DNA of 64,000 bases from Thermoplasmata archaeon. GTDB lineage: Archaea > Thermoplasmatota > Thermoplasmata > GCA-020350865. This document shows positions 1-64,000 of this stretch, one piece after another. Under the pieces are notes generated by a model. The model was not told the DNA's origin and made no database searches. It saw nothing but the letters and a program-made list of their open reading frames with translations. How positions within the stretch are numbered: the stretch's first letter is position 1; every line of letters starts with the position of its first letter. The position numbers and the translations under genes were made by a program. The stretch covers positions 4,217,086 to 4,281,085 of the forward strand of contig CP070751.1 in the NCBI GenBank assembly GCA_020348445.1. Direction: 5' to 3'.

Positions 1-466
1 CGTAGATTGTATCTGTACCATCAGTCTGACCAGTCGTACCTAGAATTTGAACATATTGCCAAACATCATCGCCAGAATCATCCGTTAAAAAGCTATGGTC
101 GTATGTATCATTATTGTTAAACCACGGCCCACAATACGTCTCGCCATCACTTAGGAAGATATTTATTGTATAGTTCTCTGGCAGACCCCAACCATCGGTA
201 CCCATCACCCATACATATGTGTAGTCTGGTATCCCAGTAAATCCAAAATCGAGCATTAGATCTCCGGTTCCGGGATCGGGGATATTTGTCCCAACGGTAG
301 CATAAGTATCGTCTGGAGCATCAAGTGCATCTTCTGGATTCGTACAGTCTATAGAATAGGTTATTTCTGGCGCCCATTTCCAAGTTGCTACTACTGAGCC
401 GCTTAAAAGAATCGTTGCGATTAGTAGTGTTCCAAGTATTGTTCCGAATGTTTTCACTTTTCTCAT
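1..466 (-). CDS. Secreted/surface hypothetical protein, 5' part only (runs off window start)
   Basis: ATG at 466 preceded by GGAGGTGA (473-480). Translation MRKVKTFGTILGTLLIATILLSGSVVATWKWAPEITYSIDCTNPEDALDAPDDTYATVG gives a basic N-terminus plus hydrophobic signal; frame open to position 1. Absent from the ORF track because it has no stop in the window. Confidence 0.7.
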   Translation of the reverse strand, partial: MRKVKTFGTILGTLLIATILLSGSVVATWKWAPEITYSIDCTNPEDALDAPDDTYATVGTNIPDPGTGDLMLDFGFTGIPDYTYVWVMGTDGWGLPENYTINIFLSDGETYCGPWFNNNDTYDHSFLTDDSGDDVWQYVQILGTTGQTDGTDTIY

Positions 467-749
467 CTTTTATCACCTCCTTCCTTTTCAGGGTTTATAT
501 TTAAACTACACCCCATCTCACCATCTATCATCTCACACTCCAAAAATGTCAAAGGGCTGTATCTAAAAAGGTTTAACGGGAACATATTATTATCATCTCT
601 CCTCTACTGTTTTTTCTATCACCCTAACTAAGTCACTGCCTTGATATATATAGGTGCCGTACAACTTTGTACGAAAGATTAATATAGAATGTCGAAAAGA
701 TTTAACTCTGGGTGGAAAAAGGTAGCAACAAAATTACATAATGGGGATG

Positions 750-1547
750 TTACCCTCCAAAGAATCCCTTTTTGACCTTTCCAAAAAATCCCTTGGTAGA
801 TGTATCGTCAGGGGCAGGAATATCGCCTTTGATAGTATCGCCTGACGCCCCATCGAAAAGGAGTTCGTACATCTTCCCATTGTACTCGTACTTCAGGAAC
901 CATACAGGGGCATGAACAAATTCTGTATTTCTTATCTCAAGGTTCGTCTCTATTGTCGAAATGACATCCATTTCAGATGATAAGAGAAATTTGTTGTGCT
1001 CTTCAATCTCCTGTTTGAGCCGTGAATGCGCCTCCCTTTCATCCATCTCAGAGTTCAGGAACTTGGCATTCTTTGAGACATGCGACAAATCAAAATCCAC
1101 TTTGCCGCGAAGCGGTATCTCGTACTCCTTGGTTGGAAATGAGGAGGCCCTCCTGCCCAGGATCTTCCAGTGGTACTCCCTTGTGAAATCACCCTTCTTT
1201 GGAATGTGTTGCCCTGTCCTGGTAAGAACCCCTTCATACTTTGCTTGGGCAGACACGTGAATCACAAAAAAAGGAAGAAAGACAAGATACTGTTCTTTTA
1301 TGCTCGACCTCCGTGCCAGATCCTCGGGCTTCAGAAAACCACCTCCCATCCACTTTTTGGCCATGGAGGAAATCTGCTCAGGTGAATATTGATTGGGGAT
1401 TATTGAATGCCGTAAAAAGTACTTCTTGCCAACTGCCATGTTCATGGCAGCACCGCAATACTCGCAAGTGATTATAACCTCACCTGCTTCAAGTTTCAAA
1501 GGTGCACCGCAGTTGGGACAGTTTACCTTTTCAGCAATCTCTGTCAT
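750..1547 (-). CDS. Zinc-ribbon (double CxxC) hypothetical protein
   Basis: N-terminal CPNCG...CEYCG; 265 aa; co-oriented downstream of the transporter gene. Confidence 0.75.
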   Translation of the reverse strand: MTEIAEKVNCPNCGAPLKLEAGEVIITCEYCGAAMNMAVGKKYFLRHSIIPNQYSPEQISSMAKKWMGGGFLKPEDLARRSSIKEQYLVFLPFFVIHVSAQAKYEGVLTRTGQHIPKKGDFTREYHWKILGRRASSFPTKEYEIPLRGKVDFDLSHVSKNAKFLNSEMDEREAHSRLKQEIEEHNKFLLSSEMDVISTIETNLEIRNTEFVHAPVWFLKYEYNGKMYELLFDGASGDTIKGDIPAPDDTSTKGFFGKVKKGFFGG

Positions 1548-1626
1548 GTTAACGTTGAAGTGTAACGTGGATTTTGAATATAATATTTATTATGGGGGTT
1601 TTGAAATGTAAAAAACAAAGGGTGAT

Positions 1627-3003
1627 CTAAAACGCGACATAACGGATAAGAAGATACATGGTGGATAAAAACGTGGTGATGATCATCACCGGCAAACCTA
1701 TCTTCATGAACTCTTTAAACGTTACCGCAAATTCTGTTCTTTCAGAAACACCCACAACAACGATGCTTGCTGCATGGCCAATGGGTGTGGCATTTCCTCC
1801 CATACCTTGACCAAGGCAAAGTGCCCAATATAGGGTGGTGGCTCCTCCAATGCTCTCTAAATTATCAAGAGAAAGCGATAATGTACTGACTATTGGGATC
1901 ATAATGGCGGTAGAAGGAATTGCACCGATGATTGAGGATGTAAACGCTGTTACCCAAATGATCAAAACAATGGCTAATACAGGATTACCACCAATAACAC
2001 TCAAGGTTCCATCTGCAATGACTTGTATCAAACCCAATTCAATTGCTCCTACGATGAGGACGAACAAAGCCGCGAAGAACAACAGTGTCGTCCATTCAAC
2101 ACTCTCTAAAGCCTCATGTATATCCACTCCACTCAGAAGCAATAGTAAAACAGCACCGATTAAAGCGGATTCTGCCAAGGTTATACCCACAAAATCGTGT
2201 ATAATGAACATAATTATTACGATACAAAATATGAATATTGACCTTTGAAAGAGCTTCATATCTTTAATTGCGTATTTCTCCCTAAGAGTTTCTATTTCTT
2301 CCAGCTTCTCGGCTTCCCCTAATTTTCCCTTGTAGAAAATTTTTATCATCAAAATAAATACTATCATGTTTATTATGATAATCGGTGCCATATTTATAAT
2401 AAAGGACATGAAACTCAATTGAAAGGCGGAACCGATCATGATATTGGGGGGATCACCAATTACCGTGGCTGTTCCTCCTATGCTCGAAGCCAATGCCTCT
2501 GATATAAGCATGGGAATTGGATTGATCTTCAAAACCCTCGCAAGCTCTATGGTTGCTGGAACCATCAAGAGAACAGTGGTGACGTTGTCGAGAAAAGCGG
2601 ATAAAAAGGCTGTCATAATGATGAGCATCAACATCAATTTCCAGGGATCACCTTTTGCGACCTCATAGGATTTTAATGCCGTCCACTGGAAAAAACCTGT
2701 CTTGCTCAATATACCTACCATTATCATCATGCCCATGAGCAGACCTATGGTCTCAATTATGGTACCAAAAGTAATAACACCCTGTCCTTCACCCTCATAA
2801 AGGGTATCAAATCCCCTCCCAAAAATCTTCATTGCAATTATTATCAATGCAGCTCCAACTAGCGCTGCTACCGTGCTGTGCAAATATCCTGTTATTATCA
2901 ACACAAATGTTAAGACAATAATGGAAAGAGCAATTATAACCTGTACATTTACCGTAGATGGCGCCCCCTTACAAGAATTATCGGAACTGGCGATGGAGCA
3001 CAT
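1627..3003 (-). CDS. ArsB/NhaD (ion transporter superfamily) permease
   Basis: Many TM helices; motifs LSAFLDNVTTVLL, SSIGGTATVIGDPPN, GMGGNATPIG. Start uncertain because the ATG overlaps the USP gene by 55 nt. Confidence 0.85.
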   Translation of the reverse strand: MCSIASSDNSCKGAPSTVNVQVIIALSIIVLTFVLIITGYLHSTVAALVGAALIIIAMKIFGRGFDTLYEGEGQGVITFGTIIETIGLLMGMMIMVGILSKTGFFQWTALKSYEVAKGDPWKLMLMLIIMTAFLSAFLDNVTTVLLMVPATIELARVLKINPIPMLISEALASSIGGTATVIGDPPNIMIGSAFQLSFMSFIINMAPIIIINMIVFILMIKIFYKGKLGEAEKLEEIETLREKYAIKDMKLFQRSIFIFCIVIIMFIIHDFVGITLAESALIGAVLLLLLSGVDIHEALESVEWTTLLFFAALFVLIVGAIELGLIQVIADGTLSVIGGNPVLAIVLIIWVTAFTSSIIGAIPSTAIMIPIVSTLSLSLDNLESIGGATTLYWALCLGQGMGGNATPIGHAASIVVVGVSERTEFAVTFKEFMKIGLPVMIITTFLSTMYLLIRYVAF

Positions 3004-3773
3004 ATTTTTCTTGCTACGGGCCCCAAAACAACTCTTTTAAAAATACCTTTCTTACCAGCACCCATGATAATGAGATCGTGTGATTCTGCATACTTCAGAA
3101 TGACTTCCCCTGGTTCACCTTGCTCTATCACCTTTTTTACTTTGACTTCAAAATGTTGTGCTTTCCAGGCAACATTATCAAGGACTTTTTCTGCATTTGA
3201 TTTTTCTCTCGGGCCCTTTCCCTCCTCAATAACGTATAATGCAGTTAGTTCGGCCAAGAAGCTCTTTGCGGTGTTGAGAGCCACATTTTCTATTGACTTT
3301 TGATCCTGGTGTGCACCTCCAATAGGCAACAGAATCTTCTTTGGTTCACGGGGAGCTACCATGGTCGTAATTATCATCACAGGAATATGAGTCCGTTTTA
3401 ATACATTCTCTATGGTGGTCCCCAGTCTGTAACTTAAAACTCCGGATTTGCAATATGAACGCATCACAATAAGATCAATTGCCTCTGTTTTTGCATATTT
3501 TAAAATTTCTTTTGATGGGGTACCAAAAAGTATCCCTTTTTTCTCGATATCGATTCCTTCTTCAAGAAGCAGCTCTTCAGCGTGGGAAATAGCCTTTTCG
3601 GCGCTCTCCTCCAACATATGTCTAAGAAGTTTTGTAAGATGGGCACCCCTTACATTTGGTTGTATCACGCTGATGACATGATACTTGGCAAATGGAAATG
3701 CCAAGGCAGAATATCTTATGGCATGATCCTCCAGACCTGTGCCGTCTGTTGGAATCAGGATCTTATTAAACAT
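2949..3773 (-). CDS. Tandem-domain universal stress protein
   Basis: MFNKILIPTDG, IDLIVM, second domain KKILLPIG and DLIIMGAG...VLG. Likely start ATG 3773 (track start 3815). Confidence 0.9.
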   Translation of the reverse strand: MFNKILIPTDGTGLEDHAIRYSALAFPFAKYHVISVIQPNVRGAHLTKLLRHMLEESAEKAISHAEELLLEEGIDIEKKGILFGTPSKEILKYAKTEAIDLIVMRSYCKSGVLSYRLGTTIENVLKRTHIPVMIITTMVAPREPKKILLPIGGAHQDQKSIENVALNTAKSFLAELTALYVIEEGKGPREKSNAEKVLDNVAWKAQHFEVKVKKVIEQGEPGEVILKYAESHDLIIMGAGKKGIFKRVVLGPVARKICAPSPVPIILVRGRHLR

Positions 3774-3873
3774 CTTGACACCGTTTAGGTTTGTTGCAAT
3801 AATATACAGGTACATTATTTTTTCCTTTCATCTCGATATTAATGAAAGAAGAAAGAGAGCTTTCTCTCGAGGA

Positions 3874-3976
3874 AAATAAGCCACTGAGATTAAAAAGGTT
3901 GATAATAGCCTTAAAGCCTCTAGGAGGGAGGAGTTTTTAGGCTTATTATCTGGAAGTCCTCAGTGGCCGCTTATTT
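3874..3976. other. Long imperfect inverted repeat / hairpin in divergent intergenic region
   Basis: aaataagc(3874-81)/gcttattt(3969-76), cactgag(3882-88)/ctcagtg(3959-65), gataatagcct(3901-11)/aggcttattatc(3939-50). Confidence 0.6.
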
Positions 3977-4088
3977 ATATCGGTTTAAGTTTATAAGTTT
4001 TACTGTTGTGAAAAATCCCTTCGCGTCCGCTTGAGATTTTTTAATATCTGCTTAATTTCGATAAATGTACATGGAAAATCAAGAAACA

Positions 4089-4105
4089 ACCGAAACATTT
4101 ATATA
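4089..4105 (+). promoter_or_regulatory. Putative BRE-TATA promoter for gar1-tfb
   Basis: accgaaaca-TTTATATA upstream of gar1. Confidence 0.4.
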
Positions 4106-4232
4106 GTATTAACAGTGTTAATACAATGGTGCTTCCAAAATCTATTTATATTGAATATTTAACTACTACATAAATCTAACGATGGGTTTATATATGATGA
4201 TTTACATTACGGCAAGAAAGCGGGGGGACACC

Positions 4233-4472
4233 TTGCAAGAATTAGGATTGATAAAAGGCCTGGGATACGATGGAAATCTCCTTGTTTTGGGGAAACTCAC
4301 ACCTAAGCTCAATTCCAAGGTTGTTGATAATTCCAAGAAAATTGTCGGAACAGTCACCAGGGTGTTTGGACCTGTTGATTCCCCGTACATCTCAATCAAA
4401 GTTCCAAAAAATCAAAAACCTACCCTCGATATCGTTGGAAAGGTGGTATATCTTAGGGAGAATTCAAAATAG
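4233..4472 (+). CDS. gar1: H/ACA RNP protein Gar1/Naf1 family
   Basis: LGKLTPKLNSKVVDNSKKIVGTVTRVFGPVDSPYISIK; probable TTG start at 4233 after a GGGGG RBS; gar1-tfb synteny is typical of euryarchaeal genomes. Confidence 0.85.
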   Translation: MQELGLIKGLGYDGNLLVLGKLTPKLNSKVVDNSKKIVGTVTRVFGPVDSPYISIKVPKNQKPTLDIVGKVVYLRENSK

Positions 4473-4496
4473 TTGAATGTAATGGAGTGTTAAAAT

Positions 4497-5429
4497 ATGC
4501 CAAAGAGAAGTGCAACTACAGATGATGTGACTAGATGCCCTGAGTGCAATAGTGCGCATTTGACCAGGGCATATGATAGGGGCGAGTTGGTTTGTGAAGA
4601 TTGTGGTCTGGTTTTAGACGAGCAGTTGATAGACCAGGGGCCAGAGTGGAGGGCCTTTGATTCGGAGCAGGGTGAGAAAAGGGCAAGGACTGGAGCGCCC
4701 ATGACATACACGATCCATGACAAGGGCTTATCCACTGAGATCGGCTGGAAGAACAAAGATTCCTATGGAAAGAGCATACCCACAAGAAACAGGGCCCAGC
4801 TGTACAGGCTCAGAAAATGGCAGCGCAGGATCAGGGTCTCCAATGCTACGGAAAGAAACCTGGCCTTCGCATTGAGTGAACTTGACAGGATGGCATCTGG
4901 TATGGGCCTTCCCAGGAATGTAAGGGAAACAGCTGCAATGATATACAGAAAGGCTGTGAACAAGAACCTTATTCGGGGACGGAGCATCGAAGGTGTGGTG
5001 GCAGCCTCATTGTATGGGGCATGCAGACAGTGTGGTGTTCCTAGAACTCTAGATGAAATAGCATCCTCCTCAAGAGTAGGTAGAAAGGAGATTGGCAGGA
5101 CATACAGGTTCATGACCCGAGAGTTGAAACTGAAGCTCATGCCCACAAGACCCCAGGATTACATCTCAAGATTCTGCAGCGAGCTGAAACTGAGTGGAGA
5201 GGTGCAGACAAAGGCAGCCGAGATCTTAAAAGATGCCTCTGATAAGGAGCTCACATCAGGACGTGGTCCCACAGGTGTTGCAGCAGCGGCGATATATATC
5301 TCCTCAATAATATGCAACGAGAGAAGAACTCAAAGGGAAGTGGCTGACATAGCTGGCGTAACCGAAGTCACCATCAGAAACCGATATAAGGAACTCACAG
5401 ACAAGCTGGGAATCGAGATCCAGCTTTGA
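4497..5429 (+). CDS. tfb: Transcription initiation factor IIB
   Basis: Zn ribbon CPEC...CEDCG, B-reader GPEWRAF, two cyclin repeats, C-terminal TQREVA...[13 protein letters not shown]. Confidence 0.98.
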
Positions 5430-5454
5430 TATTTTTTTATTCCCAAGGATTTAC

Positions 5455-5850
5455 ATGAGTGCAAAAGAAGTGATTTTCAATTTCCTTTCGGGACATCCCG
5501 AGTACAGGGCTAATGTGGGTTTGTACGATCCCGAATTAGAGGTCCTTTCCCAAATAAAATCCAGATTAGAGGATATTCAAATCAAGGTGTTTTCGGCAGA
5601 TTGGTGCCCAGATTGTAGGGTGCAATTGCCCATTTTCTTCTCGGTTATCCTGGCTTTGGATGAAGACGAGATAGAGTTGGAGATCTTAGAGGTAACCAGG
5701 GACAAGATGGATGAAGGGGGTTTGGCTGATGATCTGGATATTTTGGCCATCCCCACATTCATAATTATGCGCAGCCATAAGGAGATTGGCAGGATAATAG
5801 AACGACCCAAGGAAAGTATGGAGAAGGATTTAGCCGAGATTCTAGGATAA
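5455..5850 (+). CDS. Thioredoxin-family protein
   Basis: WCPDC redox motif; cis-Pro loop IPTFII; EIGRIIE. Confidence 0.85.
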   Translation: MSAKEVIFNFLSGHPEYRANVGLYDPELEVLSQIKSRLEDIQIKVFSADWCPDCRVQLPIFFSVILALDEDEIELEILEVTRDKMDEGGLADDLDILAIPTFIIMRSHKEIGRIIERPKESMEKDLAEILG

Positions 5851-6021
5851 CTCTTTTTTACCTTTAAAACCAAAACAGGGATTAATTATTAACCGCACCA
5901 CGTCCTAGCATCGAAACCTGGATTTTAATTCTAGCGCCCCGCTAGGTAGCAAAGCTTAAGACAACTTTGTTTTCTCAGTATAACTTTGCTAAGAAGCCGG
6001 GGCAACTAATTTATATCCAAG

Positions 6022-6116
6022 CGCCCCGGCTGGGATTTGAACCCAAGTCCCAGGCTTGCTGCAGTCCCAAAGGAACCACGACAGGCCTGGATGATAGTCC
6101 GCTACACTACCGGGGC
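6022..6116 (-). tRNA. tRNA-Asp(GUC) with a 22-nt canonical (37/38) intron at 6057-6078
   Basis: Acceptor GCCCCGG/CCGGGGC, discriminator G, anticodon stem CAGGC/GCCTG, anticodon GTC (6080-6082), T-arm TTGGG-TTCAAAT-CCCAG. BHB: CUGU/GCAG helix with two 3-nt bulges; intron hairpin GGTTCC-TTT-GGGACT. Confidence 0.95.
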
Positions 6117-6175
6117 TTATCATATGGCTTGAATGCACCCAAAATCGAATATCTCATATATAATGATTGGGTGGC

Positions 6176-6529
6176 TCACAAACCCCGCTCAAATATCTCC
6201 CCAATCTCCTTTTCAAAAAGGTTAACTATATCCCTTGAAACCTCTTGTCTGAGATGATCTGGTATGAGATTAAGACCCAATTTTGCTCCCGATTTGGCGA
6301 GCCTGAGGGCTGCATTGACCTCTTTGACTTTTGCGGATAAGTACTCGTTTATGGCATCTTTTATCTCTTGTTTTAATTCGGGGTCCTCGTCCAGTTTTTG
6401 TCTAATATAACGTTTTATCTCGTCTCTTACCAGGTCATGGACTGCATCGATTACGAGGTCCTTGTGAGGCATGATATCTGTGACCGCGCCTTTTAATATT
6501 TTTGTTAAGGTATCTTCGGCGTCATCCAT
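6176..6529 (-). CDS. Helical hypothetical protein
   Basis: 117 aa ORF with AGGTGA RBS and natural amino-acid composition. Confidence 0.75.
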   Translation of the reverse strand: MDDAEDTLTKILKGAVTDIMPHKDLVIDAVHDLVRDEIKRYIRQKLDEDPELKQEIKDAINEYLSAKVKEVNAALRLAKSGAKLGLNLIPDHLRQEVSRDIVNLFEKEIGEIFERGL

Positions 6530-6770
6530 TAAATCACCTTATTTCATCTACTGCAAGGAATATATTGAGGAATATAAAAAGGTTCGGTGAAGAATCGATA
6601 TTATAAGGGTCTATGGATTGAATGTGGATTTTTTTGGGGTATATATACCAAACACTCGTTATTACCAAAATTGAAAATAGTATGGCTAACTTTATAAAAT
6701 ATTAACAAGCTACTTTTTCGGAATTATATAAAAAAGAGAATTTACTATCTATTAATACCGAGGGAATGCC

Positions 6771-9212
6771 ATGACTCCAACAGCGAAATTCTGTAAGTCT
6801 ATGTCTTCTGAGTTCATTGGAAGGATAAAGGAGATGGCCGAAATCAAGGACCATCTAGAGGAAAGTATGAAGGGAAATGGGAGGCTTGTTCTGGTTATGG
6901 GTGAGACCGGGATCGGCAAAAGCAGACTCCTGGAGGAACTTGGAAGATATGCCGAGACTAAAGGTGTTCTTTATCTCAAAGGAAGGAGCCTTTATCAGGA
7001 AAACTCTGAACCTTATCTTCCATTTATCGAGGCATTTGGACGGTATCTTTCAAGCGAAACATATCTGGAAGAAGACGATAAAAGGGCCTTGATTGGCGGG
7101 ATATCGGACGAGGTATTTTCATTGGGCATACTTCCTTTGGGCCAGGGTGTTGACTCTCCCACTAATACTAAACCAGGTCTTTCTCTTCAGGAAAAAAGGG
7201 ACAGACTTTTTGCATCTCTTTCCAAGGTTGTAATAGATATCTCCAAGAAAAAACCCTTGCTTGTGGTCTTGGACGATATACAGTGGGCAGATGATAGCAG
7301 TCTTCAGCTTCTGCATTATTTGGCAAGAAACATTCAAAACACGAAGGTACTGATGTGTGCTTCCTACTGCCCTGAGGACTTGGAGAAAAATGGTTGCGGC
7401 CCCCATCCGTTATCAGAAACCATAGACAAAATGAAAACCGAGAAATTGTTTTACGAGATTCAACTGGGCAGATTTGATGAGAACTGCACGGCACGAATCA
7501 TAGAATCGTTGGTAGACAGAAAATGTTTGCCACCCGAATTTGTAAAGATACTTTACGAGGAGAGCGAAGGTAATCCGTATTTCATCGAAGAGGTGTTAAA
7601 ATCCCTTGATAACGAGGGATTGATCGACATGGACAGTTACAGCTGGGATGGAAAAATCGATACTTCATTGATCAGGATACCAGGAACCATAGGGGATGTA
7701 ATCGCCAGAAGGATAGATGGATTGGACGACAAAATCAAGACCGTATTGAGATGCGCTTCCATCATTGGCAACAGTTTCAGTTTTGAGCTTTTACAAAAGG
7801 TGTGCGAAGTGTCCGAGGAGGAGTTAATTGATGCACTTGATGAATCAATTACAACTAATATAATTCATGAGGACAAGATATCATCAGAGGAGCGCTACAA
7901 ATTCGACCATGCACTGACAAGAGAGGTTATTTACAAGAGCATGACAAAAAGCAGAAGAAGGTTGATGCATAAAAAAGTTGGTTACTTAATTGAAGAGCTA
8001 TATCCTGAAAGAATCGGTGAAATGGTATATAACCTAGCACATCACTTTCAAGAGGGAAGGGATGCCGAAAAAACTTTAACCTACTCAGTAAGAGCCGGGC
8101 AAATGGCAACAGAAGCATTTGCTCCAGAGGAGGCAATCCGCCACTTTCTTTCGGCAAAAAGAACTCTTGAAGAGATGAATGTGAGTATGGAAAACCTGGC
8201 CAAAAAACTGGCTGTGGTGGCAAAACTCGGGGAAATTCACAGTACGATAGGAGAATGGGATAAATCGTTGGATTACTTCAAAGAAGCACTTAATTTAAGC
8301 CAAAGATTGGGCGATGAATTGGAGATGGCAAAAGCCTATCGAAGCACCGGTCACATAAAACAGAACAAAGGAGAATATGATGAAGCCCTGGAAAACTTCA
8401 AATTGGGTTTGGAGATCTCCGAGAAGCTAACCGATATTCATGGTTTGGCTGACACCTATAGGGGATTGGGGAGGGTGTTCTGGAGAAAAGGAGAATTCGA
8501 AAGGGCCATTGATTATTATGAGTGGAGTTTAGGCCTTACCAAAAAAATCCAGGATGAAAACGTAATGGCGGCAACATGCATAGAACTGGGAAATGTTTAC
8601 AGCGAGCTTGGCGAATGGGAAAAAGCCCTGGAATATCAACAAACCAGTCTAGAGCTTCTGGAAAGGCTCAAGAACTTCTATGAGATTGGAAGGAGTTACA
8701 ACAATATAGGTGTGACCTACGCCAGAAAAGGTGATGTGGATTTAGCTATTACGCAGTACGAAAAAAGCATAGAGGTCTCTTACAGGACAGGGAATATCAG
8801 AATGACGGGATGGGCACTTTTTAATGCTGGTGAGGCGTATGCAAGGCTAGGGCAATTCGAAAAGGCCATCGAGTACTGCGATCGATCCCTTTCAATATTC
8901 GAGAGGTTGGGTGAAAAGCTTGGTATTTCCGGATCATTCTTGTCATATGGAATAATATTCAAGCTCCAAAAACAATGGGATAAAGCCGTGGAGTACTTCG
9001 AGGAGAGCATGCGTATAAGAAAAGATCTCGAGATGCCGTATCGTTTGGCTGATGGTTATCTTGAATTCGGTCTTCTTTACAAGGAAAAAGGTGATATGGT
9101 AAAAGCTAAGGACTATCTAGAAAAGGCTCAAGATATTTTCAAGAATCTGGGGGCTAAAGAATCACTGAGAAAAGTGAAAGAAGAGCTGAAAAGTATAAAT
9201 GGCATGAAATGA
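6771..9212 (+). CDS. STAND/AAA_16-type ATPase with C-terminal TPR array (copy 1)
   Basis: FIGR N-terminal motif, Walker A GETGIGKS, Walker B LLVVLDDIQWAD, GNPYFIEE, RYKFDHAL winged-helix region, TPR repeats (e.g. SYNNIGVTY). Confidence 0.9.
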   Translation: MTPTAKFCKSMSSEFIGRIKEMAEIKDHLEESMKGNGRLVLVMGETGIGKSRLLEELGRYAETKGVLYLKGRSLYQENSEPYLPFIEAFGRYLSSETYLEEDDKRALIGGISDEVFSLGILPLGQGVDSPTNTKPGLSLQEKRDRLFASLSKVVIDISKKKPLLVVLDDIQWADDSSLQLLHYLARNIQNTKVLMCASYCPEDLEKNGCGPHPLSETIDKMKTEKLFYEIQLGRFDENCTARIIESLVDRKCLPPEFVKILYEESEGNPYFIEEVLKSLDNEGLIDMDSYSWDGKIDTSLIRIPGTIGDVIARRIDGLDDKIKTVLRCASIIGNSFSFELLQKVCEVSEEELIDALDESITTNIIHEDKISSEERYKFDHALTREVIYKSMTKSRRRLMHKKVGYLIEELYPERIGEMVYNLAHHFQEGRDAEKTLTYSVRAGQMATEAFAPEEAIRHFLSAKRTLEEMNVSMENLAKKLAVVAKLGEIHSTIGEWDKSLDYFKEALNLSQRLGDELEMAKAYRSTGHIKQNKGEYDEALENFKLGLEISEKLTDIHGLADTYRGLGRVFWRKGEFERAIDYYEWSLGLTKKIQDENVMAATCIELGNVYSELGEWEKALEYQQTSLELLERLKNFYEIGRSYNNIGVTYARKGDVDLAITQYEKSIEVSYRTGNIRMTGWALFNAGEAYARLGQFEKAIEYCDRSLSIFERLGEKLGISGSFLSYGIIFKLQKQWDKAVEYFEESMRIRKDLEMPYRLADGYLEFGLLYKEKGDMVKAKDYLEKAQDIFKNLGAKESLRKVKEELKSINGMK

Positions 9213-9266
9213 GTTATGGGGCGAATAAGTTCTTAATATAATAGCGAATCATTTGGGGAGGCTCAA

Positions 9267-11783
9267 ATGCCAAGCCTAGGAAAATTTAGCAGTGTATCAC
9301 AATCCAGGTTCGTGGGTAGGGAAAAGGAATTCAGCGATATAAAGGAGCATCTAGAGGAGAGCATTCAGGGTGCTGGGAGGCTACTTTTTGTTGTGGGAGA
9401 GGCGGGAATTGGGAAGAGTCGCCTGGTTTCGGAGCTTGCTGAGTATGGAAAATCAAAGAATGTCATGATTTTAAAAGGACGCTGTCTTTACGATGAAAAT
9501 ACTGAGCCCTATCTACCTTTCATCGATGCTTTTGGTAGATACATATCGGGGAGGAAACGTGATAACGAAGGTGCAATGCGAAAAGAAATCTACACCTCGG
9601 AAGATATCGTCTCCATGGGCCTTGTGGGGATAGCAGGTAGTTCTGCCCCGTCTTCAGATATGGCAGGTCAACCTCAAGATACTGTAGGGGAGCTTGTGCC
9701 AATGGGCCTTTTACCAATTGATGATGAAGGATTGGGTGTTCACCCCTCTAAGGTTAGGGAAATCAATCTCCAGCAGGAGAGAACCAGGCTCTTTGAATCA
9801 TTGTCACAGCTGGTAACAGATATCTCGGAAAGCGAGCCTCTACTTTTGATTTTAGAGGATCTGCAATGGGCTGATGATGGCAGCCTACAACTTCTGCATT
9901 ATCTGGCAAGGAACATTCAGAATTCAAGGGTAATGATCTGTGCAACATACAGACCGGAAGAGATAGAGAATATTAGAGGTGAGGTTCATCCCCTTTCAAA
10001 AACCCTGAGAAGAATGAGACCCGAGAAGCTTTTTTATGAAATAGGACTGCAAAGGTTCGATGAAAAAAGCACAGCATCAATGATTGAATCCATGTTGAAA
10101 ATACAAAATATTCCAGAGGCATTCATCCATAGATTATATTTGGAGAGCGAAGGAAATCCATTTTTCATAGAAGAAGTTGTGACATCTTTGGTAAATGAAG
10201 GACTCATCGATCCCAAGGATTATGCATGGGACACAAAATTCGATCCATCCAAGATTCACATACCCAGCACGATAAGGGATGTTATAGGGCGAAGAATGGA
10301 TAGGCTAGATGAGGAAACCAAGGCGATTTTGAGTTATGCATCCGTAATCGGCAACCAGTTTACCTTCGAAACACTGCATCGTTTAAGTGATCTTAATGAG
10401 GAAGAACTTGTGGATTCAATAGATGCCCTCATAGCGGCAAATATAATACATGAAGACATAGCAACCAAAGAAGAGAGGTACAGGTTCGACCACACCCAGA
10501 TAAGAGAGGTGATCTACAACAGCATGAGCAGAAGCAGAAGGAGATTGATGCATAAAAGAATAGGCTACATCATAGAAGAGCTCAACAGAAACAAATTAGA
10601 TGATGTTGTGTACAATCTTGCCCGACATTTCTATGAGGGAAAGGATACAGATAAGACCATAACATATGCAATTCGGGCTGGAGAAAAGGCCACAGGGTCA
10701 TTTGCACCTGAAGATGCCCTTGCATATTATAATATGGCACTGGATGCATTAATGAGACTTGAGGATACAGAGGAGAACAAGGAGAGGATGATATTTCTTC
10801 TTAAGAGGTTGGGGGAGATTTCCTTTAATTTGTCTGAATGGGAGCCTGCATTAGATTATTTTAAAAGGGCAATAGATCTGTGCGAGGCAACGGAAAATGA
10901 TGGAGATCGGGCCGAGGCCCTCAGAAAAACTGGGTATGTCCTTAACAGGATGGGAAAATGGGAGCTCGCAACACAGAATTTTGAAAAGAGCCTTAGCATC
11001 TCCAATAAACTCGACGATAAGTTCGGAATCGCCGATGCCCATAGGGGACTTGGCTACATACACTGGAGACTGGGTGAATATGATGATGCAATAGCACATT
11101 ACAATGAGTGCATCCAATTCAGTATGGAGATCGGGGATATGCACACAATCGCCCTTTCATTCATTGAACTTGGAAATGTGTACATCGAGACAGGAGATAT
11201 AGAAAAAGCAATTGAATACTACAACAAGAGCCTAAAGAACCTCGAGCCCATTGGGGATTATGGAGAGATGGCAAGGGCCTACAACAACCTCGGAGACTCG
11301 TACCTAAAGAGCGGAAGCTATGACAAGGCCATAGAGTACTTTGAAAAATGCGAGGAGATGGGCAGGAAGATCGGAAGAAAGGATGTAGTGGGCTGGAGTC
11401 TCTTTAACAGTGGTGAGGCCTGGGCATTGAAAGGCGAGGCAGACAAGGCCTTGGAGTGCGCCGAAAAATCCATGGCAATTCTAGGCACGGTGGGAGACAA
11501 GCTTGGGATCCAGGCATGCCAAAAAATATTTGGAATGGGCTACGGTTTAAGAGGGGAATGGGATAAATCTATTGAGAGCTTCAATACTTGCGTTGAGATG
11601 GGTAAGGAAACGAACGTTCCTTACATCCAGGGTGAGGTGCACTATCATTTTGGTAGAATGTACAAAGAGAAGGGTGATATGGATAAGGCGAGGGAGCAGT
11701 TCCAACACGCTTTGGAAATTTTCACTGGGCTAGAGAACGAGGAATTTGTTGCCAGGGTGAAGAAGGAGCTGGATGGGCTTTAG
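9267..11783 (+). CDS. STAND/AAA_16-type ATPase with C-terminal TPR array (copy 2)
   Basis: FVGR, Walker A GEAGIGKS, Walker B LLLILEDLQWAD, GNPFFIEE, RYRFDHTQ, TPR repeats; clear paralog of copy 1. Confidence 0.9.
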   Translation: MPSLGKFSSVSQSRFVGREKEFSDIKEHLEESIQGAGRLLFVVGEAGIGKSRLVSELAEYGKSKNVMILKGRCLYDENTEPYLPFIDAFGRYISGRKRDNEGAMRKEIYTSEDIVSMGLVGIAGSSAPSSDMAGQPQDTVGELVPMGLLPIDDEGLGVHPSKVREINLQQERTRLFESLSQLVTDISESEPLLLILEDLQWADDGSLQLLHYLARNIQNSRVMICATYRPEEIENIRGEVHPLSKTLRRMRPEKLFYEIGLQRFDEKSTASMIESMLKIQNIPEAFIHRLYLESEGNPFFIEEVVTSLVNEGLIDPKDYAWDTKFDPSKIHIPSTIRDVIGRRMDRLDEETKAILSYASVIGNQFTFETLHRLSDLNEEELVDSIDALIAANIIHEDIATKEERYRFDHTQIREVIYNSMSRSRRRLMHKRIGYIIEELNRNKLDDVVYNLARHFYEGKDTDKTITYAIRAGEKATGSFAPEDALAYYNMALDALMRLEDTEENKERMIFLLKRLGEISFNLSEWEPALDYFKRAIDLCEATENDGDRAEALRKTGYVLNRMGKWELATQNFEKSLSISNKLDDKFGIADAHRGLGYIHWRLGEYDDAIAHYNECIQFSMEIGDMHTIALSFIELGNVYIETGDIEKAIEYYNKSLKNLEPIGDYGEMARAYNNLGDSYLKSGSYDKAIEYFEKCEEMGRKIGRKDVVGWSLFNSGEAWALKGEADKALECAEKSMAILGTVGDKLGIQACQKIFGMGYGLRGEWDKSIESFNTCVEMGKETNVPYIQGEVHYHFGRMYKEKGDMDKAREQFQHALEIFTGLENEEFVARVKKELDGL

Positions 11784-11814
11784 GAATTTCTTAAACAAAT
11801 TTTGGATATTGCCC

Positions 11815-11910
11815 CTAGATCCCAATAAATATGAATTTCGTTATGTCCGAAGTCGAAATTTGATAACCTTTCGTCATCTCCAAGACAGTATCAAATGCGC
11901 CTTCGGGCAT
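11815..11910 (-). repeat. 96-bp near-identical repeat (copy 1) at the 3' end of a surface protein gene
   Basis: 93/96 identical to 13973-14068 by manual alignment; encodes MPEGAFDTVLEMTKGYQISTSDIT(K/R)FIFIGI*. Confidence 0.9.
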
Positions 11911-13869
11911 CCTTGCGGAATGCCAGCACCATCTCTGTCCAATGTAATCGTAATAATTAATTCCAATTGTATTTGGGATATTGTCGCAATACCAGTCTGC
12001 GGTATGGTTAACATCTAGTTTCAGTGGTATTCCAATTGTATCGTATTGAGACAGATATTCCTCTGTCCATATCCCCACACTATAGGTTCCCGTACCCACA
12101 CCCCTGGTTGCGTTCATGGGGAGTACCATATAGTACAACCTGGCACCAGGATCATTGGCCTGGGCATCTTCGTGGGTGGCCATACATATATCATAGCTAA
12201 CAGGAGGGTAAACAAGTTCATAATCCAAATCAGAATCTCTAAAAAAACCATCCCTTCTATTTGAATATAACACCCAATACTCATCATCGGGACCCATACT
12301 CTTTAGTCTCTCCCAATTTATGTCTACATCTCCATTTGGTTTAACAAAAACAAAAAGGTTTTTTGCATCAGTGGCAAAATCAAATCCTGAAAATCCGTTG
12401 TCGTCATCATATAAGATCATGGCGCCAGGCAAACCCATGAAAGTGTAATTTGACTGTTGGCCGAATTTCACCTCATAGGCCTCACCTAATTTCATATCTG
12501 TATTATTGACATCACCATCCCCCAAATTGTGCTTTCGCCAAGTACGGGTTGCAGGATCCATATATTTGATGTATTCTGCATTCATGTGGGATATTAAATA
12601 GTCAGTATCAAGGGAGTTTATAGGTTCCAGTGGTAGGGAAAAAGAAGAGACTCCCTGCTGGAATATCTTGGTCCATTTACCCACTGTTCTACTGGTCCTA
12701 GACACCTGGCCGTCACTGTTCACGGCTCTTATTGTATAATAATACTGCTCATTGTAATTGGTTTTATTATCTGGATTAGCTGAATTGGTATCATTCCACA
12801 TGGTTCGTAGCGGTATTGGGTCCAACTCACCCTTTTCCTTATCACTTGAAGTATTTACCCATATATCGTTAAAATTGAAATCGGTCTGAGATGTTGATCG
12901 ATATAATAGATAATAATCGATACCTGGTGAATGTGGAGGATCCCAGTTAAGTACCGCATCCTTTTTATCCTGGCTAATATTAATATAAAGTTCAGGTGGT
13001 GGTATACCAACAAAGACTATTATATATGCAATATTATTGGATAGATCGATATCAGAACTTATTCCAGACAATACCTCGATACTAATATTATGATATCCTG
13101 AAGTTGAGGGGGTCCATGCTGTGTAAGTATTTGAAATGCCGTTGTTTGGGATGAAATCAACGTCTGGATATAGCGAGTCACCAGGAACTAGATTGGAATG
13201 GCTGCCTACCCCATCATTCTCAGCAAGCAAAAGGCCATCAATATAAAATCTTGTTTTAATTTTACTTGGCACAATTGCGTCCACTCCTCGATAGTTTGGA
13301 TTTGAATCGGTTCCATAGCTCCTATCATATAATTCACCTTCAATGTAATAATTTCCGATTTTTATCCAATCAACTACTACACTGTCTCCAGAAGAGGGTG
13401 TATCACTTTTCTGAGTTACCCTTATTGTATGGTCGCCGGATGCAATGGATATATCGTGGATCGTGACAATATCAAAGGCTGGCATTGAGTTGAAATTGGC
13501 AATTTGCGCCCCATCCAAATGAACATCCGTACTTGTTGCATCAGAACTGGATCTGATCCGTAATTGTATATCTAGAATTGCGTTAGAATTCATATTAAAA
13601 TCATACTCTGCATAATCACCATAATGCCAGGTCGCTGCATAAGTTACAGCCATATTATGAACATCGACATCGATTATGGTTTCCATTCCTACTGAAAGAG
13701 GGAATTCAATCGAGATTTCATTGGAAAATACAGCAAGATCCCCTCCTCTCGGGGACGGGTCATCCACTATCGTTATCGTTGAGGTGACATTTTCTGTGCC
13801 TATTATCACAAATGTTGCGGTAAACAATATTATGCATACCAGTTCGCTTAATATCTTTTTTAATTTCAT
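11815..13869 (-). CDS. Secreted modular protein: CARDB-like Ig domain with inserted CBM6/35-like jelly roll plus conserved C-terminal module
   Basis: Signal peptide MKLKKILSELVCIILF (likely start 13869); CARDB-like DLAV...NNIAYIIVFV; WHYGDYAEYDF...GDHTIRVT; C-terminal ~390 aa shared with the next gene. Confidence 0.75.
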   Translation of the reverse strand: MKLKKILSELVCIILFTATFVIIGTENVTSTITIVDDPSPRGGDLAVFSNEISIEFPLSVGMETIIDVDVHNMAVTYAATWHYGDYAEYDFNMNSNAILDIQLRIRSSSDATSTDVHLDGAQIANFNSMPAFDIVTIHDISIASGDHTIRVTQKSDTPSSGDSVVVDWIKIGNYYIEGELYDRSYGTDSNPNYRGVDAIVPSKIKTRFYIDGLLLAENDGVGSHSNLVPGDSLYPDVDFIPNNGISNTYTAWTPSTSGYHNISIEVLSGISSDIDLSNNIAYIIVFVGIPPPELYINISQDKKDAVLNWDPPHSPGIDYYLLYRSTSQTDFNFNDIWVNTSSDKEKGELDPIPLRTMWNDTNSANPDNKTNYNEQYYYTIRAVNSDGQVSRTSRTVGKWTKIFQQGVSSFSLPLEPINSLDTDYLISHMNAEYIKYMDPATRTWRKHNLGDGDVNNTDMKLGEAYEVKFGQQSNYTFMGLPGAMILYDDDNGFSGFDFATDAKNLFVFVKPNGDVDINWERLKSMGPDDEYWVLYSNRRDGFFRDSDLDYELVYPPVSYDICMATHEDAQANDPGARLYYMVLPMNATRGVGTGTYSVGIWTEEYLSQYDTIGIPLKLDVNHTADWYCDNIPNTIGINYYDYIGQRWCWHSARMPEGAFDTVLEMTKGYQISTSDITKFIFIGI

Positions 13870-13972
13870 TTTTTTAATATATTTTCCTCCTATTGCACTA
13901 AATAACATTATATCATACTGAGTATTAAATATCTTCTAAATTCATTACGCTCCCTTTTGTTTATGTGCCCGA

Positions 13973-14068
13973 CTAAATCCCAATAAATATGAATCTCGTT
14001 ATGTCCGAAGTCGAAATTTGATAACCTTTTGTCATCTCCAAGACAGTATCAAATGCGCCTTCGGGCAT
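13973..14068 (-). repeat. 96-bp near-identical repeat (copy 2)
   Basis: See copy 1. Confidence 0.9.
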
Positions 14069-16462
14069 TATCGTTGAATGCCAGTACCACCGCTGCTTGC
14101 TGGAATTAAAATAGTTGATTCCCACACAATCAGGGATGTTGTCGCAGTACCAGTCTGCCGTATAATTATTTTCCAGTTTCAGTGGGATACCAATTGTGTC
14201 GTATCCACATGAATATTCCTCTGTCCAAATCCCAATGCTGTATGTGCTGGAACCTTGAATCCCACTTGAGTTATAAGGGACAACCATGTAGTACAGCCTT
14301 GCTCCAGGATCGTCAGCCTGCGCTTTTTTATGGGAGATATTGTGGTTTTTAAAGGCCACAGTGCCAAGACTGAAATAATCATAACCAGGAATTCCGAAGA
14401 AGCCGTCCCGTTTATTTGAGTAATAGACATTATATATATCTCCAATGTCCATACATGCCGGTTCATCCCAGGTGAGGTTTACATCTCCATTTACCTCAAC
14501 CACCGCTGTAAGGTTTCTGGCATTTGATTCTGGATCAAATCCTAAAAATCCACTATCGTCATTATAAAATATCATGGCAGCAGGCAGCCCGCAGAAGGTG
14601 TAGTTTGCATTATTGCTAAATTTGATTTCATAACCTTCTCCCAATGTCATCTTTGTATTGTTGTTATTGCCATCTCCAAGACTATGTTGCTGCCATCTAT
14701 GGGTTACTGGATCCATGTATTTGATATAATCCGCCTTTGTATTTTCGGTAAAATTATCGGTCCATATTGATTGCAGAGGCTCAAGTGGTAGTGCCGACGT
14801 CGATACCCCTGGTGAAAAGGTTGCTGTCCATTTTCCCACTGTCCTAGATGTGGGTCCGATATCACCGTTCTCATAGACAGTTCTTATTGTATAGTAGTAT
14901 TCTTGGGGAGCATTCTCTGATGCAGCATTTGTATCATTCCATGTGGTTCTGAGGGGGATGGTGCCATTGTCATCATGATAGGAGGTATTTACCCAGAACG
15001 AAGAAAAATCAAATCCAGTTTGCGATGTTGCACGATATATTAGGTAGTATGCCAGACCTGTTGTTCCAGTTTGCGTCCAATTGAGAAGGATATTAACTCC
15101 ATCTGTTTTTATATATAAGTTAAGAGGTCGCGGACTTATAACCCAATTGTCGAACCCCACAAATACGCGATCTCCATATGCCGAAAGAGACCTTACATAG
15201 GAATGCAGGGAGTCATCGGGTGTAATTATGGTTTTTGGTTCGATGATATCGCCAAATCTGTTTATCCTGATGTAGTAACCCTCATGAACTCCAGACGTGG
15301 TGATGTTGTCAAAAACGATGTGGATAATATCAGCCTCACCCAGGGCTGAATATACATTACAATACCTGTCTGCCGTGGTTTCAATATATATTCCACCCTC
15401 GTCGGGAATCCAAGAGTTTCCATAATCCAGACTGTATTTGTAAAGAATCTCCTTCATACCGCTATCCTGTGCAGCACCCTGCCTGGTTCCCTTGTATACA
15501 AGATAAAGGCCTCCACTATCATTGCATAAAAGAGAAACATGACCCTCAGAGAACTCGCCTTTTGTAATAGTTGTCTGGTTTCCCCATGTGGCTCCATTAT
15601 CCTGGCTTCTGCGAAAATAGGTCTCACCCAAATATTCAGGACTGTGCCAGTCAGGACCAAAGGCGATAAAGACATTTCCTTTGGAATCGGCACAAAGTCC
15701 AGCCTTATGGCCAACATCCATCCAGGAAAAGTCATTGATGTCAACTGGTGCTGACCAAGAAAGACCGCCATCGAGGCTTCTTGTATACATCATCGCGCCA
15801 TTATCGTTCCCGGGTTGATCTAAGCCATAGGATAAATGAAGCGTGTCATTTGTCCCCACAATTATAGTTGGGAGACCTATCCATACATTGGTAGGGCCTG
15901 GCATCTCAGCTATTGTTATAGGATTTATCCATTCACTACCGTTGTATCTGGAATAATATAATCCTGTTGTGTCCCCTGAACCAAATAGTCCCCTATGCCA
16001 AGCCAAATGGGCATTTCCTTTGGTATCTATGGCCATGGAAATACCATCTCTAATAGGGGAAACATCGTAGTCAGTGTCAATTCCCATGGCTCTTTCTGTC
16101 CAGCTGATTCCACCATCAAAGCTCTTTCTAAAATAGATATCGTAATCCCCCGTTAGTTCATCTTTAAAGACAGCCATTATATAATCAGGATCGTAATTTT
16201 GATTGCTAGCTATCTGGGTATCTGTTGTGTTCGTGGGTGTTATGCTCAGGCGCGTTATGGGGTCCCAATCGAGATTACCTGCTTGCTTGGATCTGAAGTA
16301 AGCCTCGAAGTTGTCCTTTTGGAAGTAGATGCTGTCCGCGCCAACATCCGGTACTTTTAGGGGAAATATAATTAAAACCATGGATAAGAAGAGTAGCAAA
16401 ATAGTGAATATCGAGATTGTCTTTCTGCATTTGTTGATAGGGTTATTTATACTCGTGCCCAC
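13973..16462 (-). CDS. Secreted BNR/Asp-box (sialidase-like beta-propeller) protein with the same C-terminal module
   Basis: Signal peptide; four Asp-box motifs (SFDGGISW, SLDGGLSW, SQDNGATW, SLDYGNSW); GTG start with G-rich RBS. Confidence 0.8.
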   Translation of the reverse strand: MGTSINNPINKCRKTISIFTILLLFLSMVLIIFPLKVPDVGADSIYFQKDNFEAYFRSKQAGNLDWDPITRLSITPTNTTDTQIASNQNYDPDYIMAVFKDELTGDYDIYFRKSFDGGISWTERAMGIDTDYDVSPIRDGISMAIDTKGNAHLAWHRGLFGSGDTTGLYYSRYNGSEWINPITIAEMPGPTNVWIGLPTIIVGTNDTLHLSYGLDQPGNDNGAMMYTRSLDGGLSWSAPVDINDFSWMDVGHKAGLCADSKGNVFIAFGPDWHSPEYLGETYFRRSQDNGATWGNQTTITKGEFSEGHVSLLCNDSGGLYLVYKGTRQGAAQDSGMKEILYKYSLDYGNSWIPDEGGIYIETTADRYCNVYSALGEADIIHIVFDNITTSGVHEGYYIRINRFGDIIEPKTIITPDDSLHSYVRSLSAYGDRVFVGFDNWVISPRPLNLYIKTDGVNILLNWTQTGTTGLAYYLIYRATSQTGFDFSSFWVNTSYHDDNGTIPLRTTWNDTNAASENAPQEYYYTIRTVYENGDIGPTSRTVGKWTATFSPGVSTSALPLEPLQSIWTDNFTENTKADYIKYMDPVTHRWQQHSLGDGNNNNTKMTLGEGYEIKFSNNANYTFCGLPAAMIFYNDDSGFLGFDPESNARNLTAVVEVNGDVNLTWDEPACMDIGDIYNVYYSNKRDGFFGIPGYDYFSLGTVAFKNHNISHKKAQADDPGARLYYMVVPYNSSGIQGSSTYSIGIWTEEYSCGYDTIGIPLKLENNYTADWYCDNIPDCVGINYFNSSKQRWYWHSTIMPEGAFDTVLEMTKGYQISTSDITRFIFIGI

Positions 16463-16588
16463 TCCCCCCCTCTCAGATTGATATATTACTATATATTCTA
16501 CATCAAATAAATAAATATTGGAAAAAGCTTGGCTTTTTCCCTTTAAATCGGATAGTATGGGCGCTTTTGAGGTGATTATGAAGGATAT

Positions 16589-18121
16589 TTATACAATAGG
16601 AACAAGCCTCACATGAGGGTATCCCTTCTTCTCATCAGTGACGATTGCATAGATCATGGTTTTAGGTTTGACACCATAGATGCATGGGCTTTTGTTTATG
16701 TCCACGATCTTCAGATAGGTATCGGCCATGTTCATGATTTCCTGTGTCAGCTTCAGGCCTGGCTTTATGATCCCAAGGCCCAAATCCTGGGAGATCTTTG
16801 TCTTGGCAACGGCGTTAAGCAGGTCTTTGATTGCTATGGTGTCGCCTCTTAGGTATTCCAGGGTGTCAAAGCCTGTGTAGTCCAGAATGGGTTTATTCTC
16901 ACTTCCTCTCAATGCGGCCAGGTTCTCCTTCCAGGTTTTCAGTGCCTCCTCTTTATTCCTTGTGCCCAGTGCCATAATATAGGGTTTGTCTGAACTTGCT
17001 ATGAAATAGTCCGCGATTCTTACCTGGTTGTCGAAATTTTCATTTTGCATAAATGGTATGAGCTCGGCCCTTGTGGTTTCTGCGTGGTCTCCTCCTGTAA
17101 GAACAGCAACAACACCTCTGTCCTGGCGAATGAAGTTCAAAAGAATTGGGATGACTATGGAATGGTATTCCTCGTTAGAAACCTTATGGCCTATCTCTAA
17201 AACGTTATAGCTCCCCTTTCTGAATCCACCTTCAAGGAGAGTATCTAGATCCGAGATCCCTGTGCTGTAATGGCTGGCAGTGTCAGGTTTGACTTCCCAT
17301 CCATTGGTCCTTGAGCGATCGGGGGAGAAAGGCTCGAAACACATGAATCTTCCATTCTGGAGTGTTAAAAGATAACTTGGTTGTCTTATTTCAGTTGCCC
17401 TGAGCTTTATTAACTGCACTTCCCTCATTCTCCTTCCATCAAGCTTTCCCATGGAGAGGGATATAACTCCGTCAACCAGATATTCCAATTGCGGTATCTG
17501 AGCCTTTTCCAGAACCAGTATCAGGTCGGCGTTAGAGTTTTCCACCAAATCCTTTTGAAGCACGGTGATGAGCTCTTCGGCTTCGATATTGTATTTGTGG
17601 GTAACACCCTCTACACTGTCGATTACCAGTGTGGTCTTTTGCGGTAAAACATACTCCACCCGATCATATGTGGACTCAATCTCAGGCATTCGAGTTTTTT
17701 CCATTAAGGCCGACAGTCTGGTTCTATCGACTTTCGTGGGAGGGCCTTTTTCATCTCCAATGGACTTTAGAAAATCTTTTGCCGAACTCAAGGTGGGCTT
17801 TTCAGGAGAGGCTTCAACGATCTCCTCCATTCCCCCCCCTTCAGTAGTATAAAGGGTCTTTAAAAAAATCCTGCCCGAATCCACGATCCTGCTCCTCATC
17901 TCCTTTTCCTCTAACCATGGAAATTGAGAATAAAGAGCCTCATCAGAAACCCTTGTTGAAAGATAAAAGCTTTTATCAGGGTCTGCCATCTCTTCAAGCA
18001 ATTGCAGTGCGAAGGTTGTCTTTCCAGTACCTGGACTCCCCTTGATCATAAGAGACCTGCCACTTGGCCTGTTGAAAAAGGACACTATCTCGTTGGGAAA
18101 CGAAGTTGTTCTATTTTCCAT
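16589..18121 (-). CDS. KaiC/RAD55-superfamily ATPase, GvpD P-loop-like, two domains
   Basis: EIVSFFN...GRSLMIKGSPGTGKTT; LVIDSVEG; EYLVDGVISL; second domain begins STGISDLDTLLEGGF and has a degenerate Walker A. Confidence 0.8.
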   Translation of the reverse strand: MENRTTSFPNEIVSFFNRPSGRSLMIKGSPGTGKTTFALQLLEEMADPDKSFYLSTRVSDEALYSQFPWLEEKEMRSRIVDSGRIFLKTLYTTEGGGMEEIVEASPEKPTLSSAKDFLKSIGDEKGPPTKVDRTRLSALMEKTRMPEIESTYDRVEYVLPQKTTLVIDSVEGVTHKYNIEAEELITVLQKDLVENSNADLILVLEKAQIPQLEYLVDGVISLSMGKLDGRRMREVQLIKLRATEIRQPSYLLTLQNGRFMCFEPFSPDRSRTNGWEVKPDTASHYSTGISDLDTLLEGGFRKGSYNVLEIGHKVSNEEYHSIVIPILLNFIRQDRGVVAVLTGGDHAETTRAELIPFMQNENFDNQVRIADYFIASSDKPYIMALGTRNKEEALKTWKENLAALRGSENKPILDYTGFDTLEYLRGDTIAIKDLLNAVAKTKISQDLGLGIIKPGLKLTQEIMNMADTYLKIVDINKSPCIYGVKPKTMIYAIVTDEKKGYPHVRLVPIV

Positions 18122-18479
18122 GGGCCAGCACCTCCTTTATTTGCTCTGCAGCCTTAGTTATATTGGATGCCAGTGCTGTTGTATCCGAAGGACTCATGGC
18201 TACTAGCAAGGCCTTTGGCCCTACACCTGTGGCTATGTAGCTGGTTCCGTTGGCTTCGATCATCACACGATCTGGAGATGATTTTCCAAGGCCAGAGTAG
18301 ATGACCTCAGAAGCCCCCAATATCGTGGCAGAAAGGGTCGAGAAGGCATCGATGTGAACGCCCTTTGGAAGCTCATAGGCCAGGGGTATTCCATTTCTTG
18401 AGATCACGGCACAGATTTCGATATTCTGTTCAGTTTTCAAATTGCTGAGTATATTTTTCAACTCCTCCACAGCAGACAT
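18111..18479 (-). CDS. Roadblock/LC7 domain protein
   Basis: ICAVISRNGIPLA...FSTLSATILGASE pattern; 122 aa; overlaps the ATPase start. Confidence 0.85.
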   Translation of the reverse strand: MSAVEELKNILSNLKTEQNIEICAVISRNGIPLAYELPKGVHIDAFSTLSATILGASEVIYSGLGKSSPDRVMIEANGTSYIATGVGPKALLVAMSPSDTTALASNITKAAEQIKEVLAHGK

Positions 18480-18766
18480 TTACTCACCTTTTTTTAGTGA
18501 ATATTTACTATAAACTGATGTATTTTAGGTTGACTATACGGTTAAAGCCATGCACCTTCTTATACTTTTTGCATTTATTCGTCAAAACGATAATGAAAAG
18601 AGGGCCTAAAATCGACCTTCTAGGACAGGTTCCATAAAAGAAAGAATCCCAGGTAAAAAAGGGAGATCAGTGTGGTGTTATTTCTGTTCTATTAATATTC
18701 AAGCAAACATTTAAACATTTAAAAAAGTATAACCCGCCTCAAGAGAATATGGGTGTTGGTTTCAGG

Positions 18767-19546
18767 ATGTTCATTATAAAATTCGGCGGGAGCGTAATAA
18801 CCGATAAAAAGCAAAAATACACATTCGAAAGATCCACCATACTGCGTCTTATCTCCGAGATAAAAGAGGCACAAAAAAGAACTCTCGTGGTACATGGTGC
18901 AGGCTCCTTTGGGCATATCATGGCAAAAGAATATGAACTGCATAAAGGCTACAAGAACGAGGGACAGATACAAGCCGCTGCAGGTGTTCAAAAGGATGTG
19001 AAACACCTGAATCTCATGGTGCTTGATAGTTTTTTGGAGATTGGAATAAGCGCGGTTTCCCTAGCTCCCAGCTCTTTTGTAATCAACGAAAATGGCAAGA
19101 TCAAGAGCATGGATATGGGTTCTTTTAAGCGATATTTTGACATGGGATTTACACCCATCACGTTCGGAGATGTTGTTTTAGATGATGCAATTTCGTTCTC
19201 CATATGCTCAGGCGATCAACTCATGCTTGAACTTGCCAGGACCTTTTTACCAGAAAAGGCCATATTCGTGGCCGATATAGACGGTATATTCTCTTCTGCC
19301 CCTCAATCAGATGAAAGTCCCAAGCTTCTGCCAACAATTGACGAGGATATCTTTTTATCAATTAAAAAAAGTGATAGCCATGTGGATGATGTAACAGGCA
19401 GTATATATGGTAAGCTGGAAATAATGTTTGAAATCGCTTCCTTGGGACTGGAAACGATAATACTAAACGGCAGGGTTGAAAACCGGCTCAAGGAGGCCCT
19501 CCAAGGCAAAGATATAGTATGCACAAAAATTGAAAGTAGACATTAA
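18767..19546 (+). CDS. ipk: Isopentenyl phosphate kinase
   Basis: IIKFGGSVITDK, VHGAGSFGH, PITFGDVV, SGDQ, DVTGSIYGK; likely start 18767. Confidence 0.92.
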   Translation: MFIIKFGGSVITDKKQKYTFERSTILRLISEIKEAQKRTLVVHGAGSFGHIMAKEYELHKGYKNEGQIQAAAGVQKDVKHLNLMVLDSFLEIGISAVSLAPSSFVINENGKIKSMDMGSFKRYFDMGFTPITFGDVVLDDAISFSICSGDQLMLELARTFLPEKAIFVADIDGIFSSAPQSDESPKLLPTIDEDIFLSIKKSDSHVDDVTGSIYGKLEIMFEIASLGLETIILNGRVENRLKEALQGKDIVCTKIESRH

Positions 19547-19559
19547 AGGAGGCCTGTTT

Positions 19560-20615
19560 ATGATAGAGAACAGAAAGGAAGATCATGTTAATATCTGTTT
19601 AAAAGAGGATGTAAAGGCCCATTACAACTTCTGGGATGACGTTCATTTCATGCATCATGCCTTACCAGAAATGGATTTCTCTGACATCGATACCAGGGTG
19701 AATGTACTGGGTAAGGAACTATCGGCCCCCATTATCATCTCTGCCATAACAGGGGGATATCCAGATGCCAAGGCCATCAACAGGAACCTTGCAGAGGCTG
19801 CAAGCAAGTTAAAAATCGGACTGGGGATAGGAAGCCAGAGGGCAGCTTTGGAGAACAAAGATCTTGTGGATACATATTCGGTTGTGGGTGATTTTGATAT
19901 TCCGTTGGTCGTGGGCAATGTTGGGGCTCCCCAGCTTATTTCCCAGGATGATTCTGTAGCCCTAAACGAGGAAAAAATCCAGGATGCTTTTGAGATGATC
20001 AATGCGGATGTGCTGGCTGTGCATGTGAACTACCTACAGGAGGTGGTGCAGCCCGAAGGGAATGTAAATGCCAAGGGCTGCTTGGCTGCATTAAAGCGTC
20101 TGGCTTTGAAGTACCCCCTAATTGCCAAAGAAACAGGGAGTGGGATATCGAGAAAAACGGCACAGGAATTGAAAAGAGCAGGTGTTATTGGAATCGATGT
20201 GGGGGGTCTTGGTGGCACCAGTTTTTCGGCAGTGGAGGTTTACCGAGCTAGGAATGTGAAAGATGATTTGAAAGAGAGAATTGGAAGAACTTTCTGGGAC
20301 TGGGGAATTCCAACGCCAATTAGCGTTGTAGAGGCAAACGTGGGTCTTGACGTCATTGCCACTGGCGGGATAAGAAATGGTGTGGATGTGGCCAGGGCTT
20401 TGGCCTTGGGTGCTGATTCGGCTGGTATGGCTGGAGCCTTACTTACGGCCGCAACACAAAGTTCTGAGGTGGTACAAAATCAGCTTACGGCTGTGATACA
20501 TGAGCTTAAGGTTACTATGTTTCTTACCGGATCGAAAAATGTATCAGAGTTAATGCGAGAGGATGTGATTCTCACCGGAATGGTAAAGGAATGGATGGAC
20601 CAAATAGTTGAGTAA
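19560..20615 (+). CDS. fni: Type 2 isopentenyl-diphosphate delta-isomerase
   Basis: RKEDHV, SAITGG, GSQRAA, NVG, HVNYLQE..QPEG, KETGSG, GGTSF, TGGIRNG; likely start 19560. Confidence 0.95.
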   Translation: MIENRKEDHVNICLKEDVKAHYNFWDDVHFMHHALPEMDFSDIDTRVNVLGKELSAPIIISAITGGYPDAKAINRNLAEAASKLKIGLGIGSQRAALENKDLVDTYSVVGDFDIPLVVGNVGAPQLISQDDSVALNEEKIQDAFEMINADVLAVHVNYLQEVVQPEGNVNAKGCLAALKRLALKYPLIAKETGSGISRKTAQELKRAGVIGIDVGGLGGTSFSAVEVYRARNVKDDLKERIGRTFWDWGIPTPISVVEANVGLDVIATGGIRNGVDVARALALGADSAGMAGALLTAATQSSEVVQNQLTAVIHELKVTMFLTGSKNVSELMREDVILTGMVKEWMDQIVE

Positions 20616-20624
20616 AACTGAGGC

Positions 20625-21614
20625 GTGAAAATGGACCTAATCAGCATGCTTTCAGACAGAATTATTGCTGTGAACCAGGCTCTTGAGAGTGCCCTGGACA
20701 TTGGGGAGCATGATAAATTACGCGAGGCAATTCGCCACATACCTATGGCTGGTGGAAAGAGACTTAGGCCTGTTTTGGCCATGCTCACCGCCGATTCCAT
20801 TTCGGAATGCGGTGATAAGGTGATTCCCTTTGGTGTCTCCCTGGAGTTGATTCACAATTTCACACTTTTACATGATGATGTTATGGATAAAGATTCTTTG
20901 AGGAGGGGAGTTGAAACTGTTCATGTACTTTTCGACGAGGCTACGGCGATCAATGCAGGTGATGTGCTTTTCGCCAGGGCCTTTGAAACGCTCTCAACAA
21001 CAGACGTTAGTGATGCCGTAATCAGGGACCTAGTTCGGGAAGTTGCTGGGGCTGTGCGCAACATAGGGGAAGGCCAGCAACTGGACAAGGATTTTGAGCA
21101 AAGGACAGACATTACAGAAGAGGATTACCTGAAGATGATAGAGTACAAGACAGCCAGATTATTTCAGATTGCCTCCAAGGGAGGAGCAATGATCGCCCAG
21201 GGAACCCAAGAACAGGTAAATGCAATGTCCGAGTACGGGAAACTGCTGGGCATGGGTTTTCAGATATGGGATGATTTTCTGGACTTGAAGGCCGATGAAT
21301 CACTTTTGGGAAAACCTGTGGGAAGCGATATTAAGAACGGTAAGAGAACCTTAATGGTTGTCCACGCTCTGGCAAGATTGGAAGGCCAGGAAAGGGACAC
21401 ATTCTTTGGGGTATTGGGCAATCAAAATGCCTCTTCTGATGATGTACAAGGTGCCATCGCTCTCATGGATAAGGTGGGTTCAACGACTTACGCTGAGCAA
21501 ATGGCATTGGGCTTTGCCAAAAGATCCAAGGAACTACTTGAAATTCTCCCTGAATCAGAGCACAAGGAGATTCTAAAAAAGATCACTGATTATATGGTCC
21601 AGAGGGAAAAATAA
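20625..21614 (+). CDS. idsA: Geranylgeranyl diphosphate synthase (polyprenyl synthetase)
   Basis: GGKRLRP, LIHNFTLLHDDVMDKDSLRRG (FARM), GQQLD, YKTA, FQIWDDFLD (SARM). Confidence 0.9.
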   Translation: MKMDLISMLSDRIIAVNQALESALDIGEHDKLREAIRHIPMAGGKRLRPVLAMLTADSISECGDKVIPFGVSLELIHNFTLLHDDVMDKDSLRRGVETVHVLFDEATAINAGDVLFARAFETLSTTDVSDAVIRDLVREVAGAVRNIGEGQQLDKDFEQRTDITEEDYLKMIEYKTARLFQIASKGGAMIAQGTQEQVNAMSEYGKLLGMGFQIWDDFLDLKADESLLGKPVGSDIKNGKRTLMVVHALARLEGQERDTFFGVLGNQNASSDDVQGAIALMDKVGSTTYAEQMALGFAKRSKELLEILPESEHKEILKKITDYMVQREK

Positions 21615-21617
21615 ACA

Positions 21618-22307
21618 TCAATTTGCCGCTTCAACACCCTTTTCTGTGATCTTGAACTCACAGGACAGTCCCTCGGGGCGCCATCTGAATTTTTTAATTA
21701 TGGCCCTTCTCAGGCCTCCATCGCCAATATTCTCAAGTTTTATTATGTCTTTGGCATAATGGGAGAGGGCGTGACCTCCTATTGGCTCGAAGGAGTTCGT
21801 CTTGGGATCAGTGTAAACCTGGGTTGTTACCACCACAGGAATCCCCCTTTTTCTTGAGATTTGTAGCAATTGGTTCAGCTGTCTTCCTAGTGACTGTCTT
21901 CCATTTACCTCGCATTCGTCTCCAAATGTTGCACGGTAATGTACAGTTGCCGAGTCCATAACAATGAGGCCCACTTCCTCCTTGGCCTCGGCGAGCCGAA
22001 CAGCATCATCCACATTCTTCTCCTGTTCTTCCAGGGAATACGGAGTAAAGAAAAGCAGACCCTTTGTCACAGCAGGAAAATCCTCGTTGCAGATCTGAGA
22101 AAGGCGCTCAAATGACACACCCTCAGTATCTATAAAAATGACTTTCTTACCATTTAATACAACATTTCTTGCCAATTGTAGGCAGATATTGGTCTTTCCA
22201 CTGCCTGCCTCGCCGTACAGGCTGGTCAGCGAACCTGATTCGATGCCTCCACCTAGGATTTCATCGAGAGGCTCACATTGTGTTGGTATCTTTTCGCTCT
22301 TTTTCAT
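21618..22307 (-). CDS. radB: DNA repair and recombination protein RadB
   Basis: LDEILGGGIE, YGEAGSGKTN, IFIDTEG, LIVMDS, TTQVY, GGHALSHYAK, RRAIIKK; likely start 22307. Confidence 0.93.
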   Translation of the reverse strand: MKKSEKIPTQCEPLDEILGGGIESGSLTSLYGEAGSGKTNICLQLARNVVLNGKKVIFIDTEGVSFERLSQICNEDFPAVTKGLLFFTPYSLEEQEKNVDDAVRLAEAKEEVGLIVMDSATVHYRATFGDECEVNGRQSLGRQLNQLLQISRKRGIPVVVTTQVYTDPKTNSFEPIGGHALSHYAKDIIKLENIGDGGLRRAIIKKFRWRPEGLSCEFKITEKGVEAAN

Positions 22308-22420
22308 GTAAATTACACCTAATTTAGGGAAACCATATTGGTTTATCATCGTTTATAACTTTTACTTATCAGACGCCTATCCTGGTAAAAACTTATTAAT
22401 TGATTACGGTATTTAGGCAA

Positions 22421-22440
22421 AAAGCGATAAGGTATATAAG
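22421..22440 (+). promoter_or_regulatory. Putative BRE-TATA upstream of the tRNA-Leu locus
   Basis: aaaagcgataaggTATATAAg; no TATA-like element seen immediately upstream of 22657. Confidence 0.4.
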
Positions 22441-22507
22441 TGAAATAGAGGGACTCCACTGAAACTACTATGAATTATTAGGTTCTTCTGATATACATCC
22501 ATTAAAT

Positions 22508-22520
22508 GCGGGGGTACCTG
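22508..22520 (+). repeat. 13-bp direct copy of the tRNA-Leu 5' end
   Basis: GCGGGGGTACCTG identical to 22657-22669. Confidence 0.9.
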
Positions 22521-22656
22521 CACTTGATGTGACCGCAGGGCCCATCTATGCCCTCGGAAACCTTATACGCTGAAAGATGTATCGGTTTCCTGCGGGAGCT
22601 TGGCCTTCCAAGCTCTCAACATTGCTGAGTTCCCCTTCATTGCTATTAGTTCATAA

Positions 22657-22771
22657 GCGGGGGTACCTGAGCTTGGAAAACAATAGGGCTTTTTGGCCTT
22701 ATTGGCCTAAAAGGGCAGGGCTTAGGACCCTGTTGCGTAGGCATACGAGGGTTCAAATCCCTCCCCCCGCA
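22657..22771 (+). tRNA. tRNA-Leu(UAG) with a 31-nt D-loop intron (about 21/22; 22680-22710)
   Basis: Acceptor GCGGGGG/CCCCCGC, discriminator A, anticodon stem CAGGG/CCCTG, TAG at 22723-25, long variable arm TGC-GTAG-GCA, T-arm GAGGG-TTCAAAT-CCCTC. Removing the intron restores AGCTTGGAAAAAGG. Intron hairpin CAATAGGGC/GCCTTATTG. Confidence 0.9.
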
Positions 22772-22840
22772 TACCATTATCGTATAATTTGTAGAGAGGA
22801 GCGGCGATAAATCGTTTTAATAGCGGAGATCCTCTTTAGC

Positions 22841-23520
22841 AATCCCTGTAACCGCCACGGTCCCCGCTTCTCATGTAAATAAAGAAGAGCGGAGCGAGGC
22901 GGTAGGGGTTTGCAGGGGTGGGAAGCGAAATCCCGACCTCGTATATACCCTTCTTCTAGCAAGACTAAAAAGAGTCCTTGCCAATCTCAGTCAAAGGCTG
23001 AGAGGGACAACAAATCCCCGACCTGAGAGTCTCTTCTCGTATCAAAGTCTGTTGCCCTCCGCCTTTGTGGATGCACCGATGAGTAAGTTATGGTCCTACA
23101 GATCGGGATCCATGTATCACTCACGAGTTTGTGTCGCAAGGATAGGAAGGGAATACCTCTCAGCCTAAAAAACAATTTCGGAGGTTGAGAGTATGAACCG
23201 AGGCTCACCTTTGCTAAGACATAGCCTTTACCTTGCAGCCAACGTAGCAAGAAACTGCGATGATAGCTTTAAAGAATATTTCGAGAAGAAAATGGCTAAG
23301 GGAAAGCATTTCAAAGCAGCCGTTAATGCCACAGCTGGAAAGATGCTTCGCGTAGTATATTATGTTCTAAAGGAGGATAAAGATTACAGAGTGATCAGAA
23401 ACTGAGCGCTAACACCATCAATGGACACGAGGAGCTCATAACATCTCCTTAGCCAAGGCTATTTAAAATAGTGTTCGGAAATGCTAAAAGGAAACCTTTA
23501 ATAGTAAGCTTTTATAGTCA
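22841..23520 (+). mobile_element. Internally deleted IS110-family element (structured non-coding left end plus transposase C-terminal remnant); boundaries approximate
   Basis: Several hairpins in 22841-23170; GGAGGT RBS (23180-85) and ATG fused directly to an IS110 C-terminal segment. Confidence 0.65.
23193..23405 (+). pseudogene. IS110 transposase C-terminal remnant (70 aa)
   Basis: RGSPLLRHSLYLAA...FKEYFEKK..KGKHFKAAVNATAGKMLRVVYYVLK matches the IS110 C-terminal pattern (RGS..LR..LY.AA...YY.KK...GK....A..A.A.KL.R..Y..LK). The DEDD RuvC domain and the catalytic Ser segment are absent. Confidence 0.8.
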
Positions 23521-23901
23521 ATGACGAATTTCATTAGGGATCCACTATAGTCTTTGACTATAAAGTGGGTGACACTATAAACAATTATAGCCATGTCGAC
23601 CACGATTATCCAATTTTCGGAGTAAACATTGAGTAAGGTCTGTCGAAGGCCGAAACCCGATAATTGGGAACTGCGTGCTTGAGTCAATGGCGGAGGCTCC
23701 AGCCGTTAGGGATTGAGCTATGTGGATTGCGATTATGTACTTGTTAAAACCCGCCACGAACCCGCCAAAAACCCGACATACAGGCAATTGTAGAAGGTCT
23801 AGAAAAAAAAGATAGACCAAATAATGAATGAGCTTTATGAGGATAAACTTAATGAAATTAAAATAGTTGAAAATCAATACAGAGAAGATAAGGTGCCCAA
23901 C

Positions 23902-23988
23902 ATGCCATGGTCATTGAAAGTTGAGGTGGACCGAAAGGTCTTCAAGTGGCTCAAGGAGAGCTCCGGCAGGACAGAACGGAGGTTCTAA
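23902..23988 (+). pseudogene. Possible truncated RelE/ParE-family toxin N-terminus (28 aa)
   Basis: MPWSLKVEVDRKVFKWLKESSGRTERRF*; resembles the RelE N-terminal beta-alpha pattern, but the sequence is very short. Confidence 0.3.
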
Positions 23989-23991
23989 CAC

Positions 23992-25320
23992 ATGAAGGAA
24001 TCTGAGACCCTGGAACTGAAACGCTCGACATCGGAATTGAAGGAAGCGGTAATATCTGTTTCCGCCATCCTCAACAAGCACGGGAAGGGTGAGATATACT
24101 TTGGCGTAAAGAACGACGGCACAGTTGTAGGCCAGCAGGTCAGTGAAAAGACATTGCGGGACATATCACAGGCCATAACCAACAACATAGAGCCGAAGAT
24201 ATACCCAAGGATCGAGAAGAAAAATATCGAATCAAAGGATTGCATCTATGTGGCATTCGAAGGGGATAATTCCCTATACTATGCCTACGGCCGCGTCTAT
24301 ATGCGGGTGAGTGACGAGGACAGGCCGCTCAGCCCCAAAGAGATAGAGCGCCTGATCATCGAGAAGAACAGAACAACCAATTATTGGGACTTCCAAACTT
24401 CCGGCTCTACCCCTGAGGATATAGATGAGAAAGAACTCGTGGGTTTCGTAGAGAGAGCTAAACAGGCGGGTCGCCTGGAATCGGACAGCGATAATAATAG
24501 AGTGGTTCTCGACAAACTGGGATTGTTGGACGGTGATAGATTGCGCAATGCTGGCCAGATCCTCTTCTGCGATAGCAACCCATTGGAAGTCCAGCTAGCG
24601 GTATTTGCAGGAGCTGACAAGACTACGTTTTTGGACATCAAACAGCTCAAAGGCAATATTTTCTATCTTATGAATGAATCCGAGCTCTATCTCAAATCAA
24701 ATATACGCTGGGGCGTCCAGTTCGGTAGGTTGGAACGCGAAGAGACACCTGAGATACCGATAAAAGCGTTAAGAGAAGCCCTTGTCAATTCATTCTGCCA
24801 CAGGGACTATCTGAATCCGAAAGGGAATGAAATTGCAATTTTCAAAGATCGCATAGAGATCTACAACCCCGGAAGCTTTCCAGAGGGATTACGACCAGAG
24901 GATTATGTGAAAGGCGACGAACGCTCTGTTCTCCGAAATCCGCTTCTCGCCAACATTCTCTATCTCTCCAAGGATATCGAGAAATGGGGTTCCGGCTTAA
25001 AACGTATTTATGAGGAATGTCAGGCCGATGACGTAAGGGTTAAATTCAAACCTTTGAAGACCGGGTTCCTAACCATGTTTTACAGAAAACCCTCATCCAT
25101 CGGTGGGTTGGGTGAAAAGTTGGGTGAAAAGTTGGGTGAAACCGAGGAGAAGATACTGGGTCTGCTTTCAGAGAATCCAACGATGCCGATAACTGAACTT
25201 GCTGAAAAAATCGGGATAAGCACAACAGCGGTTGAAAAGAACATAAAGAAACTGAAAGAAAAGGGGCTTTTAGAGCGAAAAGGACCGGCTAAAGGAGGTT
25301 TTTGGAAGGTCAAAGTATAA
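23992..25320 (+). CDS. Schlafen/AlbA_2 domain protein with HATPase_c_4 (RecG-C-like) domain and C-terminal wHTH
   Basis: ESETLELKRS, SAILNKHGKGEIYFGVKNDG, ALREALVNSFCHRDY, IEIYNPG, RNPLLANIL, IEKWGSG, GLLERKGPAKGGFWKV. Confidence 0.9.
   Translation: MKESETLELKRSTSELKEAVISVSAILNKHGKGEIYFGVKNDGTVVGQQVSEKTLRDISQAITNNIEPKIYPRIEKKNIESKDCIYVAFEGDNSLYYAYGRVYMRVSDEDRPLSPKEIERLIIEKNRTTNYWDFQTSGSTPEDIDEKELVGFVERAKQAGRLESDSDNNRVVLDKLGLLDGDRLRNAGQILFCDSNPLEVQLAVFAGADKTTFLDIKQLKGNIFYLMNESELYLKSNIRWGVQFGRLEREETPEIPIKALREALVNSFCHRDYLNPKGNEIAIFKDRIEIYNPGSFPEGLRPEDYVKGDERSVLRNPLLANILYLSKDIEKWGSGLKRIYEECQADDVRVKFKPLKTGFLTMFYRKPSSIGGLGEKLGEKLGETEEKILGLLSENPTMPITELAEKIGISTTAVEKNIKKLKEKGLLERKGPAKGGFWKVKV
25107..25141 (+). 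repeat. 12-bp tandem repeat (about 2.9 copies) encoding LGEK
   Basis: gttgggtgaaaa x2 plus gttgggtgaaa, in the linker before the wHTH. Confidence 0.85.
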
Positions 25321-25416
25321 ACTCAAAATACCGAAAATGTTTAGATTAGAAGGGGGGAAATTCGAAAGGGTGAACAACTTCTATTTCAGCAAATAATTGA
25401 ATGAGGGGGTATTGGA

Positions 25417-26094
25417 TTGGCTGATCTAAAAAGTGGAAAATGTAATTACTGCGATAAAATCGTCAATAAATCAGGGATTAAGAAACATATTGCTGCTTGT
25501 AAGGAAAAGAAATCAACCCAACAGGGTGTTCCAAGTCATGAAAAAACAAAGTACTTTCATCTAATGGTTGATGGGAAGTATTCACCTGAATATTGGTTAT
25601 ATCTCGATGTAAAATCGACGACCAAACTCAAAGCTTTAGATGATTTTCTTAGACAGATATGGTTGGAGTGCTGCGGTCATTTGAGTGCATTTAGAATCAG
25701 GGATCAGACATATTCCTCATATCCTGATAAGTCATTCGGTGATAGAAGTATGAATTACAAACTCGAAGATTTAATGGGTGAGGGGATGACCTTTGGCTAT
25801 GAATATGATTTTGGGACAACTACTGAACTAAACCTAAAAGTTACTTCGGAAAGTGAGGGAAAAAGCAGGAGGAAAGCAATAGAAGTCATGGCAAGGAATA
25901 CCGCGCCTGATGTTAGATGTTCTGCTTGCGGGAAAATCGCCACACAAGTATGCGCTCAGTGTATATGGGAAAATAAGGGCTGGCTTTGTGATAAATGCGG
26001 AGAAGTTCACAAATGCGGTGAAGAAATGTTGCTACCTGTAGTAAATTCACCACGAGTTGGAATGTGCGGATATACTGGAAACGGAATAATATAA
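25417..26094 (+). CDS. pRiA4b ORF-3-like protein with N- and C-terminal Zn-finger motifs
   Basis: LKALDDFLRQIWLECCGHLSAF, YEYDFGTTTEL, CNYC...HIAAC, CSAC/CAQC/CDKC/HKC, VVNSPRVGMCGYTG; TTG start. Confidence 0.8.
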   Translation: MADLKSGKCNYCDKIVNKSGIKKHIAACKEKKSTQQGVPSHEKTKYFHLMVDGKYSPEYWLYLDVKSTTKLKALDDFLRQIWLECCGHLSAFRIRDQTYSSYPDKSFGDRSMNYKLEDLMGEGMTFGYEYDFGTTTELNLKVTSESEGKSRRKAIEVMARNTAPDVRCSACGKIATQVCAQCIWENKGWLCDKCGEVHKCGEEMLLPVVNSPRVGMCGYTGNGII

Positions 26095-26484
26095 TTATAC
26101 TTCTTGGGGGTTTTTCACCGTTTGGTGAAAATACGAAAAATAGTGAAAAAGAAACTTAAAAAAGCCATCCACCTTGGGATAGGAAAGACCACTGCTAGAA
26201 GGCTTGTACTGCTATACCAAAAAGATGATGAACAAGGAAAGGTAGACCCAAAAAGGGCGGGATGTAATAGGAAAGTTAATGGCACTTTTATAGAAAATGA
26301 GGATCAACAGGAAGCCAAAACTGAAAATTCAAAAAATCAAGTCCAGGATGATCCGTTTCCCTCAAATGATTATGTTCAAAATAGAATGCCAAAAACATTC
26401 CAAATATCCAATTCGCTCCCTCGAAAAGATGAGGTAAAGACATATATTTTAGGCACCCCCGAATTCAACCTTAAATCCTCAGCA

Positions 26485-26498
26485 CTCCCCCCGCATAC
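26485..26498 (+). repeat. att-like direct copy of the tRNA-Leu 3' end
   Basis: CTCCCCCCGCATAC identical to 22761-22774, with partial similarity on both flanks. Confidence 0.8.
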
Positions 26499-26849
26499 AA
26501 TTGTTTTTTAATTTGAGGGGGGATAATAGCATTTAATAGCATTAGGGATTTGAACTAAGGATGAAAGGAGATAACTAGCACTTATTTTCATTTTTCTATT
26601 ATCGATAAACTAAAAAAGTTAGGGATATATTTAAATAAAACCTCATGAGTATTATATATAAGACTTTTGTAAAAACTTCTACAAAAAGCTCAAATACTAT
26701 GAGGTTCCAGATAATAGACACAGTAAAACTGTCTAATCAACTAGAAGGAAACAAGTGGCCTTTACCAACGACCCCTTGGAAGGAAAAATTTCATGTTTGC
26801 TAGTTTGCATTGTCCGGGGAGGGGTGGGATTGGGACCTTTTTATTCACA

Positions 26850-29111
26850 CTATGATGCTGCTCTCTCTCCACTTCTTAAAAACTTATCAATCGCTTTTGC
26901 AGCCTTCCTTGCACCTGCAACGGCCTCGATTACGGTCTGAGGCCCTGTGACATCATCACCTGCGGCATAGATTCCTTTTACCTTGGTCTCGCCTGTTTTC
27001 TCCTTGGCATCGATTGTGTTCCACTTGGTGATATCAACAGTTCCCTCTGGAACCCAGGAAAGATCAGGTGCCTGGGAAATCGCAGGTATAACGTTATCTA
27101 CCTTTATTCGATACTCAGAACCCTCAATGGGAACGGGTCTTCTTCTTCCGCTGGCATCAGGCTCACCAAGTTTCATCTTGATGATCTCCATGCCTACAAC
27201 TTTTCCATCCTGGCCAATTATCCTGGTGGGATTCCGAAGCAGGTGGTATTCCACACCCTCCTCCTTGCTCTCCTCAACCTCAAGAGGATCTGCGGGCATC
27301 TGCTCCTCTGCTCTTCGATACACCAGCAATACCTTCTTCGCACCCAGGCGAAGGGAGGTTCTCACAGCATCCATTGCAACATTTCCACCACCAATTACAG
27401 CCACTTTCTCCCCCAACTTAACCTCTTTACCAAGATTCACATCACGCAAGAAGTCAGTTGCAGGGATAACTCCTTCTAGATCCTCTCCCTCCAATCTCAT
27501 GGCTTTTGGAACATGGGCTCCAACACCCACGAAAATGGCATCGTAGCCTTCATCAAATAAATGTTTGAAGTTGAAATCAGGCCCGATTCTACGGTCGGTC
27601 TCCAACTTTGCTCCCAAGGATTTTATGTTCTCGATTTCTTGAGCTAACACCTTATCAGGCAGGCGGTACTCGGGAATACCCACGGCAAGCATTCCACCTC
27701 CTTTGGAGAGTGCCTCGAACATGGTTACATCATGTCCCATCTTGGTGAGCTCCCAAGCTACAGTCAATCCTGCAGGGCCTGCTCCGATTACTGCTACACG
27801 CTTTCCCGTCTTCCTTTCAGCCTTGATCTTGGGGAACTTACCGTGGTCTGCAGCATATCTCTTTAAAGTAGGTATGGCTATTGGATCACCATTTTTACCT
27901 CTTACGCAAACATTCTTGCAGAAGGCAGGACACACCCTCCCGCATGTGAGAGGTAGGGGATTTGTATCCAGTATGATTTCAAGTGATTTAGAAGGATCGC
28001 CCTCTGTTATAGCCTTAACATAACCTGGTACATCCTGGGATGCAGGGCAGGCATCCATGCATGGATGATCTTCGCATTGGAGGCATCTATTGGCTTCTTT
28101 AAGGGCTAACTCAGGTGTATAGCCCATGTTCACCTCTTCGAAGTTCGTTATCCTTGTAACAGGATCCTTTATTACAGCTGGAACGACTTCTTTTTCATTA
28201 TACACAGGGCAGACGTCCACACATTGATAGCATCTGATGCATTCACCGGGTGGTACCTTGTAGTATTTTAGGTTCTTGCTTATTTTTTCCTGAAGCTCCT
28301 TGGGCAGCTCCTCGAAATTCTCTCTTGAGAGGTTGGTTATACCCTCATCGTCTAGAGCCTTACTTACCTCGGAATCATTTAAAAGCTCGAATCTGGTTTC
28401 TGTAACGATATCAATTCCCATGGGACAGATATCATCGCATTTATGGCATTCCACGCATCGGTCCGAAGGCAGCTGCACCCTATTTAGACTGATTCTGTCC
28501 AGGATTGCTATGGATGCACCCAGGGGGCAAAGATATTTACAAAATCCTCTTGGCTCGTAGTATACTGCCATCAGTGCGATGGCCAGGAAAAACACGATAG
28601 GAAACACCAAAAGCCATGCAAATTCGTACGCAAAGGGTCCTGTGGCTCTGTAAAAACCCCCGATTGGACATACATCACACCAGGCATATCTACCCATTAC
28701 AAAGGCAGATAAAAAGAATCCAAGAAGAACACCGTACTTGATGTTAGTGTCCTGCAGAACCTCTGGTAATTCTCTCTTATCTTTTTTCAGTTTTCCAAAA
28801 AAGGTGAGCATGGTTCCATAGGGGCATATCCAGCTGCAAAACGCCCTGCCAAAAATGACGGTAAATATGATCAGACCTGCAACTGTAACTGTTATCAGAA
28901 TCAAATTGATATTAGAGCCAAAACTGGATCCTTCATTTAATTCCAATATCTCCCCAAACAGAATTCCAATTCTTTGGATATAAAAGAAAGGATCGATGAT
29001 GCAGACGGTTCCGTAAATGAAGAAGGCAAGAAAACCGAGAGGCAGCCCTATTAATACAATAAAGAATATGGCCCACCTGACGATGGTTCTTGATGTCTGC
29101 CTATCCAGCAT
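26850..29111 (-). CDS. Fusion: NapH/MauN-like membrane polyferredoxin plus GltD/SudA/NfnB-type NAD(P)H-dependent FAD/Fe-S oxidoreductase
   Basis: TM helices with GRAFCSWICPYG, AWCDVCPIG and GFCKYLCPLG; CVECHKCDDICP and CIRCYQCVDVCP; then EANRCLQC...CGRVCP..CKNVC, GAGPAG, VIGGGNVAMD, YRR, AAGD. Confidence 0.9.
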   Translation of the reverse strand: MLDRQTSRTIVRWAIFFIVLIGLPLGFLAFFIYGTVCIIDPFFYIQRIGILFGEILELNEGSSFGSNINLILITVTVAGLIIFTVIFGRAFCSWICPYGTMLTFFGKLKKDKRELPEVLQDTNIKYGVLLGFFLSAFVMGRYAWCDVCPIGGFYRATGPFAYEFAWLLVFPIVFFLAIALMAVYYEPRGFCKYLCPLGASIAILDRISLNRVQLPSDRCVECHKCDDICPMGIDIVTETRFELLNDSEVSKALDDEGITNLSRENFEELPKELQEKISKNLKYYKVPPGECIRCYQCVDVCPVYNEKEVVPAVIKDPVTRITNFEEVNMGYTPELALKEANRCLQCEDHPCMDACPASQDVPGYVKAITEGDPSKSLEIILDTNPLPLTCGRVCPAFCKNVCVRGKNGDPIAIPTLKRYAADHGKFPKIKAERKTGKRVAVIGAGPAGLTVAWELTKMGHDVTMFEALSKGGGMLAVGIPEYRLPDKVLAQEIENIKSLGAKLETDRRIGPDFNFKHLFDEGYDAIFVGVGAHVPKAMRLEGEDLEGVIPATDFLRDVNLGKEVKLGEKVAVIGGGNVAMDAVRTSLRLGAKKVLLVYRRAEEQMPADPLEVEESKEEGVEYHLLRNPTRIIGQDGKVVGMEIIKMKLGEPDASGRRRPVPIEGSEYRIKVDNVIPAISQAPDLSWVPEGTVDITKWNTIDAKEKTGETKVKGIYAAGDDVTGPQTVIEAVAGARKAAKAIDKFLRSGERAAS

Positions 29112-29137
29112 TTGTTCGCCTCTAAATATTCATTATA

Positions 29138-29302
29138 TTATCCTAATACATGCATAATCAAACCCACAACCACTCCACCAATCAAACCACCAACTATTGG
29201 TTCGGCATCGAAATTTCCAGATGCAGCCCACATTGCCATCCACAGCATAATGGCACACACGACACCGGATCCAATCATCACAGCCATTACCTTTCCCTTC
29301 AT
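29138..29302 (-). CDS. 54-aa two-TM microprotein (absent from ORF track)
   Basis: MKGKVMAVMIGSGVVCAIMLWMAMWAASGNFDAEPIVGGLIGGVVVGLIMHVLG*; GGGTGA RBS; fills the operon gap. Confidence 0.8.
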   Translation of the reverse strand: MKGKVMAVMIGSGVVCAIMLWMAMWAASGNFDAEPIVGGLIGGVVVGLIMHVLG

Positions 29303-29312
29303 TTGTATCACC

Positions 29313-29465
29313 CTACAACAACCACATCAGAAATCCAACCACAGCTCCACCTGTGATACCACCCAATTCCCAGGGTTTTCTGTCAAGAGCTACGTTTATC
29401 ATCATACCGCAGAGGATTCCCGCGACAATCATTACACCCAATAATATGATCCTTTCATTTGCCAT
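29313..29465 (-). CDS. 50-aa two-TM microprotein (absent from ORF track)
   Basis: MANERIILLGVMIVAGILCGMMINVALDRKPWELGGITGGAVVGFLMWLL*; GGAGG RBS just after the upstream stop. Confidence 0.8.
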   Translation of the reverse strand: MANERIILLGVMIVAGILCGMMINVALDRKPWELGGITGGAVVGFLMWLL

Positions 29466-29480
29466 TTTATGCCTCCATCA

Positions 29481-31067
29481 TCATATCATCGTAGCTCCAA
29501 CCACGAACGCGATCACCAATCCAGTGACACCTGTTGCAAACAGTATCCCGCACTGCTGAGATTTTCCAGAAGAACCGATCTCAACACCCATGTTTCCTTC
29601 ACCAATACCCCCTATTCCACCCAAGGGTGAGGGGCCGCACGAGGCTGCCGCGTTCACTATAAAGGCCCCAAGAACCACGGGTAAAACGATTTGATTTCCT
29701 GTTATCTCAACCAAAGCCTCGCCATAAACATATACACCCGGAACCAGGGCTGCAGCAAGTATTCTACCGCAGGGCATGGGCATTATAGTGGGGATATTCA
29801 CCAGAATTATGGCAACACCAAGGTAACCTAGTATAGCAAATCCGGCGATCTCGAATTCTGCAAGCCCTCTAAGAAGTATGAGAAGAACGTCGAATCCCCC
29901 TGCCAGACCCATGGCCCCAGCCACAAGAAAACCTGCAGTCATGGCCATAATCGGATGCAGAATCACACCTGCCATCAGATCCTGTATTTTGGCTCTCCCA
30001 ATGAGCATGATCACCATGGCCAGAACAACTAAAATCGTTTGAATAGGTATCACTGGTTGTAGAATAAGGGTAAGGGCCAATACTATCATGAAGAGGCCAA
30101 GTGATATGTATCCGTTTTTAAGATGTGTGTCCATCCTGGACATCCGTTTGAATAGTGATTCTTTTTCCTTTGGACTTTCAGGGGTGAGAGGCTCAGGTAT
30201 GGGCTCGTCGTCAGGGGGCGGTGGTTCCTCTTCATCATCAGGAGGTGGTGGAAGTCCCTCCTCTTCTTCCTCTTTTACCTTTACAGTCAACTCCTCCCCA
30301 CCATCATTTGCCACCTCTATTTCCTCGTCTTTCTTCTTTATTTCCTCCTTCTTCATATCAGCAGGAAAAAGCGGGGTGACGAATTTCATGACAAGAGCAC
30401 AAACACCTGTGCAGATGATTATCCCAGTCTGCTGGGGATCTGAGAGAGAGGCCAAAGGCAGTTTTGCCAGACCTTCGCCTAAAAGACCAATTCCTCCCAA
30501 CGGTGATGGACCGCACGATGCTGCGGCATTGACAATGAATGCAAAAACGATGACTCCCACCATTCTTGGATCGCCAAGACGTCTTGCCACCTTGTATCCT
30601 AGTCCCAAAGCTGCTGGCATCAGAGCCGCTGCCAAAATCCTACCGCATGGCATTGCTATAATGGTTGGCATGTTAATAAGGAGTGTGACAGTGCCAGTTA
30701 TGCCAAAAACTGCCACTCCTTTTACCTTCAATTGCTCAAGACGTGTTAGTGCATCGGCTGCTGCATCGAAAGCACCCGCAACCTCCAGGGCACCGGCAGC
30801 CAAAAAACCCGCAGCAAGGGCGGTTATGGGATGTATAATTATCATGCCAATGAGGTCAATGAAACCGATTTGGCTTATGGATGGATCCAAGATATTGCCT
30901 ATGAATGCGAGGATGGCTATGACGAATGCAGTTAGAACCAAGGCAGATTGTATGGGCAGTCTATCTTGAGGTATAAATCCCAATAAGGATGCTACTATCA
31001 CAACAAAGAATAGTATCAGGGCGATAAGCCCTATTATGAACCAAAGCTCCATTCCTAATACTACCAT
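29481..31067 (-). CDS. Internally duplicated multi-TM transporter-like protein (IT/CitM-like) with conserved Cys motifs
   Basis: Two copies of IIHPIxA..AGFL.AGA, N(M/I)PTI..MPCGRILAAAL.P and FIVNAAASCGPSPLGGIG..GEG, joined by an acidic Pro-rich linker. Confidence 0.8.
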   Translation of the reverse strand: MVVLGMELWFIIGLIALILFFVVIVASLLGFIPQDRLPIQSALVLTAFVIAILAFIGNILDPSISQIGFIDLIGMIIIHPITALAAGFLAAGALEVAGAFDAAADALTRLEQLKVKGVAVFGITGTVTLLINMPTIIAMPCGRILAAALMPAALGLGYKVARRLGDPRMVGVIVFAFIVNAAASCGPSPLGGIGLLGEGLAKLPLASLSDPQQTGIIICTGVCALVMKFVTPLFPADMKKEEIKKKDEEIEVANDGGEELTVKVKEEEEEGLPPPPDDEEEPPPPDDEPIPEPLTPESPKEKESLFKRMSRMDTHLKNGYISLGLFMIVLALTLILQPVIPIQTILVVLAMVIMLIGRAKIQDLMAGVILHPIMAMTAGFLVAGAMGLAGGFDVLLILLRGLAEFEIAGFAILGYLGVAIILVNIPTIMPMPCGRILAAALVPGVYVYGEALVEITGNQIVLPVVLGAFIVNAAASCGPSPLGGIGGIGEGNMGVEIGSSGKSQQCGILFATGVTGLVIAFVVGATMI

Positions 31068-31087
31068 ATTTTACACCAAATCGTATC

Positions 31088-31447
31088 CTATGTGTTTTTA
31101 CCTCTAATGTTTGCACAGGCCTGCACAATCAGCCTGTTTCCAACCTTTGTCACACCAATTCGTGAGCCTATGTTTATTTTTTCAATACAAAGGGTGCAAC
31201 AGCTGATTTCAGCGGAAATGATGTCGCCAGAATCTGTTTTCACCTTCACAGGAATGCTGGTGCTACCTTTGCGTTTGCCTCTGCATGAATTGCAGTTTCC
31301 ATCGAAGATGGGCTCGAATTCTATTAAATTCCCTTTAATCTGGGGAAAGAACATCATCTTAAGCTGCATGATAAAGAATATTCCGAGTAAGGCCAAAAGG
31401 CCCATGATAATGAGACTGTCCTCCAACCTCATTCCATCGAAAATCAA
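31088..31447 (-). CDS. Small membrane-anchored Cys-rich protein
   Basis: One N-terminal TM; CNSC, CCTLC and a further Cys; translationally coupled to the upstream gene. Confidence 0.75.
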   Translation of the reverse strand: MIFDGMRLEDSLIIMGLLALLGIFFIMQLKMMFFPQIKGNLIEFEPIFDGNCNSCRGKRKGSTSIPVKVKTDSGDIISAEISCCTLCIEKINIGSRIGVTKVGNRLIVQACANIRGKNT

Positions 31448-32244
31448 AGCTTTGCCACCTCCTGACCAATGTCTTTGAAGAACATTGCGATCATGCTTTG
31501 AGGAGTAATTGCCCTTGCACCTGATTCAGAATCAGTCTTAAGACCTTCATCAATTTGAAGTTCACAAAAGGGACAGGCGGCAATCACAATATCGGCACCT
31601 GTTTCTTCGATACATTCCAGTTTCCTTTTTCTTATTGTGTACGACAGCTCCTTCTGGGATGCCCTAACACCCCCTCCAGCACCGCAGCATCTATCTGAAT
31701 CATCCATCTCGATGTATTCAAGGTTCGGGAAGGCCCCGACAATGGTTTCATGTATCTTTCTTGCATCGATAAGCATGCCGCGATGCATATGACAAGGATA
31801 GTGAGCAGTGACCTTCAAGTTGGGTATAGGTCGCATGAGGTCCTTTTGATAAAGCTCCCCGCTTCTGGCCAAATCGTACAATACCTCTATGAGATGATAG
31901 ACATGGATACTCATCTTTTCTGCTTCTTCAGTCTTGAGCTGGGAGCCGCAGCCTGGGCAGCCTGAGACGATCTGATCCACTCCTGCCTTCTTCACCAGAT
32001 CCAGGTTGTACATCCTGCATTCAATACTCACATCCTCACCGCCGGATCTCATCACTGGAGCACCGCAACATCTTGCATTATCAAGAACCATGTAATCGAA
32101 GCTAAACTTGTCCAAAACAAATCTTGTGGTGTACCTGCTTCCCACCATCCTTCTTGGCATTGTGCATCCTTCATACAATACAAATTTACCCCAATCCTTG
32201 GCTGTTTTGCTGTCAATGACAGGCTTTGTAACCCTGGTAGTCAC
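31444..32244 (-). CDS. CCG-domain (HdrB/GlpC-like) Fe-S protein
   Basis: LYEGC, RCCG, SGCPGC; HYPCH, RCCGAGGG, AACPFC. Confidence 0.88.
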   Translation of the reverse strand: MTTRVTKPVIDSKTAKDWGKFVLYEGCTMPRRMVGSRYTTRFVLDKFSFDYMVLDNARCCGAPVMRSGGEDVSIECRMYNLDLVKKAGVDQIVSGCPGCGSQLKTEEAEKMSIHVYHLIEVLYDLARSGELYQKDLMRPIPNLKVTAHYPCHMHRGMLIDARKIHETIVGAFPNLEYIEMDDSDRCCGAGGGVRASQKELSYTIRKRKLECIEETGADIVIAACPFCELQIDEGLKTDSESGARAITPQSMIAMFFKDIGQEVAKL

Positions 32245-32783
32245 TTGTTCTCCTCTCCCTCTCCTATCTTAAAGTCGTCGTACTTTGTGATCTTTGCAAA
32301 GCCCTTTAGGAATTTGGTGATGGTCTCCTTTTGTTCTTTAATATCTGGAAGCAAAACAGGTTCCTTGTCAAATACATTTCCGTAATTTGAAGCCATTTTA
32401 ATAATATGTTTATGGGGGCCCATTTGGCCCATTCCCTCCTTAGCAAGGGATGCCCTGAATTTGTCCATATCATGTTTTACATTAAGTCCTCTGGGGCAGG
32501 CCTCTACACAGCTCATGCATGACGTGCAGGAAAACAACCCCCCTTCCTCAGCCCTCTCCTTGGTGCCCGATCTCGATGTTACCTCTATGCCAAGTGGGCC
32601 CATGTACCTGTCAGGTTGTGCGGCTCTAACAGGACACACTGCAACACATTGCTGGCACTGCATACATAAAACTGTTCCTTCATGGCCCCTAATACTCGCG
32701 TATAACATGATGAGAAACGGCACCGATGCCAAGATCATTGCCACGGCAGCAAAGAGATTCCATTGATCCCAGATTCCCAACAT
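32241..32783 (-). CDS. Membrane-anchored HdrC-like 2x[4Fe-4S] protein
   Basis: N-terminal TM; CMQCQQCVAVCP; LFSCTSCMSCVEACPRGL. Confidence 0.88.
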   Translation of the reverse strand: MLGIWDQWNLFAAVAMILASVPFLIMLYASIRGHEGTVLCMQCQQCVAVCPVRAAQPDRYMGPLGIEVTSRSGTKERAEEGGLFSCTSCMSCVEACPRGLNVKHDMDKFRASLAKEGMGQMGPHKHIIKMASNYGNVFDKEPVLLPDIKEQKETITKFLKGFAKITKYDDFKIGEGEENK

Positions 32784-32787
32784 GCGT

Positions 32788-33237
32788 TCACCTGTTCTGT
32801 CCTATTATATCCCTTTCATTTCTAAGTGTTGGCCCGTTCCACAACTTTGTTCTCTCGGTTCCAGGGGTCCCACCCAGGGGTTCATAGGCCTCACCCAAGG
32901 CATCTGTGGGACAGTTTGCGAGACATACACCACAAATTTCATAGCTTGGGCATTTTTGTCTCGTTTCCTTGGTCAATGTTGGATAGAAGATCTCCTTGGA
33001 TTTTATTGCCTTGAAGGGGCAGACGCTGGCACATATTCCGCATCGTGCACAGAGACCTACGAAAGCATTGCTGTCGATTTTATCTACCTCTTGTTGGGTA
33101 AGGGATCCAGCCCCTGGGATGTACCGCTTTTCAGCCTTGACCCTATTTACCCCGCTGTTCTGCAATCCTAGGGATACCAAAAGCGAGGCCCCGGCAACTC
33201 CAAGGACCTTCATAAATGACCTTCTATTCATTGCCAT
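32788..33237 (-). CDS. Tat-signal ferredoxin (MauM/NapG-like)
   Basis: NRRSFMKVLGVAG; CARCGICASVCP; CPSYEICGVCLANCP. Confidence 0.85.
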   Translation of the reverse strand: MAMNRRSFMKVLGVAGASLLVSLGLQNSGVNRVKAEKRYIPGAGSLTQQEVDKIDSNAFVGLCARCGICASVCPFKAIKSKEIFYPTLTKETRQKCPSYEICGVCLANCPTDALGEAYEPLGGTPGTERTKLWNGPTLRNERDIIGQNR

Positions 33238-33249
33238 CTTTTTACACCT

Positions 33250-33810
33250 TTAGGGATTAATCCATTGTATTGTATCATAACCGCACATCTTGAAGCATTT
33301 CTGACATCCTATGCACCCAGTAACTTCCCTGGGGTCACCCCAGTCTCTGTCTAGATCAGAATATTTTGGATCTTTTTTTTGAGGAAATCCAGGCATTTTT
33401 CTATTCTCAGGTGTCTTTCGAAATTTTATTGCATCCACAGGACATACCTCTACGCACGGGCCTCTGCAGAATTGGATATCCTGCTGATTATCCTCGGTGA
33501 TATCCTCGTACTCACCAGTTTCCAGGTTTGGTAGGTGGTATGCGCATGCCCTTCTATTTATGAAGGGAAAACCTCCTGATTTGGCCTCGGATACCGCCCT
33601 ATCAGGATCCCCTGTCTCTGCATCCACCTTTGAATTCCAAATCAATTTTCTTTTGCTATCGATCTCGGTATCTGCCTGAGAATCTATGAGATCAGATTCT
33701 GTGGGTGAGAATATCTCTCCAATGCTCATTCCCATGACACCGGCCACACCCAGTATTCCCAGGTGTTTCATGAATCTTCTTCTGTCCATGGGTGTTGGAA
33801 TCTTTTTCAT
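33250..33810 (-). CDS. Tat-signal ferredoxin-like protein
   Basis: DRRRFMKHLGILGVAG; RRAC, CRGPCVEVCP, CIGCQKCFKMCG. Confidence 0.85.
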   Translation of the reverse strand: MKKIPTPMDRRRFMKHLGILGVAGVMGMSIGEIFSPTESDLIDSQADTEIDSKRKLIWNSKVDAETGDPDRAVSEAKSGGFPFINRRACAYHLPNLETGEYEDITEDNQQDIQFCRGPCVEVCPVDAIKFRKTPENRKMPGFPQKKDPKYSDLDRDWGDPREVTGCIGCQKCFKMCGYDTIQWINP

Positions 33811-33834
33811 TCTATGCTTCTCCTACAATCGATC

Positions 33835-34668
33835 TCATCTATATTTTTCATCGGCCTTAACATCTCTAATGAATTTTGTGACTGGTAGGGCGACAGGGCA
33901 TGCGGGCTCGCATCTAGAACATAATGGATCATAGAATGCAGAGTCTTTAGCGCGCATCTCGTAAATATCGGTTAGTTCTGCCTCCTTGTTCTCATCCTCC
34001 AGCTCCTTAATTTTATCTTTAGCATCATTGATCCGCATGGGATCAAGCCTCTCGAACTCCTTCTTCTCTCCAGAAACTAAAAGCCCTTCCAGTGTTCGTG
34101 AAATATGGTATTTTTCATAACCATCAACAATCAGCCAGTTGTCGGGATCTACCTCAGATACTGTTGCTTGGCTTGAAATCGCCCACCTATTATCTGCAAA
34201 AGCCCTTCGGATTTCATTATTTACAGATCCAACTATTAGATGATCCTCAAATTCTGGTCCAAGGGTAAATAACTCGATGTTCTCCTTCTTTTTAACCTCA
34301 CTGACCACAACCTTCATGTATTCATCTCTTGCTAGAAGACTGTCCAAGGTCATTCTCCTTGCCTCCTCCCTGTTTCCAATGAGCCTGTTGTATCTTTTGA
34401 TGTTGTACTGTGCCAACATTCTTCTATTGGGATTGTTCACCCTGGCAGCAACAAGATAGCCAGAAGGATCGAGCTTCCAGGGGCATGGCGATGCACAGGC
34501 CCTGCATTCGTAGCAGGTTAGAGAATCAGGATGACCAGAGGATATGGACGTTACAGCCAGAGATCCGAGATGGCCGCCCAAGGCGATGAAAGCACCAACG
34601 TTCAAGAGCTTCCATGTGCTTCCCATGAACTCCCGTCTTGTGATCTCAGGATGCCTCTTTTCCTTCAA
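33835..34668 (-). CDS. Tat-signal 4Fe-4S dicluster protein with a long insertion
   Basis: TRREFM plus hydrophobic helix; CYECRACASPCP; DPLCSRCEPACP; TTG start with AGGTGA RBS. Confidence 0.8.
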   Translation of the reverse strand: MKEKRHPEITRREFMGSTWKLLNVGAFIALGGHLGSLAVTSISSGHPDSLTCYECRACASPCPWKLDPSGYLVAARVNNPNRRMLAQYNIKRYNRLIGNREEARRMTLDSLLARDEYMKVVVSEVKKKENIELFTLGPEFEDHLIVGSVNNEIRRAFADNRWAISSQATVSEVDPDNWLIVDGYEKYHISRTLEGLLVSGEKKEFERLDPMRINDAKDKIKELEDENKEAELTDIYEMRAKDSAFYDPLCSRCEPACPVALPVTKFIRDVKADEKYR

Positions 34669-34890
34669 CGTCTCACCTTAACGCCCTGTTTTTCTGGTAC
34701 GATAATAATGATTTTGGATGAGATTAGATGTCGCACCCACATACTTAAGAAACTATATTATGTTTATGGTAAAATCCTCTACTACCCAGGCCCTTTTTAC
34801 TGAATAAAAAATGACGAGAATTCGACATCACAATTAAGGTTTTCGAAGCGCATATTTTTTTTGCTCATCAAACCGATTTTTAAAAGGTAA

Positions 34891-35187
34891 TTACTCCGCC
34901 AATGTGAACAATACATCATCTGAGCCCACGTCAAACAATCCAAATCTAACCCCTGCGTCAAGCCACCCGTGGGCGTAGTTCACGCAGGCAAAGGCATCCA
35001 CATACTCGCCCTTTTCAAAAAAATGCTTTGCATCTGAATGGTAAGACGTGGCCATGTTTAAAAAGTCCTGGGCAATTTTTTTGGCATGGGACCTATCTGG
35101 AGGTGTGATTTTAACCTTCTTTAAGGCCCGTTTTGTCTTGTCAAGATAATCTGTGAGTCTTTCCTTTGTAATAACATCCTTTTGCAT
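34891..35187 (-). CDS. DUF357 family protein
   Basis: FLNMATSYHSDAKHF...DAFACVNYAHGWLDAG. Confidence 0.85.
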   Translation of the reverse strand: MQKDVITKERLTDYLDKTKRALKKVKITPPDRSHAKKIAQDFLNMATSYHSDAKHFFEKGEYVDAFACVNYAHGWLDAGVRFGLFDVGSDDVLFTLAE

Positions 35188-35276
35188 AAAATCCCCTCAT
35201 TTGGAAACGAAACTGAATCGATATATATAATACTAACCTTTACAATATTGACTTTACACTGTGGAGGTAAGATAGC

Positions 35277-35696
35277 ATGAAAAAGAAAGTGGAAAAATCA
35301 AACAAGGAATGGAAAGAGAATCTCACTCCAGAAGAATTCCATATTCTAAGGGAGAAGGGGACAGAGCCTCCTTTTTCGGGAGAACATCTTGATAATAAGA
35401 AAAAAGGTCTCTACCTCTGCGTCGGTTGTCAAAACAAATTATTTTCCTCTGAGACCAAGTTCGATTCTGGATCAGGATGGCCAAGCTTCTCAGAATCAAT
35501 TTCAGATGAAAATATAGAACTAAAAGAAGATAACAGTATGGGAATGCGTAGAATCGAGGTTATGTGCGCAAGGTGCGGAGGGCATTTGGGTCATGTCTTT
35601 GATGACGGCCCTAAGCCAACTGGAAAAAGATTTTGTATTAATTCTGCTGCTTTGCAATTTAAAGTGGATAAAAAAGAATCTGAAAATGAGAAATGA
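35277..35696 (+). CDS. msrB: Peptide-methionine (R)-S-oxide reductase
   Basis: ILREKGTEPPFSG, CVGC, KFDSGSGWPSF, CARCGGHLGHVFDDGP, RFCINS. Confidence 0.97.
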   Translation: MKKKVEKSNKEWKENLTPEEFHILREKGTEPPFSGEHLDNKKKGLYLCVGCQNKLFSSETKFDSGSGWPSFSESISDENIELKEDNSMGMRRIEVMCARCGGHLGHVFDDGPKPTGKRFCINSAALQFKVDKKESENEK

Positions 35697-35699
35697 AGT

Positions 35700-36728
35700 T
35701 CACTTTTTATAAGAAATCAAAATATACAATGACACGATACACATTCCAATTACCAGTACTGGACCGACTATCAGTCCCGCCCAGAAGATCAGGCCAAGTA
35801 TACCAAATAAGAAAAGTTTGATAATATCTCTTTTTTCCATTGGCTTTTCTTCCTTTAACGCTACGTTAAGGATGGCATAACCTAGGATAATGGGTATTGC
35901 TGCAAAAATCAATGTCACGACTACAGAAGCACCTACTGCCGATCTGGATAGTGCAATTGACATCTGATGCAGAACCATAAAACCGCTACCCACATAAATG
36001 AGCGAAGATAGATAAACCAACCAGGCAAAAGTCGTCTTTGGGGGATTGATAAAATTGAATTTACCAATGTTTTTTATTTTCCAAATCATAATGCCCATAC
36101 CAAAAATCAATATGATCATCATGGGGGCAAATATAACCGCCAGGCTCTGTCCTTCCCAGACCCGAATGTTGATGACATCGATTGGTACCAGCAACCATTC
36201 ATCAATATCGAATTTCTCTACATACCCGATGGCAATTCCGAATTTACCCGTATTATTTGGTTCATAAACTGCAATATAGTAAGTCCCAGTTGCATTCACT
36301 TCCTCGTCGTAGTCCACTGTATAATAGTAGCTTGCTGGGGTAAAGGGCTCGTATTCGGCCTCTCCAGATCTCTTTCCCTCAAGGACCTCAAAATTATAAC
36401 CCTCGGGAACCTCAACATAATCAGGTATTGTTCCCTTGCTTTCGATATTTGAGGCCATGATAACGCAATTTGGAGAGAACTTGCCTTCCTCGGGGGTATA
36501 CAATGATATTCTTAATCTGTCCCCCTCTTTTAAGGTGAAGCGGTAATATTTTGCCTGTCCCAGTTCAGATATCTCATCATATATGGCCCAGGATTTTGTT
36601 GGCTCGTGAACATGAAGTGCCCTTTCGATACTGTCATTGTCCCCTGACGATATCGGAACATGAGCTGAGGCACTAGGAATTAGAAAAATGGTAATAATAA
36701 CTATTAGAAAGAGGTATGTTCTTTTCAT
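35700..36728 (-). CDS. Secreted N-domain plus multi-TM hypothetical protein
   Basis: Signal ending ASAH; YEPFTPASYY; four C-terminal TM helices. Confidence 0.75.
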   Translation of the reverse strand: MKRTYLFLIVIITIFLIPSASAHVPISSGDNDSIERALHVHEPTKSWAIYDEISELGQAKYYRFTLKEGDRLRISLYTPEEGKFSPNCVIMASNIESKGTIPDYVEVPEGYNFEVLEGKRSGEAEYEPFTPASYYYTVDYDEEVNATGTYYIAVYEPNNTGKFGIAIGYVEKFDIDEWLLVPIDVINIRVWEGQSLAVIFAPMMIILIFGMGIMIWKIKNIGKFNFINPPKTTFAWLVYLSSLIYVGSGFMVLHQMSIALSRSAVGASVVVTLIFAAIPIILGYAILNVALKEEKPMEKRDIIKLFLFGILGLIFWAGLIVGPVLVIGMCIVSLYILISYKK

Positions 36729-36767
36729 GGGCATTGTAATTGAATAAATTGTATATAAAATAGTTCA

Positions 36768-39700
36768 TTATTCTGGTGGAGGTGGTAACTCCTCATCCTG
36801 TAGGACTGGCTTTTCTTCCTCATTTTCCAAATGTATATCATCCTGAGCTTGCATTGACTGTTCTTCTTCATAGGGGGTCTTCACATTATCTTCTTTCACG
36901 TTTGCTGAATCTTCCCCTTCCTGGGCTTCTGGAGGTTTACCCCAGAAAAGAGGCTCTTCTTCCTTATATTTGCCCCTTCTTTTCAAATATATCAAAATCA
37001 GAATGATGATGACTGAAATTACCGGTAATATGATGAATATATCAAGCAATGAATCCTCTGTCTCCTCCTTTTCACCAACATCCTGGGGTTCCGCCATGGT
37101 GGTCCCCTGTACCCCCTGCGAATATTGCGATTCAACACCGTCTGAGTCCATGGCTGTTATTACGTACCAGTATGTTTTCTCATCATGTAGGTCAGAATCA
37201 GTAAATGATGTCAATTGACCGTATACTGTTCCAATTATCTCGTAATCTATGCCATCAGTTGACCGATAGATATTGTAACCAATAATATCTTCTGCGGTAC
37301 TTGGATTCCAGCTTATGGTCAATTTTCCTTTTTCATTTGGAGGTGTTACAATTATATTGGTAGGGGGAGAGGGGGGTATTATCTCGATTGTATCCTTTAT
37401 TACATCGGGACCTTGTTTCTCTTCGGTTGTTATTAGATGGTATCCCTGACTGTCTAATGTACTGAAATAATAGGAATAATTGGTACCTTCCTCGAGGATA
37501 ATCGAGTAAGAGTAAATCGCCCCTTGCAAATAAGAGCCGCTTTCATAGTTCATTACAATTGGATCTTCAGATATCTGACTTCCATCCTTATTAATATGCA
37601 GACTCGGACTGCCGGAAGGTGGAGGTAAATTACCTAAATCGGTGTATTTAACCTTGAAAACGAAGGTAGTGGAAGAATTACCTGATTCTGGGTTGACTCC
37701 ATCAGAGATATAATTGTCTTCACCAATCCAGTTTAATGTTGCTGGATAATCCACATGGAACTTTATCTCTTCCCATTCGCTCCATTCATAGCGATCAAAT
37801 ACCCTAAGAGCGTACCAATAATCGGTGTCCTCTAAAAGAGGCAGACCTGCATAGATTATGGCATTGAAAGCACCATCTTGTGGTCCTGTCAACCACATAT
37901 CATCTTGACCTGAAGCAGAGCCAACTCTGACCTCATAATGCTGCTGCGTAAATCCTCCATCGCTATCTATGTAGGACCCACCAAGTACTGGTGTGGCAGT
38001 AGAAATGTGAGAGATTTCTGTTGTTCCCTCTGCATATCCATCAACAGTCAGATTGTATACTACAGAAAGATCATTCATATGAAACTTTATCTCTTCCCAG
38101 AAACTCCAGTCATTTCCATCGAAAACCCTGATTCCAAACCAATAGTCCTCACCGTCAATGAGTTCGGAACCTGAATAAGTTATCTGATTATCGTCTCCAT
38201 TAAAGGATCCTGGGCTCCACATATCAAATGCACCTGAGGATGAACCCACCCTGATTTCGTATCTCACCTGGGCATCTGAAGAATCGGAATCAAAGAAGGT
38301 CCAACCAAGATCGGGAGTATGATCAGTAATATGGATGATATCAGGGTTCCCCTCGAAAAATCCTTGGACATTCAGGTTTCTTGCTTCAGGAAGAGAGTTT
38401 GGTGGGCTTTGCGTGGTGAACCTCCAGATTTCTGTCCAATTCCATTCCCAACCATCTGTTGCATTCACAAACCAAAAGTATGTTGCAGATGGGGAAGTGG
38501 AAAAGTCTGCAGATAGAGAAAGTGTGGTGAAGTTGCTTGCCAAATATGGAGCTGTTGGGGGATTATCGATATCAATAAACCAATAATATGTTATTGTATC
38601 TCCTTCTGAATCAGAACCACTTTCGGTCCAATCAAGAATTTGTTGTGCATTGCTTGGAATCTCCGAGTCATGGGATGGATCAACTGGTAATATAGGAGCA
38701 GGAGGCAAGGAATTCATGTGAAACTGTGTTTGATTCCAAGTGCTCCATTCATAGCCATCGAAAACTCGGATGCCGAACCAGTAATCGATGCCATCCATTA
38801 AAGGAAGTCCTGCATATACCATACTCGTTTGTGAACCAAACAAAGGCCCAGTTGCCCACATATCTGATGAACCTGATGAGGAACCAATCCTTATATCGTA
38901 TTCAATCTGAGTGTCCCCCACATCCAAATCCCATGGTAACCAAGCTAAATCAGGGGTGTGGTCGGTTATATGCATTATGTCTTGAGTGCTATATGAAAAT
39001 CCTGAAACTGTCAAATTACGAGCAGCAGGTTTTGAGTTCGTATGAAACATGGTTTCATTTACTAAGCTCCATTCAATTCCATCGTACACTAAAATCCCGA
39101 ACCAGTAATCTGTGCCATCAACTAATGGAGAACCTGCGTAAACCACCGTGTTTCCCCCACCCACCTGGGGTCCTGGTGCCCACATGTCAGAAAGTCCGGA
39201 TGCCGTGCCAACCCTAACCTCGTACTGCTGCTGGAAATCTCCTGAATCAGAATCAAAGAAGGACCAGCTCAGATCTGGTGTGGGATCTGTAATATGCAAT
39301 ATATCTGATGAATCCTTGAAAAATCCTGATACAGTTAAATCCCGTACTTCGGGGGGTATGTTGACAGATCCAGCAGTGGTGAAGTTCCATACAATTGTTT
39401 GGGTCCATTCCCAACCGTCTGTTACATTTATTATCCAATAGTAATTGGTACCTGGTGAAGTGGGGAAGGAAGAGGATGAGGTACCATTGGTTGTGCTGTT
39501 GGCAATATATGGAAAAGCAGGAGGATTGTCTGTATCCACATACCACCAATACATGATCGTATCTCCCTCTGAATCGGATCCACCTGCTGTCCAGCTTAAT
39601 TTCTGCGCAGGGCTTTTAGTGATGTTTGAGTCATCAGGGGGATTGAGCGGTGGAATAGGAATCGGCGGCAAGGCATTCATGTGAAACAGGGTTTCATTCC

Positions 39701-42700
39701 ACCCACTCCAAGTGTTTCCATCAAATACTCTGATTCCGAACCAATAGTCCACTCCATCGATCAACGGTGATCCAGAGTAGATGTCGGTATTTCCAGCACC
39801 ACCCTGGGGTCCAGGTGCCCACATGTCTGAAAAGCCCGATTGCGTACCCACTCTTACTTCGTACTGCTGCTGTGTGTCTCCGCCATCAGAATCAAAGAAA
39901 GACCATGCCAACTCCGGCAAGTGATCTAAAATATGCATGATCTCTGAAGTGCCCTCCGAGAATCCAGAAACCATCAGATCCAAAGCCTCTGGTGGATTAT
40001 TGACAACGGCAGATGTTGTGAAGTTCCATAAAATGGAGGTGTTCCATTCCCAACCATCTGTGGCATTTAAATACCAGTAATAATCAGTTGCTGGTGACGT
40101 GGCAAAAGATAAGGAAGAGGTTCCTGTTGTTGTGCCGTTTTCAAGATAAGGTGGATTCGGTGGATTATCTGTATCAATATACCACCAATAGGTGATTGTA
40201 TCCCCCTCAGAATCAAATCCCCCAGTTGTCCAACTCAGAGTCTGAGCCGGGCTGCTTGGTATGTTTGCATCATCGGGAGGGCTTAAAGGAGGAGCAGGGG
40301 CAGGTGGAGGGGCATTCATGTGAAATAGGGTTTCGTTCCATTCACTCCATTCATAGCCATCATGAACCCTGACACCGAACCAATAGTCTGTTCCGTCAAG
40401 CAAAACTTTACCTGTATATACCTCAGATGTGGTACCTCCAGGAGAAGGTCCCAGAGTCCACATGTCTGAAAATCCAGTTTGTGTCCCAACTCTTATTTCG
40501 TACTGTCCTTGTGAATCTCCAATTTCCAAATCCCAGTATGACCAAGCCAAATCAGGGGTGTGATCAATTATATGCAAAATTCCTGGAGTACCTGTTGCAA
40601 ATCCCTGGACCAACAAATCATGAGCAGCTAAACTGTTCATATGAAACTGTGTTTCATTCCACAGGCTCCACGTATTTCCATCAAATACCCTGATTCCAAA
40701 CCAGTAATCCACTCCATCCCGTAAAACAAGTCCTGCATACACAACTGAGTTTATCCCTCCAGCCTGAATGCCCGGAGACCACATGTCAGAAAGACCCGAG
40801 GAAGTACCAACCCTTATTTCGTATTGCTGCTGGGTATCTCCTCCATCTGGATCTGAGAATATCCATTCCATTTGGGGTGCGTGATCTATGAGGTGCATAA
40901 TGCCTGTTGTTCCATTGGAAAATCCTGCCACAGCATGATCAATTGCTTCGGGTGGATTGTTCACAATGGCTGATGTTGTAAAGTTCCATATTATTGTCGT
41001 ATTCCATTCCCAGCCGTCGGTTGCATTGACATACCAATAATAATCAGTTGCGGGTGATGTGGAAAAAGAATATGAAGAGGATCCTGTTGTAGTTCCGTTT
41101 GCCAGATAGGGTAAGACAGGGGGGTTATCTGTATCCACGTACCACCAATATGTTAAGGTATCCCCCTCAGAATCCGCACTTCCTGGGCTCCAACTTAATG
41201 TCTGGGCTGGGCTGCTTGGAACATTGCTATCATCAGGTGGGCTTAGAGGAGGAACAGGAGCAGGAGGCAGTGAATTCATATGAAATTGAGTTTCATTCCA
41301 TTCGCTCCATTCGTATCCGTCGTATACCCTTATGCCAAACCAATAATCTGTTCCGTCAAATAAAGTAAGGCCTGCGTACACTTCCGACGTCGTAGCCCCT
41401 ATAGAAGGTCCAAAACTCCACATATCAAAAAGACCTGATCCCGTGCCAATTCTGATTTCGTACTCCTGTTGAGAATCCCCAGCCTCGTAATCAAAAAATA
41501 TCCATTCCAAATCGGGAGTATGGTCAGTGATATGCCCAATTCCAAGGGATCCGGTTGCAAATCCTTGAACAGTAAGTGCTTGAGGCTCAGAAGGTGCATT
41601 CATATGAAATTGTGTTTCATTCCATTCGCTCCATTCAAAACCATCATAAACCCTTACCGAGAACCAGTAATCTGTTCCATCAACCAGTGGAAGACCTGCA
41701 TAAGTTACGGAATTTGTAGGGCCGATTTGGGGAGGTAAAGACCACATATCCGAAGCACCCGGGGATGAACCAACTCTCACTTCATACTGCTGCTGTGTAT
41801 CTCCCCCCTCGTAGTCAAAGAATGTCCAACCTAGATCGGGACTCGAAACTGTAATGTGTAATATGCCAGGGGTTCCTTGTGTGAATCCTTCCACAGTTAG
41901 ATCCCTTGCTTCAGAGAGATTATTCAGATGGAATTGGGTTTCGTTCCATGAGCTCCATTCATAGCCATCATAGACTCTGATGCCAAACCAGTAATCATTT
42001 GAGTCGATTAAAGGAAGACCTGCATATAACTCAGAACTTGCACCACCTGCGGAAGGCCCGAATGTCCACATATCAGATAATCCTGGTCCTGTACCCACTC
42101 TGATTTCGTACTGCTGTTGGGAGTCACCTTCCAAATCAAAAAATGTCCATCCAAGATCGGGTGTATGATCAGTGATATGTAGAATGCCGTTGGTACCATC
42201 TGCAAAACCCTGAACTGTTATATCCTGAGCTTCAACAATATTCATATGAAACTGAGTTTCATTCCACTGGTTCCATTCATAGCCATCGAAAACCCTTATT
42301 CCAAACCAGTAGTCAGTTCCATCCAGCAACGTGGATCCTGCATATATTTCTGAAGTTGAAGCACCACTCTGAGGTCCAGGGGCCCACATGTCAGAAAGAC
42401 CAGATCCTGTGCCCACTCTTATTTCATACTGAGATTGCGAATCCCCTTCACCATCCCAGAAGGCCCACGCCAAATCTGGTGTGTGATCTGTTATATGAAG
42501 AATACCTGTGGTTCCTTCTGAAAAATCCTGTACTGTCAAGCCCTGAGCCTCAAGACTGTTCATATGAAATTGAGTTTCATTCCACACACTCCAGTCTGTT
42601 CCATCGTTTACTCTCACACCGAACCAGTAATCAGTGTTGTCTATAAAAGTAGAGCCGGCATATACAACTGAGCTGACTCCTCCAGATTGCGGTCCAGGTG

Positions 42701-43400
42701 CCCACATATCTGAAAGCCCAGATCCGGTCCCAACCCTGACATCGTACTGCTGCTGTGAATCTCCTCCATCAGAATCGGTGAAAGTCCAGCCTAGATCAGG
42801 GGTGTGATCTGTGATATGCATAATCCCAGTTGTTCCATCTGCAAATCCCTGAGCAGAAAGATCTTTAGCTTCAGGAGGGTTGTTTGCGGTGACCACCTCA
42901 GGAATTGTATCTGACCAGAAGTTCCATAGATCACCTGCATCCTTCTTATTATCATCATTTGCGGTCATTGCCGCAACCCACACGTTGACTGTCCCCGTCC
43001 CCGAGGATGGTGCTGTCCAACTTACAGCCCAGGTCCTAACAAGATCATTTGATTGGGTTGCTTGGTCTTGTGGAACGTTGATGTTGACATTTGAATCCGA
43101 AGTGCTTAGGGTGCCTGCTGATACTTCAAGATTGAATCCACCTTGTGTTCCAGATGCGCCTCCACTGACAGTTATCGTAATTGGGTAGGTGGTTGATGGT
43201 GTGTATTCTGCAGGAAACCCGGTGACTGTGATTATGACACTTACATCAGGATTTGCATCATGACAGGTACATCCTGTTTGAGCTGCATCATACATATCAC
43301 TGCTTTTTCCTTTAACACCCCAAACAGCCATGACCATAGCGATTACAATACAAAATCCTAGCCCACATATCTTCTTTAAATTCCTGTTCATTCTCAACAT
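36768..43400 (-). CDS. 2210-aa membrane-anchored surface protein: Reeler-like domain with CxCH, 12 type-A and 4 type-B Ig/FN3-like repeats, FN3, TM, acidic tail
   Basis: Signal peptide; GCTCH; repeats HITDHTPDL.W...QQQYE.RVG...SDMW...DYWFG.RV.DG.EWS.WNETQFHMN; TM IFIILPVISVIIILILIYL followed by KRR. Confidence 0.9.
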   Translation of the reverse strand: MLRMNRNLKKICGLGFCIVIAMVMAVWGVKGKSSDMYDAAQTGCTCHDANPDVSVIITVTGFPAEYTPSTTYPITITVSGGASGTQGGFNLEVSAGTLSTSDSNVNINVPQDQATQSNDLVRTWAVSWTAPSSGTGTVNVWVAAMTANDDNKKDAGDLWNFWSDTIPEVVTANNPPEAKDLSAQGFADGTTGIMHITDHTPDLGWTFTDSDGGDSQQQYDVRVGTGSGLSDMWAPGPQSGGVSSVVYAGSTFIDNTDYWFGVRVNDGTDWSVWNETQFHMNSLEAQGLTVQDFSEGTTGILHITDHTPDLAWAFWDGEGDSQSQYEIRVGTGSGLSDMWAPGPQSGASTSEIYAGSTLLDGTDYWFGIRVFDGYEWNQWNETQFHMNIVEAQDITVQGFADGTNGILHITDHTPDLGWTFFDLEGDSQQQYEIRVGTGPGLSDMWTFGPSAGGASSELYAGLPLIDSNDYWFGIRVYDGYEWSSWNETQFHLNNLSEARDLTVEGFTQGTPGILHITVSSPDLGWTFFDYEGGDTQQQYEVRVGSSPGASDMWSLPPQIGPTNSVTYAGLPLVDGTDYWFSVRVYDGFEWSEWNETQFHMNAPSEPQALTVQGFATGSLGIGHITDHTPDLEWIFFDYEAGDSQQEYEIRIGTGSGLFDMWSFGPSIGATTSEVYAGLTLFDGTDYWFGIRVYDGYEWSEWNETQFHMNSLPPAPVPPLSPPDDSNVPSSPAQTLSWSPGSADSEGDTLTYWWYVDTDNPPVLPYLANGTTTGSSSYSFSTSPATDYYWYVNATDGWEWNTTIIWNFTTSAIVNNPPEAIDHAVAGFSNGTTGIMHLIDHAPQMEWIFSDPDGGDTQQQYEIRVGTSSGLSDMWSPGIQAGGINSVVYAGLVLRDGVDYWFGIRVFDGNTWSLWNETQFHMNSLAAHDLLVQGFATGTPGILHIIDHTPDLAWSYWDLEIGDSQGQYEIRVGTQTGFSDMWTLGPSPGGTTSEVYTGKVLLDGTDYWFGVRVHDGYEWSEWNETLFHMNAPPPAPAPPLSPPDDANIPSSPAQTLSWTTGGFDSEGDTITYWWYIDTDNPPNPPYLENGTTTGTSSLSFATSPATDYYWYLNATDGWEWNTSILWNFTTSAVVNNPPEALDLMVSGFSEGTSEIMHILDHLPELAWSFFDSDGGDTQQQYEVRVGTQSGFSDMWAPGPQGGAGNTDIYSGSPLIDGVDYWFGIRVFDGNTWSGWNETLFHMNALPPIPIPPLNPPDDSNITKSPAQKLSWTAGGSDSEGDTIMYWWYVDTDNPPAFPYIANSTTNGTSSSSFPTSPGTNYYWIINVTDGWEWTQTIVWNFTTAGSVNIPPEVRDLTVSGFFKDSSDILHITDPTPDLSWSFFDSDSGDFQQQYEVRVGTASGLSDMWAPGPQVGGGNTVVYAGSPLVDGTDYWFGILVYDGIEWSLVNETMFHTNSKPAARNLTVSGFSYSTQDIMHITDHTPDLAWLPWDLDVGDTQIEYDIRIGSSSGSSDMWATGPLFGSQTSMVYAGLPLMDGIDYWFGIRVFDGYEWSTWNQTQFHMNSLPPAPILPVDPSHDSEIPSNAQQILDWTESGSDSEGDTITYYWFIDIDNPPTAPYLASNFTTLSLSADFSTSPSATYFWFVNATDGWEWNWTEIWRFTTQSPPNSLPEARNLNVQGFFEGNPDIIHITDHTPDLGWTFFDSDSSDAQVRYEIRVGSSSGAFDMWSPGSFNGDDNQITYSGSELIDGEDYWFGIRVFDGNDWSFWEEIKFHMNDLSVVYNLTVDGYAEGTTEISHISTATPVLGGSYIDSDGGFTQQHYEVRVGSASGQDDMWLTGPQDGAFNAIIYAGLPLLEDTDYWYALRVFDRYEWSEWEEIKFHVDYPATLNWIGEDNYISDGVNPESGNSSTTFVFKVKYTDLGNLPPPSGSPSLHINKDGSQISEDPIVMNYESGSYLQGAIYSYSIILEEGTNYSYYFSTLDSQGYHLITTEEKQGPDVIKDTIEIIPPSPPTNIIVTPPNEKGKLTISWNPSTAEDIIGYNIYRSTDGIDYEIIGTVYGQLTSFTDSDLHDEKTYWYVITAMDSDGVESQYSQGVQGTTMAEPQDVGEKEETEDSLLDIFIILPVISVIIILILIYLKRRGKYKEEEPLFWGKPPEAQEGEDSANVKEDNVKTPYEEEQSMQAQDDIHLENEEEKPVLQDEELPPPPE

Positions 43401-43716
43401 ATTCTAACCACCCTCTATCGAAAGTCCAATATCTTTTGCAATCACTGCAACTTTCACATCTTTTATATCCAAGATGGAGCTACTATATTACAATATATAA
43501 AGGTGCCTTTGTTACTATAGTAACAAAATCCTTTTTTCCATCAGGTATTCAGATTTGTGAACAATAGGAAATAATGGTATTTATTATTATCGTTATCAAC
43601 TTTGCGTTATTCGCCACGCCCTTCTCGAAAACAATAAACTGAAAAAAAGGAGAAAAGATATTTTACTCCGGACTTTTCCCTACTTTTTCCGTTATAAAAC
43701 AAAAAATAATTCTATC

Positions 43717-45189
43717 TCAGTAAGCAAGACCCTTTTCAGAACTGCTCTCAACTATGGTCACGCTCTCTCCACCGTGCCTGCTCTCCCTTGGTCTGATCTC
43801 AACGAACAGGGGCATTGTGATCTTTCCTCCCGTGATGATGGCAGTTCCAATGGGTAATCTCTGGATTTCGTCGGTCATTCCAGATGTGAGTCCCTCCACA
43901 GAGGCAGTTATGGCCTTCAAATCATTTGGATTTGTGACCTTTAAAATCAACTGAGTGTTGCACTGGGAAAGCACATTCTTGTCCACCTTGGCGGGCCTTT
44001 GGGTCACTATGCACACTCCCAATCCAAATTTCCTCCCCTCGGAAGCAATGGTTCTAAATATCTTGGACGATGCCACCTGACCTTGCTGGGGGCAGAAGTT
44101 GTGGGCCTCCTCAGTTACAAGCATGAGAGGAGGGATTTTGTCCTGTTTTCTAAGCTCAAATAAATATGTACAAATCCTGTTTACTACCAGGGTCTGGATA
44201 TCGGGGGGAGAGCCCTTGAGATTTATAATCGTGGTCTTTCCTTTTTTTATCAGTTCCTCCATTCTTGTACCTGCCTCCGCAAATATCTCAACCTCCCTTA
44301 AGTAATCCAATTCATTTATTAGAGCTCCAAGGGATTCCTCCTCGTCTGTTTCCAAAACCCTGATTATATCTTCGATGTTGTAATCCCCTTTGTTGGTCCT
44401 TAGAAAATCAATTGCTTTTCTAAGTGGGGCAAGGTAAGTCCGAACATTCTTAATATTTGTAAGATCCAGTATATTTCTCGCACTTAAATTGCTCAATGTA
44501 AATCTCAGTGGTTTTGCATCCTTGTTCAACTTGGTATCAGTGGCGAATTCCTGGATTTTAGATGCATACCCCTTTGGATTGACCCTGAAATTCCGCGATG
44601 TCTCCATCACATTGCCAGAGTCTCTCATGGAGCCGTACTCACCATGGGGATCGAGAATTACAGTTGTCACGTGGTGCTTCATAAGCTCTTCGATGATGAC
44701 ACCGGTAACGTAGCTTTTACCCCCACCTGTTTTTGCAAGTACCGAAATGTGTTTCTGTACCATGGAGTTTATATCAACATATACCCTGATATCATGACCT
44801 GCGAGAAGACCGACATAAGCTCCCTGCCCCTTATCCTCCTTAAGCCCGATAACCTTCCGAATCAGCTCATCATCTGCTTTGTATATGTATTCACCTGCCT
44901 TAAACGGTGTTCTCGGAACCTGGAGCAGATTTCTGTCATCCCGAAAGCCCACCACAGAGATTTTTGCCGTGATCTTCTCGTTGATCTCAACGGGCTGCCC
45001 CTCTGCTATCATCTGGGCCTTGTCAAGAGATAAATCGGTGCGTCTCTCTATGCTGTCCACCTGGCCCAAAACAGGACCTATTGTCTGATGGTTTACCATG
45101 ATGTAATCAGTCTTTTCAACATTGGCTGCGATCTGGCATTCAAACTCGGTTGTTCCAACATTTCCATAAATAATACCGATATGTTCCAT
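43717..45189 (-). CDS. HerA/DUF87-family ATPase
   Basis: N-terminal HAS-barrel-like region, QKHISVLAKTGGGKS, ILDPHGEY, EEAHNFCP, EGRKFG, TQRPAKVDKNVLSQCNT. Confidence 0.9.
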   Translation of the reverse strand: MEHIGIIYGNVGTTEFECQIAANVEKTDYIMVNHQTIGPVLGQVDSIERRTDLSLDKAQMIAEGQPVEINEKITAKISVVGFRDDRNLLQVPRTPFKAGEYIYKADDELIRKVIGLKEDKGQGAYVGLLAGHDIRVYVDINSMVQKHISVLAKTGGGKSYVTGVIIEELMKHHVTTVILDPHGEYGSMRDSGNVMETSRNFRVNPKGYASKIQEFATDTKLNKDAKPLRFTLSNLSARNILDLTNIKNVRTYLAPLRKAIDFLRTNKGDYNIEDIIRVLETDEEESLGALINELDYLREVEIFAEAGTRMEELIKKGKTTIINLKGSPPDIQTLVVNRICTYLFELRKQDKIPPLMLVTEEAHNFCPQQGQVASSKIFRTIASEGRKFGLGVCIVTQRPAKVDKNVLSQCNTQLILKVTNPNDLKAITASVEGLTSGMTDEIQRLPIGTAIITGGKITMPLFVEIRPRESRHGGESVTIVESSSEKGLAY

Positions 45190-45268
45190 CCATAAGGGGT
45201 ATATACTTAAGATATTGAATAGTTTTGGGTGGGAGTAAATGGAAAATTCGTACTATTTCGTAAAAAAA

Positions 45269-46267
45269 TCACGATTTGAATCTCCCCGATGCCAAAATCC
45301 TGATTCTCTTGCCGTCTCTTTTTGTGACCTCCACAGTTGGTTTGGATATCAGAAAGTCCATGTGATTGAAAGAGAGGTTCTTTCCTCCAGGAAAGTCGCT
45401 ATTGTTTCCAAAGGCGATATGGCATGTACCTTTTATCTTCTCAGTTTCCAGGAATTCATTGCAAACTCTTGCATTGGGATTCAAGCCAAAAGCGAACTCC
45501 CCTATGGTATTGGACCATGAATCCGTACCCAAGGCCTTTTTCACCCGTTTCAAAACCCCTTTATCCTTGGATGTGACCTTTTTTGCCTTCCCCTCTCCTG
45601 CCTCGATTTCCAGGTTCTCCTTAATTAGCCCCACCCCTCCAATTGCCTTTTCACAAACCAATTTCCCGTTTAAGGAGTTTTCCACCGGGGCGACTATTAC
45701 CTCTCCAACAGGCAGGTTCATCCATTTTACAGTCTTCCAGTCCAATTTTGTGTCTGTAAAGAAATCCCGATCTTTTACACTCATGTAAAGTTCTGTTCCA
45801 GATGGAGAGATTATCTCGAGGCTCTCTGCATCCATGAGTTCATGAATGAGTTTATCTGAAAAGGCCTGCATCTTCTTGTATTCATCATCCTTTAAGGCAA
45901 GCGCCCCTTTTGTCAACATGTCAATTGTGATACCTGGACAGTGCCCCAACCTTATCCTTCTGCGCCTCTCCATTTTTATCAATTTGATTCTAAAGGGTGT
46001 TTCCTCTGCAGATCCCCTGAGTAAATTTATGATAATATCAGACTTTTGAGTGCTGAGAATCTCAGTAACCTCTTTTGGTACATCCTTTCTAATCTTTTTA
46101 GCATCCAGCATCAAAAGTCTTGTCCATAGCCCACAATCGACTGCTCCATCGGCAAAAGCCTGGCCAATTCCAGAAAGCTCCTGATCACATATGATCATTG
46201 CCCTCTCGCCAGAAGCAGCCTCAAGAACATTTACCAGTGCATTTTTTGCAGCTTCTTCTGCCTTCAT
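45269..46267 (-). CDS. Aminopeptidase, M29 (thermophilic metalloprotease) family
   Basis: GHCPGIT, NLPVGEV..AP, IGEFAFGLN, ETEKIKGTCHIAFGNN, HMDFL; likely start 46267. Confidence 0.85.
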   Translation of the reverse strand: MKAEEAAKNALVNVLEAASGERAMIICDQELSGIGQAFADGAVDCGLWTRLLMLDAKKIRKDVPKEVTEILSTQKSDIIINLLRGSAEETPFRIKLIKMERRRRIRLGHCPGITIDMLTKGALALKDDEYKKMQAFSDKLIHELMDAESLEIISPSGTELYMSVKDRDFFTDTKLDWKTVKWMNLPVGEVIVAPVENSLNGKLVCEKAIGGVGLIKENLEIEAGEGKAKKVTSKDKGVLKRVKKALGTDSWSNTIGEFAFGLNPNARVCNEFLETEKIKGTCHIAFGNNSDFPGGKNLSFNHMDFLISKPTVEVTKRDGKRIRILASGRFKS

Positions 46268-46349
46268 ATCTATCCCAAGGTACATAGCTTCGCTTGGATA
46301 TTATAATTGCTATGGTTTAAGGCCCTGTATATGCTGAACTTGACTGGCA

Positions 46350-46607
46350 TCAGGAGGGGCTCTTTGAGACCTTGGAGAACATCAGCAAGATAATGCCCAC
46401 CAAAAGGACGACCGCGCCTATGATTGCGGCAGTCCAATCATATGGCCCGAACACTAAATGGCTCGTTTCATTGGTAAAAATCATCAATGTGTTGTGGACA
46501 ACCGCACCCAATGCTATGAAAAGCCCGATAAAAAGCACTATAAGCCCAGCTAAAAACGTGATAGGTCTGCCTGTTTTCTCAGGTTCTGCTGGTGGAGAAT
46601 CTCCCAA
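46350..46607 (-). CDS. Small two-TM membrane protein
   Basis: 85 aa with two hydrophobic helices. Confidence 0.6.
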   Translation of the reverse strand: MGDSPPAEPEKTGRPITFLAGLIVLFIGLFIALGAVVHNTLMIFTNETSHLVFGPYDWTAAIIGAVVLLVGIILLMFSKVSKSPS

Positions 46608-46795
46608 ATCATCTGCTGGAATAATAACACCTGAACTCTTGTATCTTGGTCATTGCTTATAAATTTTTTGTGGTGGATATTGATGATAACTTTTTTTTAC
46701 AAGGACCATGACTTTGAAGGGTGGGGATTAATAACTTATATAATTGTACCTGTATTATGGATACTTGTGTTCATGAACTAATCGGAGGGACCAAC

Positions 46796-47329
46796 CTGAA
46801 GGTGATCGTTCTCGCTGGTATGCCAGGTTCTGGAAAAGAGGAATTCGTTAAAATCGCATCCCAAGAGGGTATTTTCGCGGTGAGAATGGGGGAGGTGGTG
46901 AGAGAGGAGGTTAAATCCCGCGGTTTAGAACTTACAGATTCCAATATAGGCAGAATTGCCAGCAAGGAGAGGGAAAAACATGGATTTGGCATCTGGGCCA
47001 AAAGAACCGTACCCTTGGTTGAAGGGGATGTCGTTTTAATAGATGGTATCAGGGGAGAAACCGAACTTGAAGTCTTTAAAAGGGCTTTTGGCGATGATAT
47101 GGTACTTGTGGGGATACGAGCATCGCCTGAAATTAGATATGAAAGAATTGTAAAAAGAAATAGAGAGGATGCAACCATAACATGGGAAGCTTTCTTAGAA
47201 AGGGATTCGCGAGAAATTGGATGGGGCATTGAAAGTGCAATAGACCAATGTGACCATATGATATTAAACGAGGGCAGCCTAAAGGACTTCCAGGATGAAG
47301 TAAGAAACCTCCTCAAAACCCTAAAATAA
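46796..47329 (+). CDS. Archaeal dephospho-CoA kinase / UPF0200 NMP-kinase-like protein
   Basis: VIVLAGMPGSGK, MGEVVREE, LIDGIRG, ASPEIRYERI..R.REDA; probable CTG/GTG start at 46796-46802 after GGAGG. Confidence 0.8.
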   Translation: MKVIVLAGMPGSGKEEFVKIASQEGIFAVRMGEVVREEVKSRGLELTDSNIGRIASKEREKHGFGIWAKRTVPLVEGDVVLIDGIRGETELEVFKRAFGDDMVLVGIRASPEIRYERIVKRNREDATITWEAFLERDSREIGWGIESAIDQCDHMILNEGSLKDFQDEVRNLLKTLK

Positions 47330-47330
47330 C

Positions 47331-48074
47331 TCAGATCCCTACGCTGATTCCACCGTCTACAAAAATAACCTGACCCGTGATATAACTGGCCTCATCACTT
47401 GCCAAAAACACATGCATGTTGGCAATTTCCTTTGGCTCAGCCCATCTATTAAGTGGTATCTTATCAGTGATCATATCGAAGATTTCCTTGGGCATTTTTA
47501 TTGTCATGGGTGTTTTTGTGGCTCCCGGGGCTACACAGTTGACATTGATGTTGTACCTGGCACATTCAAGAGCCAATGTTTTTGTAAGACCTATTACTCC
47601 ACATTTTGAGGCTGCATAATTTGCCTGACCCATGTTTCCCAGAGCACCAATTGAGGATGTGTTGATAATTCTGCCATATTTCTGCTCGCCCATGATCTTC
47701 ATGGCAGCCTGACAGCATAAGAAGGTACCCTTTAAATTGATGTTGATTACAGCATCCCACTGCTCCTCAGTCATTTTCTTTGCAAAGGCATCCTTGTTGA
47801 TTCCCGCGTTGTTCACGAGGATATCGAGCTTTTCAAAGATATCCATTATTTCGTGGAACATCCTGTCCACTTCTTCCTTGCTCGATATATCTGCCAAAAG
47901 TACAATGGCTTCTTTACCCTTGGAATTAATCTTCTCTGCCACAGAATTTGCATTCTCCTCCACAACATCATTTATGACAACCTTAGCACCCTCCTCAGCA
48001 AATCTCAGGGCCGTGGCCTCACCTATACCTGATCCAGCGCCTGTTATCAAAGCAACCTTATCCTTTAGCTTCAT
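47331..48074 (-). CDS. fabG: FabG-like 3-oxoacyl reductase (classical SDR)
   Basis: TGAGSGIG, LVNNAGI, NTSS, YAASK, NCVAPG; likely start 48074. Confidence 0.85.
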   Translation of the reverse strand: MKLKDKVALITGAGSGIGEATALRFAEEGAKVVINDVVEENANSVAEKINSKGKEAIVLLADISSKEEVDRMFHEIMDIFEKLDILVNNAGINKDAFAKKMTEEQWDAVININLKGTFLCCQAAMKIMGEQKYGRIINTSSIGALGNMGQANYAASKCGVIGLTKTLALECARYNINVNCVAPGATKTPMTIKMPKEIFDMITDKIPLNRWAEPKEIANMHVFLASDEASYITGQVIFVDGGISVGI

Positions 48075-48088
48075 TTCATCCCCCCGCA

Positions 48089-48547
48089 TCAATTCCTTTT
48101 TCTTGTCATCATAACCACCCATTGCCCGTCTATTACAGTCTCATCCCTTTGATTTTGAACAATGGTTTCAAAGATCACGATTCCCCGCTCGGGCTTGCTA
48201 CTTTCCTTTTTCTCTGTAACCTTTAATAGGAGATGTACAGTGTCCCCGAACTTAACTGCACCCTTATAATTGATGGTCATGCTCAAAACCGCGATGGTGG
48301 TTCCCTCGAAGATACCCAGCTGGTTCCCAAGACCAGTTGCTATGCTTGCAACCAGTATACCATGGGCCACTCTTCCCTTGAGTGGAGAATTATCTGCAAA
48401 CTCGCGATCCATGTGTATGGGATTGAAATCCCCAGAAAGCCCTGCAAAAGTCACGACATCTGACTCAGTAATTGTTCTTGACGCAGTTGTGAATTCCTCC
48501 CCAATTTCAAATTCATCAAACGTTCTTCCTCTTATCTCATAAGCCAT
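48089..48547 (-). CDS. MaoC-family (R)-specific enoyl-CoA hydratase/dehydratase
   Basis: FAGLSGDFNPIHMD, VAHGILV, VKFGDT; likely start 48547. Confidence 0.9.
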   Translation of the reverse strand: MAYEIRGRTFDEFEIGEEFTTASRTITESDVVTFAGLSGDFNPIHMDREFADNSPLKGRVAHGILVASIATGLGNQLGIFEGTTIAVLSMTINYKGAVKFGDTVHLLLKVTEKKESSKPERGIVIFETIVQNQRDETVIDGQWVVMMTRKRN

Positions 48548-48566
48548 ATCCTCACCTCTATTTTTC

Positions 48567-49718
48567 TTATTTACCAAGTCCAAGCTCCCTTGCTATTATC
48601 ACCTGGAGGATTTCCGATGTTCCCCCCCCGAACAAAAGAAACCTGGTATCTCTCCAAAAACGCTGCACAGGATATTCCATTGAATAACCATAACTTCCAA
48701 ATATTCTTGTGGCCTCATCTGCTGCCCTGCATGCAGTTTCAGATGCAAAGTACTTGGCCATGCTCGCCTCCTTCATGCACGATTTTCCTTCGTCTATCAT
48801 CCTTGTTGCGTTGTAAACCAAAAGCCTTGAGGCCTCGATCTCAGTTGCCATTGTTGATATCTTCATCTGTATGGCCTGGAACTTGCCTATTGGCTTTTTA
48901 AACTGAACTCTTTCCTTTGCATATCTAAAGCTGGCATCGTAGGCAGCCCGGGCAAGACCCAGGCTCAATGCAGCAGTCATAGTGCGGATTTCTGCCAGTA
49001 TTCTCATGAGGTTTCCAAGACCCTTTCCCTCCTCTCCAAGCCTGTTTTCCAGGGGGATTTTGCAGTTCTCAAAGGCAAGTTCAGATGTCCATGTACCAAG
49101 GGTCCCAAGCTTATCGAATTTTGGACTTGCAGATAGCCCAGGGGTATCCTTTTCTACCAAAAAGAAGTTCAGACCCTTTGGACCTTTACTTTTATCTGTC
49201 TGACAAAGCACAGTAAAGAAATCGGCGTATGGTGCATTGGTAATCCAAGTTTTCATGCCGTTTATTATGTATCCGTCATCCACCTTTTTCGCTGATGTGG
49301 AAAGTGCCATGAGATCAGATCCTGCATCAGGCTCTGTAAGGGCAAAGGCCGCAACCTTTTCACCTTTAAGTGCAGGAACCAAGAGCCTCTTTTTCTGCTC
49401 TTCTGTTCCATGTGCAAAGATGAAATTCGTACCCATAAGGCACTGCATCGCAGTAAATGCCGCAACAGCCATTGATCCTCTGGCAAGCTCTTCACACATG
49501 ATGCAGAACATAGTGTTGGTTCCATTTGAGCCACCGTACTCAGTAGGATATCTTAATCCATAAGCTCCCATATCAGCCAGTTTTTTAAAGACCTCCTGGG
49601 GAAACTCGTCTTTTTCATCAATATCCCTTGCTATTGGAATTAGTTCGTTGTCAACGTACTTTGCAAACGTTTCCCTAAGGAGCTTTTCTGCATCTTCATC
49701 CAAGTTTTCCTCTATCAT
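48567..49718 (-). CDS. Acyl-CoA dehydrogenase
   Basis: FALTEPDAGSD, INGMKTWITN, RVQFKKPIGKFQ, FGSYGYS.EYPVQR, GGTSEI. Confidence 0.95.
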   Translation of the reverse strand: MIEENLDEDAEKLLRETFAKYVDNELIPIARDIDEKDEFPQEVFKKLADMGAYGLRYPTEYGGSNGTNTMFCIMCEELARGSMAVAAFTAMQCLMGTNFIFAHGTEEQKKRLLVPALKGEKVAAFALTEPDAGSDLMALSTSAKKVDDGYIINGMKTWITNAPYADFFTVLCQTDKSKGPKGLNFFLVEKDTPGLSASPKFDKLGTLGTWTSELAFENCKIPLENRLGEEGKGLGNLMRILAEIRTMTAALSLGLARAAYDASFRYAKERVQFKKPIGKFQAIQMKISTMATEIEASRLLVYNATRMIDEGKSCMKEASMAKYFASETACRAADEATRIFGSYGYSMEYPVQRFWRDTRFLLFGGGTSEILQVIIARELGLGK

Positions 49719-49879
49719 AATCTCATCCTGCTAACTTAATAAAGATATGTATTTTTATAAGAATCATTACCTCCAAATTCGTCACAGATTCTAATCTCTC
49801 GGATAACGGATTGTTTTTATATTAACGTTTGGATTTTTCAAAAAAAATCTTATTTGACCATCCTATTTATTCCTTTACT

Positions 49880-50686
49880 TCACCCTTTTTTTCCAATTGT
49901 ATAAAAACAAGGTGTAAAATGAAAGCATAATCCATTTTCAATTTCATTGATCTTATTTTTCTTGTATTCCTCAATTTGTTGGGGGCTCCAGCCATCTTTC
50001 TTAAACAGTTTTTCAAGAAGCCAAAAGTCTCTAAGAAATAACTCTAAATGTCTCTTGTCGTCCTTTATAAATAGAAAATCAGTTTCTGTGTCCATCCCAA
50101 ATTCTGTTTCAAGACCCGCCTTGTTAAACAGGATCTTCAATTTACGGCCGGCATACAGATCTGAACCCCTCTCCTTCAGGCTTTCAAGGATAAGGGGAGT
50201 TGCAGGACCCTCGGGGTAATCTATTCTTGAAGCATAATCTGGCTCAAGGGTTCCAAGGACATATCCTTCCTTTTGTGTCACCCTTGCCATTTCGTCCACT
50301 GCCCTTTGCTGCTCCTTCACATGCATCAAGACGATGTTAAATACCACGCAATCAAAGGTCTCATCCTCAAATGGCAGGCTCAATACATCCCCCTCCATTA
50401 ATTTGATATTGGGAACATTACGCAGTGCTTTTATGGCCTCCTGAAGTTTTCCCGTGTCTATATCAATACCCACGACCTCGCCTTTTGACAAGAGCGCGAT
50501 ATCCAGGGTAACTGCACCTGTTCCGCAGCCAACATCCAATATTTTCTTTTTATTTTTCAGATCCACTTTTTCATAGAGTTTGTTTCTGTACTCCCTGCTT
50601 TCCTCGGCCTGATATTTCAATTTCTTTATCCAATCATCCAAGGTCCAGTCATCTTTTTTTTCATTTGCCATACTATCACGACCCAT
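49880..50686 (-). CDS. Class I SAM-dependent methyltransferase
   Basis: ILDVGCGTG, GIDID, GDVLSLPFEDETFD. Confidence 0.9.
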   Translation of the reverse strand: MGRDSMANEKKDDWTLDDWIKKLKYQAEESREYRNKLYEKVDLKNKKKILDVGCGTGAVTLDIALLSKGEVVGIDIDTGKLQEAIKALRNVPNIKLMEGDVLSLPFEDETFDCVVFNIVLMHVKEQQRAVDEMARVTQKEGYVLGTLEPDYASRIDYPEGPATPLILESLKERGSDLYAGRKLKILFNKAGLETEFGMDTETDFLFIKDDKRHLELFLRDFWLLEKLFKKDGWSPQQIEEYKKNKINEIENGLCFHFTPCFYTIGKKG

Positions 50687-50691
50687 TTCTT

Positions 50692-51015
50692 TTATTCAGG
50701 AAGCTCCTCAAACACCTGCTTCATATTCTTTCTGTATTCCATAAATGCATCTCTTCCTTTTTTAGTTAACTGTAACATAGTATGGGGTTTCTTACCTACA
50801 AACTCCTTTTTAATATACACGTACTCGGCCTTCTCCAGTTTTGAAAGATGCGAGGAAAGGTTCCCAAATGTCAAACCAGTTTGCCTCATAAGAAATAAAA
50901 AATCTGCACTCTCCACAACATATAAATTGGCCATTATCGAAAGACGGGCAGGCTCGTGGATGAGCTTGTCTATTTCCATAATCGGGCTTTCTTTTGCCTT
51001 TTTCTCAGGGGGCAT
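50692..51015 (-). CDS. Winged-helix transcriptional regulator (HTH_34/ArsR-like)
   Basis: IHEPARLSIM...LTFGNLSSHLSKLE..EYV...K.FVGKKP.T..QLT.KGR.AF. Confidence 0.9.
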   Translation of the reverse strand: MPPEKKAKESPIMEIDKLIHEPARLSIMANLYVVESADFLFLMRQTGLTFGNLSSHLSKLEKAEYVYIKKEFVGKKPHTMLQLTKKGRDAFMEYRKNMKQVFEELPE

Positions 51016-51601
51016 TTGCGAGCTCCTCCTCGTTTGGAAGTGGATATTTACGCAGAAAGCGTATCATCATTGTTATGCCGATAAAAAGTGCTGTGCTTCC
51101 GAACACAAGTTCGATTACAGGACCAGTTGGAACACCGTATATACCCCAAAAGACCTCAATTGTTGCCATCATCAGACCGTATAGGAGTAATGGCCAGTAA
51201 TCTATGAAATACGCCAGCATTCCTAAAACCAGAACTAAAAGAAGAGCCATAAAAGGGGAGGCATGTCCACTTAGAGGTTCTACATTACTTATTGCTATGA
51301 GAAAAAATGAGATTGTTATCATAATTGCTACAATAAAAACAAATACAAGTTTCTTTTTTTGAAACCTTAGATCTGGATTGAACCGAACTCTGCCAAGTCT
51401 TGGGATTGTTATATATTTCTTACCAAGTATGGGAACTAATACACCACCTAATATTAAGAAAGTAAACAAAATATTATCAGTTAATGCCCTAATTGCCCCC
51501 ATGATCATCATTATTCCGAACAAAATATCCCAAAAGCCGTCTTGAAAATAGGTAAGCCAGGCCTTTTTCTCCAGTTCCTTAAGATCGAGTTCTGGATTCA
51601 T
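51005..51601 (-). CDS. Multi-TM membrane protein (paralog A)
   Basis: LKELEKKAWLTYFQDGFWDILFG...ITIPRLGRVRF...LRKYPLP. Confidence 0.8.
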   Translation of the reverse strand: MNPELDLKELEKKAWLTYFQDGFWDILFGIMMIMGAIRALTDNILFTFLILGGVLVPILGKKYITIPRLGRVRFNPDLRFQKKKLVFVFIVAIMITISFFLIAISNVEPLSGHASPFMALLLVLVLGMLAYFIDYWPLLLYGLMMATIEVFWGIYGVPTGPVIELVFGSTALFIGITMMIRFLRKYPLPNEEELANAP

Positions 51602-52200
51602 GCTAAGTTCTCCTCCTTCCCCGGTAGTGGGTATTTTTTTAAGAATTGGATGAGCACATAAAGTCCGACAATTAATGCAATCATTCCAATAACTAGTATT
51701 GCAATATTGCGAATAGGTTTGTCATAAACTCCTCGTAGGATTTCTGAAAATGCATAAAGCAGTCCATAGATTCCCAAGCGTATGTAATTTAGAAAATAAG
51801 CTACTATGACAAATATAGAAGCAATAAATGCAGGAATAACCAAGCGACCTACTATTTCATGAGGTTTATTTCCAAATATAGACAGATAATAAAGCGTAAG
51901 CACAACAAGAAAAACAATTAACAAGGCTATCATCATCTTCATTTGCTTCATCATTCTGGTTTTTCCAAACTTTACCAATCCGATGCGCGGTAATGTGATA
52001 AATCTCTTCCCTAGAGTCACAACTAAAACAGCAACAAAAATGAAAGAAGTAAACCAAATATTATAAAAATACGCCTGGATTGCCAAGGTAAGCAGCATTA
52101 TTCCCATAAATATATCATACAGACCATCTTGGGACATATATGTCCTCCAGGCCTTCTTCTCCACTTCCCTTAGATCAATATCTTCTATCATATCATACAC
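51598..52200 (-). CDS. Multi-TM membrane protein (paralog B)
   Basis: LREVEKKAWRTYMSQDGLYDIFMG...ITLPRIGLVKF...LKKYPLP. Confidence 0.8.
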   Translation of the reverse strand: MYDMIEDIDLREVEKKAWRTYMSQDGLYDIFMGIMLLTLAIQAYFYNIWFTSFIFVAVLVVTLGKRFITLPRIGLVKFGKTRMMKQMKMMIALLIVFLVVLTLYYLSIFGNKPHEIVGRLVIPAFIASIFVIVAYFLNYIRLGIYGLLYAFSEILRGVYDKPIRNIAILVIGMIALIVGLYVLIQFLKKYPLPGKEENLA

Positions 52201-52380
52201 CTTGATTATAGATATGTACTTTATGATATATAATACTTTGCATCACAAAGCTCTCTGTATCTCCATGTTAAATACCATTAATTATATATACAACGTTATC
52301 TATATCTAACATTATGTGTGAACGGTCAGACAAAAAGTTAGAAAAACCTAATAACACACCAAAATCAAGGGGGTAGAAAG

Positions 52381-52788
52381 ATGAAGGAAAAGACTAGATT
52401 TATGATCGGTGCAATTCTATTGACATCTATTGCGGTATGCCAGTTTTCGGCATCCTTGTATTTTCTGTTCATAATAGAGGATAGGGATGTCGCCTTGGCC
52501 TGGTTTGGAGTTTCGATACTCTCCATGCTGGTATTTGCAGTGATTCTGAAAAAAGGATATACTGATATGAAGCAGGAAATGCCATCAGAGGATGAAAGAT
52601 CATTGAAGATAAGGATGTTTGCAGCTGGTTACACGTACTTTTTCTCACTATTTTGGTGGCTTGCTTTGATGTTCGTAAACGACTTGTTTGCCACATGTGA
52701 GCAGCTGATTGGAATAGGTGTGCTGGGAATGTGTGTAATATTTGGTTCTTGGTGGGGGTACCTAAGCAAAAGAGGTGATGTGATATGA
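52381..52788 (+). CDS. DUF2178-like membrane protein
   Basis: EDERSLKIRMFAAGYTY motif between TM helices. Confidence 0.7.
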   Translation: MKEKTRFMIGAILLTSIAVCQFSASLYFLFIIEDRDVALAWFGVSILSMLVFAVILKKGYTDMKQEMPSEDERSLKIRMFAAGYTYFFSLFWWLALMFVNDLFATCEQLIGIGVLGMCVIFGSWWGYLSKRGDVI

Positions 52789-53111
52789 AAAATGTATTTT
52801 GGTACCTTGGCTTTTTATCCATTTTAAGCCTGCTGTACTGTGCAGAGGGGAAAGTTGGCTTTCTTGGTTTTCTTGGATTTATCTCATATTTCTCTGTATA
52901 TAAAATGAGTGATGAAAGAATTGATAAGAATATCGGGAGAGCGACAAGAAACTCTTTCATGTACACAACATTCTTTGGGTCCGGTGCATTTGCATACGGG
53001 TATTTAACAAAGAACATGGAGATACTTTTTCCTGCATTCATACTTCTTTTCGGGGGTTCATTGGTTGTCTGCCTGCTATCCCTATTTTACTATGACAGGT
53101 TAGGTAAATAA
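52785..53111 (+). CDS. DUF3796-like membrane protein
   Basis: [11 protein letters not shown]...[12 protein letters not shown]...[11 protein letters not shown]. Confidence 0.7.
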
Positions 53112-53112
53112 A

Positions 53113-53319
53113 ATGAAAACAAGAATAAAGGAGCTTCGGGCAAGATACGATCTAACCCAGGAAGACCTTGCCAAAATGGTGGGAGTAAGAAGGGAGACCA
53201 TCATATATCTGGAAAAAGGAAAGTACAATCCCTCCCTTAAATTGGCTCACGATGTTGCAAAGTCACTAAAAACAACAATTGATGAATTGTTTATTTTCGA
53301 GGAGGACAAATCTGAATAG
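53113..53319 (+). CDS. XRE/Cro-C1 HTH transcriptional regulator
   Basis: [41 protein letters not shown]. Confidence 0.95.
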
Positions 53320-53747
53320 GTCAAATAGAAATTATTTTAATCACTTGATTTCTTTTTTGTAACTTTTGTCTTCAAAAACCATATAGACCAGCATTATAAC
53401 CAAGAAAATATCTATGATCACTACAGAAAGAATGCAAAAGGGTATACAAGAATACCCCGTAAAAATCATTAGATTGAAGAATACAGCCAAGATTGATATC
53501 GAGGCGACCATGACATATTCAAATTTCTTTGTGTATTTAAACAACAGATACAATTCTGGAGCTGCCGTAACTATGCCTCCAACATTTTGGTGATTTTTGA
53601 TGGTATCTTCGTGATATTTTGGAAATCCCTCCTTTGTTTTCGATCTTTTTTAAAGGGTTTACCACATTATATTAATAAAAAAGCCTATTTAAAGATGGGC
53701 AGGGATATCCCTGGGCTATCCCCTACTCTACCCATTTTTGCACTTAT

Positions 53748-56390
53748 TTACGGAAGATCCTGTGGACTTTCTAAATCCTTTTCTTCTTCCTTTCTCTTCT
53801 TTCTCTTTGCCCACATCACCAAAAATGTGGGAAGAACAAATACAGAGGCAATGAAGCTGTAGAAAATTGTCAATGCAGTGATTATCCCGAACTGTTGCAA
53901 AGGTGGTAAAGTTGCAAAAACCAACAATCCAAATCCCGCAATAGTGGTGGCAGCACCTCCAAATAAAGCAGTGCCTGTGTGGGAAACTGTACTTCTGCAG
54001 GCCTCGTCAATACTATCAAAGCGGCCCAAATCCTCTGCAAACCGATGAGAGATATGGATACCGTAGTCAACGCCGATACCGATTGTCAAAGAAGTGACCA
54101 TGAGCGTCATTATGTTCAGCGAGATATCCAAAAGATACATGGAACCCAGGGTCCAAAGCACACAAAATGTTACAGGAAGAATGGTTAGAGTACCCATTAA
54201 AAAAGATTTATCTTTTAAGCGAAACACAATGGTGAGAAATACAAGGGAAACCAAAAGTGTAACAAATAATGAGCGAACCTGGCTGTTGTTGAGCATATCT
54301 AATATAACAGTGGTTACAATGCTGCCTCCAGTGAGAACAGCGCTGTCTGCACTTGATTCCAAAGGCGTCATATGCTCATCCATGCTATTCATTAACTCCT
54401 TGGTCTCCTCACTGTCTGCAGCTGTTATGTCCACGGAAATCCGAAGAACTACGGCATCGTACTCCCTCCCTTCAGTTCTGTGCAAGACTGAACGTATGTC
54501 CCTATTCGAGAAAGGATTGGAATATAGCCAATCATACAAGGTAGTAATGTTCGCTTGAGAAGTATCTGACAGGGGCATTCCATCAGAACCAAATGAGTTG
54601 TTGTACAGGATGGCAAATGCGGGATCGTAGTTTGGATCCGAAAATCCAAAGGGAGTTGAATTAGTAGCCCAGTCCTTCATAACAGAGAGTATAGAAACAA
54701 CATCAGGCTCTTCCCCAGATTGAATAACATGTTTGTCATCACCCATATTGTCAATAGTCTCTCCAACATCCCTTAAAAGATCAGGGTTTGTAATATCCCC
54801 CCTAACAAGAATCTGAACCTCCTCAGCCTCACCACCTATTACCTGAAATTCGTTCAACATATAGTTCAGATCATCTGTTATCTCCAGGTTATCAGGAAGA
54901 AAATCAGTGAAGTCAAACGTCGTTTTCAGGTTGATTGCAGAATACACAGCACCCGCCGATACCAAAAGTACAACCAATATGATCACCTTTGGATGATGCT
55001 CTGCAGCAACTGCCCCAGCACTTATTGTTTTGTCCAATACCGCAACTCCGGCCTTCTTTGCCTTTGATTCTTTTTTCTCTGATTTTTCATTGCCTTTCTC
55101 ATCTCGCTTCTTTTTCTTTTTTGCCCTGCGGCTGTCACGAATATGCAGGCATGCGGGAACAAAAGTGACCATAGTGAAGAAACAGCTGACAATTCCTATA
55201 GCTGCTATGATACCAAAATCCCTGATGGGGGCCATTGGGGATGCAAGACTCGATAAGAACGCCGCAACCGTTGTTATCGTGACAAGTAAAAGCGCCATTC
55301 CCACATGTTTTATTGTATTGTTGACTGCATCATCAATGACGCTTCCCTTCCCAAGCTCCTCCCTATGTCGCATTGTGAGATGGATGCCGTAATCTATTCC
55401 AAGACCAACTATCAAAACAGGCACGACAGTTGTCATTGGATTGAAGGAATAACCCAAAGCTGTTCCAAAGCCGTACATCCAGATTATACCCATTACCAAG
55501 GCAAGAAGTGAAAACAGCATATCCATTCCGCTTCTGAAAACCAATGCCAGAACCAAAATTACCATGATAAAGGCCATGGGCAATAGAAAGCCGATATTTG
55601 CGCTGTTTGCCTCCATGATCTCGTTCATTATAAGGCTCATCCCCATAACGCGCATTTCGGATGATTCAAACGTCATACCCCTTACTATCTTGTCCATCTG
55701 CTCCTCGGATCTTGTAACAGGGGTTTCAACTGTGGACATTCCATGCTCTTCTTCCCCCTCCGGATCCTCGTTTAATGAGCCATTGAGAGATATCGAGATT
55801 AGGGTCCCTTTAGCCTGAAAGACACCTGATTTAGGTGAAAAGTCTTTTGTCAAGAGCATATAAAACAATCCCTTGACCTGAGCAGGAGTGTCATCAGATT
55901 CCAAAATGAATGATACTGTTTGTTTTATCTGTTCATCATCCATGGATTCAAGTGCCAATATCTTCTCATCGAAAGAGGGATTTGTAATACCCAAACCAGC
56001 TAAAATGGATCGACCCAGTATGTCAGCTACGGAATTCGCATTGGAAGAAGGATTCTCTGGATTCATCAGGGTTGGGGTAATTAAAGAATCATTGACTATT
56101 TCCCTTTCCACCTTGAGCATTTCAACAAGAACTGCCGAGGTTAATACATCATTGTTTTCCCCTTTGACCAGGATGGATACAGAGTACACGTTGGATGTAC
56201 TGAACAATTCTGATACCGCATCCTGTGCCTTGATAACCTCATGTTCCGGCATAAACGATGATTCTGAGAACTCCTGGTCTATTCCGAGAACACCGATGAA
56301 AGTCATTGATAAAAACGTTATAGCCAAAATAATGGTTATTGTTATCTTGGGATATTTTGAAACACGGTCCCCTAATGACTTGATTACCAT
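53748..56390 (-). CDS. RND-superfamily (MMPL/HAE3) transporter
   Basis: Two repeats of TM plus large extracellular loop plus 5 TM; GLGIDYGIHL and GIGVDYGIHI. Confidence 0.92.
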   Translation of the reverse strand: MVIKSLGDRVSKYPKITITIILAITFLSMTFIGVLGIDQEFSESSFMPEHEVIKAQDAVSELFSTSNVYSVSILVKGENNDVLTSAVLVEMLKVEREIVNDSLITPTLMNPENPSSNANSVADILGRSILAGLGITNPSFDEKILALESMDDEQIKQTVSFILESDDTPAQVKGLFYMLLTKDFSPKSGVFQAKGTLISISLNGSLNEDPEGEEEHGMSTVETPVTRSEEQMDKIVRGMTFESSEMRVMGMSLIMNEIMEANSANIGFLLPMAFIMVILVLALVFRSGMDMLFSLLALVMGIIWMYGFGTALGYSFNPMTTVVPVLIVGLGIDYGIHLTMRHREELGKGSVIDDAVNNTIKHVGMALLLVTITTVAAFLSSLASPMAPIRDFGIIAAIGIVSCFFTMVTFVPACLHIRDSRRAKKKKKRDEKGNEKSEKKESKAKKAGVAVLDKTISAGAVAAEHHPKVIILVVLLVSAGAVYSAINLKTTFDFTDFLPDNLEITDDLNYMLNEFQVIGGEAEEVQILVRGDITNPDLLRDVGETIDNMGDDKHVIQSGEEPDVVSILSVMKDWATNSTPFGFSDPNYDPAFAILYNNSFGSDGMPLSDTSQANITTLYDWLYSNPFSNRDIRSVLHRTEGREYDAVVLRISVDITAADSEETKELMNSMDEHMTPLESSADSAVLTGGSIVTTVILDMLNNSQVRSLFVTLLVSLVFLTIVFRLKDKSFLMGTLTILPVTFCVLWTLGSMYLLDISLNIMTLMVTSLTIGIGVDYGIHISHRFAEDLGRFDSIDEACRSTVSHTGTALFGGAATTIAGFGLLVFATLPPLQQFGIITALTIFYSFIASVFVLPTFLVMWAKRKKRKEEEKDLESPQDLP

Positions 56391-56418
56391 GAAAAATCAC
56401 CTTAGAATACTTATCTTG

Positions 56419-56688
56419 CTACTCTCCAGCGTCGTCTTTTGTTTCCTTGTCATGTGCTTCCAGGATCTTACCAATGCTGTCAGTCATTTCTGTAAATACC
56501 TGGTTTAGAACACTGCTTTCAATCAACATAATTGCCCAAGCGCCGTTGGGGAGGGGATTTGATATGACCAGGAGCTTGTCTCCGGGCTTTATCCCATGTT
56601 TCTTTCTCATCTCTGCTGGTAAAACGATCTGTCCTCTCTCACCAACAGTTGTACTTCCTTGAAATTCAGGCTTTTGGAACATCACCAT
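56419..56688 (-). CDS. AbrB/MazE/SpoVT-family DNA-binding protein
   Basis: TTVGERGQIVLPAEMRKKHGIKPGDKLLV; likely start 56688 or 56682. Confidence 0.88.
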   Translation of the reverse strand: MVMFQKPEFQGSTTVGERGQIVLPAEMRKKHGIKPGDKLLVISNPLPNGAWAIMLIESSVLNQVFTEMTDSIGKILEAHDKETKDDAGE

Positions 56689-56894
56689 CACCAGGGGTCG
56701 TAATGATAAAACATGTATATAGTATTTTTCACTAGAATCATACCTTTCATTCATTTCACTCACGAATTACAGCTTAAAAATACCCCCAGTATCTACAGAA
56801 ATAACTCTCAAATCCCGTAATTGATACAGAAATACTTCCTTACCGTCTTTTTAATACCACGGACTCAATGTTTTAAAAGACTCCTGTGCGTTTT

Positions 56895-57509
56895 CTAATC
56901 GTTATTTTTTGCTAAAATCCAATAATGTTTCTCATCCTCTGAAAACCAATTGTATGAAGTAAACCATTCCTCAATTATACTGAAACCACTTTCTTCTATC
57001 AATTTTAAAGATGTTTTTGGATTATAATGACTCCAATACATTTCTTCCCCAAGAAATTCCCCTGTTTCTTCCAATTCCATTGAACCCATGGTCACTAATA
57101 AGATTCCTCCTGGTTTCAATATTTCATGAAACTGTTGAAATAATCCCCTATGTTTTTCTCTTGAAATGTGAATGATTACATATAATGAAATTAAACCATC
57201 AAAGAAATTATCTGGAAAATCCAAATCAATAATATTTTGTTTTATAAAAACTGCGTCAGGAACATTTTCTTTTGCCAATCTTAGCATTTCATCTGAAAAA
57301 TCTATGCCTATTACTTCATATCCATTTTCAATTAAATATCTTGTTGTTGGTAGACCAGTTCCACAACCAGCATCTAGAATTTTTCCCTTTTGAGGTATTA
57401 ACTCAGTAAATCTCTTAAGTTCATCAATGTTCTTAACCTTAAGGCGAGTATCCTGGTAACTTTTTCCGAGTCTGTTATAACTTTCTTGAACAATTCTTTC
57501 TTTATCCAA
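56895..57509 (-). CDS. Class I SAM-dependent methyltransferase
   Basis: ILDAGCGTG, GIDFSDEML; TTG start. Confidence 0.88.
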   Translation of the reverse strand: MDKERIVQESYNRLGKSYQDTRLKVKNIDELKRFTELIPQKGKILDAGCGTGLPTTRYLIENGYEVIGIDFSDEMLRLAKENVPDAVFIKQNIIDLDFPDNFFDGLISLYVIIHISREKHRGLFQQFHEILKPGGILLVTMGSMELEETGEFLGEEMYWSHYNPKTSLKLIEESGFSIIEEWFTSYNWFSEDEKHYWILAKNND

Positions 57510-57654
57510 TCAGACACACAGCCTATGACCTTATTTATTCGACTCCTTCAAACACCATCCCCAAAACCATTATTCCTTTTCAGAGATAAATTTTTTACCA
57601 CTCTGTCAGCGTGCTGGTTCCCCTTTGCTGTTCAAAGTGAATTCCACCTTATAC

Positions 57655-58863
57655 TTATTCAAAACTTGGTGGGGTCGTTGTTAATTTTGAAAGTGATCGT
57701 CTTGTACAGTATGGAACGAAACCTGCGTCGGGTGCCAAGTCTTCATAGACATCTTCTGCGTTTTCTAGTGCATATTCGCAGGCAAAAACGGGTATTCCCG
57801 CATCCCTATATGCAGGAAGCCAATTATTTAGAACATCATTATACCAATCAGCACCCAATTCTTCTTTGGCACTAACATCATAGCCGTTAGGATCATCCCA
57901 ACCTGAATCGCCGGTTCCTTCCCACCATACACCTTCTTCGGCAATGCCATCAATTACTGTAAATTTTCTTGGATCGCTACTATCGGCAAGATCTGGTGCA
58001 TTTTGCTGTATGATAATCCATTCGTCAGGATCTCTACCCATCTCTTGAAATCGCGTGCGCCCATATTCTCTCATTTCTTCTATGAAATCAAACATAGCCT
58101 CAACAGGATCTATGGCTGCTGTCTCTGCTGCTTCAATAACAGATTCGTCACTAAAAGCTTCCACCCAATCCAGATAAATGCCGTCAAAACCGTCATTAAT
58201 TACCTCATCCAGGATGCTGTTGTACCCTTCACCCCCATATTCATTGCCAGAAGGAACCTCTACATCGTTACCATCCCAAGTAAATCCACCATCAATGACA
58301 ATGTTCCTCCAATCTTCATGCCAGTATGCAACAGGAAAACATCCAACCCATTCGGGATCGTGAGTAATTATCCACGAAGGCCAATCGCTTGGCTTGCTTG
58401 TTTCCAAAGGATCCCAGTCGCTATCTACAGACCACTTCCAGTACCAACGCCAATCTTCAGCTTGACCGATGTCGATATAGGCAATAACGAGCTTCCGGTT
58501 GAACTCATTATTACCGGCCGAAGCTTTGAGTTTGGTTACCAGTTCCTTGGTTTTATATGAACGCGAATATTCCTCAGAAAAATCTGTCCGAGTTGGTTCG
58601 ATCACAAGCATCTCATAGCGGGACCGTTCCAATAGATCTTCATTTTCCTCCACATCCTGGATCACATAAGCCCAATAATCGATTTCATTTAAGGCTAGAG
58701 GACCAGCTGTCGCGGAAACAACATCAGGAAAAAGCGCATCTTCACTTTGATCTGGCACATTACCCTCATCATTGTTTCCTTCTTCTGATATACATCCACT
58801 ATTAATAACAAATGTAATTGCTAACAGATAGACCATCATTATCTTTAAATTATTATGTTTCAT
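57655..58863 (-). CDS. Lipoprotein, TM1410/MJ1477-like glycoside hydrolase (GH114/PelA-type endo-alpha-1,4-polygalactosaminidase-related)
   Basis: Lipobox-like NSGC; VIAYIDIGQAEDWRWYW; GFDGIYLDWVEAF; IIQQNA; GIAEE; VFACEY. Confidence 0.8.
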   Translation of the reverse strand: MKHNNLKIMMVYLLAITFVINSGCISEEGNNDEGNVPDQSEDALFPDVVSATAGPLALNEIDYWAYVIQDVEENEDLLERSRYEMLVIEPTRTDFSEEYSRSYKTKELVTKLKASAGNNEFNRKLVIAYIDIGQAEDWRWYWKWSVDSDWDPLETSKPSDWPSWIITHDPEWVGCFPVAYWHEDWRNIVIDGGFTWDGNDVEVPSGNEYGGEGYNSILDEVINDGFDGIYLDWVEAFSDESVIEAAETAAIDPVEAMFDFIEEMREYGRTRFQEMGRDPDEWIIIQQNAPDLADSSDPRKFTVIDGIAEEGVWWEGTGDSGWDDPNGYDVSAKEELGADWYNDVLNNWLPAYRDAGIPVFACEYALENAEDVYEDLAPDAGFVPYCTRRSLSKLTTTPPSFE

Positions 58864-59016
58864 GTTATCGCCCCTTAATTCTCCTCTTGATACAGATATT
58901 TTATTTTAGGAGGTCTCTTTCGACATTCTCGTACTGCTACAGATGATAAATTAGATATTTTTAACCTTTTGCTCCCTAATGATTATAGTGGTGAAAAAAA
59001 TTAACATAACCACCCA

Positions 59017-61347
59017 TTAAAAATTACTAACTTCCCAAACACAATTCTCTTTCACATAAAGCCAGTACCCTCTCCCGTTCCTCATATATGTCAAATCATT
59101 GAAATTTGTAGGTTTATCTATATGATAATGCTTCCATGGATCCACTTTATCCCATGAATCATACCCCTGAACAATTTCATATTTATGGGTTATATTGCCT
59201 AGACAATCATCAACCTCATGGACACTGAATAACGGATTCCCCACCAAATTCCAGCCTTTATACAATTGAATGGATGTACTGTTCGGAATGGTACCTGTCA
59301 CAGTCAATGTATCAGCGGTATTCATGAAAATCCAGAATCCCATGGTATGATTGATTGCATTCAAATCATCATTCGTAGAATGCCATCTCCCGATACTTGC
59401 ATTATACCACCAGACCACGTCCCAATTCCCTGAGATGGAGCTTAGAACGGAAGAGATATCGGTTGTGGATTGATTCAGAGGTAAGGATATCAGATTCCAG
59501 CCAAAAGATAACGGAATCTCGAAATACGGAGTGCCTAGGATAATGTTGATCTCTTTGCTCTCATCCATATTGACCTGGGCATAACCTATCAGTGTTTCAT
59601 TCCAGGCCGTGACATCATGGGGAGTGTAGTGGGTTCTCTCCCCTATCATATCCCCGTCGGTATCCTGCGCTGTGTATTCGGTTTGGACAAGCCAGCGAGC
59701 ATAACCTTCCGAGTCGGCTGAGTACTTCTGATCAGGTGAATAGCCCAGGTAGTCTTCTATCCAGATGGATGCATTTGGAATTGGATTAGCAAGTGTGTCA
59801 GTAACGTTTACATGTAGGAACCACTTAACCGTCAATTTCGAGTTTTCTTGGTTCAGCAATACCTTGTTCTGATCAAACGTCGTATTCAATGTCGTGATTT
59901 GGGATCCTTGTGCAATATCAAGGTGCGAAGAAGCTGAAGATGACATTGTACTGTTCTCAACAAAACCCGTACTTGCAGAAAGGGCTAAGATTCCTGCCAG
60001 GTCCCAATCCTCTATTGTCGAGCGATACATTTCAAAATCGGAGGAGTTGCTTTTAATTGCATAACTGAAATTCCTAATGGTTGTTCCGGTGATCTTGGCA
60101 TGGGAATTATCAAGCTCGATGCCGCAACCTGAATTTGTAAAGTTCTCAATCAAACCACCCTCTATTCTGAGATCAGCGCCGGCCTCGGCATAGATACCTT
60201 GTTCCTTGTTTGATGCTATGTAATTGTTCCGTACCAATGGATCCTCGCTTTTAACAAAGATTCCTATTGAATTGTTCAGGATATCGTTATTAAGGCTATC
60301 AAATTTACCAGGAGCACCTAAGTCGCAAATGACATATATACCTTCTTCTGAGTTATTACTTATATAATTTGCATCAAAAATATTGGTCGAGGTACTAGTG
60401 CAGTTGAATATACTGACACCTTTACCTAAGTTATTTGTGATGAAATTTCTTGTTGCATAAATAGCTGGTCTGAATCCAGTTATGGGATGAGGTGTTGCGT
60501 TAATCCCGTGCCTACCATTGTTCGATATCCGATTGTCTAAAAACCCGGATGCTTCTCCTTCTATCATTGCACCATCGATTTTATTGTTGGTTATAATGTT
60601 ATCCTCCAAAATAGCTCCTCCATGTCCAATTCCTGGCACTATTCCCAAATAAACCCCATATGTATTATTGAAAATCTCGTTGTTAAGTATTCGAGTACTT
60701 GAGGAGAGGGAATATACTCCATAGCTGCAGTTATACATATGATTAAAAACAACCATTGGGCTAGGATTCTTGACGTTATTAAGGTAGACACCGTAATTGG
60801 AATTGTGATGAATATCGCTTCCTCCAAGGGAAATTGAAGTCCCCTGTGGAATATTTTGTAAATATACTGCATCTGTTGCATATTCGATTTCACAGTTATA
60901 CAAATCTATCGCGCCCCCATCCACCAGGATTCTCTCCCAGTCACCCGGATTTTTAACTGTTAGGTTGGATGTGAATTTTATTTGAGAGGGTATTCCCATT
61001 GCAGTTAAATTTCCTTGAACTAATAAACCTGTTCCCTGGTCAAACCTTATTTCGCATCCATCTTCGATTGTGAGAGAGTATCCAGGTTCAATCCAATAGG
61101 TATCGCGGATAATGTGAGGGTTGTCCACGGCACCCCAAAGTACATGCTTGTTTGCAGAATCTCCGTCTCTATCATATGGAGCTCCATAGGCCTCCTCATC
61201 AGAAGTTCTTGCCCCTGGGCCAAAGGGGGGTTCTGCATGATAAAGCTCTCCAGCTACAGAAGGTGTCTTAACCTGAATCAGAATTACCAAGCCTGCAATA
61301 ACCATGAAACTTACAACAATTATGGATTTCATCCTCTTCAGGTTCAT
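59017..61347 (-). CDS. Secreted right-handed parallel beta-helix (NosD/pectin-lyase-like) protein with a GWNL-type C-terminal module
   Basis: Signal peptide; repeated I.NN.I.NN..G patterns; GWNLISLPL, GWNLVGNP, GRGYWLYV; likely start 61347. Confidence 0.8.
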   Translation of the reverse strand: MNLKRMKSIIVVSFMVIAGLVILIQVKTPSVAGELYHAEPPFGPGARTSDEEAYGAPYDRDGDSANKHVLWGAVDNPHIIRDTYWIEPGYSLTIEDGCEIRFDQGTGLLVQGNLTAMGIPSQIKFTSNLTVKNPGDWERILVDGGAIDLYNCEIEYATDAVYLQNIPQGTSISLGGSDIHHNSNYGVYLNNVKNPSPMVVFNHMYNCSYGVYSLSSSTRILNNEIFNNTYGVYLGIVPGIGHGGAILEDNIITNNKIDGAMIEGEASGFLDNRISNNGRHGINATPHPITGFRPAIYATRNFITNNLGKGVSIFNCTSTSTNIFDANYISNNSEEGIYVICDLGAPGKFDSLNNDILNNSIGIFVKSEDPLVRNNYIASNKEQGIYAEAGADLRIEGGLIENFTNSGCGIELDNSHAKITGTTIRNFSYAIKSNSSDFEMYRSTIEDWDLAGILALSASTGFVENSTMSSSASSHLDIAQGSQITTLNTTFDQNKVLLNQENSKLTVKWFLHVNVTDTLANPIPNASIWIEDYLGYSPDQKYSADSEGYARWLVQTEYTAQDTDGDMIGERTHYTPHDVTAWNETLIGYAQVNMDESKEINIILGTPYFEIPLSFGWNLISLPLNQSTTDISSVLSSISGNWDVVWWYNASIGRWHSTNDDLNAINHTMGFWIFMNTADTLTVTGTIPNSTSIQLYKGWNLVGNPLFSVHEVDDCLGNITHKYEIVQGYDSWDKVDPWKHYHIDKPTNFNDLTYMRNGRGYWLYVKENCVWEVSNF

Positions 61348-61507
61348 ATAGGCCCTCCTAAATTCCCAACCTTTCAAGAAAGGGTAAATGTTCTGGTATT
61401 ATACATGTAAAATAAATAATGAGGTATATAATGTTTTTAGCACATTTTTTGAATTGACATTTATTATTTATTGAGTATAATAGATACTTAGAATTCATGG
61501 AGGTTTG

Positions 61508-62335
61508 TCATTCTTGCTCTTTTTCTCTCTCCAAATGTTTCACAAGTGCAATAAAAATCACACTACTTATTGCGGCAATTATAGCAAAAACCACTGTCAT
61601 ACTCAGATCTCCTTCAAATCCCCTATAAATCGTTACTGCGATAATTCCTCCAATCGCAATTGACATTACTATGATAAAGACGATAAATGCTGGTGCAAGA
61701 ACGTATCCCAAGGCATGCCTTTTTCTAAGCAGCGCAGCAGAAATCATGACACCTGGTAATGCAAGAGCAAGATCCATTACATGGACGGGATTTACCAGCA
61801 TTTCGTACTCCTTTATAGGTTCAGGTGTTTTTCCATTAATTAATGCAGGTACAACATCGCTCAGCCAAATAAAATAAAAAAGCCCAGCCACCACAAATAA
61901 AAAATTTGATGTCATCTTTACTGGTGTCTTATCATCAAACCAACTTTTGATTTCCTGAGCATCCACAGATATAAGAAATCCTATCAATAAATAAAAGGAC
62001 AATCCCAGTATCGCACAATACACCAAAAACAACGCATTGAAGTGAACACCGAAACAATATACAGTATAAGAATAGACCGTATATATCATTGAACCAAGCC
62101 ATACAAATTGCCATAATCTTGATCCTCTTCGTATCAGAAAAGCCGCAACCAACAAAACCGGCATCACAACAAAAAGATTTATGATGTCCTGCCCAACTCC
62201 TTGAGCTGCATACTCAGGGGCTTCTTTTGAGTAAATATCTTCAACAAGTATACCTAAAATACTTGCTATCGCTATCAATACTGCCAACGGTAGTGTTAGA
62301 ATTACCATCTTTTTAAAATTAAATATATCTTCCAT
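61508..62335 (-). CDS. Multi-TM membrane protein
   Basis: About 7-8 TM helices; QGVGQDIINL, NPVHVMDLA; likely start 62335. Confidence 0.8.
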   Translation of the reverse strand: MEDIFNFKKMVILTLPLAVLIAIASILGILVEDIYSKEAPEYAAQGVGQDIINLFVVMPVLLVAAFLIRRGSRLWQFVWLGSMIYTVYSYTVYCFGVHFNALFLVYCAILGLSFYLLIGFLISVDAQEIKSWFDDKTPVKMTSNFLFVVAGLFYFIWLSDVVPALINGKTPEPIKEYEMLVNPVHVMDLALALPGVMISAALLRKRHALGYVLAPAFIVFIIVMSIAIGGIIAVTIYRGFEGDLSMTVVFAIIAAISSVIFIALVKHLEREKEQE

Positions 62336-62458
62336 GGATATCCACCAAATTCCATATTCGATGCCACACTTCGATTTGAACATAGCGTTTTGATACTCAT
62401 TTCTCTATCAATTTAGCAATTTCACATTACTTTTACTCAATATCGGAATTTCTTCTAA

Positions 62459-63313
62459 TCAATCCTCAATTACAACGGTTGTTATAACAGGTGGATCATC
62501 AGGCCAGTCGTTGGAATCCGTAGGTAGTGCTGCTATATCATCCACCACACTGAATCCTTCGATAACCCTACCGAAGACCACATAGGGGTAGGCATAACTG
62601 TCGAGATTGGTATTGTCCGCGAGATTGATAAAGAACTGACTTGAGCCAGTACCCGAGTCCGCTTCTGAATTGGGATCCCCTGATCGGGCCATTGAAATTG
62701 TATATCTCGAATTAAGAAGACCTGTGTTCTCCCAGGGAATGGAGTCTGCGGTCTTTTTGGTCTCATCGGATGTAAAGCCTCCGCCCTGGATAACGAAACC
62801 AGCAATTACTCTGTGGAAAATGATCCCATTGTAAAAATTACTATTGGCAAGATCAATGAAGTTCCCGGCAGTATCTGGTGCTTTTTCTGTATCAAGCTCT
62901 ATCTTAATGGTTCCAAGGGTAGTTGTCATGATTGCAATGGATTTATTAGTCTCTCCATTACCATTGTTTAGGATTTCACCATTTATCTCCCCGTTAGTTT
63001 CTTCTTTTGGTTCTCTATTTTGATCAAGGTTCTGATAAATGAGAGCACCCAAAAGAGATACAATAATTATCAATATAATTGCTGCTATTACCGCGTTTTT
63101 CCTGGAATCATACAATTTGTATCCCTTTTTCGCTGCTCTCTTTCCTACCTTCCGAGTTTTTTTCCTACCACGAGTCCCTGATGGTTTCTTGAGCCCTTCT
63201 TTTTTAAAGTCCTCCTTACTAAGCTCGCCATGCACCTTGTTAAAATGCCGTTCGAGATTCTCTTTGTTTACCTCTGCCCCACAAAATGGACATTTCTTTC
63301 TTCTTTTCGCCAA
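62459..63313 (-). CDS. Cyclophilin-type peptidyl-prolyl isomerase with N-terminal C2H2 finger, basic region and TM anchor
   Basis: CPFC...HFNKVH; TM; FYNGIIFHRVIAGFVIQGGG, ISMAR, SSQFFINL, VVFGRV; TTG start. Confidence 0.9.
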   Translation of the reverse strand: MAKRRKKCPFCGAEVNKENLERHFNKVHGELSKEDFKKEGLKKPSGTRGRKKTRKVGKRAAKKGYKLYDSRKNAVIAAIILIIIVSLLGALIYQNLDQNREPKEETNGEINGEILNNGNGETNKSIAIMTTTLGTIKIELDTEKAPDTAGNFIDLANSNFYNGIIFHRVIAGFVIQGGGFTSDETKKTADSIPWENTGLLNSRYTISMARSGDPNSEADSGTGSSQFFINLADNTNLDSYAYPYVVFGRVIEGFSVVDDIAALPTDSNDWPDDPPVITTVVIED

Positions 63314-63440
63314 ACTAGCACCTTTTATTTGCTTTTTTCGAAAAATGAGATTATTTTTTGCATATTTCTGATTTTCGCATCCTACAGGTTCTATAAAACT
63401 CCGCGGAAAACATGATACCTACATTGCCGGTTTTCCATAT

Positions 63441-63707
63441 CTACTCGAAGCGTGAGGCAGCCTTAATTCCAGCTAGGTTAATATCCTCCCCGTTCCCATT
63501 TAAAAATACTAAAGCCAGGACGATCATAAAAAGACCAATAATTGTGCTCATTGCATAGATTGGGATAAAAAAGTTCTTTAGCCATACGTAGATTAAAATA
63601 ATTCCAGTAATAATTAAAAAAGTATCAAATACAGCTATCCGGAGTTTGCTTTCTTCTATCCATGGGATTAGCCTCGAAAGAATAATAGCATCCGGTTCGA
63701 AATTCAT
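63441..63707 (-). CDS. Small two-TM membrane protein
   Basis: 88 aa; AGGAGG RBS upstream. Confidence 0.6.
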   Translation of the reverse strand: MNFEPDAIILSRLIPWIEESKLRIAVFDTFLIITGIILIYVWLKNFFIPIYAMSTIIGLFMIVLALVFLNGNGEDINLAGIKAASRFE

Positions 63708-64000
63708 ATTATCCTCCTGATGTACATATATCAGATTTCATCTACTTTTAATTTGCGGCCGCTTCCTCAGACTCCCTACTTAAAACCTTTTTTGTGCTAC
63801 ATCTCAGGCTGAAAGGGAAGAAAATCCCGGTAGCTATCGCAGATGAGTTCATAGCTAAGGCCAATTGTATAATCGATCAGCATTGATTAATCATTCTACA
63901 TAATCCTTATATTGATAGAAAACCATATGGGTTTGAATTTCGGAGCTCGTTTGTCGGTGGAGGGAGGACAAAATTGAAGTAAAGATCTTTTTCTGCAGAC

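Follow-up and report, generated by a model that had tools for sequence, protein, structure and literature searches.

A ten-gene iron-sulfur operon

The window, a 64,000-nt stretch of DNA from an uncultivated sediment archaeon, carries ten co-directional minus-strand genes (g1 to g10) at positions 26850-34668, separated in that order by gaps of 24, 12, 4, -4, -4, 20, 15, 1 and 26 bases. The original prediction had described the locus as a packed redox operon without HdrA, molybdopterin or hydrogenase subunits and without a match to any named complex. A re-check of the open reading frames confirmed all ten genes and their domains, and a family-model search of the operon matched none of these three families, nor any cytochrome or other haem-binding family. 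No named complex or family model fits the whole set, and no description of the ten-gene system was found in the literature searched. Synteny of the whole set in other genomes puts its association far beyond chance.

Genes g1 to g3 carry twin-arginine signals, so their products should face outward. g1 (33835-34668; 277 aa; TRREFMG) is a HdrC/SdhB-C-like split dicluster protein with a CxxCxxCxxxCP motif at residues 52-63 and a CxxCxxxCP motif at 250-258, where Asp replaces the first Cys. g2 (33250-33810; 186 aa; DRRRFMKHLG) is ferredoxin-like with irregular Cys motifs, and g3 (32788-33237; 149 aa; NRRSFMK) is a 2x[4Fe-4S] ferredoxin of the NapF/NapG type (Fer4, 29.9 bits; NapF and NapG matches weak). 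The RR motifs (RREF, RRRF and RRSF, respectively) are kept in every Thermoplasmatota homologue, the TIGR01409 scores of g2 (19.3 bits) and g3 (21.8 bits) exceed the cut-off of 16.7, and the host genome encodes TatC, in agreement with the outer-face ferredoxins originally proposed. The operon holds no terminal partner for these three exported ferredoxins.

g4 (32241-32783; 180 aa) consists of an N-terminal transmembrane (TM) helix followed by a HdrC-like dicluster domain, predicted to be cytoplasmic, with two CxxCxxCxxxCP motifs (Fer4_8, 38.3 bits; aligned to TfrB residues 136-255). g5 (31444-32244; 266 aa) is the expected HdrB-like protein: its two C-x(31-34)-CC-x(34-36)-CxxC motifs are complete (PF02754, 109 bits), and all ligands of both non-cubane clusters are kept. 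It falls below the cut-offs for the TfrB C-half (165 bits) and HdrB (114 bits), and its closest solved relatives are HdrB proteins (E 3e-25). Non-cubane clusters form the catalytic site of HdrB, and, judged by its motifs, g5 is the sole catalytic-type site in the operon. The host genome contains 41 CCG-domain matches in about 20 proteins, besides many other redox genes.

g6 (31088-31447; 119 aa) combines a TM helix with a small beta-barrel bearing the CxxC knuckles C52/C55 and C84/C87; the family-model search assigned it to no family. g7 (29481-31067; 528 aa) is a membrane protein of the elevator-type DASS/ion-transporter fold, with two homologous halves and an acidic Pro-rich linker. g8 (29313-29465; 50 aa) and its paralog g9 (29138-29311; 57 aa with the GTG start, 54 aa if the following ATG is used) encode 2-TM microproteins, g8 with a glycine zipper. 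Both are real genes, as homologues adjoin g7 at every archaeal and bacterial locus examined. One point needs correcting: the single Cys of the microproteins is not conserved, whereas the glycine zipper is.

g10 (26850-29111; 753 aa) fuses a NapH-type 4-TM polyferredoxin to an NfnB/GltD-type NAD(P)H flavoprotein. Residues 1 to ~305 contain four predicted TM helices, two CX3CP motifs and two 4Fe-4S motifs; this half exceeds the Pfam cut-off for Fer4_5 (55.6 bits), and the match to TIGR02163 (85 bits) lies far under the cut-off of 213 bits. The C-terminal part (~310-753), comprising a Fer4_20 two-cluster domain, Pyr_redox_2 and FAD/NAD(P) folds, aligns over its whole length with NfnA, NfnB and NfnI-L (E 1e-107 to 1e-116), and its best solved relatives are NfnA/NfnB (E 1e-113 to 1e-116), which bears out the NAD(P)H-linked flavoprotein of the original prediction. 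The fusion is common to only ~27 protein clusters and closes an operon of the same type in both contexts fetched (n=2).

Conserved core and variable partners

The genus includes three more species in which all ten genes are syntenic. In other Thermoplasmatota the gene set recurs, its transporter encoded by two separate genes, and Altiarchaeota contain the same gene families in a different order; conservation as a unit, on which the original prediction had staked its validity, thus extends beyond the genus. The operon ends without a further enzyme in three archaeal phylum-level groups. The GltD fusion is confined to some Thermoplasmatota lineages, NapH being unfused (268-345 aa) in the other lineages, and g3 was found only where NapH is also present among the loci seen. 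Homologues of g1 (157-161 aa; E 1e-16 to 3e-26) come after g7 in Altiarchaeota and bacteria; the RR motif occurs in one of three Altiarchaeota homologues (locus L025) and is absent from the bacterial ones. The C-terminal Fe-S region of g2 aligns with a protein of 201-239 aa at the same position in both groups (hhalign 95.6%).

Loci from 'Halobacteriota' metagenome-assembled genomes keep only g4-g5-g6-g7-g8, with neither NapH nor exported proteins found near the module; a HdrCB pair with a Cys-bearing membrane core can therefore stand alone. What these loci share with the bacterial versions is an HdrC-like ferredoxin, a TM and Cys protein, a transporter-like protein and a microprotein. A g4 homologue occurs in every locus family, including the bacterial ones, and no fetched locus has g7 without ferredoxin-like partners. 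In one locus (L037), IscS-IscU lie directly upstream of the module.

In Desulfobacula, Acidobacteria and other bacteria, a g6-g7-g8-g1-X-g4 core clusters with a pair of RdhA homologues (TIGR02486, 141-169 bits); both lack a Tat signal, and their N-termini contain three TM helices. The CCG protein is missing there, the RdhA homologues being found instead. These homologues belong to the 'hybrid' reductive dehalogenase class of Atashgahi 2019 (PMC6797604), in which the neighbouring genes of hybrid RdhA go unmentioned. The archaeal operon differs in lacking RdhA: none was found in the 64-kb window, and none in the host genome exceeds the family cut-off (best 104.5 bits versus 160). The bacterial g1-like and X proteins have simple TM anchors in place of RR signals, and so do the RdhA homologues. 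The bacterial core comprises outward-anchored g1/X and an inward g4-like ferredoxin, with no NapH. The bacterial clusters also contain proteins of the DUF59 (FeS_assembly_P; exported) and DsbD_2 families; in loci L028 and L038 there is also a protein whose domains are Prenyltrans/SQHop_cyclase and DUF4430, and which we take to be transcobalamin-like.

Given the bacterial RdhA neighbours, the patchy GltD fusion and the 'Halobacteriota' loci without NapH or exported proteins, the operon looks like a conserved core with exchangeable redox modules. The same observations make the self-contained conduit of the original prediction doubtful.

The cysteine-bearing membrane core

The halves of g7 are 43% identical, and each contains an MPCGR and an SCGPSPLGG motif. 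The four Cys (C141, C185, C433 and C477) do not vary among 31 archaeal and bacterial sequences and are placed in predicted loops between helices, adjoined by two invariant Arg (R143 and R435). In other lineages the halves are separate genes of ~240 aa, and the N-terminus of the first half bears extracellular CARDB or beta-helix domains. The g7 model (pLDDT 79.6) matches VcINDY, NaS1, ArsB and TRAP transporters (Foldseek E 1e-6, TM 0.5-0.66), all solved matches are solute carriers, and an Atlas search concurs; Pfam CitMHS scores 25.5 bits, under its cut-off of 31.9. g7 thus shares its fold and two-halved construction with the DASS/ion-transporter superfamily (including TRAP DctM/DctQ, whose Q subunit the small TM proteins beside g7 resemble), and differs in the 43% identity of its halves, their occurrence as separate genes in other lineages, its Fe-S operon and its Cys motifs, which probably replace Ser-Asn-Thr motifs. 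By analogy with the inverted-repeat DASS fold, the halves are probably oppositely oriented and the Cys loops presumably correspond to the anion-binding site.

C84 and C87 of g6 are invariant in 18 sequences. In all loci with a detected g6 homologue (it is absent or undetected in L020-L022, L026 and L027), g6 precedes g7; in L019, a fusion joins it to the first half of g7. Subunit modelling, proposed as a check in the original prediction, docked g6 onto g7 with an ipSAE of 0.62 (best control 0.00). Of 80 solved complexes 58 attained this mark, as did 2 of 110 mismatched pairs, a calibration that is only roughly valid here since the prediction used custom alignments. Model runs share at least 71% of contacts, with a partner pLDDT of at least 65. 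On the g7 side, the modelled interface involves residues 141, 143-152, 432-433, 477 and 480-485; on the g6 side it involves residues 50-65 and 82-90, where both CxxC knuckles lie. The model supports docking of the g6 Cys-knuckle domain onto the g7 Cys. Of the dedicated substrate transporter originally proposed, the DASS/IT fold stands; the four Cys, the g6 docking and the Fe-S company fit a redox role equally well.

RnfA/RnfE, NqrD/NqrE and CcdA/DsbD also consist of homologous, oppositely oriented halves with Cys near the membrane centre and pass electrons or reducing equivalents across the membrane, NqrD/NqrE and RnfA/RnfE by an intramembrane Fe-S centre and CcdA/DsbD as a thiol elevator. Their likeness to g7 would be a functional analogy only, as there is no sequence or fold relation and the g7 core has no Pfam or NCBIfam match to them.

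Proposed function and alternatives

Parts of the operon resemble known electron-transfer systems. The N-half of g10 (four TM helices, two CX3CP, two cytoplasmic 4Fe-4S) and g3, a Tat-signal dicluster ferredoxin accompanying NapH, recall NapGH, MauMN and NosGH; however, the operon has no NapAB, amine dehydrogenase or N2O reductase, and the fusion of NapH to an NAD(P)H flavoprotein suggests that electrons come from NAD(P)H, not quinol. The C-terminal part of g10 resembles NfnAB, SudAB and GltD, but there is no small NfnA-type [2Fe-2S]/FAD subunit, and the flavoprotein is fused to a membrane polyferredoxin. g4 and g5 correspond to a split HdrD, membrane-anchored beside integral membrane partners as in HdrDE, DsrMK and HmeCD, except that these partners are not a NarI/HdrE-type cytochrome b; they are the DASS-fold Cys4 protein, the TM OB-fold Cys protein and the microproteins. 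The absence of HdrA, together with the lack of McrA in the host genome, makes CoM-S-S-CoB unlikely as substrate.

We tentatively propose, without placing it beyond even likelihood, that the ten genes encode one haem-free membrane Fe-S oxidoreductase that combines a cysteine relay with HdrB-like catalysis. By their sequence motifs, the NAD(P)H-binding NfnB/GltD flavoprotein, the Fe-S domain of NapH and the HdrC/HdrB-like pair belong on the cytoplasmic side of the membrane. Electrons would pass from NAD(P)H through FAD to the NapH-domain Fe-S chain, which may exchange electrons with the exported ferredoxins; such an exchange has been proposed for NapH and NapG. g7, g6 and the microproteins would form a cysteine relay through the membrane that delivers one of two things to the non-cubane clusters of the HdrB-like protein: a thiol-reactive cargo (an anion of the sulfane-sulfur or disulfide type) or, in a CcdA-like manner, reducing equivalents as dithiol/disulfide. 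The HdrB-like protein would perform the sole catalytic (thiol/disulfide) step. A relay of either kind is our best guess over an intramembrane metal centre. It leaves the three exported ferredoxins without a terminal partner, and a cargo would require that a single class of cargo be handled by different enzymes, both of which count against it. Since bacterial cores have RdhA in place of the CCG protein, the core is not tied to disulfide chemistry in general.

It is possible, if rather unlikely, that the four g7 Cys, two per half, hold a mid-membrane Fe-S cluster or Fe centre, with electrons passing from g4 through g6 and this centre to g1/g2; their passage might couple to ion movement or to an elevator motion of the fold. 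Fe-S electron carriers always surround the core, and each of its variable partners (HdrB-like, RdhA-like, NapH-GltD) is a redox enzyme. The homology of the g7 halves, separate genes elsewhere and probably opposed in orientation, suits such a centre, as do the modelled contact of the g6 knuckles with the g7 Cys, the Arg pair, which could offset the charge of a Cys4-bound cluster, and the Fe-S assembly genes adjoining some versions (IscS-IscU, exported DUF59). In bacteria, g6, g7 and g8 are the only conserved membrane parts able to bridge g1/X and the g4-like protein, and a metal centre is favoured there because a plain ferredoxin alone cannot reduce a disulfide. Yet the solved matches of g7 are all solute carriers, its Cys sit in the presumed anion-binding loops, 'Halobacteriota' versions have no outer-face partner nearby, and the RnfA/E and NqrD/E sequences are unrelated. 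The unpartnered exported ferredoxins, the hybrid-type RdhA neighbours and the redox-rich host genome would suit an electron-delivery module that connects NAD(P)H and the membrane with an enzyme from another locus, on the outer face or in the membrane, much as bacterial cores would serve 'hybrid' reductive dehalogenases, the HdrB-like protein being an electron-transfer or regulatory part. We regard this as unlikely: the host RdhA scores are below cut-off, the archaeal operons end without a further enzyme, and g5 keeps every ligand of its non-cubane clusters.

Still less probable is an ordinary anion or metalloid transporter, in which g7 moves a thiophilic solute (thiosulfate, polysulfide, arsenite or thio-oxyanions) and the Fe-S proteins process it or act independently. 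The DASS/ArsB/TRAP fold agrees with this, the microproteins could act as a scaffold like the TRAP Q subunit, the CARDB and beta-helix domains are extracellular, and the best, non-significant match of the g6 barrel is to molybdate-binding ModG (Z 7.3); however, the Fe-S partnership persists in two domains of life and through rearranged gene order, L019 has g6 and g7 fused, the model docks g6 onto g7, and g7 always has ferredoxin-like partners in the loci fetched. A Cys4 site that carries an Fe-S cluster or aqueous FeS across the membrane, to mature extracytoplasmic non-Tat Fe-S proteins or to take up mineral-derived FeS, seems very improbable, and we know of no precedent for it. The plain anchors of the bacterial g1-like, X and RdhA proteins, the DUF59, DsbD_2 and L028/L038 proteins and the IscS-IscU pair are compatible with such trafficking, but the good Tat signals of g1-g3 mean that these can be exported with clusters already in place, and 'Halobacteriota' modules have no exported proteins nearby.

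The cysteine relay with HdrB-like catalysis thus remains our tentative choice, and the operon is of a conserved type for which no description was found in the literature searched.

Operon layout and iron-sulfur proteins

The operon (26850-34668, minus strand) contains ten ORFs, numbered g1 to g10 in transcription order; neighboring ORFs are 1 to 26 bases apart or, in two cases, overlap by 4 bases. An AT-rich spacer of 220 bases with a GGTGA ribosome-binding site lies upstream of g1. The flanking genes are unrelated to the operon: DUF357 and MsrB genes upstream, PRiA4- and Schlafen-like genes downstream. A scan for sigma-70 type promoters and terminators, a model that is not applicable to an archaeon, performed no better than shuffles. 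Also upstream on the minus strand is a 2210-aa ORF (36768-43400), which is followed by a 344-aa ORF without a Pfam match (35700-36734). Elsewhere in the window, a tRNA-Asp (6021-6116, minus strand) was called at 96 nt, a length that suggests an intron, and a second tRNA (22696-22763, plus strand) has a marginal Rfam score (29.3 versus a gathering threshold of 29 bits).

The window's DNA, found in sediment metagenomes, belongs to a Thermoplasmatota archaeon whose genome is a single contig of 5.16 Mb with an estimated completeness of 82%; no McrA was found in this assembly. A near relative is labeled 'Methanomassiliicoccales archaeon' at NCBI. The genome has 41 CCG-domain matches, equivalent to about 20 Hdr-like proteins, an unusually rich set for a Thermoplasmatota archaeon that has a large genome and is apparently not methanogenic.

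The original prediction had assigned domains to the operon proteins, and family searches and motif positions reproduced all of these assignments. The first three proteins carry an RREF (g1), RRRF (g2) or RRSF (g3) motif together with a hydrophobic stretch; their ferredoxin-type Cys motifs are irregular in g1 and g2 and regular in g3. The Tat signal exceeds the TIGR01409 cut-off in g2 and g3 and was judged by eye alone in g1. The genome encodes a TatC protein (205 bits), as the proposed export of g1 to g3 called for, and all three have the features of Tat substrates. RR motifs are present in all Thermoplasmatota homologs of g1 to g3 and in one of the three Altiarchaeota homologs of g1; bacterial homologs of g1 have no RR motif and carry plain N-terminal anchors instead.

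The g4 protein consists of a transmembrane (TM) helix followed by two CxxCxxCxxxCP motifs. In g5, both CCG motifs are complete (C27...C59C60...C95xxC98 and C151...C186C187...C224xxC227; PF02754, 109 bits), so that each domain has the full five-Cys ligand set for a non-cubane [4Fe-4S] cluster; the closest solved relatives of g5 are HdrB proteins (E 3e-25). The N-terminal half of g10 is of the NapH type, with four TM helices, two CX3CP motifs (CSWICP at 92-97 and CKYLCP at 191-196), two cytoplasmic CxxCxxCxxxCP 4Fe-4S motifs (219-230 and 291-302) and a Fer4_5 score of 55.6 bits versus a cut-off of 22. Its C-terminal half is of the GltD/NfnB type (Fer4_20, 122 bits; Pyr_redox_2, 99.7 bits); residues 311-747 match NfnA/NfnB with E values of 1e-113 to 1e-116, and this half reaches no NCBIfam equivalog cut-off. 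The NapH-GltD fusion occurs in about 27 protein clusters and is the last gene of the same operon type in both of the contexts examined. Judging from the positive-inside rule and the signal motifs, g5, the barrel of g6, the Fe-S domain of g4 and, in g10, both the Fe-S and the flavin domains would be cytoplasmic, and g1 to g3 would face outward.

The membrane core

The g6, g7, g8 and g9 proteins belong to no Pfam or NCBIfam family, and none of them matches a cytochrome b family. The two halves of g7 are 43% identical to each other. The Pfam family CitMHS matches g7 weakly, at 25.5 bits versus a cut-off of 31.9, which does not amount to membership. The AlphaFold2 model of g7 (pLDDT 79.6, pTM 0.78) matches the DASS/ion-transporter superfamily in a Foldseek search, including VcINDY (5uld, E 1.3e-6), NaS1, Pho90 and TRAP SiaQM, and aligns to ArsB (10tp) with TM scores of 0.56/0.66. 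An independent structure search of the Atlas returned the same families, with CitMHS and DcuC clusters at TM scores of 0.56-0.60. The predicted structure has the two-repeat elevator fold with helical hairpins that characterizes DASS proteins.

Among 31 archaeal and bacterial homologs of g7, the invariant residues include C141, R143, C185, C433, R435, C477, H79 and H371. The cysteines lie in predicted loops, which in the first half connect helices 122-137 and 142-164 and helices 168-183 and 193-200; the second half has the same pattern. By comparison with the DASS architecture, these loops would represent the hairpin tips and broken helices that form the anion/cation site.

In g6, a TM helix precedes a small beta-barrel that carries two CxxC knuckles, of which C84/C87 are invariant. 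The protein has no Pfam match even at an E value of 1, and a wide VIA-align search with the barrel returned generic OB-like proteins (ModG, DUF35 and ribosomal proteins) at Z scores of at most 7.3, within the stated background of the tool. Modeling of subunit combinations, which the original prediction had proposed, lends support to the docking of g6 on g7: the complex model scores 0.62 versus 0.00 for the best control, a mark that 58 of 80 solved complexes and 2 of 110 mismatched pairs attained. At least 71% of the contacts agree between runs, and the partner pLDDT is at least 65. In the modeled interface, the g6 knuckles (residues 50-65 and 82-90) pack against g7 residues 141, 143-152, 432-433, 477 and 480-485. 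Binding of g6 to g7 is a prediction that the model supports. Independently, a physical association of the two is supported by a fusion of the Rosetta-stone type in one Thermoplasmatota metagenome-assembled genome (MAG), where the g6-like protein and the first g7 half form a single in-frame ORF (626 aa; L019:2445-4325). The microproteins g8 and g9 form a conserved 2-TM glycine-zipper family, of which every locus has one or two members; the single cysteine to which the original prediction drew attention is not conserved among their homologs.

Conservation and distribution

The expectation that the gene set is conserved as a unit is borne out by three other species of the same genus (L008, L009 and L012), which keep the full ten-gene order with 60-92% protein identity. 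The same families occur in altered form in distant Thermoplasmatota (L010, L011, L013, L014 and L019-L022). In these loci g7 is split into two genes of about 240 aa each, and the three Tat proteins can lie upstream or downstream of the set. In four loci NapH is a separate protein (334-345 aa), and in L022 it is joined to GltD. Where g7 is split, its first half is often extended by an extracellular N-terminal CARDB (PF07705) or beta-helix (PF13229) domain of 300-700 aa (L010, L011, L013 and L014; proteins P0063, P0066 and P0074). Such an extension suggests contact with something extracellular, perhaps a surface or solid.

Three Altiarchaeota loci (L025, L037 and L039) have the order g6-g7-g8-g9-g1-g2like-g3like-NapH-HdrC-CCG, followed by a DsbD_2 protein. 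In one of them, the module comes directly after genes for NadA, a cysteine desulfurase and NifU_N (IscU) (L037:7167-10004); in another, it is preceded by a gene for a GcvH-like protein and followed by one for a lipoate-protein ligase (LplA) (L025:9215-9634 and 16094-17155). Four 'Halobacteriota' MAG contigs keep only g4-g5-g6-g7a-g7b-g8, where g7a and g7b are the halves of g7 as separate genes.

Desulfobacula toluolica, D. phenolica, Acidobacteria and other bacteria contain a reduced core made up of g7, g1-, g6- and g8-like proteins, a g4-like ferredoxin and, in the place of g2, a protein of 214-239 aa (L023, D. toluolica Tol2 FO203503.1, 1519158-1540612; L024, L026, L027, L028 and L038). Similarity between g2 and the protein at its position in bacteria and Altiarchaeota (201-239 aa) is demonstrable over the C-terminal Fe-S motif only; their orthology therefore rests on gene position. 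Further genes of the bacterial cluster encode DsbD_2, a DUF59 protein that is exported, a sigma-54 activator and two homologs of reductive dehalogenases; these homologs lack a Tat signal and have three TM helices at the N terminus. In two of the clusters (L028 and L038) there is additionally a protein of 629-630 aa that combines Prenyltrans/SQHop_cyclase with DUF4430 domains and that we take to be transcobalamin-like. Since the core is present in Desulfobacula, a cultured, tractable host exists. The dehalogenase homologs belong to the 'hybrid' reductive dehalogenases of Atashgahi 2019 (PMC6797604), where the neighboring genes are not discussed. An RdhA encoded elsewhere in the window's own genome was considered as the catalytic subunit and rejected, as no match exceeded the family cut-off.

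The gene set is carried by at least three archaeal groups of phylum rank; a reduced form of it occurs in Acidobacteria and in Desulfobacula, which are sulfate reducers. Within the window's GTDB class, g7 was found in its own genus only (4 of the 401 genomes sampled). This patchy distribution suggests horizontal spread and limits any phylogenetic inference.

Relation to known systems and possible function

The original prediction found no named complex to which the gene set corresponds, and this assessment stands: the closest systems share one module each with the operon, and none of the ten proteins reached the equivalog cut-off of a family model. The NapH part and the ferredoxins are shared with NapGH, the CCG module with HdrDE and DsrMK, the flavoprotein with Nfn and the fold of g7 with DASS transporters, and each of these systems lacks the remainder. 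The g10 protein scores 85.4 bits with the NapH/MauN model TIGR02163, far below the cut-off of 213, and 78 versus 234 with the NapH model PRK09477. No partner periplasmic enzyme (NapAB, MauAB or NosZ) is encoded in the operon or its flanks, and a Nap, Mau or Nos system was rejected because this terminal enzyme is absent. With the HdrB equivalog TIGR03288, g5 scores 114 bits versus a cut-off of 345, and it has no HdrA partner in the operon; a methanogenic heterodisulfide reductase was rejected for want of both McrA and HdrA. Together, g4 and g5 amount to a split, membrane-anchored HdrD, but the cytochrome b of HdrDE and DsrMK (HdrE/DsrM, NarI-like) has no counterpart among g6 to g9, where g7 has a DASS-like fold instead. 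In contrast to the sHdr-LbpA system, the operon lacks the sHdrA flavoprotein, the GcvH-like lipoate-binding protein and lipoate ligase, and GcvH and LplA flank the Altiarchaeota locus L025 only; sulfur oxidation by sHdr was rejected because sHdrA and LbpA are missing from the operon. A full-text literature search, including PMC9012536 and PMC6797604, returned no description of the gene set or of the g7 family. Within the set, it is the g6-g7-g8/g9 core for which a description is missing.

Most likely, the ten genes specify a single membrane Fe-S oxidoreductase complex without haem. Its entry or exit for NAD(P)H would be the NfnB-like domain of g10, and the NapH domain of g10 with g3 looks like a NapH/NapG pair. 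The core itself may be a cysteine relay in which g6, g7 and g8/g9 would shuttle either a cargo that reacts with thiols or dithiol/disulfide equivalents between the HdrB-like site and the outer face. This relay is the leading but tentative reading, with somewhat less than an even chance of being correct, and it is consistent with the fold of g7, the chemistry of HdrB and the minimal 'Halobacteriota' module. Its analogy to CcdA is functional only. The g7 protein matches neither DsbD nor DsbD_2; DsbD_2 proteins are encoded by separate genes beside the module in Altiarchaeota and bacteria, are absent from the window and have four matches in its genome, all far from the operon.

The company of the core is all Fe-S, its redox partners are exchangeable and its bacterial versions lack NapH, which would also fit an Fe-S or Fe center held within the membrane by the four g7 cysteines and conducting electrons as in NqrD/E and RnfA/E. 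The analogy is again one of function, since g7 has a DASS-like fold and no Pfam or NCBIfam match to these proteins. Such a center is unlikely. In the specific form of this proposal, g7 would be a transmembrane electron device and not a solute carrier, the Fe-S (or Fe) center would be bound by the four invariant cysteines of its two halves at the putative anion site, and the docked 2xCxxC domain of g6 would feed it from the cytoplasm; the elevator motion could then carry the center between the membrane faces, perhaps coupled to ions. This form is likewise unlikely. Finally, the core could deliver electrons to an enzyme encoded elsewhere, be an ordinary transporter or serve Fe-S trafficking, three options that even jointly are rather doubtful. 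If g7 is such an electron device, a transporter fold would have given rise to a counterpart of the RnfA/E and NqrD/E core that is haem-free and independent of quinone.

Anaerobes that live close to the thermodynamic limit rely on membrane redox complexes. To our knowledge, the known complexes of this kind use haem, a quinone-binding cytochrome b or modules of Rnf, Nqr or complex I, all of which are absent from the ten-gene set. The operon would be the first NAD(P)H-linked system of the NapH type, and the core could explain the electron supply to the 'hybrid' reductive dehalogenases, a puzzling group of enzymes in marine bacteria. Transfer of electrons or of thiol-bound sulfur across the membrane by g7, with its four cysteines in an elevator fold, would, if it occurs, represent a new principle in membrane bioenergetics and assign a function to four currently nameless protein families (g6 to g9).
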